Source: Convolutriloba macropyga (Eukaryota). Taken from it: a stretch of 64,000 nt of DNA. Below, piece after piece: positions 1-64,000 of the stretch (its first letter is position 1; each line of letters starts with the position of its first letter). The position numbers were made by a program, and so were the translations under genes. Under the pieces are notes generated by a model, which did not search any database, was not told the origin of the DNA, and saw only the letters and a program-made list of their open reading frames with translations. The stretch is from positions 744,001 to 808,000 of the forward strand of contig NC_134474.1 of the NCBI RefSeq assembly GCF_964194025.1, written 5' to 3'.

Positions 1-734
1 CAGCATCAAATATGAACCGAGCATTAAGGGATAGAATAGTTCAGGTTATTGAGACTGAGATAGCACAAGTTAGCACAGGTTTAACTATTCTAAGTTAACT
101 TGTAACTTAGATAGAGTTTAAGAGATGTTAAGTTATAACTTAGAGTAGTTAAGTTTAACTTAACTGATTTCCAATTTTGTGCTAAGTTAATATTTTATGA
201 CTTAGAGAGTTCTTAGCTAAGAACAAGTCACAAAATATTCTAAGTTAGAAAAATATCTCAAGTAAGCTGAGATTGAGCAAGGGGGCAATACGGGAGTTTG
301 ATTTTAATTCAGAAGTTATCAGGGACCAAAAAGTGTTGGTAGTTGAGCGTGCAAGCTCCTTTTATACTTGCGGACACGTGGTTCTCTAGTATCCTATTGG
401 ATAGAGATAACAGTGTCGACAGAGTTACCAAGGTCAACTTGGTGTTAGCTGTGTGGCGTGATAATATCACGTCATGGTATTCTCAGTTTAAGTTAGTGGT
501 CTTAAAATAGTAGCTTATTCAAAACTACTTAGTAATTTGTTCACACGTTAAAATGGACTTTGTCCAAATCAAGTTCGTGCTTCACGCACTATAACGTAAA
601 TTCTCAAAATAGCACTAAGGTTATCAAATAGTGCTACTAAGTGTAGCACACTTCAGTACACCACGAAAAGACACGTGCTACGTAACTGGGGGAGCAGAAC
701 TTATTGGGAGACAAACGCAACAGATCCCATTACA
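1..734 (-). mobile_element. Probable LTR (partial, runs off window start)
   Basis: Minus strand begins TGTAATGGGATCTG at 734 (TG start typical of LTRs). Minus-strand TATA-like GTATAAAAGG near 358-367. Composition shifts abruptly to AT-rich after 734. No partner LTR is visible. Confidence 0.4.
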
Positions 735-1246
735 TTCTTCCAATATAGCTACGAACAACTGAAAGTTTCTTCTTAGAGTTCGCATTTGTCAGAGGTCAAT
801 TGTTGCTTTCTTTCGGCCATTTAAAGATTTTAAAAAAATGACTTAATCTGATCTGTCCAGATTGTACACAATTAATTTAAATTTATCCCAAAAAGGAAGT
901 ACGGTAGAATTTCTACAACAATCTTTAATTTTAAATGACATATATGTATTACAGCAGTCTTTGGATCTACATAACAATATGAAGTTTTCAACAACTTTAT
1001 TTTTTCAAATGCCAAACTACTCAGTTCTTTTCAGATAACACGAAAAATCTTGAAATTGTCATATTTTAAAAAATATATATTAAATTTAATTATAGATTTA
1101 CAAATATAAACTTACAGAAATTACAAAATTAAAAATTTTGGGCATTTTTGCACCCGGTCAAAGGGCTCATATTTTGTATATATCTAATGCATGCATTTAC
1201 TTCTTTTTGTCCGCCACGCGTTTAGTCCTCACACAGACATGCCTGG

Positions 1247-4200
1247 TTTTATTGTTCCGACCCCTCTTGAGGGGGGAGGAACTATACACTCAAATGGTTT
1301 TTTTTGTTGAGTCAATTTTGGCCGATCGATATACTCATCGTAGACAGTTGAGACTGGTATCCATTAGAAAGCTTGTCCAGCGTAGAATATGGAATTAAAA
1401 GATTTTTTGGATTTTCGTTTTTTACAGGGAGATATCGAGGTTTAAACTTTCGAGAAAATAGAGTGAATTCCGTTTATTTAATTCAACTTTTTTTCGAAAT
1501 TTTTGACTAAAATTTCGCCAATTTTGATAAAATTTAATAAAATTTTTCAAGAAAACGTTGTTGTTTTTACGTTTAAAGACAAAATATATTGTGGGCTTTT
1601 TTCATTGAATTTTTTTGTCACAAATTCCGGCCAAATATTTCACAAAAATCAGACTTCATCAAAAACGGCACGAAATGGGTTTCTTTAGTCCACTCTGATT
1701 AAACGTGCGTGAAGTGCACACCCAAACACCACTAACACAATCTTTGTAGACTAAAAAGGGGGCTAAGTCTACTTCAACTTCCATTGAGAGTGCTATGTAC
1801 TTAAAACTTTGCCATTTTTTGCAAACTTTTTTCGTTGATTATCAAAAACGCAGCATTTATTTTTGATTTTTTAACTAACAAAATATCTATATCAATGGCA
1901 TCCGAAAAATTAAATAATCCTAATGGACAATCATCATTAGCAGGACTAGTTTTGTACCAATCTTGGACCGTTACAACCCAAAAAAAATCGGACTGTCATC
2001 ACTCAGTTTTTTAAATAAAAAAATTCGATCTTTTTTATACTAATTTAATAACAGAACATTTTAAATCAAAGCTCATTAGTGATAAGTCCTATTGGTTTCC
2101 TAATTAGCTCCAAATTAATTTTTATAGATGATTGCTTGAAAGCTTATGTTCGTTTTGACTTTTAAAATATTTGCTTTTTAAATAAAAAATGGCTTATTCA
2201 ACTTTGCCTCCACTTTTCGCTTAACTTGGTCAACTTGTAGCTTAGTGTCAGCAATCAAAGAGTGCTCCTTCTTTCTGCTAATATCAAAATTAGTCTTTAT
2301 TGCGGTTTTTCGCCTTAAGTTATGGTGTTCTGGCTTTGATGTTACTAGATTTCACAATTTTTTTTTAATTTTTAGGTATTTGCCCAATTTTCATGTTTTC
2401 TAGTTTTGTCAAATTATCACGTTATTGGCAGTTTATACATCTCATTTTTTGCGTTCAAAATAATGCACAATTGATAATATTTAAATCGTTAAAGATACAG
2501 ATTTTGGTTCTTTACCACTTCGACAATACTTTCTCGAAGAATTTAATTAAAATTTTTAAGTTTGTCTTTATTTGTCATTTTTAGTTTCTCTTTTTAGTCG
2601 CATTTATTTTCCTATACAATGACCTGGTTTGATTGGCTTTTCATGGAAAAGTAGATGAGCCGATGTTCTGATATTAGAAGGGAGACGATGGCTTTCATGA
2701 CTTTGAAAACATGTGTTTTCCAAAATGAAAAAAAAAACACTTCAACTTCGCAATTTTGTTCGTTTTATTGTCTGTTTGTTACCTGATCTCGTTTATTAAA
2801 CGTTGAAGATGACATTATTTTTGTCAAGGGAAAGGGTCAAAAGGGATTGGAGTCACAAAATCTATTGTTTTTAAAGAATTAGTTATGACTTTATTGGCTT
2901 CGACACGGGTTTTTCACAAAAATAAAAGTAAATTAATTTTTGACTTTTGTCATATTTGACGTTCTTTTTGTAGACGTAATCATGTTTTGGATAATTGAAG
3001 GTCTCGATGGTTTCCTTGGAAAAATAAACGAACCTGTTCAATTTTTTCATTTTATAATTAATGGCTTTCATGTCTTAGGAGGTAAAATTTTTTTGGATAA
3101 AAACAAGTATTACATAATCTTGCTTTTTGTTCTTTTTTGTCTACTTGTTACCAAGTTTCATTAATGAGAGGTAACATATTACATTTCAAGGGAAGGTTTC
3201 AAAGATATTGACGTCACAAAACCTAATGTTTTTAGAGATTTCGTTATGACTTATTGGCTTCCACACGGGTTATTCACAAAAAAAAGTAAATGAAAGTTTG
3301 ATTTTTGTCATACTTGACGTTCTTTTTGTAGACGTAAGACATATTCTGGATAAATGCAGGTCTCAAAGGCGTCCGTTGGAAGAATGTATGAACCTATTTA
3401 AATTTTTCATTTTGTAATTAATGGCTTAAATGTCTTTGGAAATAATTTTTTTTCGAAAAAAAACAAGTATTACATAATTTTGCATTTTTTTCTTTTTTGT
3501 CTAATTGTTACTTAGTTTCAATAATAAGCGGTCACATAATACATTATCGGTGTTTGATTATGGTGCAATCGAACAAATTTTGGGAGCCAAAGTTTGGCTT
3601 TACGGCTTCCAAAGCATGTTCTGGCAAATTTTAATTGATTTTTTGTTTGTTGTCTGTTTGTTGTTCTTTTTGTAACAGCATTGAAAATTGAATACCGAGA
3701 GTTCTTAATTACCTTCTATAGAAGCATTGGTAATAGTAAACCTATAGGATATTTTATTTGATTCCTAATGGTTTTCTTTACTTTGAAATTAATAGTTTTT
3801 TTTAAAAAAAAATTCAGCGAAATTTCTAACTTTAAGGTTTCTCTGCTTTTTTGTCTAATTGTTACCAAGCCTTGTTATGAACTGGAGAATAACCGTTTTT
3901 ACCTGGTGAATTACAAGTTATTTTGTTTGTTTTCAGTTTTATCTGACGCTATTTTGACTTTGTTATTAAATTTTGTTTTTTTAAACGGACATAAATTTTT
4001 TGATGAAATTAATGTTTGTTGTTGTTGTTTGATTTTGTCGTTCGTCTTCGCTCGCTTTCTTAATATCTGCATATCTCATCAATCTAATGCATCATTTTTT
4101 ACTCCACTGAGTTATTTGCTTTGGAGGCTATCTTTTCGTTCATACGCCAGTTTTTTTGAAAAAAACTTGATTTTTTGTGTTTTTCTATCTGTTCCTCATT

Positions 4201-4265
4201 TGGTAGACAATTATGCCAAAATTGAGTGGGGTCGGAACCTTTTGTGCGGTCGGAACCTCCTTGTT
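1247..4265 (+). mobile_element. Non-autonomous Helentron-like element (HINE/DINE-1 type), family A copy 1
   Basis: 5' subTIR GTTCCGACCCC (1254-1264) inside a 5' hairpin (GTTCC..CCCCTC TT GAGGGG..GGAAC). 3' subTIR GGGGTCGGAAC (4228-4238). Ends CTTGTT with T-rich flanks. Homologous along its length to 55430-58099. Has an internal ~360-bp tandem duplication (~2810-3530). Confidence 0.75.
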
Positions 4266-5599
4266 CTAAGTATATGTTAGCTGTAAATTATGAACAAAAT
4301 TGATTGAAATTGAAGTTAGGAGTACAATTTTGCAAATTACGGAAAGAAATTTTTTCTTCTTAAAAATTTCTTTTTTAATGAACCAAGCCTCTCCTGCTCC
4401 GATAACGAAGCAGTCGTTTGTTTGTAGATGTTTGATTCAAGTGTTAGCTTTCTAACTAAGTCTAACTAACTTTAGCGCAAAAAAACATCAGGCATTTACT
4501 GTTTAAACTTGAGTTCAATCTTTAAAACTACACTCGCTGCCTCGAGGTTTTAGTGAACGATGAAATCGTACCCTGAGTTCTCTAAAACTCTCTGTATATA
4601 CGATTTCGAATTTTCGAAAGATAATTTTTTGAATTTCCGCTATTTTTCAAAATGAGCTTTAAAGTTTATGAGCACTATTGGCGAATAAACAGCTTTTTTA
4701 ACGGGAATATAAGGTTCATTTTTCATAGACGAGAAATATAGCAACAAATATACAGAGTTCTTGTTTGCTCCCGAAAATTTTTTCGGAAAAACCTTTCAAG
4801 GGCTCTCTTAGTCTCCCTAAGTTTTTATGGTTTGACATGGTTGCACATAGCGTCAAGAGAAATTGCATGTATCTATAGAAGAAATCGGCAAGGTGTGGAA
4901 CATTATGCGCTCTAATGAATTGTGGAGAGTGGTGCACAGAAACTTACTGTGGAAGTTAGTTCGTTCAGAACGCGGCAAAAATTCTGAGGACCATTTTGTT
5001 AGTGTGAAAAGTTCAAACTTATCTTTGTCTATCGTGGTTTTATGTGCACCAAACCTGTTTTTGAAAAAACTTTTTAGTCAGCGGTTTTAATTGAAATAAA
5101 GTGACGTTATTTTTGTATTCTAATTGATTTGTTTGTCAATGATGCTCGTACTGATTTTTTCACCTCACATTTAAGTTTTTGTTGATTCCAATTTTTTTTA
5201 ATTAATTTTAATCCACATTTTGCAATTTTGTTGCTGATTTGAAAAGTTATTATTGAATTCTATTAATCGGCCGTTCGGTGCTTCAGTAGAAATTTTGATA
5301 GAAAACTACCCAATATATAATTTGTAAAACCAGCACACCAGATATTCACTTGTGTTTCTATTTTGAAAAACATATGATCTCAAATAACAGAATTTTATCA
5401 TTCTTTCAATCACATATGAAGTCAACCAACGCTTTATACTGACGATTCGAGAGCACTTTTTCAACAATGGGACCCGTTTTTCTATTTCTTTGCACCCATA
5501 TTTATGTTTTATGTATTTTAGTCATTGGGATCATCCTGTACCGTACTGTGGCTTATTGTAGGAGCCTTGTTGTTAGTATCACACTCAAATTTGTTTCAG

Positions 5600-5680
5600 A
5601 GCTTTCGGATGACTGTGAGATCTTCATCGACCCAGAGACTGGCAAACTCTTCATGCGAACTAAGAGTGGAAACATTCTGG
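5600..5680 (+). CDS. Host gene exon, repeat 1 (ELSDDCEIFIDPETGKLFMRTKSGNIL)
   Basis: tttcag acceptor, gtagg donor, 81 nt, phase 1-1. Confidence 0.85.
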
Positions 5681-8600
5681 GTAGGTTCAAAAATGGTTCG
5701 AATATTGCATTACTTCGACGCCTCATACGTTTGGTTGAAATCAATCGTTGAGAACATTAAATTTATGATACGCACCACATATAACTGAAAAAATTTACAA
5801 GGAATTGAAGACAATATTTAAATTTACAAAGAGATAAATGTTTTTAAGTAAAAATTATAAGAGTTGGAATCTTGTAAAAATATTGCTAAGTGGCCGACAT
5901 TTGGTTGAGTAGGTGAGAATTCTACCAGATAACCTTTCTGTCCTATATGAGATTATTTATTTATATAATGTTTTTATTAACCTGTAATAATTAGTTCTAC
6001 CTCAGCTTTATTCTTACGAGGTATTTCTACCACACCTTAATTCTCAGTAAAGAGTTAGTGAGAACTTTCCGGTTGAAATATCTAGGAAGGTGGAATGGCT
6101 GTCTGACCAGCTAGATGTCTGGACGATTGGTGAACATTTGGGAGCTCATATAAATCATGATTTTATATGAAGTCAAAGATAATTGTGTCATGAGCAGGTC
6201 GGACACCATTTCGGAGCTTTTTTTCGAAATTATAGTGTCTTCCCCTGGTATAACTCATAAAATTCTATTGCCACAAGAAATGTCATAATGGTAGTTCCTT
6301 TTTTCATTTTGTTTGTTATATTTGTCGGCTGCAGATATCTTCAAAGTGGTGAAGGAAGTAGCTGCTGCTGCTAATGCTAATAATTCTCTATCCAACCAAA
6401 TCAAACTCGATGGCTCTGCAGCCCCACCCCCTGCCAAGAGCAAAAAGCTTAACAAAAAACCCTTCTTTGGTATGAAAATAGAGAGATCTTGAACCCTGTT
6501 TCAAGCATGTATTTCAAGTTACATCTGTAGATTTAGCTTACACTTATAAACATCTTAGTGTAGTTTTTTAATGCTTCATTTCAGATTCATTACTATGCCT
6601 CGGCTTTTAGACATCTACAATCTGAAAAAAAGTGAAATTTTTTAATTGTGTTTGTTTGTTTGCAGAAATGGGAGATGACATCACAATGTTCACAGATCCG
6701 AGAACAGGGAAGACCTATGTCAAAACAATGTCAGGAAGATTCATGGGTAAGCGCCAAAAAAGCCGGTTTTATAGCAGTAGCAATTTGTTTAATTTTCGTT
6801 AACGTTTTTGATTATCCTGTGAATTTTAACAATTTATTTAATTTTCGTAAACATTTTTGATTATCCTGTGAATTTTAACAATTTATTTAACTTTCGTAAA
6901 CATTTTTGATTATCCTGTGAATTTGGTCTAGTTGAAAATTGAATCATTTTCAGAATATGTTTCCTTTGTCCTTGTTAACATTTTTCATCCTGCAGCTGTG
7001 AACATAATAGTAGCTCTAGTATGTCTTTTCGAACTGATAATTGTTTCTATGCCCAGTATGAGGGCCCAGACCGAAAGTCAAATTGTCCAGACCGAATTTT
7101 AACAAACTAGAGGCGTCGTGCTTTGAAAAATACAGGGTCTGGAAGAATAATACTTGCCTTCTGGGACGGCCTGGACATTCCGATTTCTGTCTGGCACCTG
7201 AATCTGGTTAGCCCACTAGCGCGCCGTTATAAAGGGGTGAAAGTATTCACTGTCGTTTAGGTTTTTATGGTCTAGAAAAGAAAAGGAAACAGTTCCATTA
7301 GTAAAATTTTCGCAAATGATTTTAAATGCGGTTTGTTATTTCAGAGTTGGACGAAGATATGGAGGTGACAATTGATCCAGTAACTGGCAAAATGTTTGTC
7401 AGAACCAAATCGGGAACTCTTAAAGGTACCTCAAACTAACAGCCGCGCTCGAAAAAAACTAAGAGGGTCGATCTCATTATTTACAATAGAGCTGATTGAT
7501 AACTATTTTGTCCTGAAAAGTGTCTGGGAGGAAAATTGCTTTTTTGCTGTTCTGGAATCATTTATATTAATCAAACAATGTTAATTGCTTGCTTATGTGG
7601 TTTATTATGTTTACCGTTTTTTTTAGTCAAATGGCCACAAGAAGTTATAATAAATGTGCACTTGTCAAAACTTTCAATTACATTTCAATGCCAACTGTAA
7701 ATCTGATTTATTATTGCAAAAACAATGCATATTTCTGCGTTAAGCATTTTAAAAACTCGAGACGGCTTAACTCAGAGTGCTATAACTCCAGAAAGTTATC
7801 AAAATCAAGTTTGAAAATTTTCATTTTATGCGACGGCTAGTATGAAAAATTAGGACAAAACAATCAAAAAGATATACACAGAGAATTAGGTGCGTTAGCT
7901 TTTCATGAGTAATGGAAATATGCCTTGAACAAAAAAAACTGAGCCGCGTTTAAAACGCGTTTAAAATTTACTGATAAAATTGTGACTTATATTATTTACG
8001 CTTTTTGTCTTGTTTTTTTCATGTTTAAATTTTACATTTATCATTACCATTTTATGTTTTTTTCATTGTTTTGATTCCAATTGTTCTCATTCCAAATAAG
8101 AAGCCCCGCTCTAATGCTAGGCCACTTACTACTAAAATTGTGATACAAAAGCGATTACTTCTATTTTTCAAACAAAAAAAAACTGAGTCGGTGAAAACGC
8201 ATTTAAAATTTACTGATGAAACTCTGAACTAACTTATTTACAACTTTTTGTCTTGTTTTTTCATACATAAATTTTACATTACCGGTTTGTGTATCATTAA
8301 GCATTACCATTTTATGCTTTTTTCATTTTCCTGATTCCAATTGTTCTCATTCCATATAAGAGGCCCTGCTCTAATTCTAGGCCACTTACTAAAATTGCGA
8401 TACGAAAGCAATTACTTCTATTTTACGGTATAATGTTTTAGAAAACTTGAGCCGACTTTTTACCCAGGTGCTAAAACTCTTTTTTCGGCTGATGTAGGTT
8501 AACTTGGAACTAAGGCCCCTCTTGTTCGCAATTCATTTGACTTTAGCCTCATACTTGAGGTCAGAATATCAATCAACAAATTGATATTCTGACCTCAAGT

Positions 8601-11600
8601 ATGAGGCTGAAAAGCAAACTTTATCACTAATTTTTTCTTATGAAAATGGTAAAATATGAGAAAATTGGAGAAAAGACAAGACTGTATATCTTTGAATTAT
8701 ATTTCAAGAACCTATTTCAGATATATTGTTTTGATTTTTACAGTGCTTAATGATCCCAAAACAAAAGTTTTTCCATGAACTAATTATTTTGTTGTTTTTT
8801 TTTTAAAGTAAATTTACTTAAAGTTATCTTCAGTACAATGAAATTGTCTCCAATATAAAAAATTCAAGCGATGCAGTTGAAAATTAAACACCTGGTTTCT
8901 TGTTTTTTTAAACTCAGGAGTACCGATATCTATCTTTCTCAATTAGTTCCACAAAATTCTTGAAGTCCATCGTCCAAAGTTTACAAAAATTTCTATTTTG
9001 AAAACTTTTGGCTCAGTGATTTGAATTAGGGAAAATTAAAAAATAAAATTATTGTCGAAGAATTTTTGAGAAGCGGACATTTTAGTGGACCTCTTTGTAA
9101 AATTGGCTGACAATACGATTAAAAAATTGTAAAATTTAATTATACGTGACCACTAGTAACGGAAATAAAAAAATCAAGAAGATAATTACAAAACAATAGG
9201 GGTGTTAGTTTGTGTATGAGCAAGTGAAAAATCTCTCGAATAAAAGGTCACAATTTGAGAAGGTAAAAATGCTATAATGATTAGAGATGAAATTCCGAGC
9301 TCAAAATATAACGAATTTTTTTCATGTCTTTCATGCAAAAACTTTAGCATATCGTTCTGTTTTAGAGTATTATTCTGCTCGCTCGGTTCTTTACAATTTA
9401 AAATCAGGCTTCTTGATTTTCTTGAAGTTTAATTGTTCTCCTTCCAAATTGAAACACCTGTTTTAAATCTGGGCTGCCTACAAATAAAATGCTGTGCAAA
9501 CGCACCGAAATTGGTCTCCTTTTTCTATATTCAAGAAAAGATTTTTTTAAAAATCAAGACGACACTTTACCGAGCTAATGACACTTTTTTGGCAGGCGTA
9601 GGTTTAATTGGAACTAAAGTCTATTTTTGTTTGGAATTGTTTTGACTTTAGCCAGTTTTTTTCCGACCTCAGGGATATTCCGACCCAAAAAAAACTGACA
9701 TTCCGACCTCAAGCTAAGATTGAAAAATATATTGAGAAAATCTTTCCCTAAAAATTAATCGATTATGAGGAATTGAAGAAGTGACAAGACTGTACATGTT
9801 CATTTTTTTTCAAAACTTTATTCAGTTACAATTTTTATTGACTATATTATACTTGATTACACAAAAACAAAACCTTTTTCCGTGAGTTGGTGTTTGCTAT
9901 GTTTTGTTTTTGTACTGAATCTATTTTCAAAATAAATTTCTCCACAGTTGTCTTCAAAACAATGCAATTGTTTTGTCAACGAAAAATGTCAAGTGCTTTA
10001 GTTAAATACTAAGTATCTGCTGTTTTGTTACTCTCATCATAGAAATACATTGGTAGATTTTTCTTGACTAATTCCGGGAGAACCTACAAGACAAATGTGT
10101 GTCTGCAAATTTTCAGATATCGAAATCTATTGGCTCAGTGGTTTAAAATTTGGTCAATTGTTAAAGTGTTTATCTGTTAAAGGAATGTTAAGTAGTGGAA
10201 GTTTTCCAATGGTAATTTTTTAGAAAAGTTTCATTATAAATTTTCACTATAGGTGACTGCTAGTATTGAAAACAAAAAAAAAAGAATGTGTTAATTTATA
10301 GGTGTGTTAGCTTTTCGTGAGCAATACAAATATGCATTAATAAAGCAAAAAAAATTGAGCTGGTAAAAACGCTTTCAAGACAAATTGATGAAACTTCAAA
10401 ATTATTTTATCAAAATTTTTCTCTCGTCTTTTTTTTAGTGAAAATCAGTAAGAATAAACTTGGCTCGTAGATACCCGATCGAGCAAACAGTACACTAGAA
10501 GAGATTGGAACGGCAAAATTCTTGAAAAAAAAGACGAGAGAAAAATTTTGATAAAATAATTTTGAAGTTTCATCAATTTGTCTTGAAAGCGTTTTTACCA
10601 GCTCAATTTTTTTTGCTTTATTAATGCATATTTGTATTGCTCACGAAATGCTAACACACCTATAAATTAACACATTCTTTATTTTTTTGTTTTCAATACT
10701 AGCAGTCACCTATATAAATACTAGCAGTCACTCGTCTTTCATAAATTTTCACTATAGGTGACTGCTAGTATTGAAAACAAAAAATAAAGAATGTGTTAAT
10801 TTATAGGTGTGTTAGCATTTCGTGAGCAATACAAATATGCATTAATAAAGCAAAAAAAATTGAGCTGGTAGAAACGCTTTCAAGACAAATTGATGAAACT
10901 TCAAAATTATTTTATCAAAATTTTTCTCTCGTCTTTTTTTTCAAGAATTTTGCCGTTCCAATCTCTTCTAGTGTATTGTTTGCTCGATCGGGTATCTACG
11001 AGCCAAGTTTATTCTTACTGATTCCCCATTTTCAGTTGTTGTCATTTCAAATCAAAGCACCTTTTCTAATTCTGGGTTGCTCAATTATAAACATACATTG
11101 CAAAAAGTACCGAACAAGGTCTCATTTCTTTTTTTTTAAAATATTCGTTTAACGAAACTTGAACCGACATTTTACCGAGCTATAAAGAAGACTCATTTTT
11201 GGGCTGAAGTACGTTAAATTAGAACTAAAGTCAAACTGGTTCGCAATTCACTTGTGTTTAGCCTATTTGTTTTTCAATCAGTAAACTGACATCTTGACCT
11301 CAGGCTAAGACTAAATCAAAAATTTATTCAGAAAATTTTTCTTCAAAAAATATTCAAATATAAAGAATTGAAATAACAAGACTATATTTCTTAATTATAT
11401 TTAAAAAACACTTCACATGAAATGGTTTTTATTCTGTTTAATTACCCCAAAGCAAAACGTTTTTCCTTGAAATAGTTCCCGTGATGTTTCTTTTTTGTAT
11501 GGAAACTTTTTTCATAATAAATTTTTTTAAGTTGTTTTCAGTACAATTCATTAAAGCAAATAAAATATATTCTCGCAATGTAGATAAAAAACTAAATATT

Positions 11601-14600
11601 TGTCTTCGTGTTTTGTTTTTCATCTCGGAAATACAGTGGTCTATTTCTTAACTCATTGCTCAAAAATCTAGAAGACCATTGTCCGGTGTCCTCAATCGTT
11701 CAAGCATCGAAAACAATTGTCACAATAATTTTGCTATTGGAAAATTTTTGAGAAGTGTTTGCTATTTTGATGAACTTTTCAAACCGGCTCAGTTGCTAAA
11801 TAGAGCTATTTTGAGTTCGATTACCTAATTTCCATTCATTTCTTACCGTTCTGCAGCAGATATTTTTTGTTTTAAAAAATTGCTTCTAACCGCAGAAAAA
11901 TGATTTTTGTCGGTTATCAACAAAAATATCTGCTGCAGAACAATTGGTTATCAACAAAAAGTTTTTGTTGATAAACAACAACATGTATAAATGTTTTTGA
12001 CCGGTTAGATTTTTAGATCTTGAAAAAAATGGTGCTACCATCAGAAATATGAATTAAATGCTTGCTCGAGCTATAGTAATTGCGTTTTCTTTTGTCTTGC
12101 TTTGTCCATATTGATGGACTGATGTTCTGTTGTTCTCATTGGAAAATAGTCACCTTCATTTTCGTTCACAGAACTGGCATGTGAGATGGAGACGATAATC
12201 GACCCAATCACTGGAAAGAAGATTGTCCGGCCTAAAGGAGGTAGGAGCAGCAACTTTCCCCGAATGTGTTTAATTATATACAAACTTCAAGGTTACATCC
12301 CCAATTTATCTCACTTTGATAGTGTAAATTTATCAGTTTTTGTCGCTATTTCGTTTCTGTATTAACATTGAAAACAATTTTCAACTTTAATGTCATGAAA
12401 TTGAGAAATGTTCTCGTTACCAGGCAAAAACAACTTATCGGTTATCGGTGAGTTAACATATCACTTTTTGGACGCCATTTTTCACAAAGTCAAACTAAAT
12501 GTAGAGAATGAATTGATTTTTCGGAGTTTTTTTCTTTCCCAGTTTAGACCCAACCTTGCAATCATAAAATTCAAAATTATCTCTTCAAATCGGATGTAGA
12601 AAACATGCAGTGATGCTACCTCCAAACTTGAACCCGCCCCCTCCCATAAATTGCACTTCAACGCTATTTTAAAAAATTAAGGGTGAAATCCGGGTCCTAA
12701 AACGGGAAAGAACAACACGTGAGCATGATTTAGTATTCAATAGCACATATTTCATCCCAAAATTTGATCACGTCCTGTTTATAAAAAATTGCATCACTTT
12801 CACCACAATCGTCACTTTTTTCTTCATTTTCATCGTCCAGTTCAAACTTGTTCAACTTTAAAGATGAAATGTTCAAATTCTTCACTCTGATTTCGGGGAT
12901 TTCAGTTTGTTCATTCAATTTGACCGACTGGCCAAAAATGTCTTCATTTGTTTCATCTTTCATAACTCCACCAATCAGACGCATCGTTTTAAGACTCACA
13001 ATTTCATCAGTGCATGATTCATCGCCCTCTTTCGGCAGAAAATTGAACATGGATGGCATTTCGAAACCATGGCTGCAGTTTAGATAATCTGGTATGCAAT
13101 TTTCGTTGAAATATCTTGCTTTGTGCCTCTTGCTGACATAATCGTGTACTTTGAAATTTATGTTGATTTCAGGGTTCAATTTTAGCAAATATTGGGCAAA
13201 CTTTAATACCGGGTAGTCAATAAGAAAGTCGCCCAGCGCTTGGGATAAACTGTGGAAATGGGTACTTTTTATTTTGCTGAAAGCAACTCTTCTTTGTCTG
13301 TAGAATTCCGTTATCTTTGTCAAGTTTTCCTCTAAGCGAGAGTTCTCAGGCAGAAACCGTGAAAACATTGATCTAATGGTCAATTTGTAAAGTTCAAAGT
13401 CATCGTTCAGAAGTTTCTCCGTTTTCTCCTGGCCAATTAAACTCCATAAAAATAGTTCACCTTCGCCGTTAGCCACCGTTATCAGAATTTCTGGAATTTT
13501 TGATAATTTGGATAGAATTTTCGGTTCGCTGGATTTTAAATCGAAGTCGAGATAGGGTACAAATTTCAAAAGATTTCCTTGGGCGGTTAAATACTGTTTC
13601 ATGAACGCATCCGTAGACAGATTTTGGGTGAAATTTGAAATAGCAGATAGTTGAGAGTCGTTATCCGAGGCGGGTTTTTCAGTCGTAAAACCATTTTGGG
13701 TCAGAAATTCTCTGCTTTCTAAAATTGACTTCTGTGCGTCAGTTTCAAATCCAAAATAGCCAAGAGGAGCTGAAAAACAAATTATGATACAAAATCTCAT
13801 TTTAATGATCTTATAAAATAAAAAGTTGAATATTTTTCATGACATTTCGTCAAGTTTTTTTTTGTTTCTATACAAAAATACTGACCTCCACTCATAATGA
13901 TGTACTTTTTGAATAGAAGGCAGGATGGGTAAGGGTTTATCAGGTGATAGCCCACTGATCCACCCCCTACGCTGAACCCACTGAAACAATTTTCATCACA
14001 CTTGTTTTTTTTAGAAAAATATTTAATGTAGATAATCAAATGCAGAACAGTTATCCGCAGAAGTATGTGATCAAAGCACATCGAAGTAAGTAAACAAGCG
14101 GCATTTTTCGGATAATTTGTGCTAACTTTCCAAAACTACAACTGCTTTGTTCTTCATCTGACCTCTAGTAAACTGTAGATGGTTAATTTGTTAATTCTGT
14201 CAGAATATTACAATATGGTTCATTGTCTTACAAGATTTTCTGACAGAATTTTACAGAAATCATCCCGCCTCGTCCCAAGACTCCACTCGTAACCGCTATA
14301 TGTGATTTCTCAAATTCATTCTAAAACTGTCTTAATAAACTTTATTGAACTATTTCCTCTACTGTTTTTTTTTTGACAAAAACTACAGTTTCTGAAAATT
14401 TTCGATAATTAGGGAGGGTTGGCTTTGCAGCCCATTTGTATCAAGCTCGATTGTTGCATTTCATGCCATCGCAACGTACCATAAAGTTATGTTTTCTGTA
14501 TTCCCTCCAAAGAACTCAATATACTTCTGAACCCACTCGAAGGCCAGCTCCTGATCTCGGATTCCAACGTTTGTTTCCACACTCGAACCAGACAACTTTC

Positions 14601-17600
14601 CATCTCTCTTCTCCTCAGTTGGGTGAAAAAATCCCAATATTCCCAGTCTGTAGTTAAAGGTAGCTACAACTATATTCAATGCGGCACTTAATTTTGCCCC
14701 ATTGAAAGGGGGTTCGCATGCAGTGCCCTGTTGAAATGCCCCTCCGTGAACAAATATTAGCACGGGTTTCTTCAAATGAAGGGCTCTTCTCCTCACTAAT
14801 TCTAACTGAATCGCCACATTTTATTCGACGGAGAAAATTTCAGAGAAAACTCTGGTTCGCTGAAGTTGCCTTTTGTGATTTCATTTGTCTGACTTCTCGT
14901 TTTCCGTTTAAAAATTATAAATAATGCCATTTGGATACATCTGCTAAAAAAATAACATTGTTAATTTCCTCTGGTACACATAAGAATAAAAAGCAAATGG
15001 TAAAAGAGGCAATGTAAAATTAAGAAAATAACATTATGTAAAATTATAAAATCTTTAAATTACCTAACTACAAATTTGACCTTACATTAGTAAACAAATG
15101 GCCGAAAATGCGAGCATAAAATGTTCTCACAATTTTATATGTACAACATGGAGATTAAAGAAAAAAAACTAAATTAAAATATAATGCTCTCAATGTCATC
15201 TTTTATATCAGTTACTTATGGGTCCTTCAAAAATTCTTTCCAAAAATATTCTTTCAGTTCTTTTTTAAGGAAGCTTTCGATGTTGTTTTCCGTCTAATAT
15301 TAGAAGGCAGACTATTATAAATTGGAATGGCTTGTGCAATAAAAGAATCAGTTAAAAACTTATTGTTCTTTCTGATATCAAACGTTATTTTTTTGACCTC
15401 TCATGTTGTTTTTTTCTCATGGTAGAGAGAGGTTCAATTTTATATGCTGGAAGATCGTTGCTGAGTAAGCGAAAAAAATATTTTGAGCAATGACATTTCA
15501 AGAGAAAAGAAACTGGTAATATTTTGTTGCAAAGTTTGAGATCTGTAGACCGATCGTATTTTCTCCTATTAAAAATGGTTTTTATTCCCCAGTTCGATTG
15601 TTTTTCTAAAGTTGTGAGTAATGACTCTTGCAACCCTATCAGAATTAGAGCTGAATAATGTAGATGACTTATTACTACTGCATTAAGTAATAAGACTTTC
15701 GTTTTCTCTGGTTAAGTTTTACTTAGTGTATTCAAAACTTTTATTCCACAAGCCATTCTCTGAAGAATCTTTTTCAATTCTCCATCAATTTTTAGTTTGC
15801 TATCAATAATTGCGCCAAGATACTTCACACTACTTGATTTAGCTATTCTTTCATTGTCGACATTCAGAACAGTATTCGTCTGCGTACTGGACGGCCTTGC
15901 ATTACTTTTCTACAATCTTTGCTAAATCGTTGACGTAAGTGTTAAATAATAGAGGTCCTCAAATAGTATCTTGCGGATCTCCTCTTTTCAAATTTATCCA
16001 ATCTGATTCAATTCCATTCAGGACAACTCTTTGCGTTCTTTCACTCGAAACTTTCTTTATTAAATTGATAGCATGTTCTTCAAAACCTATATTTTCAAGT
16101 CTCCGTAACATTATTTTGTGGTTTATAGAATCAAAAGCCTTTGAAAGATCTAAAAACGCACCTGTAACATTTTTTTTCATGTTGAGTTCTAATCTTATTT
16201 GTTCTCTCGATTTCAGGATAGCATCAATTCTTGAAATGTGTTTTCTATAGCCAAATTGACTAAAAGACAAAAGTTGCTCCCGTTCTAGGAAACTTGTGAT
16301 TTGCGAACTGAACGCCTTTTCAAAAATTTTTGACAAAGCAGAAGTGACAGATATAGGCCTATAATTGAGTGGGTCTTCGGGATTTCCTTTTTTGAAGAGT
16401 TGAGTTACACAAGCTTTTTTAAGATCTTCTGGAAATTTTCCTTCTGTAATGAACTGATTAATGAGATAACATAAGGGTTCCGCTAGCGCTGCTTTAGCAT
16501 CTTTTTTTGCCCAGCTGGTATTTTTGAAGGACCGACTGGTTTGCTTGTATTCAATGAATCTATGAGCACAATTGTTTCCTTGGTTGTTATATATTGGAAC
16601 TTGGAACACTTTCTCGGAGCAGATTTAGGAAGAATGTTGTTTGTTTGTTGCAAGTCAATGAACTCCCCTAGAGTAGAAAATCTGTAATTTAGAAGATTTG
16701 CAATTTCCATAAGCTTTGTTATCTTATTACCAAAACTGTTTAATAAAGATTGAATTCTTGTTTGAATCTTTTCTTTATAACGAAGATCTTGAATGAGTTT
16801 CCATCTGGCTTTTTCACTTTTTAACTCCATAAAACTTGAGAGAAGTTGTTTTTCTTTTTGACGAATTTAATCGTTTTTATTTTCATCATCGCTTATTCTT
16901 GAAAACTCTCACATAGCCATTTTTCTTGAAGCAGAAATTTTGTATTGTCTTTTCTAATCTAACAGGCTTTAAATGCAGCATGTAGTGCTAATGTTGTTTC
17001 AATATTTCTTTGAAATTCTTATAACATCATATCTCGCGTCACTGCACCGTAAACGTGTCTCCAGTCTGAATTTTCAATAAAATTTTGGAACGCTATGGCT
17101 AAATAGTTTTTTTTTGTCAAAAAATTTTTTCTTTGTTGTTTTTGATTTTAGCATCACAGATTTAAGAACTGTGATTGTTGCAAAATGATCAGTTTTCAAA
17201 ATTGTATCCGCTACTATGCCTGATTCGTAATCGTCTGTTATGATATAATCGATAAAAGTTGAAGAAGAGTTAGCCCTTGTTGTAGCTGTATCAATATTCG
17301 ATGGTTTAAGATCATATGGAGAAATTACAGATTGTAGCAGATTTCTGTCGCGCTTTGCAAAATAATTTGAGTTGTAGTCTCCAGCAAGTATGACAGATTT
17401 TCTTTCGCCACAGCAAGCTCAATTCCCAGGACCCATTTTTCCAAAAACATCTTTTAAAAATTACTCATTTAGAACAACATCTTCACTATACACTATCATA
17501 TATTCGCCGAAACGTCATTAGACCACGGATACAAAATCAGAAAATGTAGAAACAGATATTGAAAATCAACTGGAAATGTAATTTGATGACCTTGTTTTCT

Positions 17601-20600
17601 TTGCTGAAAAGAGCCCTTATTGTTATTTGCCCCCATAGCTCCCTCGTCTGTCAATCGTCCAGTTGTAATTAGGTTTGAGTCTGACTTACAACTATTGGGC
17701 GAACCAACAGGAATCCAGACATTTATCCAAAGACAATCTTCGCCCTTCCAGCCCGCGTCGAGTTTTTTGACTTCTAAGTCATGATTTTCTTTCGCACATT
17801 CACTATTGCGCATTTCTGTCATTGTTGATTTGTCACTGCATTTAAGTCACTGCATTTAAATTAGAATTCTAAATAAAAGGTTATGAAAAGGTATTCGACG
17901 CGAGGAGTTTCCGGGTTCACTATGCTCAAGTGGGGGGCAGGTGAACGCTGTCAACAAAGTCAATTGTTATATCACATACATCTTGTGAAAAAATTAATTG
18001 TTCTAAACAATCCAAGACACCTTTCTAAGCGTAAAATTTGATGTGCGACATTGTTTATGGACCAATTTCCTCATTTTCAGTCACTATATTCCATCGTTGA
18101 AAATGGTAAATGAATCGTAAAAATGTTGGACATATTTTGTCACCTGATACCACAAAACGCAAATTTATTGAAATTTACCTGTCCGCCCATTGGCCTTGTA
18201 ATGACATCTGTTATGTCGATAACTATCAATAAAAATTTCATATTAAAATTTCATTAACTATCATTAAAAATTTCATAAAAACTTTCATATCTGGAAAACT
18301 GAAATGAACTGTTGAAAATTGATTTATTAAACTGGTGATCTGCTGTTTTATAAACCTAGTCATGGTAACCAAGTTAATTGTTAATTCAAATCACTTTTTG
18401 ATGAAAAAAATTATTAAAAATTGTTCAATTTTGTCCAATTTTTTTAAACTTTGGTCATGAATGTCATAGGAAACTAATTGTGTCAAACCTATTCTTGATT
18501 CCCAAATGTTAATATATTTTTTCACCTGAATAGCAGCTTTTCCATATTTGATTGCTTGATACGGACTCGTAGGGAGTTTCTCTAAAACATCGCATCGCCT
18601 TAACCTCTTTGTACCCACGGGTTGCTCCTGCACATAAGGAATACCAAGGAACTCTGCAACTTCAAAGGTTGCGGGTTCGAGTCCAGGAGGGGTCGAGTCG
18701 CTCGCCTTTGCGATTTGAACCTCTTTTTTGGTTCCTTGAATAACTCCAGCGGGAGTTATTACACAAATTTCAGATGAATGTTGCTTTTCGTTCTCCATTT
18801 TGCAAATAATTCAATGTTCTTTGACGAACAGCAATCTAATTCTGTATTGATCAGTGTTGAACATAACACAGGTTAAGTAATGCATTGTTTTGTTGAGTCA
18901 GCTTCAAACGGTATAGAGCAAATTTGCAATTCTATTCAGTAGAGCTGCAAAACATGTTACGTCTTATAAGAATAGAGTAACGTAAATTTTGGATTGTATT
19001 GTGGAGCCTAAAGAAACAAGAAAATTTTGTCTGATTACAGAGCGTCAAAGGAAAAGGGCGAAGAAAGCAAGCAACAGTTTGTAAAAATGTGACCACGAAG
19101 TGCATGTTTGCAATAAACAACGCTCGCTTACTATTAACATTTTCCTGTGATTGACTCTGCAAATGAATGTATGAAATCATTTAGTTAGGGAAAGATATAT
19201 ATTTCTGAGTTTAGAGCATAAAAGCCGAATTTATTATACTAATGAATATCTTAAATATGGGTTGTTTTTCTTGAAAATTTGCAAAACAATTCTTATCAAT
19301 TATGCAGCATTAAATGCCTAAATTTCTTACGCAAAACAAAATATACTCATCGCTGTGGGATTTACAATTACTCTGGTCAGATCGCCTCAAAAAGTAAAAA
19401 TTCGATTAAAAAATGGTTTATTGCGAAATTCAACCAAGTTTTTTAAGGTTGCTTTAATCTCCTAAATTTATGAGTGTCAGGTTGCAAAAATTATTTCAAT
19501 AAACCAAGAAACTGAAACCAAGATTTCAAAAAAGTTATTAGAAGCCTGTAGGAAATGAAACTATCAAAATTAATTGCGTGTTGCAAGGGGAGTTCTTTGC
19601 GAAAAGTTGATTTTTGTCTTCTAAGTGTGAGGTGCAATTAGAAACGAGAGAACATAATGCTCAATTAGGAACATTAACCTTTTTTAAATAAACTTGAGCA
19701 AATTGAGAAAAATGGGAGTAAAAACTGTCAATAAAGAAGTTTTAACATAGATTAGCTGACAATGGCTTTTCATAGATTTTAGAAACAGCCAACAATTTTT
19801 GTGCGTCTTAGAGTAATACTGGCACAATAAGCCGGTAATTGTGAAATCCTAATCAACAAAACCTTCTAAATAAAAACGTTTTTATCTTTTCACAGAACAG
19901 AGAGAATTCTTGTATCTACGACAAAAAAACATTACTACTATTAAAACCTCAGACTCATATCACCTCGAATCTAACTCATTTATTTGCGAGAAAGAATTTG
20001 AGAGAATTATTACAAAAAGCATTCATTAAGAAAAGAGCAAAATTTTTAATCTTCTTTTTGATGTACAATCAATTTTCTCATTTGATTAGGAAAGACCTAA
20101 TTAGAACGTAAAATCATCACAACTTAAAAAATTTAAATCAAAGATCAAAAATTTTTTACAGATTATGCAATAAAAGTTAACCACTTTTATGCAAATTTTT
20201 TGAACAAATGGATAATAATAAAACGCCATTACTGTAAAACTTGAAACTTATAAAAAAGAGAACAATATGGAAGAGTTATAAATTACTCAAAGTTGTGAAA
20301 AAAATGACTACTACTTTTTCAAAATAAAAAAGAAACCTCATTTTTGATTCGTGAGCTTAAAATAAAGCAAATCTCTTTGTCAATTGAAGTCTGCTTTGCA
20401 CAACAGTTATCCCAGTATGTCTCTTTTGTGTCCTTTTAAAAAAATCTCAAATTGTAAATTAGAATAACCAAGATGTAAAAGTGACATGTTGTAATATTAT
20501 TAATCAAAATTATCATATCTTCCTTTTGAATTTCTAAATAATAACTGAGATTTGCTTTTCTTCAACTATTTTGATAAAAAACAATTGAAGCCTTTAACTT

Positions 20601-23600
20601 TTTTGGTCCATTGGAACTTGTTTTTGTGTTTTTGCTTCTCTTCTCTTAACTTTTTGATTAATTTTCATTCTATTTTTCTTTTCTGAGATCTATTCGTATA
20701 TATTGTTCAAAGCTATGAAAATGTTTACTAACGCAGAGAAGATCAAAGAAAATAATTAAAACTAGCTAATTTTGAAATTAAATTTTCCAGCTTTTTGACA
20801 TGTCCTAGCAATATTGAGTGTGATACCTGTTGAGTGTGATGCAATTGAAATAAGAGCGAAAACGGATTTTTTAAAAAAAAACAGACGGGAAAACAGAGAT
20901 GTAACAGTAAAAGTATGAGTTTCTTGTTTTTAGTTCCTTTTACAATTGAGTGCAAATTTTGTCACCGATCATTAAATTTTCTGCGAATTTCTCCAATTTT
21001 TTGTTGAAACAATTATGTAAGTTTTTTAACACAAAAACTTGTGCTTTCTGCAATTATAGAAGTTATGGTAGATAAATGGGCCAGTCACGGGTGATATTTG
21101 CCTGAATAGATATAGAAGATTTTTCAAATCATAACAGCTCCTCATTCCAGATCTTAAAAGAAAGTGTATCATAAGGTATAAACTTTAATCATACTGTGCA
21201 AATGTCACAGTAGCTGTCCGGTATGCTCTTGCATTTAGCGCAGCGTGAAATATTCCACAAAAAATTGACCTTAAAGATTACGAAATTTTAAATGGTCCAA
21301 CCATTAAACATATGAAAATTTTACTCTCAATAATCAGTTATTTCAAGAAAAAATCAAGAAAGTTTATCCTGAAGTTATTTTATTTAAATGTACAGTTAAT
21401 CAAAGATTTTAAACCAAATTTAAGTTAAGCTATCCAGCAGGAGCTATCAATCGGAAGGATAATCCACACGCTGGCACAGTCACTCTCAGTAGTTGCGATT
21501 CATGGATCTGCGGTAATGTTGCTAGCTCGCGCGCCATGAGAGTCTCAGATGTTTATAGAGAACTTTCAGCTCACCAAATGAATTTGAAGTTTTTCAAAAG
21601 CTTCTAATTGGGGGTCTAGTCATCATCTTTAATCACGAATTTTTATTCTGGCCTGACGAAAGTCGCGAGAATAGAAACATAGATTTCATAAGAAAAATGA
21701 AATGGACTGATCAAAACTAATTCATCAAACTGTTGATATGTTGTTTTGATAAACATAGCCATGTTAGCCAAGTTAATTGTCAGTTCAAAAATACCCAGAA
21801 AAAAGTTTCAGTTAACCACGGCACGATTTAAGTTATTTCTTTCCTTTTTTGAAAGTGCTATATTTTTTCAGGCGTTGGTTTGGGTTTTGAACTGTACGTG
21901 GACCCAGAAACTGGCAAAACTTATCTCAGACCCAGAGACGGTAAGCCATAAGTGAAAGTTGTCGTGACTTGCTTGTGAGAAAGTTGAAATTAGTTTTTTC
22001 TTTCAACTCGCACTAAAAACTGATTGAAACAAAAATTTTGTTGCAATTTTCTGGAAGATATAAGCATGCGAGAAAAATGAAGTATTCGGGATTCATTTAC
22101 AGTAACAGGTTATAATAGTTGATACCTGTATGTGCATGAATGACATCCAATATGAAATATATCCATTTTATCATTAAAGCGTGGAAATATCTGAAAGCTG
22201 GATACAAACTGTTTTGAAGATAGTTTTCAAAGCAGTTAATTTGTAGCAGCTTTTATGTCATACTTATCATACCAAAAGAGCAATTGAATAAAGAATAGAA
22301 AAGATGACGTGATTGGTATAAGCTTTGTTATTAAATTACTAGACAATGGCCGTTATAACTAATATGAATGTATGTAGCCCGACTGTTTTATATCTATAGC
22401 ACTAATCAATCATGCAAAAAATAATTACAACGGGGAAAAAGATAAAACATCTGACAGCCGAAATGTGAGTTGGGAAACATATCGCGCATTTGGTCTTAAC
22501 TAATTTGTTTACATCTTAACTATAACTACTAACCAAACCCACTAACAGAAAAAGAGGAGAAACTGCTGCGTGACCTGGTGATGTTGGTTCGACCTGGTCT
22601 CGGGTTCTACGATGTGGACCCAGAAGACATCTTTGTGGACATGACGAGTGACGACTACAAGATGGAGTATGGCACTATGTCATGGACAGACCAGTTGCAG
22701 TCTATTGGGCAGAAGAACAAGGAGGGAGAACAGGGGAGAGAGGGAATGACAGCTGAGGAAAGGAGGAAGGCTGATGATCAACGTCACCTGGAGGAAAGTT
22801 AGTCATCCTGCTTTGCAAACAACGCCTAAAGTCACACCCCCCCCCCCTCCCACTTGTGACACATGCATATAGGTGAAATCGTTTGAAAAATTATGAACGA
22901 CTTTGCCAGGGACTGTTTTATCACAGGCTGTTTTGTCCAGACAAGGCAATGACAAGTGCTAATGTTCTGAGGCCTTGCATGAATGCAGTCAGTAATAATA
23001 AAGATAGTTTCTCGGTATCTCGTCGGTTGTTTTTGAAAACTCAATTTTTCTTCACCCGATGAAATTTTCCTCTCTTAATTATGATTCCTCCGATTTATTG
23101 AGGAAAATGTATTGATTGAGTTCATTTTGTTTCAGTAATATTTGCGATATCCTACGCCAAGAAAAGTATCATTTTTTCTAACATTTTACACTTTTCACAT
23201 CTTTTTGTTGATTTCGTTCAGTCTTTCACGTGTACCATCCCAATCCACCTTTGAATTTTAGCAGTGATAATGGTATTTATTAATTGTAATGGATAGGAAC
23301 GCCTCCTATTAGTCTCTGCAGAGTTTGTTGCTGCAAAAGTGCTCATCATTTTGTGCACACAAGGGTAAAATCATAAAACTATGTTCATGGGCGAAGTGGA
23401 AGCTGATTTATTATCAAATTAACTTTAAGGAAATTCGACTATGTGTTCTCAAGCTCTAAAACGCAGAAATAGTAGAAAATTTTTTGCAGTTAATTTTTTG
23501 CTTTACATATAAACCCTCGCACCCATTGAAAAGCGTTTGAGGCAAACTTTTTGAAAACTCAACTACTTAAAGTTGCAGCCTCCATCGGTTCACGATTTTT

Positions 23601-26600
23601 TGTGTCTTATGCAAAAATTGCTGTGAACGCAAATTAAGCCAAAATGATGGCAAGCCGTCGTAAAAACACACCGAATGTTATGCAACATTTATGTAATTTC
23701 TCAGAAATAATGTGCCGCAAACCAATACAATCGAGACAGCGTATACCATTTCAATCTGAAGTGTGTTTCAGTGCAATTAAGAAACAAAAATAAGGTCCAT
23801 TTTAGAGATTTAGTGAATGCGATCCCTAGAGGATCGCTGTCTATGGCCATGTGTCATCCATATGTCTCATCCTCTGTGGTATTTCATCCAAAATTTCCCG
23901 CAAAGCCACAAACTTTGGCCAATCTAAAAATCTTTTGGCCAACTTTCTACCATTTTCAATTTTTGGCTTGCTTGCCCATCGTTTTGTTTGAACGCCGCCA
24001 AAATTCTTCACAACATCTCTCCGAAATGTTTGTCATGTAAGATCTCATCCATAAATTTATATCTTTTAATATACGATAAATCATTTGTCTCTACACAAGC
24101 TGTATCATCTGTTGCATATAATGAAACCAGTTGTNNNNNNNNNNNNNNNNNNNNNNNNNNNNNNNNNNNNNNNNNNNNNNNNNNNNNNNNNNNNNNNNNN
24201 NNNNNNNNNNNNNNNNNNNNNNNNNNNNNNNNNNNNNNNNNNNNNNNNNNNNNNNNNNNNNNNNNNNNNNNNNNNNNNNNNNNNNNNNNNNNNNNNNNNN
24301 NNNNNNNNNNNNNNNNNNNNNNNNNNNNNNNNNNTCACAAGCACTTTTAGGTATTTAAAATGGTTCTCAAGTATTCACGTAATAATTGGGAAATAAAGTT
24401 TTAGTCTAATTACGAGTAAAAAATTGTTTGAAATGGATTACATTTATCCGCGAAAACTCATGGCATACTCATGACATGCATACTCATGACTTTGTATAAT
24501 CTGAACTTCGCTATTGAAAAATCAGACTGTATTGTCGGAAAGTTTTCCAAACTTTGCTTTTTTTCTATTTAGGAAGGTTTCATTCTTTCTCTGATTTTTA
24601 GTTGTATCGTTCTTCCTTATTGCACATTTCCAACCTTTTGTCAAAAAACAACTCTTGCTTGAGATCTGTGTCTTTTTTAGTGGCGCAGAAGATGAAAGAT
24701 GGGAAAGGAAAAGGGAGGAAACTGGGCGGAGGACGCAAAGGAGCGTAAGTTGACAGCTAACCCCCCCCCCCCTCCTTACCCACGATTATCTCTTACATCA
24801 ATACAAGGCTGGGAGTTAGTTATTAATAAGAGTAATATTATATAACCGCCTGAGTCCTACTAAGGAAGAATTGGGGTAATTCTAGATTTTTATTCGATCA
24901 TGAAAATTGTGATAATAATTTTTCTACGAATAAATTATTTTTAAAATCTCATACTCGTAAGTCAAAATCCTCGGAACCCAAAATAATACCCGAAAAATTG
25001 TGGGCGTTTATAGAAGTAATGTTATCATTCAGTAAGAGAAATGAATTTATCCAACAATTGCGACCAAATTGATAAAACTGGTCATTTTGTTCTAGGAAAG
25101 CCTCCGACAGCAAAACTCCGGCTGTGAAAACAAAAGACACATCATTAACGAAAGCTGGTTCAAAAGAACAGTCAAGAGCAGTGGCCAAAGTAGAAAAGGT
25201 GGTCAGAATAGTCACAACTCTGGCTTCATCCACTGATCATCATCCAGCACACAAAGGTGGTCAATCTGTGGGTGGGCTGAAAGGTCAGGATAAACCTTTT
25301 CCTCAAGTTTGGAATATTTTATAAGTTGTGAAAGAGAGAAAACTGATTGGGAATGGTACCCTTTATAGTGTGGCTTCTAGGGCACAAAATTTCAATCACG
25401 AAACCAATTTAACCTTAACGCAGTAAATGTCTTGCCGGGTTGAAGTTTGTTTGATTTCATACAAAGATCATATATAATTTCATACTGTCCGTATTTCATT
25501 TCTTACAATGATCTTAGTAATAAACCAAAGAGATCATATATGATTCTTGTGTGACTATTAAGATTATAATCATACAAGGAGATTATAGTCATATTAAGAT
25601 TATAGTCATACAAGGAGATTATAGTCATATTAAGATTAAAGTCATACAAAGAATCATATATGGCCTAGTATGAAACCACAGAAATTTGTATTATGTGTGA
25701 CCCGGGTAGGTGTGTTTTAAAAAAGAAGTTCCTCTTTTCTGCTTAGCCAATCAGATTTTGAATATTTCAAGATTTTAGCAAAAATCATGGAATCAATTTG
25801 CATGAAAAATAATTCAAAGCTTGCACCTAAGTTTTTGAGAAGCGACCAATTGCATGATGCGATTTCAACAACATAATTAAACGTCCTTAGTAATTTTCTC
25901 CAGTTCAGAAGCTATCAATGTCCATATGGAAGAAATAATTTTAGGCAAAGAAAAATACGGATCAGAGAGCAAATTCGACAAACAGAAATCTGGCGCAACT
26001 GCCGATCACGATTCTTTAAAGCCTGGATTCGATCAGCCAGTTATATCAGTGACTATTACTGAAAAGAAAACATCAAGTGAAAGTCTCCGTGATAGAAAAG
26101 TTTCAACTCAGGAAAAATTTAGAAAGAGTGAGAAACCTTCAAAGTTACTTCGACAACAAGCAGATTCATCTATGACACCATTTGCACAATCATTAGCTGG
26201 AAAACTGAAAGGATTACACGCACTCGAACACCACGAAAAAGTCAAAGTGGATCAAGAAATCAAAAACAGAATGACAAAAGCCATCAACAAGGCTCGAGTT
26301 TTTGAGTCAATCACAAACAAGAAGTTTCGTGAAGAACCACCCCCAATTTCAGTCACAGACGAGGACGGTGGTGAAAAACAGGAAAACAATTTGGGGCAAA
26401 AAGCTGGAGTACAAAGTTCATCTTCAAAAAGTCCGTCTCCGCAGAGAGGGAGGAAAACAGGGCAGTATTTGGCCCCGCCTTCTCCTCAAGGTCCGAAAGG
26501 AGGCAAAGGTGCTAAAGGGACCAAGGTAAGGACTTGTGATGACGTTGGTTGAATGTTGAGGTTAATCTCTCTTAAGAAAGTTAGGAAAACTTAGGAAATT

Positions 26601-29600
26601 ATAACAAAAGTACTAACAATAAGATTTCTTGGCTGCTTGGATGCTCAGAATGCTGGACATGGGTTACATTAGGTTTCGTGGGAAAAAGAGTGACGATATA
26701 ATCATGCTTTTCAGTCTCTTATGTCCACTATTAAAGTAAACATTTTTCATCGTGAGTAGTAAATTCAGACTTTTATTACGTACCTTTACCTTGGGGCTCA
26801 TTTGGTCATTTTATGGTCACCATTTTATTAATCGCTGTTTTTAGGGAAGCAAATCGCGGGGAGGAAAAACGAAAGGTAGAAGTGATTCCTTGGAAAGAGA
26901 GGGAGAGGGAGGGAAAGAGGAAGAGACCGCGCCCAGTGAAGGCGGAGCAGCCCAAGGCGGAGAACCCAAAGTTGATTGGAGGAAAATGAACCCAGGTATG
27001 GGGTGCTTTAAGTTTGATTATAAAGAATTAAAAACTGCGGCTCTAAGATTTCAGAATTAATTCATGCGTATCAATTTAATCTGATACGAAATCTTATCAC
27101 CTTTCCTCCGTATTTATTAATAGCCGCGAAGCGATAGCTGGGGCTATTATTGGCCTTCTCTTGTTTTTTTTAAGTTCAAAAAAAATCAGTTGTATTGGGG
27201 CGCTGTCTTTTAATTTAAGATCTGTTCACACATTTTCATGATTTTTGAAGTCAAATTGGAGTAGTGATTTTGTTCACACCGAAACAGGAAGTGGAGCGAA
27301 AAAGCAAGTGGTTTTGGGGCGTGAAATTTTTTCACTCTAATTTTAAAGTAGAGTGAGAAAACGGTGTTTGAACAGAAAATCGCTGTCTTGCTCGTGGTTT
27401 TTTGTTCACATGCGGCAATTTGACATTGAATTTTTGTTTTTTTTTTTCTATTTTTTATCTAACTTTTTTTGAAATGGTTTTCCCTATTTACTCATAGTCC
27501 ATTCTAGGTCTAGTTTTTTGTTTAGTCAATGAAAATTCTTTGAATTGTACGTTAGGAGTTGTCCTGCTATGTTTTCTTCAATTCATCGCCAAAGTTTTTG
27601 TTGCGACCATACGACGTCACAATCACTTTAAATCTGCTTTTTGTTCACTTTAATTCTGCTTTAAATCTGCAAATCTGAACTGAATTTCATGCGTGACTTC
27701 ATGTTTCACTCTTAGTTGAGCGAGTGAAATTCATTCTTGTGTTCATTTTTTGTTCATTATTGTGATTAAATTTCTGCTCACACGTGACTTACCTCACTCT
27801 CAAAAATGACTTCCTCATTCTGAAATTGACTTTTCGTTGCTTTAATTCAAAGGGATAAGGTCAAATGAGTGCTTATCACTCTAATTGAAGGTTATTTAAG
27901 AGCAGCTAATAGAAACAGCAATAAGTTATACAGATTCTTAATCAAAATTTAACATCTCAGCCTTTAATGAAAAGAACAAGCTTCTTTTTTTGGTCTGTCT
28001 TTTTTACTTTCTTCATGAGACTACAGATCTACGAAGCTATCGCGGCTATTTTCTGGCAATCTGCCTGCTATGTTTTCTATTTACATCAATTCGAAAGCTG
28101 GTTGTTTCTAAAAGTTAAATTATAAAATTGAACAAGCTAAAATTCGAATATGGCCAGTTTCAAGACAAGTACCTATTTAAATATATCAATAGGTCGTGAC
28201 ATTCGAGTGATCGAGGAAAGTAAAATTGTATATTGAATTCTGTCTTTGTTTTTCAGTCTTGGACCAATTCCGTGACATAGCAGGACCTGACAATCAGAGG
28301 CCATTAACAATAACCTTTTGCGCTTGTCTTTCTCTTTTGAAAGTCTTGCTTTCCTCTTTTCTTAAATCTCACTGATTCTTCTCAACTCAACTCTGTTGTT
28401 TGTGTTAGAGTATAAAGACAATTCGGATCTATTCTGTCCCCCCCCCCCCCCCCCCCAGCTTAGTGAGCATAAATCTTTTATGACCCCCAGGCGCACGTGC
28501 TATTTTCTTTTTTCTTACATAGTAACGTGCTATATAACAACATATAATTTGTAACTGGGGGTCATAAAAACACAGGGGGGGGGGGGGGGAGGGAGGGACA
28601 GAATAGATCCGACAATTCTATTAGTGTTTCTAGTAGAAAATGGAGACTGTATATTTTAGATCTGTTAGATGAAGTGAGTACTCATATTCCTCATTACACT
28701 AATCGTAAATAATTAATCGTTAGTATTAAATCACCAACTTAGTCTAATATGTGCTGGTAACTTCTTATAAAATACCCCAATTCATTATATTTGCGAATCA
28801 AACCCTTGCTAACCCATCGTGTTTCAACAGTGCGCTGAATCTTAATAAATCTTATTGCGTAACCAAGTCCCACTGTGGGTATCAGTCTGCTTTATAATTG
28901 AACGTTTGATTTTACTAAACAATTGGCTGTCTAAAATTTAAGCTCAGTAACTTTTTCACTGAAATAAACTAGCTCAACCGACCAACGAATGGACTGAGAT
29001 GACACAAGAGAGTACAAGACATAACTTCTGTGCACTCCCCAGTGATTCTGGAATTTTTATCGTGTCAGATCTGACAAATTTTTGACAAAACCATCTTGCT
29101 AATAGCCTGTAAGGGGATGCATCTTCTTATCAGATCTGATAAGACGTTGCTCAGATCTTATACGATAAAAATTCCTCTTATAAGTTCTTACACAGTAAAA
29201 ATTCCTCTTATAAGTTCTTACACGATAAAAATTCCGTCTTATCAGATCTTACACGGTAAAAATTCCGTCTTATCAGATCTTACACGATAAAAATTCCGTC
29301 TTATCAGATCTTACACGATAAAACTTTCCTCTTATCAGATCTTACACGATAAACAATTGGAAAGCTATGACTCTAAAGTTCTTGAAGTATGGCATGCTCT
29401 TCAAATTGAAGACAATTCAGAGTTGCTTTCAAGCAGTTTTTTAAGACATATATGATATTGTAAAAAAAAGGGTATTCCAGTGGCAAGGGCTTTCTCTGAA
29501 GCGCTGATTATCAAACTAGGCTGAAAAATTTTTTTCAACGACCGAAACTATCTTGGACTGCTAAACTTAATCAAAGTACCCAGTTAACACTCACAATAAA

Positions 29601-32600
29601 GCTGCTGCCAGAACAGAATCAACACTCATTTTTTTGTTTCATAATTGTTTAGTGGACCGATTTTTTTTACTTTCATAGAAACTCGACAACGTTATACGAT
29701 TATATTGAAATCAATAAAACATGTCTTATCAGATCTTACACGATAAAAATTCCATCTTATCAGATCTTACACGATAAAAGTTCTGGTAAGTGGAATGTTT
29801 ATCTTATAAGATGTCTTATCAGATCTTACAGGATAAAAATTCTGATAAGAGGAATTTTTATCTTATAAGATGTCTTATAAGATCTTACACGATAAAAATT
29901 CCTCTTAACAGAATTTTTATCGTGTAAGTTCTGATAAGAGAAATTTTTATCGTGTAAGATCTGCTCAGATCTTACACGATAAAGATTTTTAGTCAGCATC
30001 TTATCAGATCTTACACTATAAAAATTCCTCAATCACTGGGGCTATGGTTGAACACTGTTTTTCAAAGTTGTTTAACAAATTTTTACAAATTAAGCTCCAC
30101 GTCAAATCAAAATGTAAATAAGCAAGACTAACTTTTCAAAGCACCATTGAAAATTTAATAAAATTAACTAAGCGCTGTTTGTTGTACAATATCCCTGAAT
30201 AGCAGCTGGATATTGAAAAAAAATATAAATAAAAAACGTTAGAGTTCACAACCGGATCAGGGCGCTAACGTTTCCCCAAAGTGGTGTTTCTGTATTGATT
30301 GAGATTTCAATTGTTTTATTGACTATTGATTTTTGAAACTAAACTGAGAAATCGTACAAAATTTTTGAATTTAATTATTTGTCATTAATTTTGTAATGAG
30401 CATTTTTTAAATCTGCAAAACGGAAAAAATTTTGTTTGCAAAAAGTTAAACCGATAAATTTGTGTTAAAAATTGTTCCATTAAAGAATGGAAATTGAGAA
30501 AATGATTTTAAACGCCGCTTGCTTCTTCACCTAAGTGCTTTTCATTACGTAACGTATTGCTGAGATTAAAACGTTTTCTATACAAGAAGATTACGGTTGT
30601 TAAGTTAAAATGGCTGATTTAAATTTATTTTGGCTTTCTTTGAGATTTTAACTACATTTATTACAAGTTTGACCTAATTTTGTCATAACTTTTTGTTGCG
30701 TGCCATCATTAAGTTTTGTGAGATTCAACAGAATTCACAATATTTTTCAAACGCAATGAAATTTAATAGATATCAGTTAACGTTGTTTAATCGAAAAGCC
30801 TTCAAGAAATAATGTTTCCGCCGTTGTACATAATACTTCACATTGCTATGGAAAAACATATTAAATGATTAAAAATCAGACGCAGCTTGTCATTGCTTAA
30901 AACTTCCTGAATGTTTTTTTTTCATTTAAACAATTTTATCCAGCTAAAAACCAATAGGGTGTTTACATAGATCACAAAATCAACCTTGGTTTCAACTAAA
31001 GAATCTTAACATAAAATTTTACTTTTTAGATTTTTTCAAGATGATGTTATTTGCTGTCATGATATACATTTTACTGCTGTATTATTCTGCACAATGAACT
31101 TGAGGTCTTTCATTCGTTTGCGGAAGTGCAAATCAATCAAAACATGCAACTTTTTGAATTCGATGGGTTTGCATGCAACAGTCTGTACATTAAGGTTGTT
31201 CTCAGCAGGTGCAATTGTTGTAAAAATGGGCTAGTATTGCATTCGAACATGCATCTCTTACAGCAAGCCTAGTGTACTAACTATTACACCAACTGGTCTT
31301 TAACTCTCTAACTTTAGCGTCTCCTATAGCCCGTTCTATTCGTTTTTCCTTGTTCCTCAATGCTTAATGTCTCTGACCAAGTATATGTTGTACAAGAAGA
31401 GCTATTGTTAAGTTATTTCATGCGTATGTTAATCACAATGTACATTAGGTTTTTCTTTCTCAACCTTTTATTATATACGAAATGAATTTTTGACTCGTAA
31501 AGATTCGAAGAACAGTTGGAAATAAAAGTTGTGCCGAGTTGAAAAAGACTTTTTGAAAAGTATTGAATTTTTTCATTCAGAATATATGTTTTAAAGTTTG
31601 CGTTATATCTGTAGGTATGAACAGATAAATAAGAAAGTATTCAGTTTGTTTTCGTCATGTACATATTTTTGCGTGCTGATAAACGAAAATCGGCTCTTCT
31701 ATTGTGTAAGCTAACAAAATAGTGTCAGACTATTGAATCAAAATTCTTCGAATAATACCAAAAAAGTGGTTGGACCGAAGTTGCTTAATATTGTGAAAAA
31801 TATTTTTTGAAGAATTATGAAAACATTGACTCGCGTGAGAGTCAATATTTCACATCAATGTGCGATAAGTTTGTAGACAATCCAATGAATGCCTTGGAAA
31901 ATTAAGAAAAGAGCATTTTTAAAAAGTTTGTTACAATATCAGTTTTTATTCATTTTTTGTAAAGTGTTTCTCTCGTCCGGCCCCCTCAGTTGCATCGAAC
32001 TATGTTAATTTCATTTTCCACAATACTTATTGACTAACCAGACAATGGCCATATCCGGCAACAAAAGTTTTCACCCTTAGAGTTAGTTCTAATAAACAGT
32101 AAAGTGTGGATTTTGAAATGAATTTTTTTGTTAAGATTGACCTTGACAAACTGTCGCCAGCAGAGAGGAGGAGGATTGAGGTATTGAGGAAGAGGAGGCA
32201 GAAGGAATTGGAGAAGAAACAGCAGGAGGAGGAGGAGAAGAGACTGGCTGAGGCAAAACTCAGGGCAGAATTGGACAAACAGATACTGGAGGAAAGGATA
32301 AGGTAATGTCATCATGGCTTCAATATCAAATTGATCATCAATCTGTAGTGAAACACATATATATTTTTGAAAATGTATAGAGGCATTAGGTTTTCGGTTT
32401 TTGTTCCAACTCACTTAAGTGGGGGAGGAAATATATACTCAACTGGGTTTTTTAGTTCAGACAATTTCGGCCGATCGATATAATCATTGAAGAGCGTTGT
32501 GAGTGGTAACATTAGAAAGCCCCTCAAGCGTAGAATATGGAATTAGAAAGATTTTTTTGCAATTTTTGCTTTTTATAGGAAGTTATCGAGGCTTAAAATT

Positions 32601-35600
32601 TTGTGAACATTAGACGTAATTCAGCTATTTTTGTTCACATTTTTGGCATTTTGACCGAATTTTCGTCAATTTTGCCAAAATTTGTTAAAACTGTTAACTG
32701 TAGTATTATTGATTTCATCCCTAAAGACAGAGAAGAGTTTCTGAACTGTTCGATCCAAGTTTTTCGGGCTAGAAAAAAAATGCTAAACTTTTCAAAATTC
32801 AGACTTATTTCGTCGAAAATGAGACCAAATTTGCTTTTTTTTAGCCCACTTGCTTTAAATTTGCTGGAAGTAGACACGTTAAAACTGCAGCCCTATTCCC
32901 CTCAAGCTCGAAAAAAAAGCTAGTTGTACTCCCGGCGGATTTTGTGAGCCTTCTGGAATTATAACTTTGTCAGTTTTCAGACAACTCTTTCATTTATTAT
33001 CTAATGTCTGTTATGATTTTGATTATAATTGTTTTAAGAAAATATCGTGGATTTCTTGAACGTTGCCACTATTTTATCTTTTTTCTATCAACTTCGAGCG
33101 CAGTCTCAGTAAAAACAGGCAGAAAAAGATTTCATTTGAGTTATAAATTAATGTTGGAAACGGTTTTATATTAAACTAATGGTTTCTTTGTTTTGATACT
33201 ACGCGTTTTCATTTTTCAATAATTTTTGAGCATAATTACATATTTTATAATTTCATTTTGTTTCCTTGTCGCATTTGCGCGTTTTTGAAAAGACCAATTG
33301 CAAAAAAGCATAGTTTGAAAATGCACAGCGTTTGGGAAAGGCGTATCTGGATATGTTAATTGTTTTTGTTGAACAGTTGATGCTTTTTTGAGCTGAGACA
33401 CAGTTGTCTCGCAAAATTTTTGTGGATTTTTCTGTTTTTGCCTATAGTTTTCTTACTTTTTGTTGTTTTACGTCATATACCTGATAACGATAGGTCCCAA
33501 TTGGTTCCCCAGGACATATAACACAAAACATGTTTACAGATTTCAGTTTCTAACTGTTTGTTTTAATGACTTTCAAATTAAATTAAAAAAAAAGATTTTT
33601 TTAAGAACTGTCTTCTTTTTGCTTTCATTTTTTTCGCCATGTACCTCAATCTCACTAATTAAACGTCTCAAATATTTTGTTTATTCAAAGATTTTTTCGC
33701 GCTTGGTTATACGTTGTGACTTATTGCTTTGACCATTTAGTTTTATCAAGAATTTTTCGAGATTTCTATTGTGTTCAATTTTAAGGCTTCTTTTTGTTGT
33801 CATGTCTACATAGTCCTTTTAAGAGGAAAACGCGTTGATATTAAGATGAGCAGAAAGTGATGATGTACAGTTCTTGCAGGTAACATTTTACAATTATAGT
33901 GCCTTGACCACTGTGACGTTGTAAAGCTGTTTGAAGTTTTGGCTTTTTTATGTATTTCTTGTTATTTTGTGTGATCTCGACTTAGTCTCGTTATTAACAG
34001 GCCCCATTGGCTTCCTGAGATGTTGCCAACTAATCCATCGATTTTTGTTGTAATCGTAAGTCTGTTATCACTTTTGAATGTTTTTGTTTTCAAAAACATA
34101 TTTGGGTTTTTGAGCTTCGTCACATTATTAACTAGTTTTTGGTATCTTTAATGCTCAGTCTCTGTAAGCACAGGTCAAAAACCGTTTCCAGATAGCTATA
34201 TTTTAATCTTTATAACAATGTTAGTTTCAAACAATTGTTTCTCGACTTTGTTACTACTATTACTACGAGATTTTTTAAAATCTTTGAGATTTTTGTATGT
34301 TTGTACATTTTGAATAATCGCTGGTCCCATTGGCTTTGAATTTTTGCGCAATTGAAAATTGGATAATGACATGTCTCAATTTTTTCCAATGGAGATTTAA
34401 TTGGACATTTTAGTGAATTCAGTTGATATCTAATGACATTAATAACTGTTAAATTATCTGTTTTCAAAAACAGAAACGTATTTATGAACTTCTTTGCTCT
34501 TTTTGTCGGCGTGTTAACCAGTCGCATTGAGGACAGGTCTCATAATTTTTTCTAATATAGTATAGGTTTAATTATTTTGTTTAGGTTTTTTTTTATTCGA
34601 GTTTGAATTTCTTATGTTCTTTTTATTATAGACATTGAGTTTTGGTCGCATTGATTTGTATTATTGTTTTTACTAGTAGTCTTATTATCAGCAACTTTCA
34701 TCGGCCCTCTAGCGTGGCCTTATTGTATTCTAGTGGTTGTTTATTGAACGATATGTTTGTTTTCGAAAGTTTTCTATCTCTTCATCATTTGGTAGCCAAT
34801 TACGTAAAGAAAGTGGATGAGCGGGGTCGGAACATTATGTGCGTACGCTCATTACCGAGCCTCCTTGTTTAATTTAAATTGCATGTTATCTAATGAGCGG
34901 TGAGACATTTAATTTTTGCGAGCGTATGAGCAACTGTTATTTTGACTATCGATAATTGAGATGAGTGATTCACGAAAACTTATGGAACAAACTGGGCATA
35001 TTGGTCAATTTCATTGTCAACATCTCGTCAACATAGCAGCGTCGCTTTCACTTTATCGAGGTTGATCTAATGAATTTTTGCCACAGAATTCTCTCTAATT
35101 AGACGAAACTAATTTACAACATAGGTTATCCCCTCCCCTTGGGTGAGGTCGAAAGTTGACAGGGTTTAAGTAGTTACCACGAAATCCACGAGTATTCCCT
35201 ATACTGCAAATAAAATTTAGTCCTTTTTTCCAAAATTTTTCACACTATTAACTCGTTTTTAAAAACTGCGCAGTAGTAAGCTGAGCCTAACCATAACGTG
35301 CTGATCCCATTTAAGTAAAATTCAGAAAATTTGAATTTAATAAGGGCGCAATTTTCAGGACTCAATGAGAAATAATTGAGAAGTGATTTTTTTAAACCAA
35401 GAATTCCTTAGAGCTTAACAAATTCTCTAGAGCTTTAATGATGATTCGAAAGTTTTCCATACTCGATCAATTTTTTCGTTCCTATGCGGCTTCTTCAAGC
35501 AGTCATTTTTGGTTATAAAACCAAAATTGAGCATATATGAATTAGTTGACTCTAATGATTAATGTCATACATCATAAATTAATTTAGTGCAGTAAAATTA

Positions 35601-38600
35601 TTATACGATGTACTTAATTTAATTTAGTGTACTTATTCCTGAAGGGCATGTGTATAAGTCAACGTTATTTCACATGCTAGTCTGTTATTCCCATCTCCCG
35701 TAGCGGGAAATTATTGTTCATATTTGTTGTGACTTCTGTAATACCAGTTGCCTTAATACTCACTCTTTTAGTTTTGCACTTCGCGAACAGTTGCCTAATT
35801 TAACTTATTCTTCATTAACTGTCTTACTAATCAAGTAAAGTAGACAAGTAATTACCAAGCGATTCGCTAAGCGGATTCATTTAGAAATTGTGTAAAGCGC
35901 ATTCGCCGCGCAAGTTAGGATATAAAACATAATCGTCACTCGCGACTCAAGATTAAGTACGCAATCTCATTTGCGTACGACATGGCGCAGTCAGCAACTC
36001 AGAAGCGGACCCCACTCGGCATTGAGCCAATTTGGGATAAACCTAGTGCAGACCCTCCGTTGAAATGGGAAAAGTGGCAGAAGCAGGCCAAGTTAGCTCT
36101 TCTTGCGAAGGAAAATATTACACTAGACACTTTGTTGGAACCAAAACCCGAAACAGTACAACTACCACTTGAACCTATCTATGAGGATACGATAACAAGA
36201 TCATCGGCACAATCGGAGAGGGAAAGATTGGCGAGGAACGCTCAATCAAAAATGAACTGGGATAATCGGTGTCAGAGACAACTGGAGATAGGAGTAATGT
36301 GTGGAGATAAACCGTGGGCACAGGCTGATCGAAAGACTGTGTCAATGCTATATCTCAGTTTGGGCACCGAAGGACGTCGAATTGTTTGTAGCAGAAACCC
36401 ACACCTCAAGATGGACATTCTAACAACAGCAGAACTTTGGACAATCATGGAATCAGCATTTATTCGTCAGCGCAATATCACATTTGATAGGTACGTACTT
36501 CTCACTACAAAACAGACAAGAGGAGAGTCTATCGAACATTTCTTTGGAAAATTGAAAGAACTTTCTGAAAATTGTGAACTCGGGAGTCAAGAAGATACTC
36601 TTATCAGAGATTTATTTATTGCGAATATGTTAGATCCGGAAATCCAAAGGGAATTGCTGCGAGAAACTCTAGAATCAACTCAAGCATTACGTTTGGCCAT
36701 AAATATGGAATTAGGTCAAAGAAATCAACTACAAATTACAAACTCGCAACCTGCTCCACAGGTTAACGCAGTAATTTCTCAACGACTTTCTCGACCACCG
36801 AGTCAACGGCCGACTGCATCTAGTTTTACTCGACCACCAAATCAACTGCAGAAACTGTGGTTTAACTTGGTCAGCAAATCATAAAGTCAAGTGTATTGCA
36901 AGAGGCAAGACTTGCAATAACTGTGGTTTGCAAAATCATTTTTCTCGAGTGTGCAGGAAACCGAAGTCATCATCAAATAAACCCATCCGATCTAATGTTA
37001 ACTCTGTTGAAGAAACTTCAACTGATCAGACGGTAAATGCCATACAAAATATGAAGTATAACCCACAATGCGAATCAGATTACGATAGCTCAGATGATAA
37101 TATGGTCGCCAGCATCGCAAGTAACGCAATACAGATCGAACCAAAGAACACCATCTTGCAAATTGGTAATACCCAAGTAGGACTTCTCATTGATTCAGGC
37201 AGTGTATGCAGTATTTTACCCGAGTCTCTTGCTTCGGAAATAGTGGAAAATTCTCCCCTTGCTCGATGGTTGATGATAGCGCCTCCCCAGGAACTCAAAA
37301 CATTTTCAAACGAACCCATAAACGTGACGGGAATGATACAGGCACCAATTGCGAGCAATGGATGGCGACTTGAAGAAGCTGAATTTGTGGTGGTCCGTGA
37401 CGGGCTAAAACCACTAGTTGGTAGAGACTTGTTTGACGCTCTCGGAATCTCAATAACTCAAACCCCAAAATATGAAGGTAGTTTGGTCAACACTATCACA
37501 TCCCAATGTCCATTTAAAACATGTATTGCAAAACAATTTCCTCAACTTATTACACGTATTGGTCGCTCAAAAATACATATTGTTAAATCTAAATTCCATA
37601 GAAATTTTCAACCAAAACATCAAAAGGGCAGAAGAGTGAGTTTCAGAAGGCAATGCATTACACTTTGATTGGCCTAAAAAATACATTTTGTTTTCTAGAC
37701 GACATCTTAATTGTAAGTAAAGGTTCTGAAGATGATCACTTACAACTTGTATTAGATTGCCTTAAGAAACTGGACGCGGATAATCTCCGAATTAATCTTC
37801 CTAAATGCCATTTTGCGAAGCAAAAAATTTCCTGGTTAGGATATAAAATAACTCAATCTGGGATATCACCACTCGAATCTAAAACATCCTCTATTATGTC
37901 ATTACAACCACCTAATACACTTTAAAAATTACGTTCATTTCTCGGTTCACTATATTTGTAAATTTATTCCTAATTTAGCTCAACTCTGCCATCCTTTAAG
38001 ACCTCTTCTTCGTAAGTCAACTAAATACATTTGGACTGACGCTCATTGGACATTTTAATGCCATAAAAACTCGCATAGCAAATCATACAGAAAACATTCA
38101 CTATAACCCCCAACTCGAAACACGAATCAAATGAGATGCTTCTCGCTTCGGATTGGGAGCAGCACTAGAACAACTAACAGTTGATGGTTGGAAGCCGATC
38201 TCTTTTGCGTCAAGATTTTCAAATAGTAGTGAAGAACGTTATAGTATTAACGAATTGGAACTTCTTGGGGTGGTATGGTCCAAAGAATATTTAAAAAATT
38301 ATTTGTATGGTAAAGAGTTTACTATTATCACTGATCATCGCGCATTACTTTCTATTTTAAAAGAACATCGATCAAATAAAAGTTACAATAGTAGGTTATC
38401 ACGATGGGTTTTATCGTCTTTTGCCTTATCAATTCTCAATAGAGCATCTGCCTGGCGCGAAGATGGGACTAGTTGATTACATCTCTCGAAATCCATATCA
38501 ACCAGCAAAAAGTGTTTCAAAATATGATGAGGAATTTTTAGTCGCAACATTATCAAGCATACAATCTGATGCTCAATTACTTCAACAAAAACCCAACATT

Positions 38601-41600
38601 TTAGCTCATTCACTTAATAAATTATATATTGATATTGATGGCGAAAATAAAAATTCCACCACTAATACTGAACAAGTGTTAAATATAGATTATGTCAAAC
38701 CAAATCCTCAAACAAAAGTTAACGAATCATTCGCTCCGCGAAACAATAGTTTAAAATTATTCTCAAAACAAAATTCTAACTTTGACATAAAGTCCGCTCA
38801 GCGTGTACGCTTAACAAATGTTAGTTCAAATCTCGCGGCGCGAAAATACAACTCTAACGTAACCTCCCTTAAATTCAATAATCAGTATAGTGAACACGCC
38901 TCGCGAGTACACCTAACTCAAAATATTAAATCACTCGCGGATCAAAAAGTATAACCTGATTTTTAATCCCACTAATAGTATTAATTGTACTAGTGCACAT
39001 GATCAGCGAGTACATTCAACTCAAAATGAATCAGTATTCGCACATACATATCCTACTTCAAAAGTAAACACTTACAAATTAATTAATACCAATTCTGATC
39101 TCGCATTGCGAGTACGCTTTTCATTTAACAAATTAACACTCGCAAGGCATAATAGTTTAATAAATACTCAAAAGATTAGATTGCATTCCTCAGATGCCTC
39201 TTTTGCAAAGCAAGTTACTAAATACCAAATTCATTCTAAATTTGCGTCACATAGTCTACCAATTACAATTAAACCTCTACAAATTGAGTCTCAAATGCTT
39301 GTAGAAACAGGAAAAGCGTCACTCGCTTACCAAAATACTCCTAAATTTGCTTCAATAGGTCATTCTCACTTGTCAATCAAAAATCAGTCTCAAATTCCTA
39401 CCTTATTTAGTAAACCAAACTCGAATACTTTAAATAACTCACGTGCTTAATTAACAAACAACAAACAAGTGCTTTTTGCCCAAACTCAACCTGAAATTCA
39501 GTTGGGGGATGTATGGCTCAGCACTGCTGGTGGCCATACATGAATCGTGATTTGCTCGTCAAAGCAATAGAGTGCAAATCTTGCATTACTATCGGTAAAA
39601 ATTTAAAATCTGTTATTCCCGCAAAACAATTTAAAGCACATACACCATGTATAGTTCCGAACCAAGAAATACAAATAGATTTTGCAGGACCTATTAATAA
39701 CGAAAAAGAACATGAAATATAAATTTTAACATGTATTGATAGATTTCTAAAATATCCTTCTGCAGAATTAGTTGATAATGCAAATGCATCGAATGTAATA
39801 AATTTTTTTAGATAATTATATACAAATTCATGGAGTTCCTCGTTCCTTAAGAATAGACCAAGCTCGTTGTCTTATAGGTAACCAAGTAAAAAAAATTTTG
39901 TATGAAAAATAATATAACATTAATACCAGCTCCGGCGAATGACCATCGTGCAATAGGACTAGTTGAAAGACTTATTGGTACTATTAAACAACTCTTAGCA
40001 TGTATAAAAGAAGCAAATAGAGAATTAAATTCGTTCACAATTAAAGCAAAATTAAAATCAATTATATACCAGCTTCGCATATGTAAACATAAAACAACTA
40101 TGCTTTCGCCATTCGAATCTCACTTTGGGCGCGAAGCCAATACACCGCATAGTAACATAAGTACTCAACCAAAGTCATCTGATCTAAGTTATGAAAAAAT
40201 TTTGAATCATTATTTAGATGAAGAAACAGTAACTCCTAATGAATTGTTGCCGGAGGACCACTGGGGTAACAGCCGTAGCGACGATGAAATCGAGCGCAAC
40301 ATGTGCAAGGCAACAAAAGACGCTACCACACGTGAACGTCTAGCAACAGACAACGAATCCCGTTTCCTTCGCACCACAAAAGCGCATCGTCCACTACCTC
40401 TAAAAGAACACGCCGTACAGTTGAACATTGCTCGGAAGAAACATCTCCATAAAAGATCCAAGAAAAATCTTGATGGACTGTATGAGGAGTTGGCTCCAGG
40501 ATCTGTGGTACAAAAGACCGATCAATATACTTCTGTCATTCGCGAACCGGGGAAGTGGAATTAACAGTGCGCAATAGTGACATTGCCAAATTTGGTACTC
40601 GGGAAGAACGGAAAACGAAATTAACAGAATATATTAACCGTAGAGGACCCCGCACGCATGAGAAGACAACTGAGGCTAAGATACTTAGCCACATAAAAGA
40701 GTCCACGCGCATACAAAAGGGAGATAGAAAGATGAAGCATCGCAAGCGAGAAACTGGAAGCGGTGTCTCATCAAATAAATCAAATATTGCTCGTGCAATG
40801 CGGGTATTTTGCTCCCCAAGTATTACCCGAAATTCCCGAGGCTGCTCCCGAACAGCAAATCATAACTGGAGAAGTATTGATCGCACCCTCTCCTACAAAT
40901 AACCAAGCAGAATTAATCTTGCCATCTTAATCGGCTCCAGCAATAGCATTACAACAAATACCGATAAGAGCAACAAAACGGACTAGAAAAAGTCCTAAAT
41001 ACTATGGGTACGATAAAGAAGACTCATCTGGTGAATCTACTAATTCGTGCTCCCCGAACTTTGCTCCAACCCGCAGGAAACGACACGCGTAGGAGATATT
41101 GAATCGATACAACCTTCAGTTGTACAAACAATTGTAGACACAGCATCGCGGGTTGAACCCATAGAAAATGACTTCCCATCGCCTATCATAGGACAGGTAT
41201 CACCAACAGATCCTCGTATACGACCAGCGGATCACAGTACATCAAATGAGCTCATAATTGATGAAGAAGACTTGTGAAAACTTTGAATAATTAAAACTTG
41301 ATACATTATTATTTATGACTAGCTATGATAACCAGTACATATATTGTTGATACTATTTAACCGGTGAATAAGTATTAATATTATTCATATTGTTATTAAA
41401 ATTTTATTTTACGCAATTTTAATTTTCATTGAAGCGGGAGAAATGTCATACATCATAAATTAATTTAGTGCAGTAAATTTATTATACGATGTACTTAATT
41501 TAATTTAGTGTACTTATTCCTGAAGGGCATGTGTATAAGTCAACGTTATTTCACATGCTAGTCTGTTATTCCCATCTCCCGTAGCGGGAAATTATTGTTC

Positions 41601-44600
41601 ATATTTGTTGTGACTTCTGTAATACCAGTTGCCTTAATACTCACTCTTTTAGTTTTGCACTTCGCGAACAGTTGCCTAATTTAACTTATTCTTCATTAAC
41701 TGTCTTACTAATCAAGTAAAGTAGACAAGTAATTACCAAGCGATTCGCTAAGCGGATTCATTTAGAAATTGTGTAAAGTGCATTCGCCGCGCAAGTTAGG
41801 ATATAAAACATAATCGTCACTCGCGACTCAAGATTAAGTACGCAATCTCATTTGCGTACGACAATTATAATGAAGCGGTTTCGATAATGTTCATAAATAT
41901 AAATTTTTTGGTATGTGAAAATCAAATTTTAATCTTGTTTGGAGATCCTTCATCTTTTTGGTCCTTTTTAGGTATCGTGATGAGTTTTGGTGCATTGTTT
42001 ACTTATGTCGTTTTTTGGGAATTGAATCAATTCATCAACTCTTCAGAGTCGTGCCAAATATTTGGAATAGTTTTTTTTGATATTTTGCAATTTTCTCTAT
42101 TTTTCTTCCAGATTAGAGTACTCCTTTGCATGAGACCGTTTTTTCTGTTTTCTTGATTCATTCTAGAAGATACTAGTTGTTTCAAAAAAACATTGAAACG
42201 CCGAAGACTGTGAGGTGTTTCTGACTCTTCTTTCAGTCTTGAGATCTGTTTGCATACTTTAATGAATGTTGAAGTTAACTTGATTGGAGACTTGGGTCAC
42301 GCCAAAGTAGGGTGTTCAGCGAAATGGATTGGTCTTGCCTGTGAAATTTTATCGCTATTTAATTTAAGTTTACGAGATAATCTGCGTTTTTGCAATTTTT
42401 TGCCTCTTAGATAGAGGTTTTTTGTTCAAATGTGGCAATATAACTCCTGTTTTCATGACTCCGGTTTCTCAATTTCAATTGTTAAACTGTTAAAGTGGGC
42501 AATAAAGTCCTGTTTCAACGGGGTAAAATATGGCTAACCTCATGGTCTAAAGTTACAATACGAAATACTTCCACTTGAATACCTCGTGAGGGTCAAAGAA
42601 GCTACTGACTTGCAAAAATTTTTATCGAATGAAGCTCCAGACTACCTAAATTTAGTGGTTCCTACTACTACTAAAAAAATAAACGAACAAATTTCCTCAA
42701 CTTCGACGTCAAATACAAACTGCATAACTTTGAGAACTGTTTGTTTGCCAGAAATGTAAAGTCCTGGCTTGACTTCATCATATCTATTAGCAACACTCTT
42801 AATTTTAAAACCGTGCAAAAATAAGGGCTCATTTCTTTAAAAAATTTCAAACGTCTCACAACCTGTGTTATGGAAACCCATCCGTTGGGTGAGGTTGAAA
42901 GATGACAGGGTTTAAATAGTTACCACGAAATCTACGAGTATTCCCTATACTGCAAATAAAATTTAGTCCTTTTTTCCAAAATTTTTCAAACTATTAACTC
43001 GTTTTTAAAAACTGCGCAGTAGTAAGCTGAGCCTAACCATATCAGGCTGATCCCATTTAGGTAAAATTCAGAAAATTTGACTTTTATTAGGGCGCAATTT
43101 TCAGGACTCAATGAGAAATAATTGAGAAGTGATTTTTTTTAAACCGAGAATTCCTTAGAGCTTAACTAATTCTCTAGAGCTTTAATGATGAGTGGAAAGT
43201 TTTCCATATTCTGGCAATTTTTTCGTTCCTATGCGGCTTCTTCAAGCAGTCTTTTTTGGTTATAAAAACAAAATTGAGCATATATGAAAAAGTTGACTCT
43301 AATGATTATAATGAAGCGGTTTCGATAATGTTCAGAAATTTTTTGGTATGTGAAAATCAAATTTTAAGCTTGTTTGGAGATCCTTCATCTTTTTGGTCCT
43401 TTTTAGGTAATTTGATGGTTTTTGTGCAAAGATTACTTATGTCGTTTTTTTGGGAATTGAATCCTTTCATCAACTCTTCAGAATCGTGCCAAAAACTTTG
43501 AATAGTTTTTTTTTGATATTTTGCAGTTTTCTCTACTTTTCTTCCAGATTAGAGTATTCTGCGCATTTAATGGTTTCCTTATTGTGCGGGCGTTTTATTC
43601 TTGGTTGCATTAATTAATTTTTTTGATGTGACCTATACTTCTGTTATGTTAAATTTTGTAGAAAATTTAAAGTTATGTTAACTTTTCTTACTTTTAAATT
43701 TACGCTTCACTGAATTGAATTTACTTATTCATTTGTATGAGACCGTTTTTTCTGTTTTCATGATTCATTCTAGAAGGTACTAGTTGTTTCAAAAGTACGT
43801 TGAAACGCCGAAGACGATTCTGTGAGGTGTTTCTGACCCTTCTTTCCGTCTTTTTTGAGATCTGTTTGCATAATTTAATGAATGTTGAAGTTAACTTGAA
43901 TGGAGACTTGGGTAACGCCAAAGTAGGGTGTTCAGCGAAAAGGATGTAATGTGATGATTTTTGTGCATTGTTTACTTATGTTGTTTGTTTGGGAATTGCA
44001 TCATTTCATCAACTCTTCAGAATCGTGCCAAAAATTTGGAATAGTTTTTTTGATATTTTGCAGTTTTCTCTATTTTTCTTCCAGATTAGAGTATTCCTTT
44101 GTATGAGACCGTTTTTTCTGTTTTATTGATTCATTCTAGAAGATACCAGTTGTTTCAAAAATACATTGAAACGCCGAATACTGTGAGGTGTTTCTGACTC
44201 TTCTTTCAGTCTTGAGATCTGTTTGCATACTTTAATGAATGTTGAAGTTAATTTGATTGGAGACTTGGGTCACGCCAAAGTAGGGTGTTCAGCGAAAAGG
44301 ATTGGTCTTGCCTGTGAAATTTTATCGCTATTTTATTTAAGTTTACAAGATAAACTGCGTTTTAGCAATTTTTTGCCTTTTAGATAGAGGTTTTTTGTTC
44401 AAATGTGGCAATATAACTCCTGTTTTCATGACTCCAGTTTCTCAATTTCAATTGTTAAACTGTTAAAGTGGGCAATAAAGTCCTGTTTCAACGGGGTAAA
44501 ATATGGCTCAGCTCATGGTCTAAAGTTACAATACGAAATACTTCCACTTGAATACCTCGTGAGGGTCAAAGAAGCTACTGACTTGCAAAAATTTTTATCG

Positions 44601-47600
44601 AATGAAGCTCCAGACTACCTAAATTTAGTGTTTCCTACTACTACTAAAAAAATAAACAAACGAATTTCCTCTACTTCGACGTCAAATACAAACTGCATAA
44701 CTTTGAGAACTGTTTGTTCGCCAGAAATGTAAAGTCCTGGCTTGACTTCATCATATCTATTAGCAACACTCTTAATTTTAAAACCGTGCAAAAATAAGGG
44801 CTCATTTCTTTAAAAAATTTCAAACTTCTCATAACCTGTGTTATGGAAACCCATCATAGAGAGACTTTAAACTCAGTTAGATTTGATACAATAAATTAAT
44901 TGTTTGTCAAAAATGAAAGCAATAATTTGTACATTTACCCTAACTCCTTGGTATTTAAATCTGTCTTTGGAATTCAAGTGTTCTTTTCTTAATGTTTCTT
45001 TGCGTTTTTGGGTCGGATTTTTTGGTCGGTAGTTGTAATCCAATACCGTTCCTAGTTGTAGATCAACAAAAATTCTTTGACCCGTTTTTCTAAACTTATT
45101 GCCCACAATTGCAAATCTCAAAATTGATAAATTGTTCGATCCTAAACGACCCGCCTCACTCTTTAAATGACGTTCAAAACCAATGTTAAGGTGACCAAAA
45201 TTTAACAAGCAGTATGATTTTTCAAAAGATATTTTGCTGTATGAAAACGTCTCTAATTCTTTAAACAGGTATCATTTATTGTGTCGCTACCATAGTTCGG
45301 CATCTGTTTCCATCTTTATTTTACGTCCTGCAAGTCTATTTCGCAGCTATTAGGGAAATTTGCTGTCTACGTTTTCAAAGACTATAAAAGTGGAGTATTT
45401 GAATGTGTTCCAGGGAATTGGAGGAGGAAAAGCGGAGGGAGGAGGAAGCAGCTAGACTGGCGGAATTGGAGGCAAAACGTAAGGAGGAGGAGATGGCGAG
45501 GAGGGAGAGGCAGAGGAGGGTGGAGGAACAGAGGCGGATTGAGAGGATGAAACAGGAGAAGATGGAACAGGAGGCACAGGCTGCAGGTCTACTATTATAG
45601 TCCAGTCGACACATTTTTGCCATGGAATCTTACTGGATGCATTGTCATCTCAAATCTTCATCTTCATTATCATTATCATCACTATAGAGCGTCTCTTTGT
45701 CGCAGTTTACATTAGAGGATGCGATCTAAATTAAGAGAAGTAGCTGTACAGCCTAATTAGAGCTGTGCTAATATTTCGGAGCTTTATTTCAATTGCATTA
45801 TTTTGAACATTGAGATCCCAGTCGTTTCAAGAACTTCTTGCCTGTCGTCTTCCATTCCCTATTCTCACGACTAGATTGGAACGTATATTCTTCACTAGAG
45901 TCAAGAAGATCATTCCAATATTGTCGGAAAGCCATAACAAACTGTCTGCATCATTATTATCACAATCGTCGTCATCACCATCTTTGTCATTATCAGCCCC
46001 ACATTTTGTTGTCATCATTTGTAGTGACTGTTTGGGGTGGGAGTTGAAAATGTTGATGTGCTTCAAAAGTTATGACCTTTTAACTAATGATAGATGTTGT
46101 TCCTCGTCAAAATACCTCTCGGACCTTTATTGGAAAGTTTATTTTCAAGTTAATATCCAAGCCACACTATATTCACTATTCGGAGAGACAGAAATCTCTG
46201 TCCCATTGTCGATTAGGACAGAAAAGTTGTCATTTATCATTTTAACTTAGTGATACTTTTGGTGAATCTTTAATCAGAATGATGAGAGTGGATAACTTTG
46301 TTAGACATCTTGCTGTCTTGTGGTCAACTGGACTCCTCAGTAAACAGAGAGGCATTATGTTATCGAAAGCAGCATTTTGAAGCAGAGAGGAGTTACCTCA
46401 AATCACTCACTAACAACATTATACAGAACAACATTATTCATGATGCTACCTACCAATGCAACAAAAAATGACAGCTTTCCAGTTCCCGTCTCTCAGCTAA
46501 TCATCAAGGCTGATCAGTTACAAATTGATACAAACAGTAACAATGAATCCGTCCAAATAAAGCAGTTACAAAGACAATGCGAAATCCGTTCAGCTCCAAA
46601 TCATCATTACAATATGCTTTGAGGATAGTTCTCGATGTAGTTATCAGTCATCTCATCAGTGACGTCATTCAAAATGTCATTATCATTCAGTTATTCATCA
46701 TCCACTCATTGACCATGACCTCGTGACCTCCACCGCCATCCTCTGCCAATCCCTCCTTCGGCCAATTCTCACACTTTCATCTCCATTTTACATTGATAGC
46801 TTTCTTCTCACTTGTGCATGTTCATGTATTGAGTCCTTTCAATTTAGGTGATCCCGTAGCCGAAGGTCAGTTACACGAACAATTGTTTTTTGCCCGTTAT
46901 AATTCCTATCTACTAATTAAATTGTTAAATGTAAATTACCTGCCCAACTAAAATTGAACAGAACTTACAAGTAACCCACTGGTGACGTCTTAACAAATAG
47001 ACGTAAACCAAAATGTAGAAATTTCAACGAATGTGATTGGTTGAGAAAGGCAGTACCTTTATGTGTTTAATTAGCCTAAATTCGACATAGCCTAATGCCA
47101 GATTATAGATTTTTTGCCGCATCTGGCCATGCCTCTCGGGCCATGGCCGTGCCTCAGCGGCCCGTGGGACTTGAAATGAATCTATCACAACCGAACTTGA
47201 TACCAGTTCCCCCCCCCCAATATAATATAATTTTTATCTTTCTATGTTTCGGCTTATCGCGATTTCTGAGCAATTTTACGTTAACATTCATATCCTATTC
47301 TAAAACATGGGGAATTCGTTGACCAATCAACCAACCAGAAAGCAATATTCCCATTTTCTCAATTGTGATTGGCCAGCAATAAAATTTCTATATTTTGGTA
47401 CGTCTGTCATTTTCACAAGAGCCTAACCCACTAGACTATAGCTGCAAGAGTTCAAACTTAGAATGTAACTTTGGAAAACGGTGGCTTATCAGGTAGCCGA
47501 ATGTCCTAAAAGACAAAAAATTGATGTGTATCTGATAGCTAGTATTCTACCAGCTTTGTCGGTCGCGTTAATTTGTTCAGTTGTGATAGATTCATATCAT

Positions 47601-50600
47601 GTCCCACGGACCTCTGAAGTATGGTCATGGTCCTCAAGGTATGGTCAAACCAACTATATTCAGTATAAAATTAAAAACTATTTATTTATACCTGTGCTAG
47701 TGAAAATGGCAGAAGTATCAAATATAGAAATTTTATTGCAAGCCAATCAGAATTGAGGAATTTTTAATGCTGTTTTTTGATTTGCTTTATTTCAGAAATA
47801 AATACTTGCTTGTTGTTCTGGAGGTACGAAATTTTATAATAGCTAACATCCTACGTCCCATGTTCTCAATTTTTTAAGTTAAAATGAATAAAAAACTTTT
47901 AAAAAAGGCGAGATTTGTCGTCCGCTGGAATTATTTTTGCGATATATCGAGAGTACAAAAAAACCTAAACTTTTAATGTTAGAATTTTGATTCGAGTTGA
48001 TGACTTAAACTTAGCATTATCAGAAAGTTTAACTTACCAAATTAATCTGACAGAGGTAAATTGATTCAAGTCCCCAATACTGATATAAATGAATCTTCAA
48101 GAAATGGTGCTGTGAATCAATACTCGGTTCAAACTGATGATTCTAGATAACTATTATTAGAGTTAGATTAATTGATGTAAAATCTTCCCAGCATGTAATA
48201 AATGATTATGATATCTCCGGAAGTGTGGTAGAAAAGTGCAAATGCATTCCATTTATGGTTCACTTTGCGACTGATTTGCAGAAGCAAAAATATTTTCTAT
48301 GTTTTAGTATAAGAAAAGAACATTTAAAAAATCATGCTCTTTTTACAACATACATTTATATAATTCAAAGAGTTAGAAATGTATTGACGGTAATCGGACG
48401 CTGTCTCTTACCAGACACAGCGTCCTGTAGAAGTACCTGTAGACAGAGCATCCTTTAAGATCTGTAGAAACAATTTGATAATTTTTATGGTTGTTCGGCG
48501 TGATTTTTTCCCCTACTGTTTTTGTAAGTTGGGTGAGAAAGCGCTGTTTGAACAAAAAGTTTGCTATTCGGGTAGGAATTTTCCATTCAGGGTTAGAATT
48601 TAAATTTCTGTTTGTGTTTTTTTTTAGTTTTTCTCTATGTTTGGCATCAATTTTGGCCATTTGAAGTACATTTTAAAATTTTTATAAAACCACGCTCGAA
48701 ATTACTTTTCCGCGTTTTTTGAAGCAGCCTAATTTTAAACATATTCAATGAAGGAGGTTAGTAGAGTCTAAAATTACTGAACAAAAGTTTTTATTGATCT
48801 CGTACCTATCTTCTGGAGCATCGTTTGCTTAACAGAGTTTAAAAGAGTTTAACAGAGTTCTTCCTCTCATGTTTCATGTTGCAGTCCGGTTCTTAGCCGT
48901 AGAATTAAAAAGACTACAAGCTGTTATTTTGTCAATGAAACTTTTTATGTCAATTTCAGCTGAGCTAGTACTTGTTATTGGTAATTATCATACTATAGGG
49001 CAGTGTGTAGCAAGTAAAAAGGAGCCTAATATATCTCAGCTAACTCAATGTTATCAATGATTTGCTTTTTTTCAGAAATAAATACTTGCTTGTTGTTCTG
49101 GAGTTACGAAATTTTATAATATCTAACATCCTACGACCCATGTTCTCATTTTTCTAAGTTAAAGTGAATAAAAAACTTTTCAAAAAGGTGAGATTTGTCG
49201 TCCACTGGAATTATTTTTGCAATACATCGAGAATAAAAAAACCTAAACTTTTCAGATTTTTCATCTTTGAAAATTTGATAACGTTTCCAAAAGATCACAC
49301 TAATGCTCCCTTTCATTTTTTTGTCTTGGTGTGTAAGTTGCTTTCAATTATCAAATAGATTAAGGAACAGATTTTTTCAGAGTCTCCTAGAGTGCAATTT
49401 ACTGGCTATCTATTCGGCACACTTTTTATTTAGCTACTGCCAATTCACTTAGGTCTCAATTGGGATTTAGGGTTATGAGCAGTCATATTTCTGGTATATT
49501 TCCAGAAAAATGAGCCTAATTTTAAAGAAGTGATTGAACTGATAGCAATGTAATATTAGAATTTAGTGAATAAACATTGAGATGGAAACCATAAGAAATA
49601 AGCTCATTGTGCTGGATAGTTTTTTAAATAATGTAATCACTGAAAAATGAGAAATGATAGGAATGAGCTGCAAAAAATCTTTGGGAAAAGTGAAATACTA
49701 TGAAAATGGGTTAATTGTGGGCTTTCTGGACAATTCTGCTACTCGATAAACCTTATCCTTATTATGAGTGATAAAACGCAGGGACCTTTTTTATTCAGCC
49801 AGCCATTTAGAAACCTAAACTCATCACATTTGCTGGAAAAATGATGCCCAAACCGACTCCGATGTAGAAAAAGAATGTTGTTTTCAACTGTTTCTCCCTT
49901 TTCAATGCCAAACATTGCTGCCTGTTAAGATTGTTCACGTTTTCACCCCTACATCACTTTTAAAGCAAACTTTTTACCCCAAAACTTTTCCACAGATCCG
50001 ACGCATTTGTAAGTTTTATATATTCTACAAATAATGCAAAGCATGAAAATAGTGTTTCTATGAAAGATGGGTGAAATAATCCGGGTTAAATGATAAGGCG
50101 TGAAGCAAATAAGTATTAGACGGTGGGATACCATTATGCAAACACAGGTATGGCATAATATAATTTAGACTTTTATTACACTGATCCTTGTAACCTTGTC
50201 TGCAACATTTACCCTAGTCTGAGAGTAAAAATCAAGAGCCAACTCTGGGCCATTTCTGCTTTGATAGTTAGGTTTGTTTGTTGAATTTTTAGCTCTTGCG
50301 GCTCAGAGAGAAGCGGAGGAGGAGAGACGGAGGAGGGAGGAGGAAGAAAAGCTTGCTAAAATGGCACAAATTGAAAGGGAAAAGTATGAACAACTCAAAC
50401 GGGAACAGGAGGAAATTGAACGGTTAGTCATAGTCACAGCCAGGAAAACTGAATTGCAGCTACTTCAATTTGATGCAAAGTTTAAAATATTTTTGCAAGC
50501 TCTTATTAAGATTACTGATAACTAAAGCCTTTACCTGTCTATCAAAAAACAGTGCATGAAAAACCATTGAAAATATGCAATTCTTAGTTCAAACAAAACC

Positions 50601-53600
50601 GCACTTTATTGTGTGTGGTGATCGATTACTGATATCGACAACTTTTTGTTGTGAGATGGAAGTCAATTGTTTTACGTCATCGAAGTGGTGTCAAAACTGA
50701 CAGAAAACAATAAATTTTTCCCTACAATTTAACCTAATACGCTCCCAATTATCTCAATCTCAATTTATTTCGGTAAAGCCGTTGCAAACATATTGCCAAC
50801 TTATACAATCAATATCGAGGTGATTAATTTTAATCACTTTTTACTATAATTTTTATCATTTCATCTTCATAGGTAACGCAAAAAATGCCTAGAAGGTCTA
50901 GAAAATTGAGAAGAAGGTATGTATACGTTTGAAGCTTTTCACAGAACTCAAAAAATAGTTTTGACTTTGGTTATAAACTTTAGAGCAGAAAATTTATTGT
51001 GATTATGTATAAGTCTATTGTATTCAATGTACGCTTTATGTAATTCCCCGGCGCTCACTTTCAGCAGTCGCGCTTACAATGTTTAATTTTTTGAGTTAAT
51101 TTTCAGTATGTTAAAAAATAAAATGATCTCCGTACACTTAGATAACCTGTTATAAATGCTCTTCAAACAACATAAAACATGATCTCCTATTCTCTACGTG
51201 TGACGTAATATTTCAGTTTACTAACTCTATCATCTAATAAATTTATTTGTTAATTCAACTGACTTGCTTATTAATTTGTTTGTTTGTTCTCTTTCCTTGG
51301 TAGACTACGGAAGGAGCGTGAGGAGCAGGAGAGGCGTGAACAGATGGAGAAGATTCTAGAAGAGTCCAGAAGGATGGCAATTGAGATGAAGAGACGCCAA
51401 GTGGAGGCAGAGGCCAAAGCTCTCTTTAACAAGTCTGTTTTTGTTTCTCTCTCAACTCTTTATTTAATTATTTTATTTTGTTTTCTTCCTTAATTATCTC
51501 CTACTTGCTAATCTGAATGCTAAGTTCAAGTAAAGATACAAATATCAGTTTGCGAACAAAATTTTGTAAATTATAGATCCTAAGTCAGAAATTATGACAT
51601 TTTTTTATTCGAGAGCAATATGTTTAATAAACCTTGTAATAGACCATACAGTAATCATTAAAGACATATTTGTGTAAATAATATGATACTAATGTCAGAA
51701 ATGATAACATTTTTTTTATTTGAAGGCGATAAGTTCAACCAATACTCTAAAAAACGAGTAATCATCTCTTAATAAATTCAGGTATACACAGAGAATAGTA
51801 CCCGAACAATCAACTTTAACCAAACATATTTCCTTTAAATGTGCCACTTTTTAGATACTTTCATGAAAGCTGGCGAATAAATTGATCTGGGCTAAAATCC
51901 TTTATGCTGGCGTTCCATCTGAGTAAAGACCAATTGTAAAATTCCGTTCAAAGCTGCATTTAATTATAATTCAAAGCTGTATTGAAATAAAAACTAGATT
52001 GGAAATGATTAACTTATCATATCGCTGTTGCTGCTTGAAAGAAGCTCGAATTTCTCACCAACAAATAATCATTACTGATATTTTTAGTTTTCATTGCTAA
52101 AAAATTTCCTTTAGCATCGTGTCGTGAAAATTTTGAGTAGATTAATATCTTTGTTAATAAAACGAACAAGTCGACTAAAAAAGCAAATTTTCTCCCAAAT
52201 TTGGTCCCGAAAAAAGGGAATTTTGAAAAAATTTAGCATAAATTCTTGCCAAAAAACTCGGATTGAACAAATCAGCAACCCTCCTCTATCTTCAGAGATA
52301 AAATCAATAACACTACAGTTATCAATTTGAACAAAATTTAGCAAAATTAACGAAAATTAGGTCAAAAATACTGAAAATGTGAATGAAAACAGCTGAAATA
52401 CGTCTAATATTCACAAAACTAAAAAAAGCAGAAATCGAAAAAATCTTTCTAGTTCCCTATTCTACGCTGGACGGGTTTTGTGATGATACCACTCACAACT
52501 CTCTACGATGATTATATCGATCGGCCAAAATTGTCTGAACAAAAAAAAACCTTTTGAGTATATAGATCATCCCCCACAAAAGTATGTCGGAACAAAAAAA
52601 CCTCTCATTCAAATTACTGCGAAGTTAGTGAGCCCCAAAAATTATTAATCGAAATGCCTTCTGGTTTTTCGGAGAATATAATTGAACAGAATAGAAGGAA
52701 TGGTCAACGGTGAAAGGATTAAAGGTTTATACCTCTACAGCCCGATTTTCCTCTATCTGCAAGGCATATCGTCCTAGTTAATCAACTATCGCCCTAGTCT
52801 AGATCTGGAATTATTAAGAGACCTCACTATCAATTCCAATTGAGGGCGGGGGGGGGAGTGAAAAAAATTACACGGTCGAGGAAACTAGATAAAGTCGATG
52901 CTAATACATTTCATATGCAAAAATGAGTCAAACTAAAAAGTTCCACCAACATCTGGGTTCAATTTCATGACCTTTTCCAACCTTACCCAATGTTTAACCA
53001 ATTGCGCTATATTTCCCTAACTTAAACTAAAAACTAAATAAGTTTTGGAAATATAAGAAATAGGACATTTATATTGTCTAGCCAAAATCCAGGACACGTT
53101 TTATTGTCGAGCCAAATTTGAGGACATTTGTTTTAGTGTCAGCCAAAGTTGAAGACATCACTTAAAGTCCAGACAATTTTTTTTTCATACCAAAAATCTC
53201 TCCAGTGCAGTCTTTTTATGCCTTATATCGGTCGAGGACGGTCTTTTTATAATTCCAGGCCTAGACTAGGATGGTGATCTAATTCGGCAACCAATCGAGC
53301 AAATAGCCAAAACTGAAAGTGCGACGATTAAATAAAATAGAAAACAAGGAAAAACACTACAAAATTATGGAAAACACAAACTGTCTCCCTTGATTTGATA
53401 AGAAAATCTTATAATGAAATGCGCTCTTAGTTAGATCTTTGACCAAAACAACTTTTAACAGCCTATCTCACTTGGTCTCAATTGGTCGAGAAAACTTTCA
53501 CTCAAAGATTCTAAGACTTCCTTTGGCTTCAACGACATCAAGGTATAAGAGGTTCATATCTTTTTTTTCGCAAAAACGTGTCTGCAAATAGGTTTCCGAT

Positions 53601-54444
53601 TCTGGCTGTAATTGTAACACCCAGGGTCAAAATTTCCTATCTGTTGTTTTGATGTGATACTCAAGCATAACTCCATGAGAAAGCTATCTGTGTGTCGCTT
53701 CAAAGGACTCAATCCTGCTTTTAGTGGTTTTTTAGTCCCTTACATTAATTGCTCTTTTTTCCAAAGTTTGTTATTACGGGGTATTATAATGTGCTCCTAA
53801 AAAAAGTTGCCTCCGTTTAATAGCAGATGTCTGTTGGTGCTATTGGTGGGTAATTCAAACGAAGACGATGTGTTCAATAACTGGCAGTAAATTTATGACT
53901 TCAATCGGTAGTATTTTATGAAATCACTAAGCATGTGAAGTTCCGAAAAACGTCTACACGTAGAAATTAAAATTAATTGAAATATTTTTGCACCGAATAC
54001 TTTAATCCCGAACTTTTAATTTTTGTGGTTTTTTTTAATTACATAAGAATTTCCGCAAATTTAATTGAGCTCTTAATAAGCTTTCTTTCTGTCGAACCTT
54101 ACGTGTTTAACAAAAAAACCTGCTGTAGATAATTGGTGAGGCAGCTGAGCAAAAATGAGAAATTGACTTGAAGATGTTTCGTACATTGGACATAAACAGA
54201 AAAGATGGAGAATATAGGTGCACCTTATTCTGATTAATTGATTAATATCCTAGTATGTTCAGACTTCATTTCTTGTGAATTATTCCCTCTTATCTCTCTC
54301 TCATTTAGGAGTCTTCGGATGGAACACAACTATTTGGAACACAACCAGGAACTGTCAAGGGCTTTTGTCTACTCCTACTTCGAACTCATGCGAATCATGG
54401 ACAACTTAGAAGAGGGAAGCCAGGATGGCCAGGGAGAGGATTAA
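5600..54444 (+). CDS. KIAA2012: KIAA2012/DUF4670-like coiled-coil protein with N-terminal DPxTGK repeats (multi-exon, 5'-partial)
   Basis: Phase-compatible AG/GT exons: 5600-5680, 6666-6746, 7345-7425, 12172-12240, 21872-21940, 22549-22797, 24681-24744, 25096-25283, 25945(or 25909)-26525, 26845-26995, 28660-28673, 32136-32302, 45414-45586, 50293-50422, 51304-51432, 54309-54444 (TAA). The E/R/K-rich coiled coil, 'KLAKMAQIEREKYEQLKRE' and the C-terminal 'HNQELSRAFVYSYFEL' resemble the KIAA2012 C-terminus (..NISRPWVYSYF..) as recalled; not verified by search. Confidence 0.75.
6335..6469 (+). CDS. Candidate cassette exon (DIFKVVKEVAAAANA...KKPFF)
   Basis: ctgcag acceptor, gtatga donor, 135 nt, phase 1-1, open in the host frame; not repeat-like. 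Confidence 0.4.
6666..6746 (+). CDS. Host gene exon, repeat 2 (EMGDDITMFTDPRTGKTYVKTMSGRFM)
   Basis: ttgcag acceptor, gtaagc donor, 81 nt, phase 1-1. Confidence 0.85.
6805..6922. repeat. 48-bp tandem repeat (~2.5 copies)
   Basis: TTTTTGATTATCCTGTGAATTT recurs three times at 48-bp spacing. Confidence 0.8.
7345..7425 (+). CDS. Host gene exon, repeat 3 (ELDEDMEVTIDPVTGKMFVRTKSGTLK)
   Basis: tttcag acceptor, gtacc donor, 81 nt, phase 1-1. Confidence 0.85.
8545..8608. repeat. Perfect 29-bp inverted repeat, 6-nt spacer
   Basis: AGCCTCATACTTGAGGTCAGAATATCAAT-caacaa-ATTGATATTCTGACCTCAAGTATGAGGCT. Confidence 0.95.
10236..11023. repeat. Inverted triplication (direct-inverted-direct) giving ~270-bp hairpin arms
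   Basis: 10236-10436 matches 10741-~10940. 10442-10714 is the reverse complement of ~10752-11023, near-identical. Confidence 0.9.
12172..12240 (+). CDS. Host gene exon, repeat 4 (ELACEMETIIDPITGKKIVRPKG)
   Basis: tcacag acceptor, gtagga donor, 69 nt, phase 1-1. Confidence 0.85.
12730..18798 (-). CDS. Type-B carboxylesterase/cholinesterase-family alpha/beta hydrolase, nested antisense in host intron
   Basis: Exons: 18798-18526, 18207-18179, 17835-(17690 or 17591), ~14795-14480, 13980-13886, 13769-12730. Motifs FLGIPY, EDCLWINVW, PVLIFVHGGAF, NYRLGILGF, NVGIRDQ, FGGNTENITL-CGFSVGG (Ser), NGEG (Glu), SHGFE (His). The exon 3/4 junction is uncertain. Confidence 0.9.
15100..17460 (-). mobile_element. 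Decayed non-LTR retrotransposon (CR1/L2-like ORF2: AP endonuclease + RT)
   Basis: Endonuclease motifs VILAGDYN, FIDYI and TDH (~17180-17400). RT motifs NYRPISV, QFGYR, AFLDLSKAFDSINH, GDPQ and VKYLG. C-terminal 'WGIKTIF..LKLCNKILP'. Multiple frameshifts; the YADD region appears deleted. Ends approximate. Confidence 0.9.
21872..21940 (+). CDS. Host gene exon, repeat 5 (GVGLGFELYVDPETGKTYLRPRD)
   Basis: tttcag acceptor, gtaagc donor, 69 nt, phase 1-1. Confidence 0.85.
22549..22797 (+). CDS. Host gene exon (EKEEKLLRDLVMLVRPGLGFYDVDPEDIF...HLEE)
   Basis: actaacag acceptor, gttagt donor, 249 nt, phase 1-1. Confidence 0.85.
24135..24334. other. Assembly gap (200 N)
   Basis: Run of N. Confidence 1.
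24681..24744 (+). CDS. Host gene exon (MAQKMKDGKGKGRKLGGGRKG)
   Basis: ttttag acceptor, gtaagt donor, phase 1-2. Confidence 0.8.
25096..25283 (+). CDS. Host gene exon
   Basis: ttctag acceptor, gtcagg donor, phase 2-1, overlaps ORF 25124-25324. Confidence 0.7.
25433..25709. mobile_element. Small MITE-like element with internal tandem repeats
   Basis: CCGGGT...ACCCGGG termini, imperfect subterminal inversions, internal GATTATAGTCATA repeats. Confidence 0.4.
25945..26525 (+). CDS. Host gene exon (large, low-complexity S/K/E-rich)
   Basis: ORF 25926-26552; phase-1 acceptor at 25944 (alternative 25908); gtaagg donor, phase 0. Confidence 0.8.
26845..26995 (+). CDS. Host gene exon (GSKSRGGKT...VDWRKMNP)
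   Basis: ttttag acceptor, gtatgg donor, phase 0-1. Confidence 0.8.
27113..28082 (+). mobile_element. Non-autonomous Helentron-like element, family B
   Basis: 5' subTIR AATAGCCGCGA (27119-27129) within the hairpin AATAGCC...GGCTATT. 3' subTIR TCGCGGCTATT (28040-28050) followed by the stem-loop GGCA-atc-TGCC and a T-rich end. Confidence 0.6.
28425..28610. mobile_element. MITE with 16-bp TIRs and 8-bp TSD
   Basis: GGATCTATTCTGTCCC...GGGACAGAATAGATCC, flanked by GACAATTC at 28417-28424 and 28611-28618. Inner inverted pair TTTTATGACCCCCAG/CTGGGGGTCATAAAA; poly-C and poly-G tracts. Confidence 0.85.
28660..28673 (+). CDS. 14-nt microexon of host gene (DLLDE)
   Basis: attttag|ATCTGTTAGATGAA|gtgagt; converts phase 1 to phase 0, as required to join 26995 to 32136. 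Confidence 0.7.
29037..30041. mobile_element. Foldback/MITE-like element built from ~30-bp minisatellite units
   Basis: TIR CCCCAGTGATT..GGAATTTTTAT / ATAAAAATTCC..AATCACTGGGG. Unit TCTTATCAGATCTTACACGATAAAAATTCC occurs in both orientations. An unrelated ~370-bp core lies at ~29353-29720. Confidence 0.75.
32136..32302 (+). CDS. Host gene exon (IDLDKLSPAERRRIEVLRKRRQ..., coiled coil)
   Basis: ttaag acceptor, gtaatg donor, phase 0-2. Confidence 0.85.
32398..34870 (+). mobile_element. Non-autonomous Helentron-like element, family A copy 2 (divergent interior)
   Basis: 5' TTGTTCCAACTCACTTAAGTGGGGGAGGAA plus ~500 bp homologous to copy 1. 3' GGGGTCGGAAC, stem-loop and CCTTGTTT. Confidence 0.7.
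35563..35982 (+). repeat. 5' LTR
   Basis: TGTCATAC...GTACGACA, near-identical to 41444-41863. Confidence 0.95.
35982..41277 (+). pseudogene. Disrupted gag-pol polyprotein
   Basis: Fragment ORFs 35982-36884, 36928-37668, 37653-37925, 38153-38476, 38421-38954, 39513-39722, 39902-40564, 40555-40902; frameshifts, in-frame stops and deletions. Confidence 0.9.
41444..41863 (+). repeat. 3' LTR
   Basis: Follows the PPT; matches the 5' LTR. Confidence 0.95.
45414..45586 (+). CDS. Host gene exon (RELEEEKRREEE...QEAQAA)
   Basis: ttccag acceptor, gtctac donor, phase 2-1. Confidence 0.85.
46981..47423. mobile_element. Non-autonomous Mutator-like (MULE) element
   Basis: 9-bp TSD TAACCCACT (46972-46980 and 47424-47432); degenerate TIRs GG...AGACGTA(AA)CCAAAAT(G/A)TAGAAATTT. 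Confidence 0.7.
47778..49252. repeat. ~195-bp direct repeats (47778-47974 and 49058-49252) flanking ~1.1 kb
   Basis: TGATTTGCTTT..TTCAGAAATAAATACTTGCTTG...ACCTAAACTTTT occurs twice with scattered mismatches. Confidence 0.8.
50293..50422 (+). CDS. Host gene exon (ALAAQREAEEERRR...EEIE)
   Basis: ttttag acceptor, gttagt donor, phase 1-2. Confidence 0.85.
51304..51432 (+). CDS. Host gene exon (RLRKEREEQE...KALFN)
   Basis: ggtag acceptor after a pyrimidine tract, gtctgt donor, phase 2-2. Confidence 0.8.
52110..52597 (-). mobile_element. Truncated 5' end of Helentron-like family A
   Basis: Reverse complement reads TTTTTGTTCCGACATAC..GGGGGATGATCTATATACTC..., homologous to 32400-32850. Confidence 0.7.
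52794..53269. mobile_element. MITE-like element with ~30-bp inverted repeats
   Basis: CTAGTCTAGATCTGGAATTATTAAGAGACC / GGTCTTTTTATAATTCCAGGCCTAGACTAG; internal ~30-bp tandem repeats GGACA..TTTTATTGTC.AGCCAAA at 53060-53170. Confidence 0.55.
54309..54444 (+). CDS. Host gene terminal exon (KSLRMEHNYLEHNQELSRAFVYSYFELMRIMD...*)
   Basis: catttag acceptor, phase 2, TAA stop; carries the DUF4670-like terminal motif. Confidence 0.85.
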
Positions 54445-55429
54445 ACTAACAAAAAGAGAAAACTACTGGCATACACCGGAAGCTGTGACATCAACACTGA
54501 AGCTCTGAAATTTGGAATCACAGTCGATGGATATCGGACATCTATTGTTGCAACTGGAATTAGAGTCATAGCCATTAGATCAATTAACATCGAGCGAGTC
54601 AAAAAATTGTCATTCAATTTGGCTTTGAAGCTCTTGATTTGGTTAAACTGCAATCCAAACATGATTTCAATCCAAATTTTAGCTTAATTTTGAAAACAAA
54701 TTGTTTATAAAATAATGCCCGTGATTGTGCCAAACAACAGAACTGCTTCTTAATTCTAAAACAAAGTTAACATTATGCTTTATGACACCGATTTATATTC
54801 AAGATGGAAATAATACAGTTTAGAAATTTCTGCTTTTTCCAAACCTGAAAAGTTCGTGCCAATTTTCTGCCTGTCAGGCTTTCCTTCGTTAGGCCTATTT
54901 ATCACACATGGACCCTAGTGTCAAAGCCTATCAGTACTGAAACATTGTATTGCAATAGTATAACGTCGGATTGGAGCTGTATCAGTGTATCCTAAGAGTA
55001 TCTTTCAACCTCAGTAATTGCAGTATAAGAAACTCAGAGCTTTTTTTCTGAAAATAAATTCTCTCTGTTTTTTTTGTTTTGCATAATCTTCATCAAAAAA
55101 TTATACAGAAAATTGAAAATTTCGTCAACAATTTAAAAATTTCCCCTTCAGCATTATGATTGCATTTAGTATCTTAGAACCTGCAAGTAATTTGTGTAGT
55201 TGTTATCTTTATAAAATAATACCCGCCGAAACCAGTAAATAAACGCCGTTGCCTGGATCCTAACAAATCTGCTGGTTTTGGGTAGTGTCTGTTTTTTGCT
55301 TCAGATTCTAGTGGTTTTTTGGTATCAACATTAGTTTCAGCCTATTTCCGCTCTAAAGCGAAGTAATTTGCTGAGGTAGCAAGATACAATAAGAATGAAC
55401 TGACGCAGCTCTGAGGTGACGATGCATAA

Positions 55430-58099
55430 TTGTTCCGACCCTCTTGAGGGGGGAGGAACTATATACTCAACTGGGTTTTTTTTTGTTCCGTGAATTTTCG
55501 CCGCTCGATATATTCATCGTAGAGAGTTGAGACTGGTATCATTAGAAAGCTCGTCCAGCGTAGAATATGGAATTAATAAGATTTTTTTAATTTTCGTTTT
55601 CTACAGGGAGTTATCGAGGTTTAAACTTCTGAAAAAAGTAGAGTGAGTTCACGTTGTTTTTATTCACATTTTCCGGAATTTTTGCCTAAATTTTCGTCAA
55701 TTTTGCTAAAATTTGTTATAATTTTTAAGAATAGTGTCGTTGATTTTATTTTTGAAGACGAACAAGCATTTTTGATTGTTTTGATTTAATTTTTTGGTCA
55801 AAAAATCTGGATAAACTTTTCAAAATTTAGCCTTTTTCATCAACAGCACGAAATAAGATACTTTAGTCCACTCTGATTAAATTTGCCTACAGTACACCCC
55901 CAAACAACACTCATACAATCTTTGTAGACTCAGAGGGGGGCTATTTCTACTTCAGAGTCCACAGAGAGTGCCTTGTAGTTAAAACTTTGCCGTTTTTTGC
56001 TAACTTTACTCGTTGATTATCAAAAATGCAAAATTTATTTTGAGTTTCAACTCAGAAATTATCTATATCTACAACATTCGAAAAATCAATTGTTCTTAAC
56101 GGACAATAAGTATTAACAGGGGTAGTTTTGGGCCATTCTTGGACTGTTACAATCCAAAAAAAATCGGGTTGTAATCAGTCGGTCTTTTTTTTAAAAAAAA
56201 AGACTTTTTTTTAATAATAAAGAACAGAACATATCAAATGAAAGCTCAGGAGTGATAGGTCCAACCAATTCGCTTGCTAAACAACTCCAAGCTAATGCAT
56301 TTAGTTTTTTAATTGAAAGTTTATGGTCGTTTCTTTTTTAAAAATAATTGACTTTTCAATAAATAATGGCTTAATTAACTTTTCCTCTATTTTTTCTTAA
56401 TTTGTTCAACTTCCAGCTTAGTGTCAGCAAAAAAAGACTGCTTCTTCTTTCTACTGAGTTAACATTTATTCTCGGTTGCAGTTTTAAGCCTGAAATTATT
56501 GTTTTCTGGCTTTGATACTACAAGATTTTAGATTTTTGTTTGTTTTGATATTTGCCAGTTTTTCACGTTTTCTAATTTTGTCACATTATCACATTATTGA
56601 CAGTTCTCATGTCACCTTATTAGCATTCAAATTAAAACACAATTGAACATATTAAAATCCTGAAGGATATAAATCATCGTTTTAATGGCCTCGACGCCTC
56701 TTTCTTGAAGAAATCAATTGAATTTTTTAATTTTGTCTTAACTGTCATTTATACTTTGTCGTTTCGGACGTATGAAATTTCCTGTATAGTGATAGCGTTC
56801 ATTGGCTTTTCATGGAAGAATAGAAAAACCGATATTCTGATATTAGCAGATAGCTGATGGCTTTTATGACTTTCAAACCCATCGTTTTCCAAAATTAAAA
56901 AAAAAAACTTTTTTAACTTCGCAATTTTGTTCTATTTATGTTTCTTTTTGTTACCTAATCTCGTTAGTTGATTACATGTCAAATATGAAATTATGGGTGT
57001 CAAAGGAATAAAAGGGATTGGTGTCCCAAAATCTTTTTTTTTAAAGATTTTGTTATGACCTTACTGGCTTCGACACCGCTTTTTCACAAAAAAAATTAAA
57101 TTAATTTGATTCTTGTCATATTTGACGTTCTTTTTATAGATGCAAGAAATATTCTGGATAATTACAGGTCTCGAGGGTTTCCTTTTCATAAAAAAACGAC
57201 GATATTTAAATAGCTCTTTTTGTAATTAATGCCTTTCATGACATTGAATGTAATTTTGTTTCGAAAAAAAAATTAAAAGTATTACATACTTTAGCACTTC
57301 GCTTTTTTGTCTACTTGTTAACTAGTCTTACTAATGAATAGCCACGTACTACATTATAGTTGTTTGAAGAAGGCATAATCAAATATATTTTGAGTGCCAA
57401 AATTTGGCTTGACGGTTTTGACAGCGTTTTCTGGCAAGTTTCAATTGAAATTTTGTTTGTTCTTTGTTGTTCTTTTTAGCCGCTCTAAAAAATGAATAAG
57501 GTCAGGTCCTAATGCCCTTCTATAGAAGCAGTGGTAATCGCAAATTTGTGGTAATATTAATTTATTCCTAATGGTATTTATTACTTTGAAGTTAATTGTT
57601 TCAAAAAAATAAGTTAATTTTTTTTACTTTTCTGTTTTTTGTTCTTTTGTATAATTGTTACCAAACCTTTTTATGGACTGGTCGCATATGTTTTCTGGTG
57701 ATTTATAAGTTATTTTTGTTTAGTTTCAGGTTTATCTGACGGTATGTTGACTTTGTTATTAAATTTAGTTTTTAAGAGGGACATAAATTTTTTGATGTAA
57801 TTAATGTTTGCTGTTGTTGTTGTTTGATTTTGCTGTTCGTTTTGACTCGCTTTCTTAATATTGACATATTACAGCAATCTAATGCATCAATTTTTACTCC
57901 ACTGAGTTATTTGTTTTGGAGGTTATCTTATCGTTCACACAGAATTTTTTGAAAAAGACTTGGGCTTTTTTGGGATTCGCAAAAAATAATTTTTGGGTTT
58001 TTCTATCTGTTCCTCATTTGGTAGACAATTATGCCAAAATTGTGGATGGGCGGGGTCGGAACCTTATGTGCCATTGCACATTACCGAGCCGCCTTGTTT
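55430..58099 (+). mobile_element. Non-autonomous Helentron-like element, family A copy 3
   Basis: 5' TTGTTCCGACCCTCTTGAGGGGGGAGGAAC. 3' GGGGTCGGAAC (58052-58062), stem-loop ATGTGC-catt-GCACAT and CCTTGTTT. Colinear with copy 1. Confidence 0.8.
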
Positions 58100-59141
58100 A
58101 GCATTCTACGTTTCAATATATGGACTCCTGTTATCTGAGTGTCTAATCTAACACCATGCCGATCGTAGTAACACGTGCGCCCACCCATCAGGTCGTAAAA
58201 AAAACATGTATATTTGCCCAGCCAGTTGTAATGGACAGCACGTACAATTGTCTCAAAGATATTACTGGCTGGATAAGCTTAAAATGTAGTTTTAATGCTC
58301 ATAGTGTTTTAAAGCTGTATATTTAGGAAGCTTCAGTCTAAAATAAGAGAACATCTTCTTGTCCATTACCTGTATTTAACCATAAAAAGACTGAAAAATG
58401 ACATAACCATAACACTGACCAGAGTAAAAATGCAGAAATGAAATAATATGATTCAGTTCAGACTTTCTCTAGGGTTTTTCATTCTCTTGATAATCCTGAT
58501 TCTGCTTAACAAATATATCCATTATTTTGTGTTCCTTTCTGTGTTAAAACTAATAAAGAAGAACGATGCGTAAATTTTTTTTGAATTTTCCATTTCGCCA
58601 GAAAAGAGGACCTAAAAATTTCTGAAAAGAATTATTTTTTCCACACTGCAGCTTGCATTTCTGAATCGATCAAATTTAAAACAAAAATTAATTAGAGACA
58701 ACTGTCTTTGAAAGAGAAACCACAGTTTTAAAATGAGAGTTTGACTGAGTTCAGATCTACAAAACAATTGACTTTCAGCAGTTTATCACTCCTATAATAG
58801 TAAAATTCAAGGAAAAGGATGCGCACAAATCGCAATTGATAGCTAAAATGGAGTAAGGGAATTTTTACGTATAAAAACATAATATAATACATATCTAGGA
58901 GGGCAATTTATCTTGTAAACTCATTTTCTGGAATTTCAGAAACTTCTATCCAAAGTTCGGATTTTTTTCTGCCTACCTCATGTTAACAACGTTATCGTAC
59001 GTTATAAACCCATTTTCCCTCCAAAAAATTACTTGGGTTGTTTCCCATCATAGCCCTCCACCCCTAAATTATGACATTATAGTATGTTTAACAAGATTGG
59101 GGTTATATTTTTAATTGATCGCTATAAGCTACCGCGCTAAA

Positions 59142-62100
59142 ATTGTCCGTGATGATTAAACCGCTATTAATGTCACTTTCGGATCAGTACCTCAAATTGT
59201 GCTAGGAAAGCCACAAGCAAGTACTCGACTTTGTGTAGTAGGAACGTCCTTTGGGAGTGAGTCTTTTATAAAAAGATATTTTTCACTGAAAGTTGCTTAA
59301 GATTTAAAACCCTGACTTTTTTGGCTTTTTTCACTTAGTCTTTACGCTTGAAAAGTTGTTTCAAATGCATATCCTCGTCGTTCTGTTAAGCAATAGCCTG
59401 CAGTGGGGCCCTGGCCAACATGAGCCAACTGAGCGCTCTCCTATCAGAAGCAAGCAACCGCTGATGATACTTCACAGGATGAACAAAATTTTTTTCAAGT
59501 TCAAAACAAACATAAGCGTTTTCGAAACCAAAACGAGAGGAATTCGATGTCAGAGCCAGTTAGACCAATAGTTATAACAGTCAATCCGAGACCAACTCAA
59601 GTGCAATTTGCCCGAGCTATGAAGACAAAATTCCCACAACTGAAAATACATTGAATTAGAGAATTGCCAAACTCATTCGATTTCTTTATCCAAAACAAAG
59701 CCTCCAGAGATAGTCTCATGTCAAGTACAAAACTGCAACAAGTATTCCTAAACGCTAAGGTGAACACAAAAAATACACTGCCAAAAGCCATGTCCAAACC
59801 AAGCTTTGTTATAGTCAATGTGTACCACAGCATCCAAAAAAAATGAGATAAAAGAGGAACTCTTGAGCAATAACGGAATGAGTGTAGTAAAAGTGTCAAG
59901 GATTATAAGCCGAGCAGGTGGCGAACCTACAAAATTTATCAGAGTAATAACAGATTCAACAAATCAAGTTTTGCAGCACAAAAGCACGGTGAAAAGATTG
60001 GTTGGCTGATCTACAGATGTGAACCAAGCAAAGAGCCACCACATGCTAAACAATGCTTCAAGTGTAAGAAATATGGACACTCTACCATTGAGTGCAAAAA
60101 CAAGAAAAAGCCAAGTGTGCAAATTGTGGTGGATGGTACGCATCTGTGTACAAAGGAAGCTCCTCCTATCAAAACGCAGTTGTTGGAGCGACAAAGAGAA
60201 AACAAGATATCAAGTACTCAGCAGTGGCAAAAAGACAAACAGAAATGTTACAACCAGATTCAAGTGTCTCAGCGATAAACATAAGTGTTCTGGTTGCCGA
60301 AGTACTCAGCTAAATCCGATCAACCTTCAATACAATGTCTTACAGAGATATAATCAATGTTGTCAGTATTAGTGCAAGCAGAATTTTTGGTGATAAAATA
60401 GAAGGTCAAAAATGCTAACAACAATTTCACGAATGTTCCGACGCAACATATTTCAACAAACAGCCATCAATTCAGCCAACATGGACTAATTTGAAAATAT
60501 GCAATGGAAATGCCGAGGCTTATCCACCAAAATATCAGAAATTCTCGTATTTCTGAAGGAAAGAGATATTATTTTTGTGTGCCTGAATGAAGCCAAGAGC
60601 TGGCAAAATGAAAATCTCACCGATGATAATTTCGTAGTAACAGAAACGAGAGCAGGTAAGTCACACGGCTTAATGATTTTTGCAAAGAAGGGAGCAACAA
60701 TAATAGAAGTTAAACGAGAGAAGTTTGATAGAAACGATCGAGGAAAAGTTTTTGAAATAATAAAAGCATGCTTTGAAGTACCTGTTTCAGGTCACCTCTG
60801 GGTCATAGCTCTTTACAACTCACCAGGTCGCGATTTGAATCTATGAGAATATTTTGAAACTGATATGAAGAACGTTTTTATCTGTGGAGATTTCACCGCT
60901 CCACATCAGGAGCTGAATTGCACATATAACACAGAGAACACTGATAAAATAATTGAAACCATTGAAACTGGAACTTCCAAGCTTTCAACTCTACGGTTAT
61001 CACACATATCAATCATATCAAGCAGAATGTCAGAATATGCTTGATCTACTTTTCGCTGATCAATTAGTCTTTAAGTTTTTTGACACATTTTATGTTTCCG
61101 ATGACTTTGGTAGTGACCACAGTTCAACCATTACTACCTTGAATATAGTAGCTCAAAGCATATTCGATTTGAAGGCAAAAATCTTTTTCAAAAATTTCAA
61201 ACATATTGTCAGACAACAATTTGGATACTATGCTCTATCCAACAGTCTATCCAAAAGCAGAAGAACTAATTCACCTAAATGAAGTACTTGTACAGATCAT
61301 TCTATCCTCGCTACAGAAATCGTATATCCTGCAAAAGATATTTCCCTTTAGATATGAAACTATTAAACTTATCCGTGAATAGAAGAAAAAAGAGAAGAGA
61401 GCTGAAAATAACAAACGGAGAACAGATCAAATTCCTGAAAGAGGAAATAAATTTCCTCCAAAAAGAAATAAAGAGGTCAATGAAACGATCGGAAAAAATT
61501 GAACAATCAAAATTGATTGCACGTGCTCAAAATCAGGGGAGCAAAGTTGAAAACGAGACCAAAACGTTTCTCCAATACGAAAATATTGAACCAAATAACT
61601 ACTGTATTATACAAGTAGACGATTATGATGAAATTTTGCACAAAACAAGAAGATCAAGTCCAGGACCAGATAAAATCAGCTATAACATCCTGAAAAAGTA
61701 AACTAAACTCCTCAAAGCATATATTTGTCTCCTGATAACTAGCTCAATAAACAATTCTTATGTTCCAACTAAATGGAAAGAGTCACAAGTCAAAATGTTA
61801 CCAAAGCTGAACAAAAACAAAAAAATTGCAGAAAATTACCAACCAATCAGCCTAACGAATTGCATTGCAAAAATTTGTGAAACAGCAGTAAAAAATATTG
61901 TCCTAGCGCACTGTGAAAACAATGATGGCGAAATGCAAAGTGCGTATAGAACGAATCGTTGCACAATTGATAATTTGCTCAAACTTACTCAGCACGTAAC
62001 AGAAGCATTTCAATGGTCCGAAACGATTGGATTTGTCTGCCTAAATATTTAAAATATTTTTGATGCAGTGTGGAGACTAGGACTTCAAAACAAACTGCTA

Positions 62101-63982
62101 CAAATTGATGTGCATAAACCTCTGATAAAATGGTTAACTCTTTTCTCTCTCAGAGAACATCTTCGTGAAATTTAATAACTCAAAAAGTGGCACATTTTCA
62201 ACACTAGCTGGGCTACCTCAGGGCAGCGTCCTTGTACCAATACTTCTCCTGGTTCATTTCAGCGGCATTCCTGAAATACCTGCACAAATTTCTCAATTTG
62301 CTGATGATTTTACCCTCTATTAAATCCTGTCTATTAAATCATGAGAAACTTCAGTATTCACTAGACAATTGATCAAATGGTGCGAAAAACTGACAATAAG
62401 AATAAATCCAGGCAAAACAAATTTTATGCTTTTCAAAAATTCATCAGAGAAAATTTCCAGTTTAGACCTTTTTATCAATGGCACACGAATTGAAGGCGCT
62501 AATTCTATCAAATTTATTGGCGTAAACCTTACCCTACATCTAAGGTGGAACGAACACTGCAAAAGTTTGGTGGCAAGGGCAAACAAAAGAATCTACCAAC
62601 TATGGTGGCTCAGTCAGATCAACATTGTTGAAGAGTGCTTACTGATCTTGTATAAATCTTGGGTTCGACCTCTATTTCTCTATGCGAATGCCTGCTTGAT
62701 TGACCAATCTAATTCAATTATCAACAACATAGAACTGACCCAAAGTAGAGCATTAAGAATTTTTATGAGGAAACCCCGCTGGTACAGTGTCAAAAAAACT
62801 CCATGAAGAGGCCAATATACATGCAGTAAGAGATTTTCAGATTAGATTAGCAAATGAGTACCTGAAACAGCCAAAAGAAAACAAGATCGAATCATTACTT
62901 AAACTCATCCAGAAAAAGAGACACTGTCCGAAAAAACAGTTATCAAATCACACTGGACCATCTGTCCTACAAATGTTCTGTACCAATTCCTATATCGGAG
63001 AAAAACCAGAACAGCCATCATCCAACGACGTATTATCAGCCACTTGTTTAGTTATTTCGGGGCAAAAGGCGAACAAACAACCTCCTAACCGAACAGCTAA
63101 GCCAGCCGCTCACCTAGTGAATTCGGGGTTCGGCTGTGAGAAATACAAGGACAACAACAGCAATTTACACAGCTTTTGTCTAGTGAACAATCTTAATTGA
63201 TTAACATCATTTTAAACCAAGAAAACGTTCCTATTTTTCACATTCACTTCACTGATATTTTCATCAAAGTTAATTTACGTTTATACAACTAATGACAACA
63301 TAAAGTGCTATGCGCGGTTTGGTTCAGTGGTATTAAGGTTGAGGTTAGCATAGCACTTTTAGCTGCTTCTTATTATTCCGTCTGTATTTCACTTTATTCT
63401 TCAAAACGCTTTAATTTTGACGTTGAAGACAAGCTATTAAATGTTGCAACTACACTTTTTCTTACCTTACCTCAATTTGTTTTAACGCGTCTAGCACTTG
63501 CCTTCGTTAACAAAATCTCACTTTTTACGACTAGCGCAGCCCTCTAGTTGTTTGATCAATTGAGGCGCAGTAATTCAATCCCCAACGCGAGCGCAGCCCT
63601 ATTTTTATTTGTTTATTTTTTTAACTACTCTTCACACTCTCAATATTTATTACTTCTTGAATAAGTAATCTTATTAAACTACATTTTTACTTTGAATAAA
63701 AAATTATTGATATCATACCACGCATAGAAAAACGACGAACTAATCAACTTCTACGAGACTAGCCAAGAACACCAAGAAAAAGAGTAAAAGCCAGCAGAGC
63801 CAGCAGAAGCCCTTCCCGGCGCTTGAAATGGTTCCCAGCAACAAGAGCAATCAATTGGTTTTAAAGGAAAACAACTCTGTAAAAACAGTAACCTAAAATT
63901 ATCTTTCAGAAATTTTGAACTTTCTGTTTTACTTTTTGATGCCTTTTTAAATTGATTGAACTTGATTGCACATACATTAATA
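59142..63982 (+). mobile_element. Near full-length, decayed Jockey/I-group LINE (ORF1 with CCHC knuckles; ORF2 APE-RT)
   Basis: ORF1 (~59420-60480) has QCFKCKKYGH..C and KCANCGG knuckles. ORF2 (~60481-62990) has QWKCRGL, LNE, YNSP, GDF, SDH, SPGPD, YQPISL, GLPQGS and QFADD, with many frameshifts. Bounded by the direct repeat ATAAGCTACCGCGCTAAA at 59124-59141 and 63983-64000; TAATAATAA-like tail. Confidence 0.9.
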
Positions 63983-64000
63983 ATAAGCTACCGCGCTAAA

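What the first reader, a model, noticed from the sequence alone, without database searches (positions are those of the whole stretch)
5600..21940. Exon-encoded D-P-x-T-G-K repeat array fused to a KIAA2012/DUF4670-like protein
Seen: five tiny exons (81, 81, 81, 69 and 69 nt, all phase 1-1), mostly missed by the ORF track, each encode one unit of roughly E-L/M-x-D-D-x-E-(hydrophobic)3-D-P-x-T-G-K-x-F/Y-x-R-T/P-K-S-G. They splice in frame into the coiled-coil gene. Established: symmetric exons can be duplicated or skipped freely, and DPxTG is a common beta-hairpin turn. Inference: a modular, possibly undescribed beta-hairpin repeat domain grown by exon duplication and tunable by exon skipping. 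I do not recall it in vertebrate KIAA2012.
Basis: partly seen in the sequence, partly recalled or inferred. Interest (0 to 1): 0.75.

Follow-up and report, generated by a model that had tools for sequence, protein, structure and literature searches.

The report
Acoel beta-hairpin repeat gene's last exons
The five tiny exons are real, strongly conserved coding exons, but they are only the tail of a roughly 28-unit repeat array in a 100-kb acoel-worm gene. That gene belongs to an unnamed protein family with no detectable link to KIAA2012, and its function is still unknown.

Summary
Observation confirmed. Five + strand exons (81, 81, 81, 69, 69 nt) have AG/GT borders in phase 1-1, and each encodes one D-P-x-T-G-K unit.

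No RNA could be reached, because the four runs found were genomic DNA. Comparative evidence is strong instead. In two related unnamed assemblies only the exons align and the splice sites are kept. Over exons 1-5, 119 of 126 residues are identical while synonymous sites are saturated (pS 0.80, pN 0.025).

- The genome is the acoel Convolutriloba macropyga.
- About 23 more units lie 17-48 kb upstream on the same strand. In a relative they sit about 90 nt before exon 1, so this is one gene of about 102 kb with at least 28 units.
- A conserved 135-nt non-repeat exon (6335-6469) between unit exons 1 and 2 was missed.
- At least four paralogous loci carry collinear arrays, so these five units were not recently duplicated.
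- In paralogues the array and the coiled coil share one ORF, so the coiled-coil tail belongs to the family.

The DUF4670/KIAA2012 label is not supported (9.3 bits against a 27-bit cut-off). No named Pfam repeat fits. Among 1.84 billion representative proteins, true units occur only in unnamed genomic ORF fragments.

An AlphaFold2 model of a paralogue gives an all-beta meander (pLDDT 70). Exon skipping and function remain untested.

The parts
5600..5680 (+). Unit exon 1 (81 nt, phase 1-1), encoding (E)LSDDCEIFIDPETGKLFMRTKSGNIL. It is the fifth unit from the end of the array.
   Evidence: Splice sites and phase. Orthologous exons in L032 and L033 keep AG/GT. Its best matches are the fifth-from-end units of paralogues C13 and C1 (75% identity).
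6335..6469 (+). Linker exon 1b (135 nt, phase 1-1), not a repeat unit.
   Evidence: Both ends are conserved in L032 and L033, and the differences in KKLNKKPFF are synonymous. Pyrimidine tract plus AG at 6333-6334 and GT at 6470. Whether it is constitutive or alternative is unknown.
6666..6746 (+). Unit exon 2 (81 nt, phase 1-1), encoding (E)MGDDITMFTDPRTGKTYVKTMSGRFM.
7345..7425 (+). Unit exon 3 (81 nt, phase 1-1), encoding (E)LDEDMEVTIDPVTGKMFVRTKSGTLK.
   Evidence: The orthologous ORF fragment P0049 diverges right after the donor.
12172..12240 (+). Unit exon 4 (69 nt, phase 1-1), encoding (E)LACEMETIIDPITGKKIVRPKG. It is the penultimate unit and carries the family-typical KKxxRPKG.
21872..21940 (+). 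Unit exon 5 (69 nt, phase 1-1), encoding (G)VGLGFELYVDPETGKTYLRPRD. It is the last unit of the array.
   Evidence: The two variants seen in DNA runs are both synonymous.
22549..22797 (+). Exon 6 (249 nt, phase 1-1), encoding (E)KEEKLLRDLVMLVRPGLGFYDVDPEDIFVDMTSDDY... It holds a degenerate unit-like stretch followed by an acidic region.
   Evidence: sequence. Its first 57 residues are conserved in L033/L034.
24681..24744 (+). Exon 7 (64 nt, phase 1 to 2), encoding (M)AQKMKDGKGKGRK...
   Evidence: Conserved with the same phases in L035.
25904..26525 (+). Exon 8 (622 nt, phase 2 to 0), Ser/Lys/Glu-rich and probably disordered. The borders are the best splice candidates only.
   Evidence: The core 26025-26315 is conserved at 62% amino-acid identity in L034/L035. 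Splice candidates.
26845..26995 (+). Exon 9 (151 nt, phase 0 to 1), ending ...KVDWRKMNPG.
   Evidence: The link from here (phase 1) to the next known exon (phase 0) is unresolved.
32136..32302 (+). Family-defining exon IDLDKLSPAERRRIEVLRKRRQKELEKK..., the start of the coiled coil (phase 0 to 2).
   Evidence: It is 84% identical to the orthologue. It matches NLDD-IDLSKLSPEERARV, which directly follows the last unit in paralogue ORFs. The acceptor is conserved.
45409..45590 (+). Glu/Arg/Lys-rich coiled-coil exon. The borders are approximate.
   Evidence: It is collinear with the orthologue at 56% identity.
54310..54444 (+). Terminal coding stretch ...NQELSRAFVYSYFELMRIMDNLEEGSQDGQGED, with the stop codon. 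It carries the family's C-terminal motif. The 5' border was not determined.
   Evidence: tblastn with the last ORF of the compact paralogue (L031:15195-15536) gives 47% identity over 45 residues and ends at the stop.

Best explanation
The five exons are the last five repeat units of one large gene of the acoel worm Convolutriloba macropyga. The gene runs from about 47.8 kb upstream of the window (putative start MSDDGEMEYYIDPETG, no signal peptide) to window position 54444, a span of about 102 kb.

Its product has three parts:
1. At least 28 units of 21-27 residues, with consensus h-E-h-h-T-D-P-x-T-G-K-x-Y-h-R-T-K-S-G-x-h-x-E.
2. A poorly conserved charged region (exons 6-9).
3. A Glu/Arg/Lys-rich coiled coil that begins with IDLDKLSPAERR and ends with the motif NQxLSRxFVxSYF.

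The gene is one of at least five paralogous loci in this genome. The family has so far been seen only in this genome and in a few related, unannotated assemblies. It is not a KIAA2012/DUF4670 orthologue and fits no named Pfam repeat.

Shown: the exons are under strong purifying selection in this reading frame. The array is old and collinear between paralogues. In this gene, introns fall at one fixed phase-1 point of the unit.

Inferred (moderate): each 27-residue unit folds into a three-stranded antiparallel mini-sheet like a Trp-less WW domain. D-P-x-T-G-K and K-S-G are the two tight turns, and successive units join into one long beta-meander rod.

Inferred (weak): the C-terminal coiled coil pairs or bundles these rods, and the protein is an intracellular structural scaffold or spacer, possibly attached to the cytoskeleton.
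For: Exon anatomy and phases.

Purifying selection: only the exons align with L032/L033 and AG/GT are kept. Over exons 1-5, 119 of 126 residues are identical, with pS 0.80 and pN 0.025. Three of four exon variants in DNA runs are synonymous.

One gene with the upstream array:
- 108 unit matches in the genome, 28 of them on C7 on the same strand.
- The unit order is collinear with paralogue C13, where the unit before exon 1 and exon 1's counterpart lie in one ORF.
- In L033 the upstream two-unit exon ends about 90 nt before the exon 1 orthologue.

Same gene as the coiled coil:
- Paralogue ORFs hold the last units and the coiled coil together.
- The window has the IDLDKLSPAERR exon and the terminal NQELSRAFVYSYF exon.
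- The orthologue is collinear from exon 5 to the coiled coil.

No signal peptide.

Not a known family. An HMM search of 1.84 billion representatives gave 73 hits, and true units occur only in unnamed ENA or NCBI genomic ORF fragments.

Fold: AlphaFold2 gives 23 short strands, no helix before the tail, and pLDDT 70. The unit aligns by chance-level sequence to ubiquitin's first hairpin MQIFVKTLTGKTI.

Organism: the assembly size of 1,175,981,408 bases equals the 1,175.98 Mb in PMC13650328.
Against: - No transcript was seen. The only runs found were genomic DNA.
- The reading frame cannot be carried from exon 9 (ends in phase 1) to the IDLD exon (starts in phase 0) with the exons found. At least one exon or an unusual splice site is missing.
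- The structure model is of a paralogue, not of the window's spliced product. It has only middling confidence (pLDDT 70, pTM 0.40).
- No solved or predicted structure matches it well: Foldseek TM at most 0.22, VIA Z at most 3.1, Atlas TM at most 0.36. The rod-like assembly is therefore not established.
- Nothing bears directly on cellular location or partners.
- The relatives' species are unknown, so 'acoel-restricted' rests on absence from annotated proteomes.
Confidence: 0.6

Rival explanations
1. One reading: a short five-unit module, recently grown by exon duplication, fused to the N-terminus of a KIAA2012/DUF4670 orthologue.
For: The downstream exons are Glu/Arg/Lys-rich coiled coil, as DUF4670 is. 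One exon gives a faint PF15709 match (9.3 bits, E 0.89). All exons are symmetric, which permits duplication.
Against: PF15709 finds nothing in the whole genome by exon-wise search, and nothing on the other coiled-coil exons. The array has at least 28 units. The five units correspond position by position to units of paralogues and orthologues. The tail with its own motifs is shared by all paralogues, so it is the family's own tail.
Confidence: 0.06
2. Two genes: the repeat array ends at or soon after exon 5 or exon 9, and the coiled-coil exons from 32136 on belong to a separate downstream gene.
For: The reading frame cannot be joined between exon 9 (phase 1) and the exon at 32136 (phase 0) with the exons found. 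No RNA evidence exists. About 5 kb of intron lie between exon 9 and 32136. The long introns between the coiled-coil exons further downstream carry an LTR retroelement.
Against: In compact paralogues the last unit and IDL(D/S)KL(S/T)P.ER are in one ORF. The same order, units then exons 6-9 then IDLD exon then coiled coil, is kept in the orthologue. No start codon context or 5' exon for a separate gene was seen.
Confidence: 0.1
3. Same gene model, different role: the product is a secreted or extrusome structural protein, for example of sagittocysts or rhabdoid glands, rather than an intracellular scaffold.
For: Convolutid acoels make needle-like extrusomes whose proteins are unknown (own knowledge). 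Long repeat arrays with a coiled-coil tail suit a fibre. The family seems restricted to the lineage.
Against: The putative N-terminus MSDDGEMEYYIDPETG has no signal peptide and starts directly with a unit. There are no Cys-rich or glycosylation-type features. The very strong sequence constraint over all positions is more typical of intracellular assemblies.
Confidence: 0.1
4. The exons are relics: an untranscribed or decaying gene copy.
For: No RNA evidence was obtained. The gene is bloated to about 102 kb with transposons and a nested gene in its introns.
Against: pN/pS is about 0.03 with saturated synonymous sites. Splice sites are intact in three species, and there are no stops or frameshifts in any exon.
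Confidence: 0.02

Closest known systems
KIAA2012 / DUF4670 (Pfam PF15709)
   Same: It has a long Glu/Arg/Lys-rich coiled-coil C-terminal half. Proteins of this type are little characterised.
   Different: There is no significant profile match (9.3 bits against a 27-bit cut-off on one exon, nothing elsewhere or genome-wide). The tail has its own conserved motifs, IDLDKLSPAERR and NQxLSRxFVxSYF, shared with paralogues.
DUF4585 (PF15232), DUF6440 (PF20037) and PepSY (PF03413)
   Same: All contain a h-x-h-D-P-x-T-G-K-x-Y type hairpin. Multi-unit ORFs of the family add up to 28-41 bits against them.
   Different: Only about half of each profile is matched. Usually no single stretch is significant, and three unrelated families are hit at once. 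Single window exons give nothing. This is a shared turn motif, not membership.
WW domain (PF00397)
   Same: It has about 27-35 residues, three short antiparallel strands and a G-(K/R)-x-Y-h pattern after the first turn. The model gives three strands per 27-residue unit.
   Different: Both signature tryptophans and the terminal proline are absent. Pfam scores are 11.9-16.3 bits against a cut-off of 26.9. The units are fused head to tail without linkers.
Beta-hairpin tandem repeats: MORN, choline-binding / cell-wall-binding repeats, clostridial CROPs, and the CPAP G-box (TCP10) single-layer sheet
   Same: They share a unit size of about 20-27 residues, one hairpin per unit, and elongated all-beta assemblies. 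Choline-binding modules, glucansucrase repeats, CROPs and the CPAP G-box are among the weak Foldseek matches, alongside beta-propellers.
   Different: TM-scores are only 0.13-0.22. There is no sequence or Pfam match. These proteins are bacterial surface or toxin proteins, or centriolar proteins. MORN did not appear in any search.
Gastropod uncharacterised proteins: Patella vulgata XP_050412857.2 (LOC126827500) and Plakobranchus ocellatus GFO14402.1
   Same: They are the only named eukaryotic proteins with clear hits (E 7e-14 and 5e-15). They hold five or six copies of K-T-Y-I-R-T-K-S-G-R-L-V-E-K and one V-V-D-P-I-T-G-K-K-Y.
   Different: Only the second half of the unit is matched (profile positions 17-29). 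Their period is about 60 residues with an added, probably helical, segment, and the tail is different. Homology or convergence is undecided.

Membership tests
KIAA2012 / DUF4670 (PF15709) | A match to the 521-position DUF4670 profile at or above the curated 27 bits | tested here: not met
   no candidate in the whole 1.18-Gb genome by exon-wise search; only 9.3 bits, E 0.89, on 32136-32303, and nothing on the other coiled-coil exons or on the paralogue tails. Caveat: the exons were scanned one by one, not as a spliced protein.
KIAA2012 / DUF4670 (PF15709) | Orthology (reciprocal best hit or synteny) with KIAA2012 of other animals | not testable with these tools
   No KIAA2012 reference sequence was on hand. 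The length filter of the search for homologous proteins prevents exon-sized queries from reaching full-length proteins.
DUF4585 (PF15232) | A whole-domain match (73 positions) above 27 bits | tested here: not met
   21-31 bits in total on multi-unit paralogue ORFs, covering only profile positions 5-44. The genome-wide exon search peaks at 25.4 bits. Single window exons give no hit at E up to 10. The same ORFs also hit DUF6440 and PepSY.
WW domain (PF00397) | Two conserved Trp about 20-22 residues apart, and a profile score of at least 26.9 bits | tested here: not met
   The scores are 11.9 and 16.3 bits. The unit consensus has no Trp.
MORN / choline-binding / CROP hairpin repeats | A profile match to the repeat, or a clear structural superposition | tested here: not met
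   No Pfam hit at E up to 10. Foldseek TM is at most 0.22, VIA Z at most 3.1 and Atlas TM at most 0.36.
Unnamed acoel D-P-x-T-G-K repeat / coiled-coil family (defined here) | Tandem 21-27-residue units with near-invariant D-P-x-T-G-K and a following S/D-G turn | tested here: met
   (alignments A1, A2); the five window units score 52-69 bits against their own profile, and other loci up to 58 bits.
Unnamed acoel D-P-x-T-G-K repeat / coiled-coil family (defined here) | The last units KKxxRPKG and GhxLYVDPxTGKxYLR, followed by I/V-D-L-x-K-L-S/T-P-x-E-R and a C-terminal NQxLSRxFVxSYF | tested here: met
   the window exons at 12172, 21872, 32136 and 54310 match these elements of paralogues C13 and C1 and of locus L031, in the same order.

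The most novel reading that the evidence does not exclude
The units are Trp-less WW-like three-stranded modules fused without linkers into a continuous beta-ribbon tens of nanometres long. That would be a repeat architecture with no solved counterpart. It would define a family of structural proteins, possibly specific to acoels or xenacoelomorphs, in which one exon equals one structural unit. Inclusion or skipping of the phase 1-1 exons, including the basic linker exon 1b, would then set the length of the rod.
Probability: 0.2. Interest if true: 0.65.

Novelty: new variant of a known kind. Interest (0 to 1): 0.45.

Why it matters
Acoels sit at a disputed, deep position in animal phylogeny, and their genomes are barely annotated. 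This work defines a multi-gene family that is under very strong constraint: 94% protein identity where synonymous sites are saturated. The family is invisible to Pfam and absent from annotated proteomes.

The result has three practical uses. It gives annotators a concrete gene model with tiny exons that ORF-based and homology-based predictors will miss. It supplies a clean example of one structural unit per symmetric exon next to paralogues that hold the same units in single large exons, which is useful for studying intron gain and loss. It also offers a candidate new all-beta repeat architecture for structural study.

The finding corrects a tempting but unsupported KIAA2012 label. Its value is limited because the function is unknown and no transcript evidence could be obtained here.

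Tried and rejected
- RNA evidence: the look-up of sequencing runs on the 627-nt exon gave four runs of unknown kind. Read laying on 18135-24134 showed contigs running straight through introns, so these are genomic DNA with no splice joints.
- Pfam on single exons: nothing.
- Solved-structure sequence search: only spurious polyubiquitin hits through the MQIFVKTLTGKTI hairpin.
- ESM Atlas by features, tried twice: no usable hit.
- Fold searches (PDB Foldseek, VIA wide, Atlas): no convincing match.
- The search for homologous proteins with the 442-residue array ORF: only itself and one 85%-identical ENA protein, and no transcript-derived proteins.
- DUF4585 literature: two incidental mentions. 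KIAA2012 literature: nothing that bears on this.
- Search for a small exon bridging exon 9 (phase 1) and 32136 (phase 0), using tblastx or blastn between orthologous introns and an enumeration of AG...GT intervals: none was conserved.
- Recent exon duplication: rejected. Within-window unit identities are 33-62%. Units 1, 2 and 4 match their positional counterparts in paralogues better, at 62-75%.
- A link between the nested carboxylesterase and the host gene: rejected. It is absent from the orthologous intron.

Full report
**1. What is in the sequence**

The window is AT-rich (about 33% G+C) animal DNA with retroelements. A six-frame scan for D-P-x-[TS]-G-[KR] gives five matches, all on the + strand and none elsewhere in the 64 kb.

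Around each match there is a pyrimidine tract plus AG upstream and a GTAGG, GTAAG or GTACC donor downstream. These define exons 5600-5680, 6666-6746, 7345-7425, 12172-12240 and 21872-21940, of 81, 81, 81, 69 and 69 nt.

The spliced product reads ...LSDDCEIFIDPETGKLFMRTKSGNIL-E-MGDDITMFTDPRTGKTYVKTMSGRFM-E-LDEDMEVTIDPVTGKMFVRTKSGTLK-E-LACEMETIIDPITGKKIVRPKG-G-VGLGFELYVDPETGKTYLRPRD.

**2. Are the exons real?**

No RNA could be used. The single run search returned four runs of unstated kind. When laid on 18135-24134 they turned out to be genomic DNA, because their contigs run through the introns and show no splice joints.

Comparative evidence replaces RNA. A profile of the unit found ORF fragments in unnamed ENA assemblies. 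Three of their contigs were fetched.

- In L033 (ERZ26859043) the only stretches that align with window 5000-23000 are the five exons, exon 6 and one extra block. They align at 75-85% nucleotide identity and in the same order, and the introns do not align at all.
- L032 (ERZ25074608) shows the same for exons 1 and 2.
- AG and GT are kept at the same positions.
- Over exons 1-5, window versus L033 has 119 of 126 residues identical. About 66 of 84 synonymous sites differ (pS 0.80, saturated), against pN 0.025.
- Three of the four variants seen inside exons 5 and 6 in the DNA runs are synonymous.

These exons are translated in this frame and are under strong purifying selection.

**3. The array is much larger, and it is one gene**

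The window is C7:744001-808000 of a 1,175,981,408-base assembly. That size equals the 1,175.98 Mb reported for the acoel Convolutriloba macropyga (PMC13650328).

A profile of the five units finds 108 matches in this genome. Twenty-three more lie on the same strand of C7 at 699.8-727.3 kb, in exons of one to three units. The rest form arrays on C13, C1, C3 and the unplaced contig C714.

The order of units on C7 is collinear with the array on C13. On C13 the counterpart of the last upstream unit (LVSDGSVLFDPATGKSYMRTKSGK) and the counterpart of window exon 1 (ISDDAEIMIDPLTGKLVMRTKSGK) are adjacent in a single ORF. In the orthologous contig L033 the upstream two-unit exon ends only about 90 nt before the exon 1 orthologue. 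The 22-kb gap in C. macropyga is therefore an intron.

A putative first exon, MSDDGEMEYYIDPETG, lies at C7:696233 and has no signal peptide. The gene thus has at least 28 units and spans about 102 kb.

**4. A missed exon**

Between unit exons 1 and 2 there is a block conserved in both relatives. In the window it is 6335-6469, 135 nt long. It has a pyrimidine tract plus AG before it and GTATG after it, and it is phase 1-1.

It encodes DIFKVVKE...AKSKKLNKKPFF. In the relatives it is 69 nt long. The differences in KKLNKKPFF are synonymous. It is not a repeat unit, and the paralogues lack it. Whether it is constitutive or alternative is unknown.

**5. The link to the coiled coil, and the KIAA2012 label**

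In the compact paralogues the last two units run on, in one ORF, into NLDD-IDLSKLSPEERARVLA... and a coiled coil. The final exon carries ...NQNLSRTFVFSYFQ... followed by the stop.

The window holds the same elements in the same order. IDLDKLSPAERRRIEVLRKRR lies at 32136-32302. Glu/Arg/Lys-rich exons lie near 45.4, 50.3 and 51.3 kb. The terminal stretch NQELSRAFVYSYF... with its stop lies at 54310-54444.

Between exon 5 and 32136 lie four more exons, with these phases:

| Exon | Coordinates | Phase |
|---|---|---|
| 6 | 22549-22797 | 1 to 1 |
| 7 | 24681-24744 | 1 to 2 |
| 8 | 25904-26525 | 2 to 0 |
| 9 | 26845-26995 | 0 to 1 |

All four are conserved and collinear in the orthologue, as are the IDLD exon (84% identity) and the next coiled-coil exon. 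The coiled coil is therefore this family's own tail, in the same gene.

One gap remains. Exon 9 ends in phase 1, and the conserved acceptor at 32136 is phase 0. I found no bridging exon.

The DUF4670 label fails. PF15709 finds no candidate in the whole genome. On the window's exons it gives only 9.3 bits (E 0.89, cut-off 27) on one exon. The caveat is that the exons were scanned singly.

**6. Is the unit a named repeat?**

Single exons hit nothing in Pfam. Long multi-unit ORFs of paralogues collect 28-41 bits against DUF4585, DUF6440 and PepSY at once. These scores cover about half of each profile and mostly lack any single significant stretch. In the genome-wide search DUF4585 stays below its cut-off. 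This is a shared D-P-x-T-G-K turn motif, not membership.

An HMM of 48 units, searched against 1.84 billion representative proteins, gave only 73 hits at E of 0.001 or better. Full-length units occur only in unnamed genomic ORF fragments. A second search found just one more protein.

The nearest named proteins are gastropod hypothetical proteins that share only the Y-I-R-T-K-S-G-R-L-V-E half of the unit.

**7. Structure**

The spliced window product cannot be given to the tools by reference. I therefore modelled the paralogue ORF L031:14000-14680, whose units 4-8 correspond to window exons 1-5, using a 29-row alignment.

AlphaFold2 gives mean pLDDT 70 and pTM 0.40, with 23 short strands and no helix until the coiled-coil start. 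Each 27-residue unit forms three strands: one before D-P, one after T-G-K, and a short one after S-G. The 21-residue units form two strands.

The fold searches give only weak likenesses. They point to choline-binding modules, glucansucrase repeats, CROPs and the CPAP G-box (TM at most 0.22), with Z at most 3.1 and TM at most 0.36.

**8. Exon duplication and skipping**

Within the window the units are 33-62% identical to each other. Units 1, 2 and 4 are 62-75% identical to the units at the same position from the end in paralogues on other chromosomes. Those paralogues have their own orthologues in the diverged relatives. The five units are therefore old.

Exon structure differs between paralogues:
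- C13 and L031 hold six to seventeen units per exon.
- C1 has an intron at another point, phase 2 inside the Arg codon of S-G-R. That intron is absent from a relative's ORF, P0003.
- Many exons of the C7, C3 and C714 copies end at the same phase-1 point after S-G-x-L-x.

An ancient origin by duplication of symmetric exons, followed by intron loss in some copies, is plausible. Repeated intron gain is not excluded.

C13 also carries a tandem copy, with a period of about 5.6 kb, of a 12-unit block. The orthologous contig (L031) has that block only once. This shows either block-wise growth or an assembly artefact in a genome with 3.65% heterozygosity. Exon skipping remains untested.

**9. Verdict**

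It is partly wrong: this is not KIAA2012-like, not a five-unit array and not a recent duplication.

The most likely nature is an intracellular structural protein made of a long beta-meander rod and a coiled-coil stalk. It belongs to a family so far seen only in this acoel and a few related unannotated assemblies. Its function is unknown.

Noticed in passing
window 12730-18798 (- strand): A carboxylesterase-type gene (FVHGGAFQQG motif; ORFs at 18391-18798, 17496-17822, 14461-14817 and 12730-13800) lies on the opposite strand inside the intron between unit exons 4 and 5. A LINE reverse-transcriptase fragment (15959-16830) sits in one of its own introns. tblastn finds no trace of the esterase in the orthologous intron of the relatives, so the nesting is lineage-specific.
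   Followed up: partly
G000:C13:29640983-29648869 (loci L016, L024): The C13 paralogue holds two nearly identical tandem copies, with a period of about 5.6 kb, of a 12-unit block. The orthologous contig L031 has the block once, as one 442-residue ORF. This is either a recent block duplication that lengthens the array or a false duplication in a highly heterozygous assembly.
   Followed up: no
L017:2325-5500 (G000:C1, - strand): The C1 paralogue has an intron of about 3.2 kb in phase 2 inside the Arg codon of K-S-G-R. The letters ATAC occur both at intron positions 3-6 and at the start of the next exon. A related species' ORF (P0003) reads straight through this point, so the intron was gained or lost recently.
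   Followed up: partly
window 35982-41277 and 60000-63200: An LTR retrotransposon (gag, protease, RT, integrase ORFs) sits in the intron between the exons at 32136 and 45409 of the host gene. A LINE lies downstream of the gene's end.
   Followed up: no
window 26996-32135: The reading frame cannot be carried from exon 9 (donor in phase 1, conserved) to the conserved phase-0 acceptor at 32136. No conserved small exon was found between them in either species. About 12 nt after the exon 9 donor (GGTGCTTT) are also conserved.
   Followed up: partly
proteins P0053, P0063, P0065, P0070, P0072 and P0046, P0047, P0071 (hits): Two other unnamed repeat families built on D-P-K-T-G-K turns turned up in unannotated eukaryote-like contigs. 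One reads VTDPKTGKPVQQIVQTVIDPKTGKPTQV. The other has a unit of about 50 residues of the type h-Y-V-D-P-K-T-G-K-x-x-h-K-h-K. Their origin was not determined.
   Followed up: no
window 24135-24334: A run of 200 N lies in the intron between exons 6 and 7. It was left as it is.
   Followed up: no
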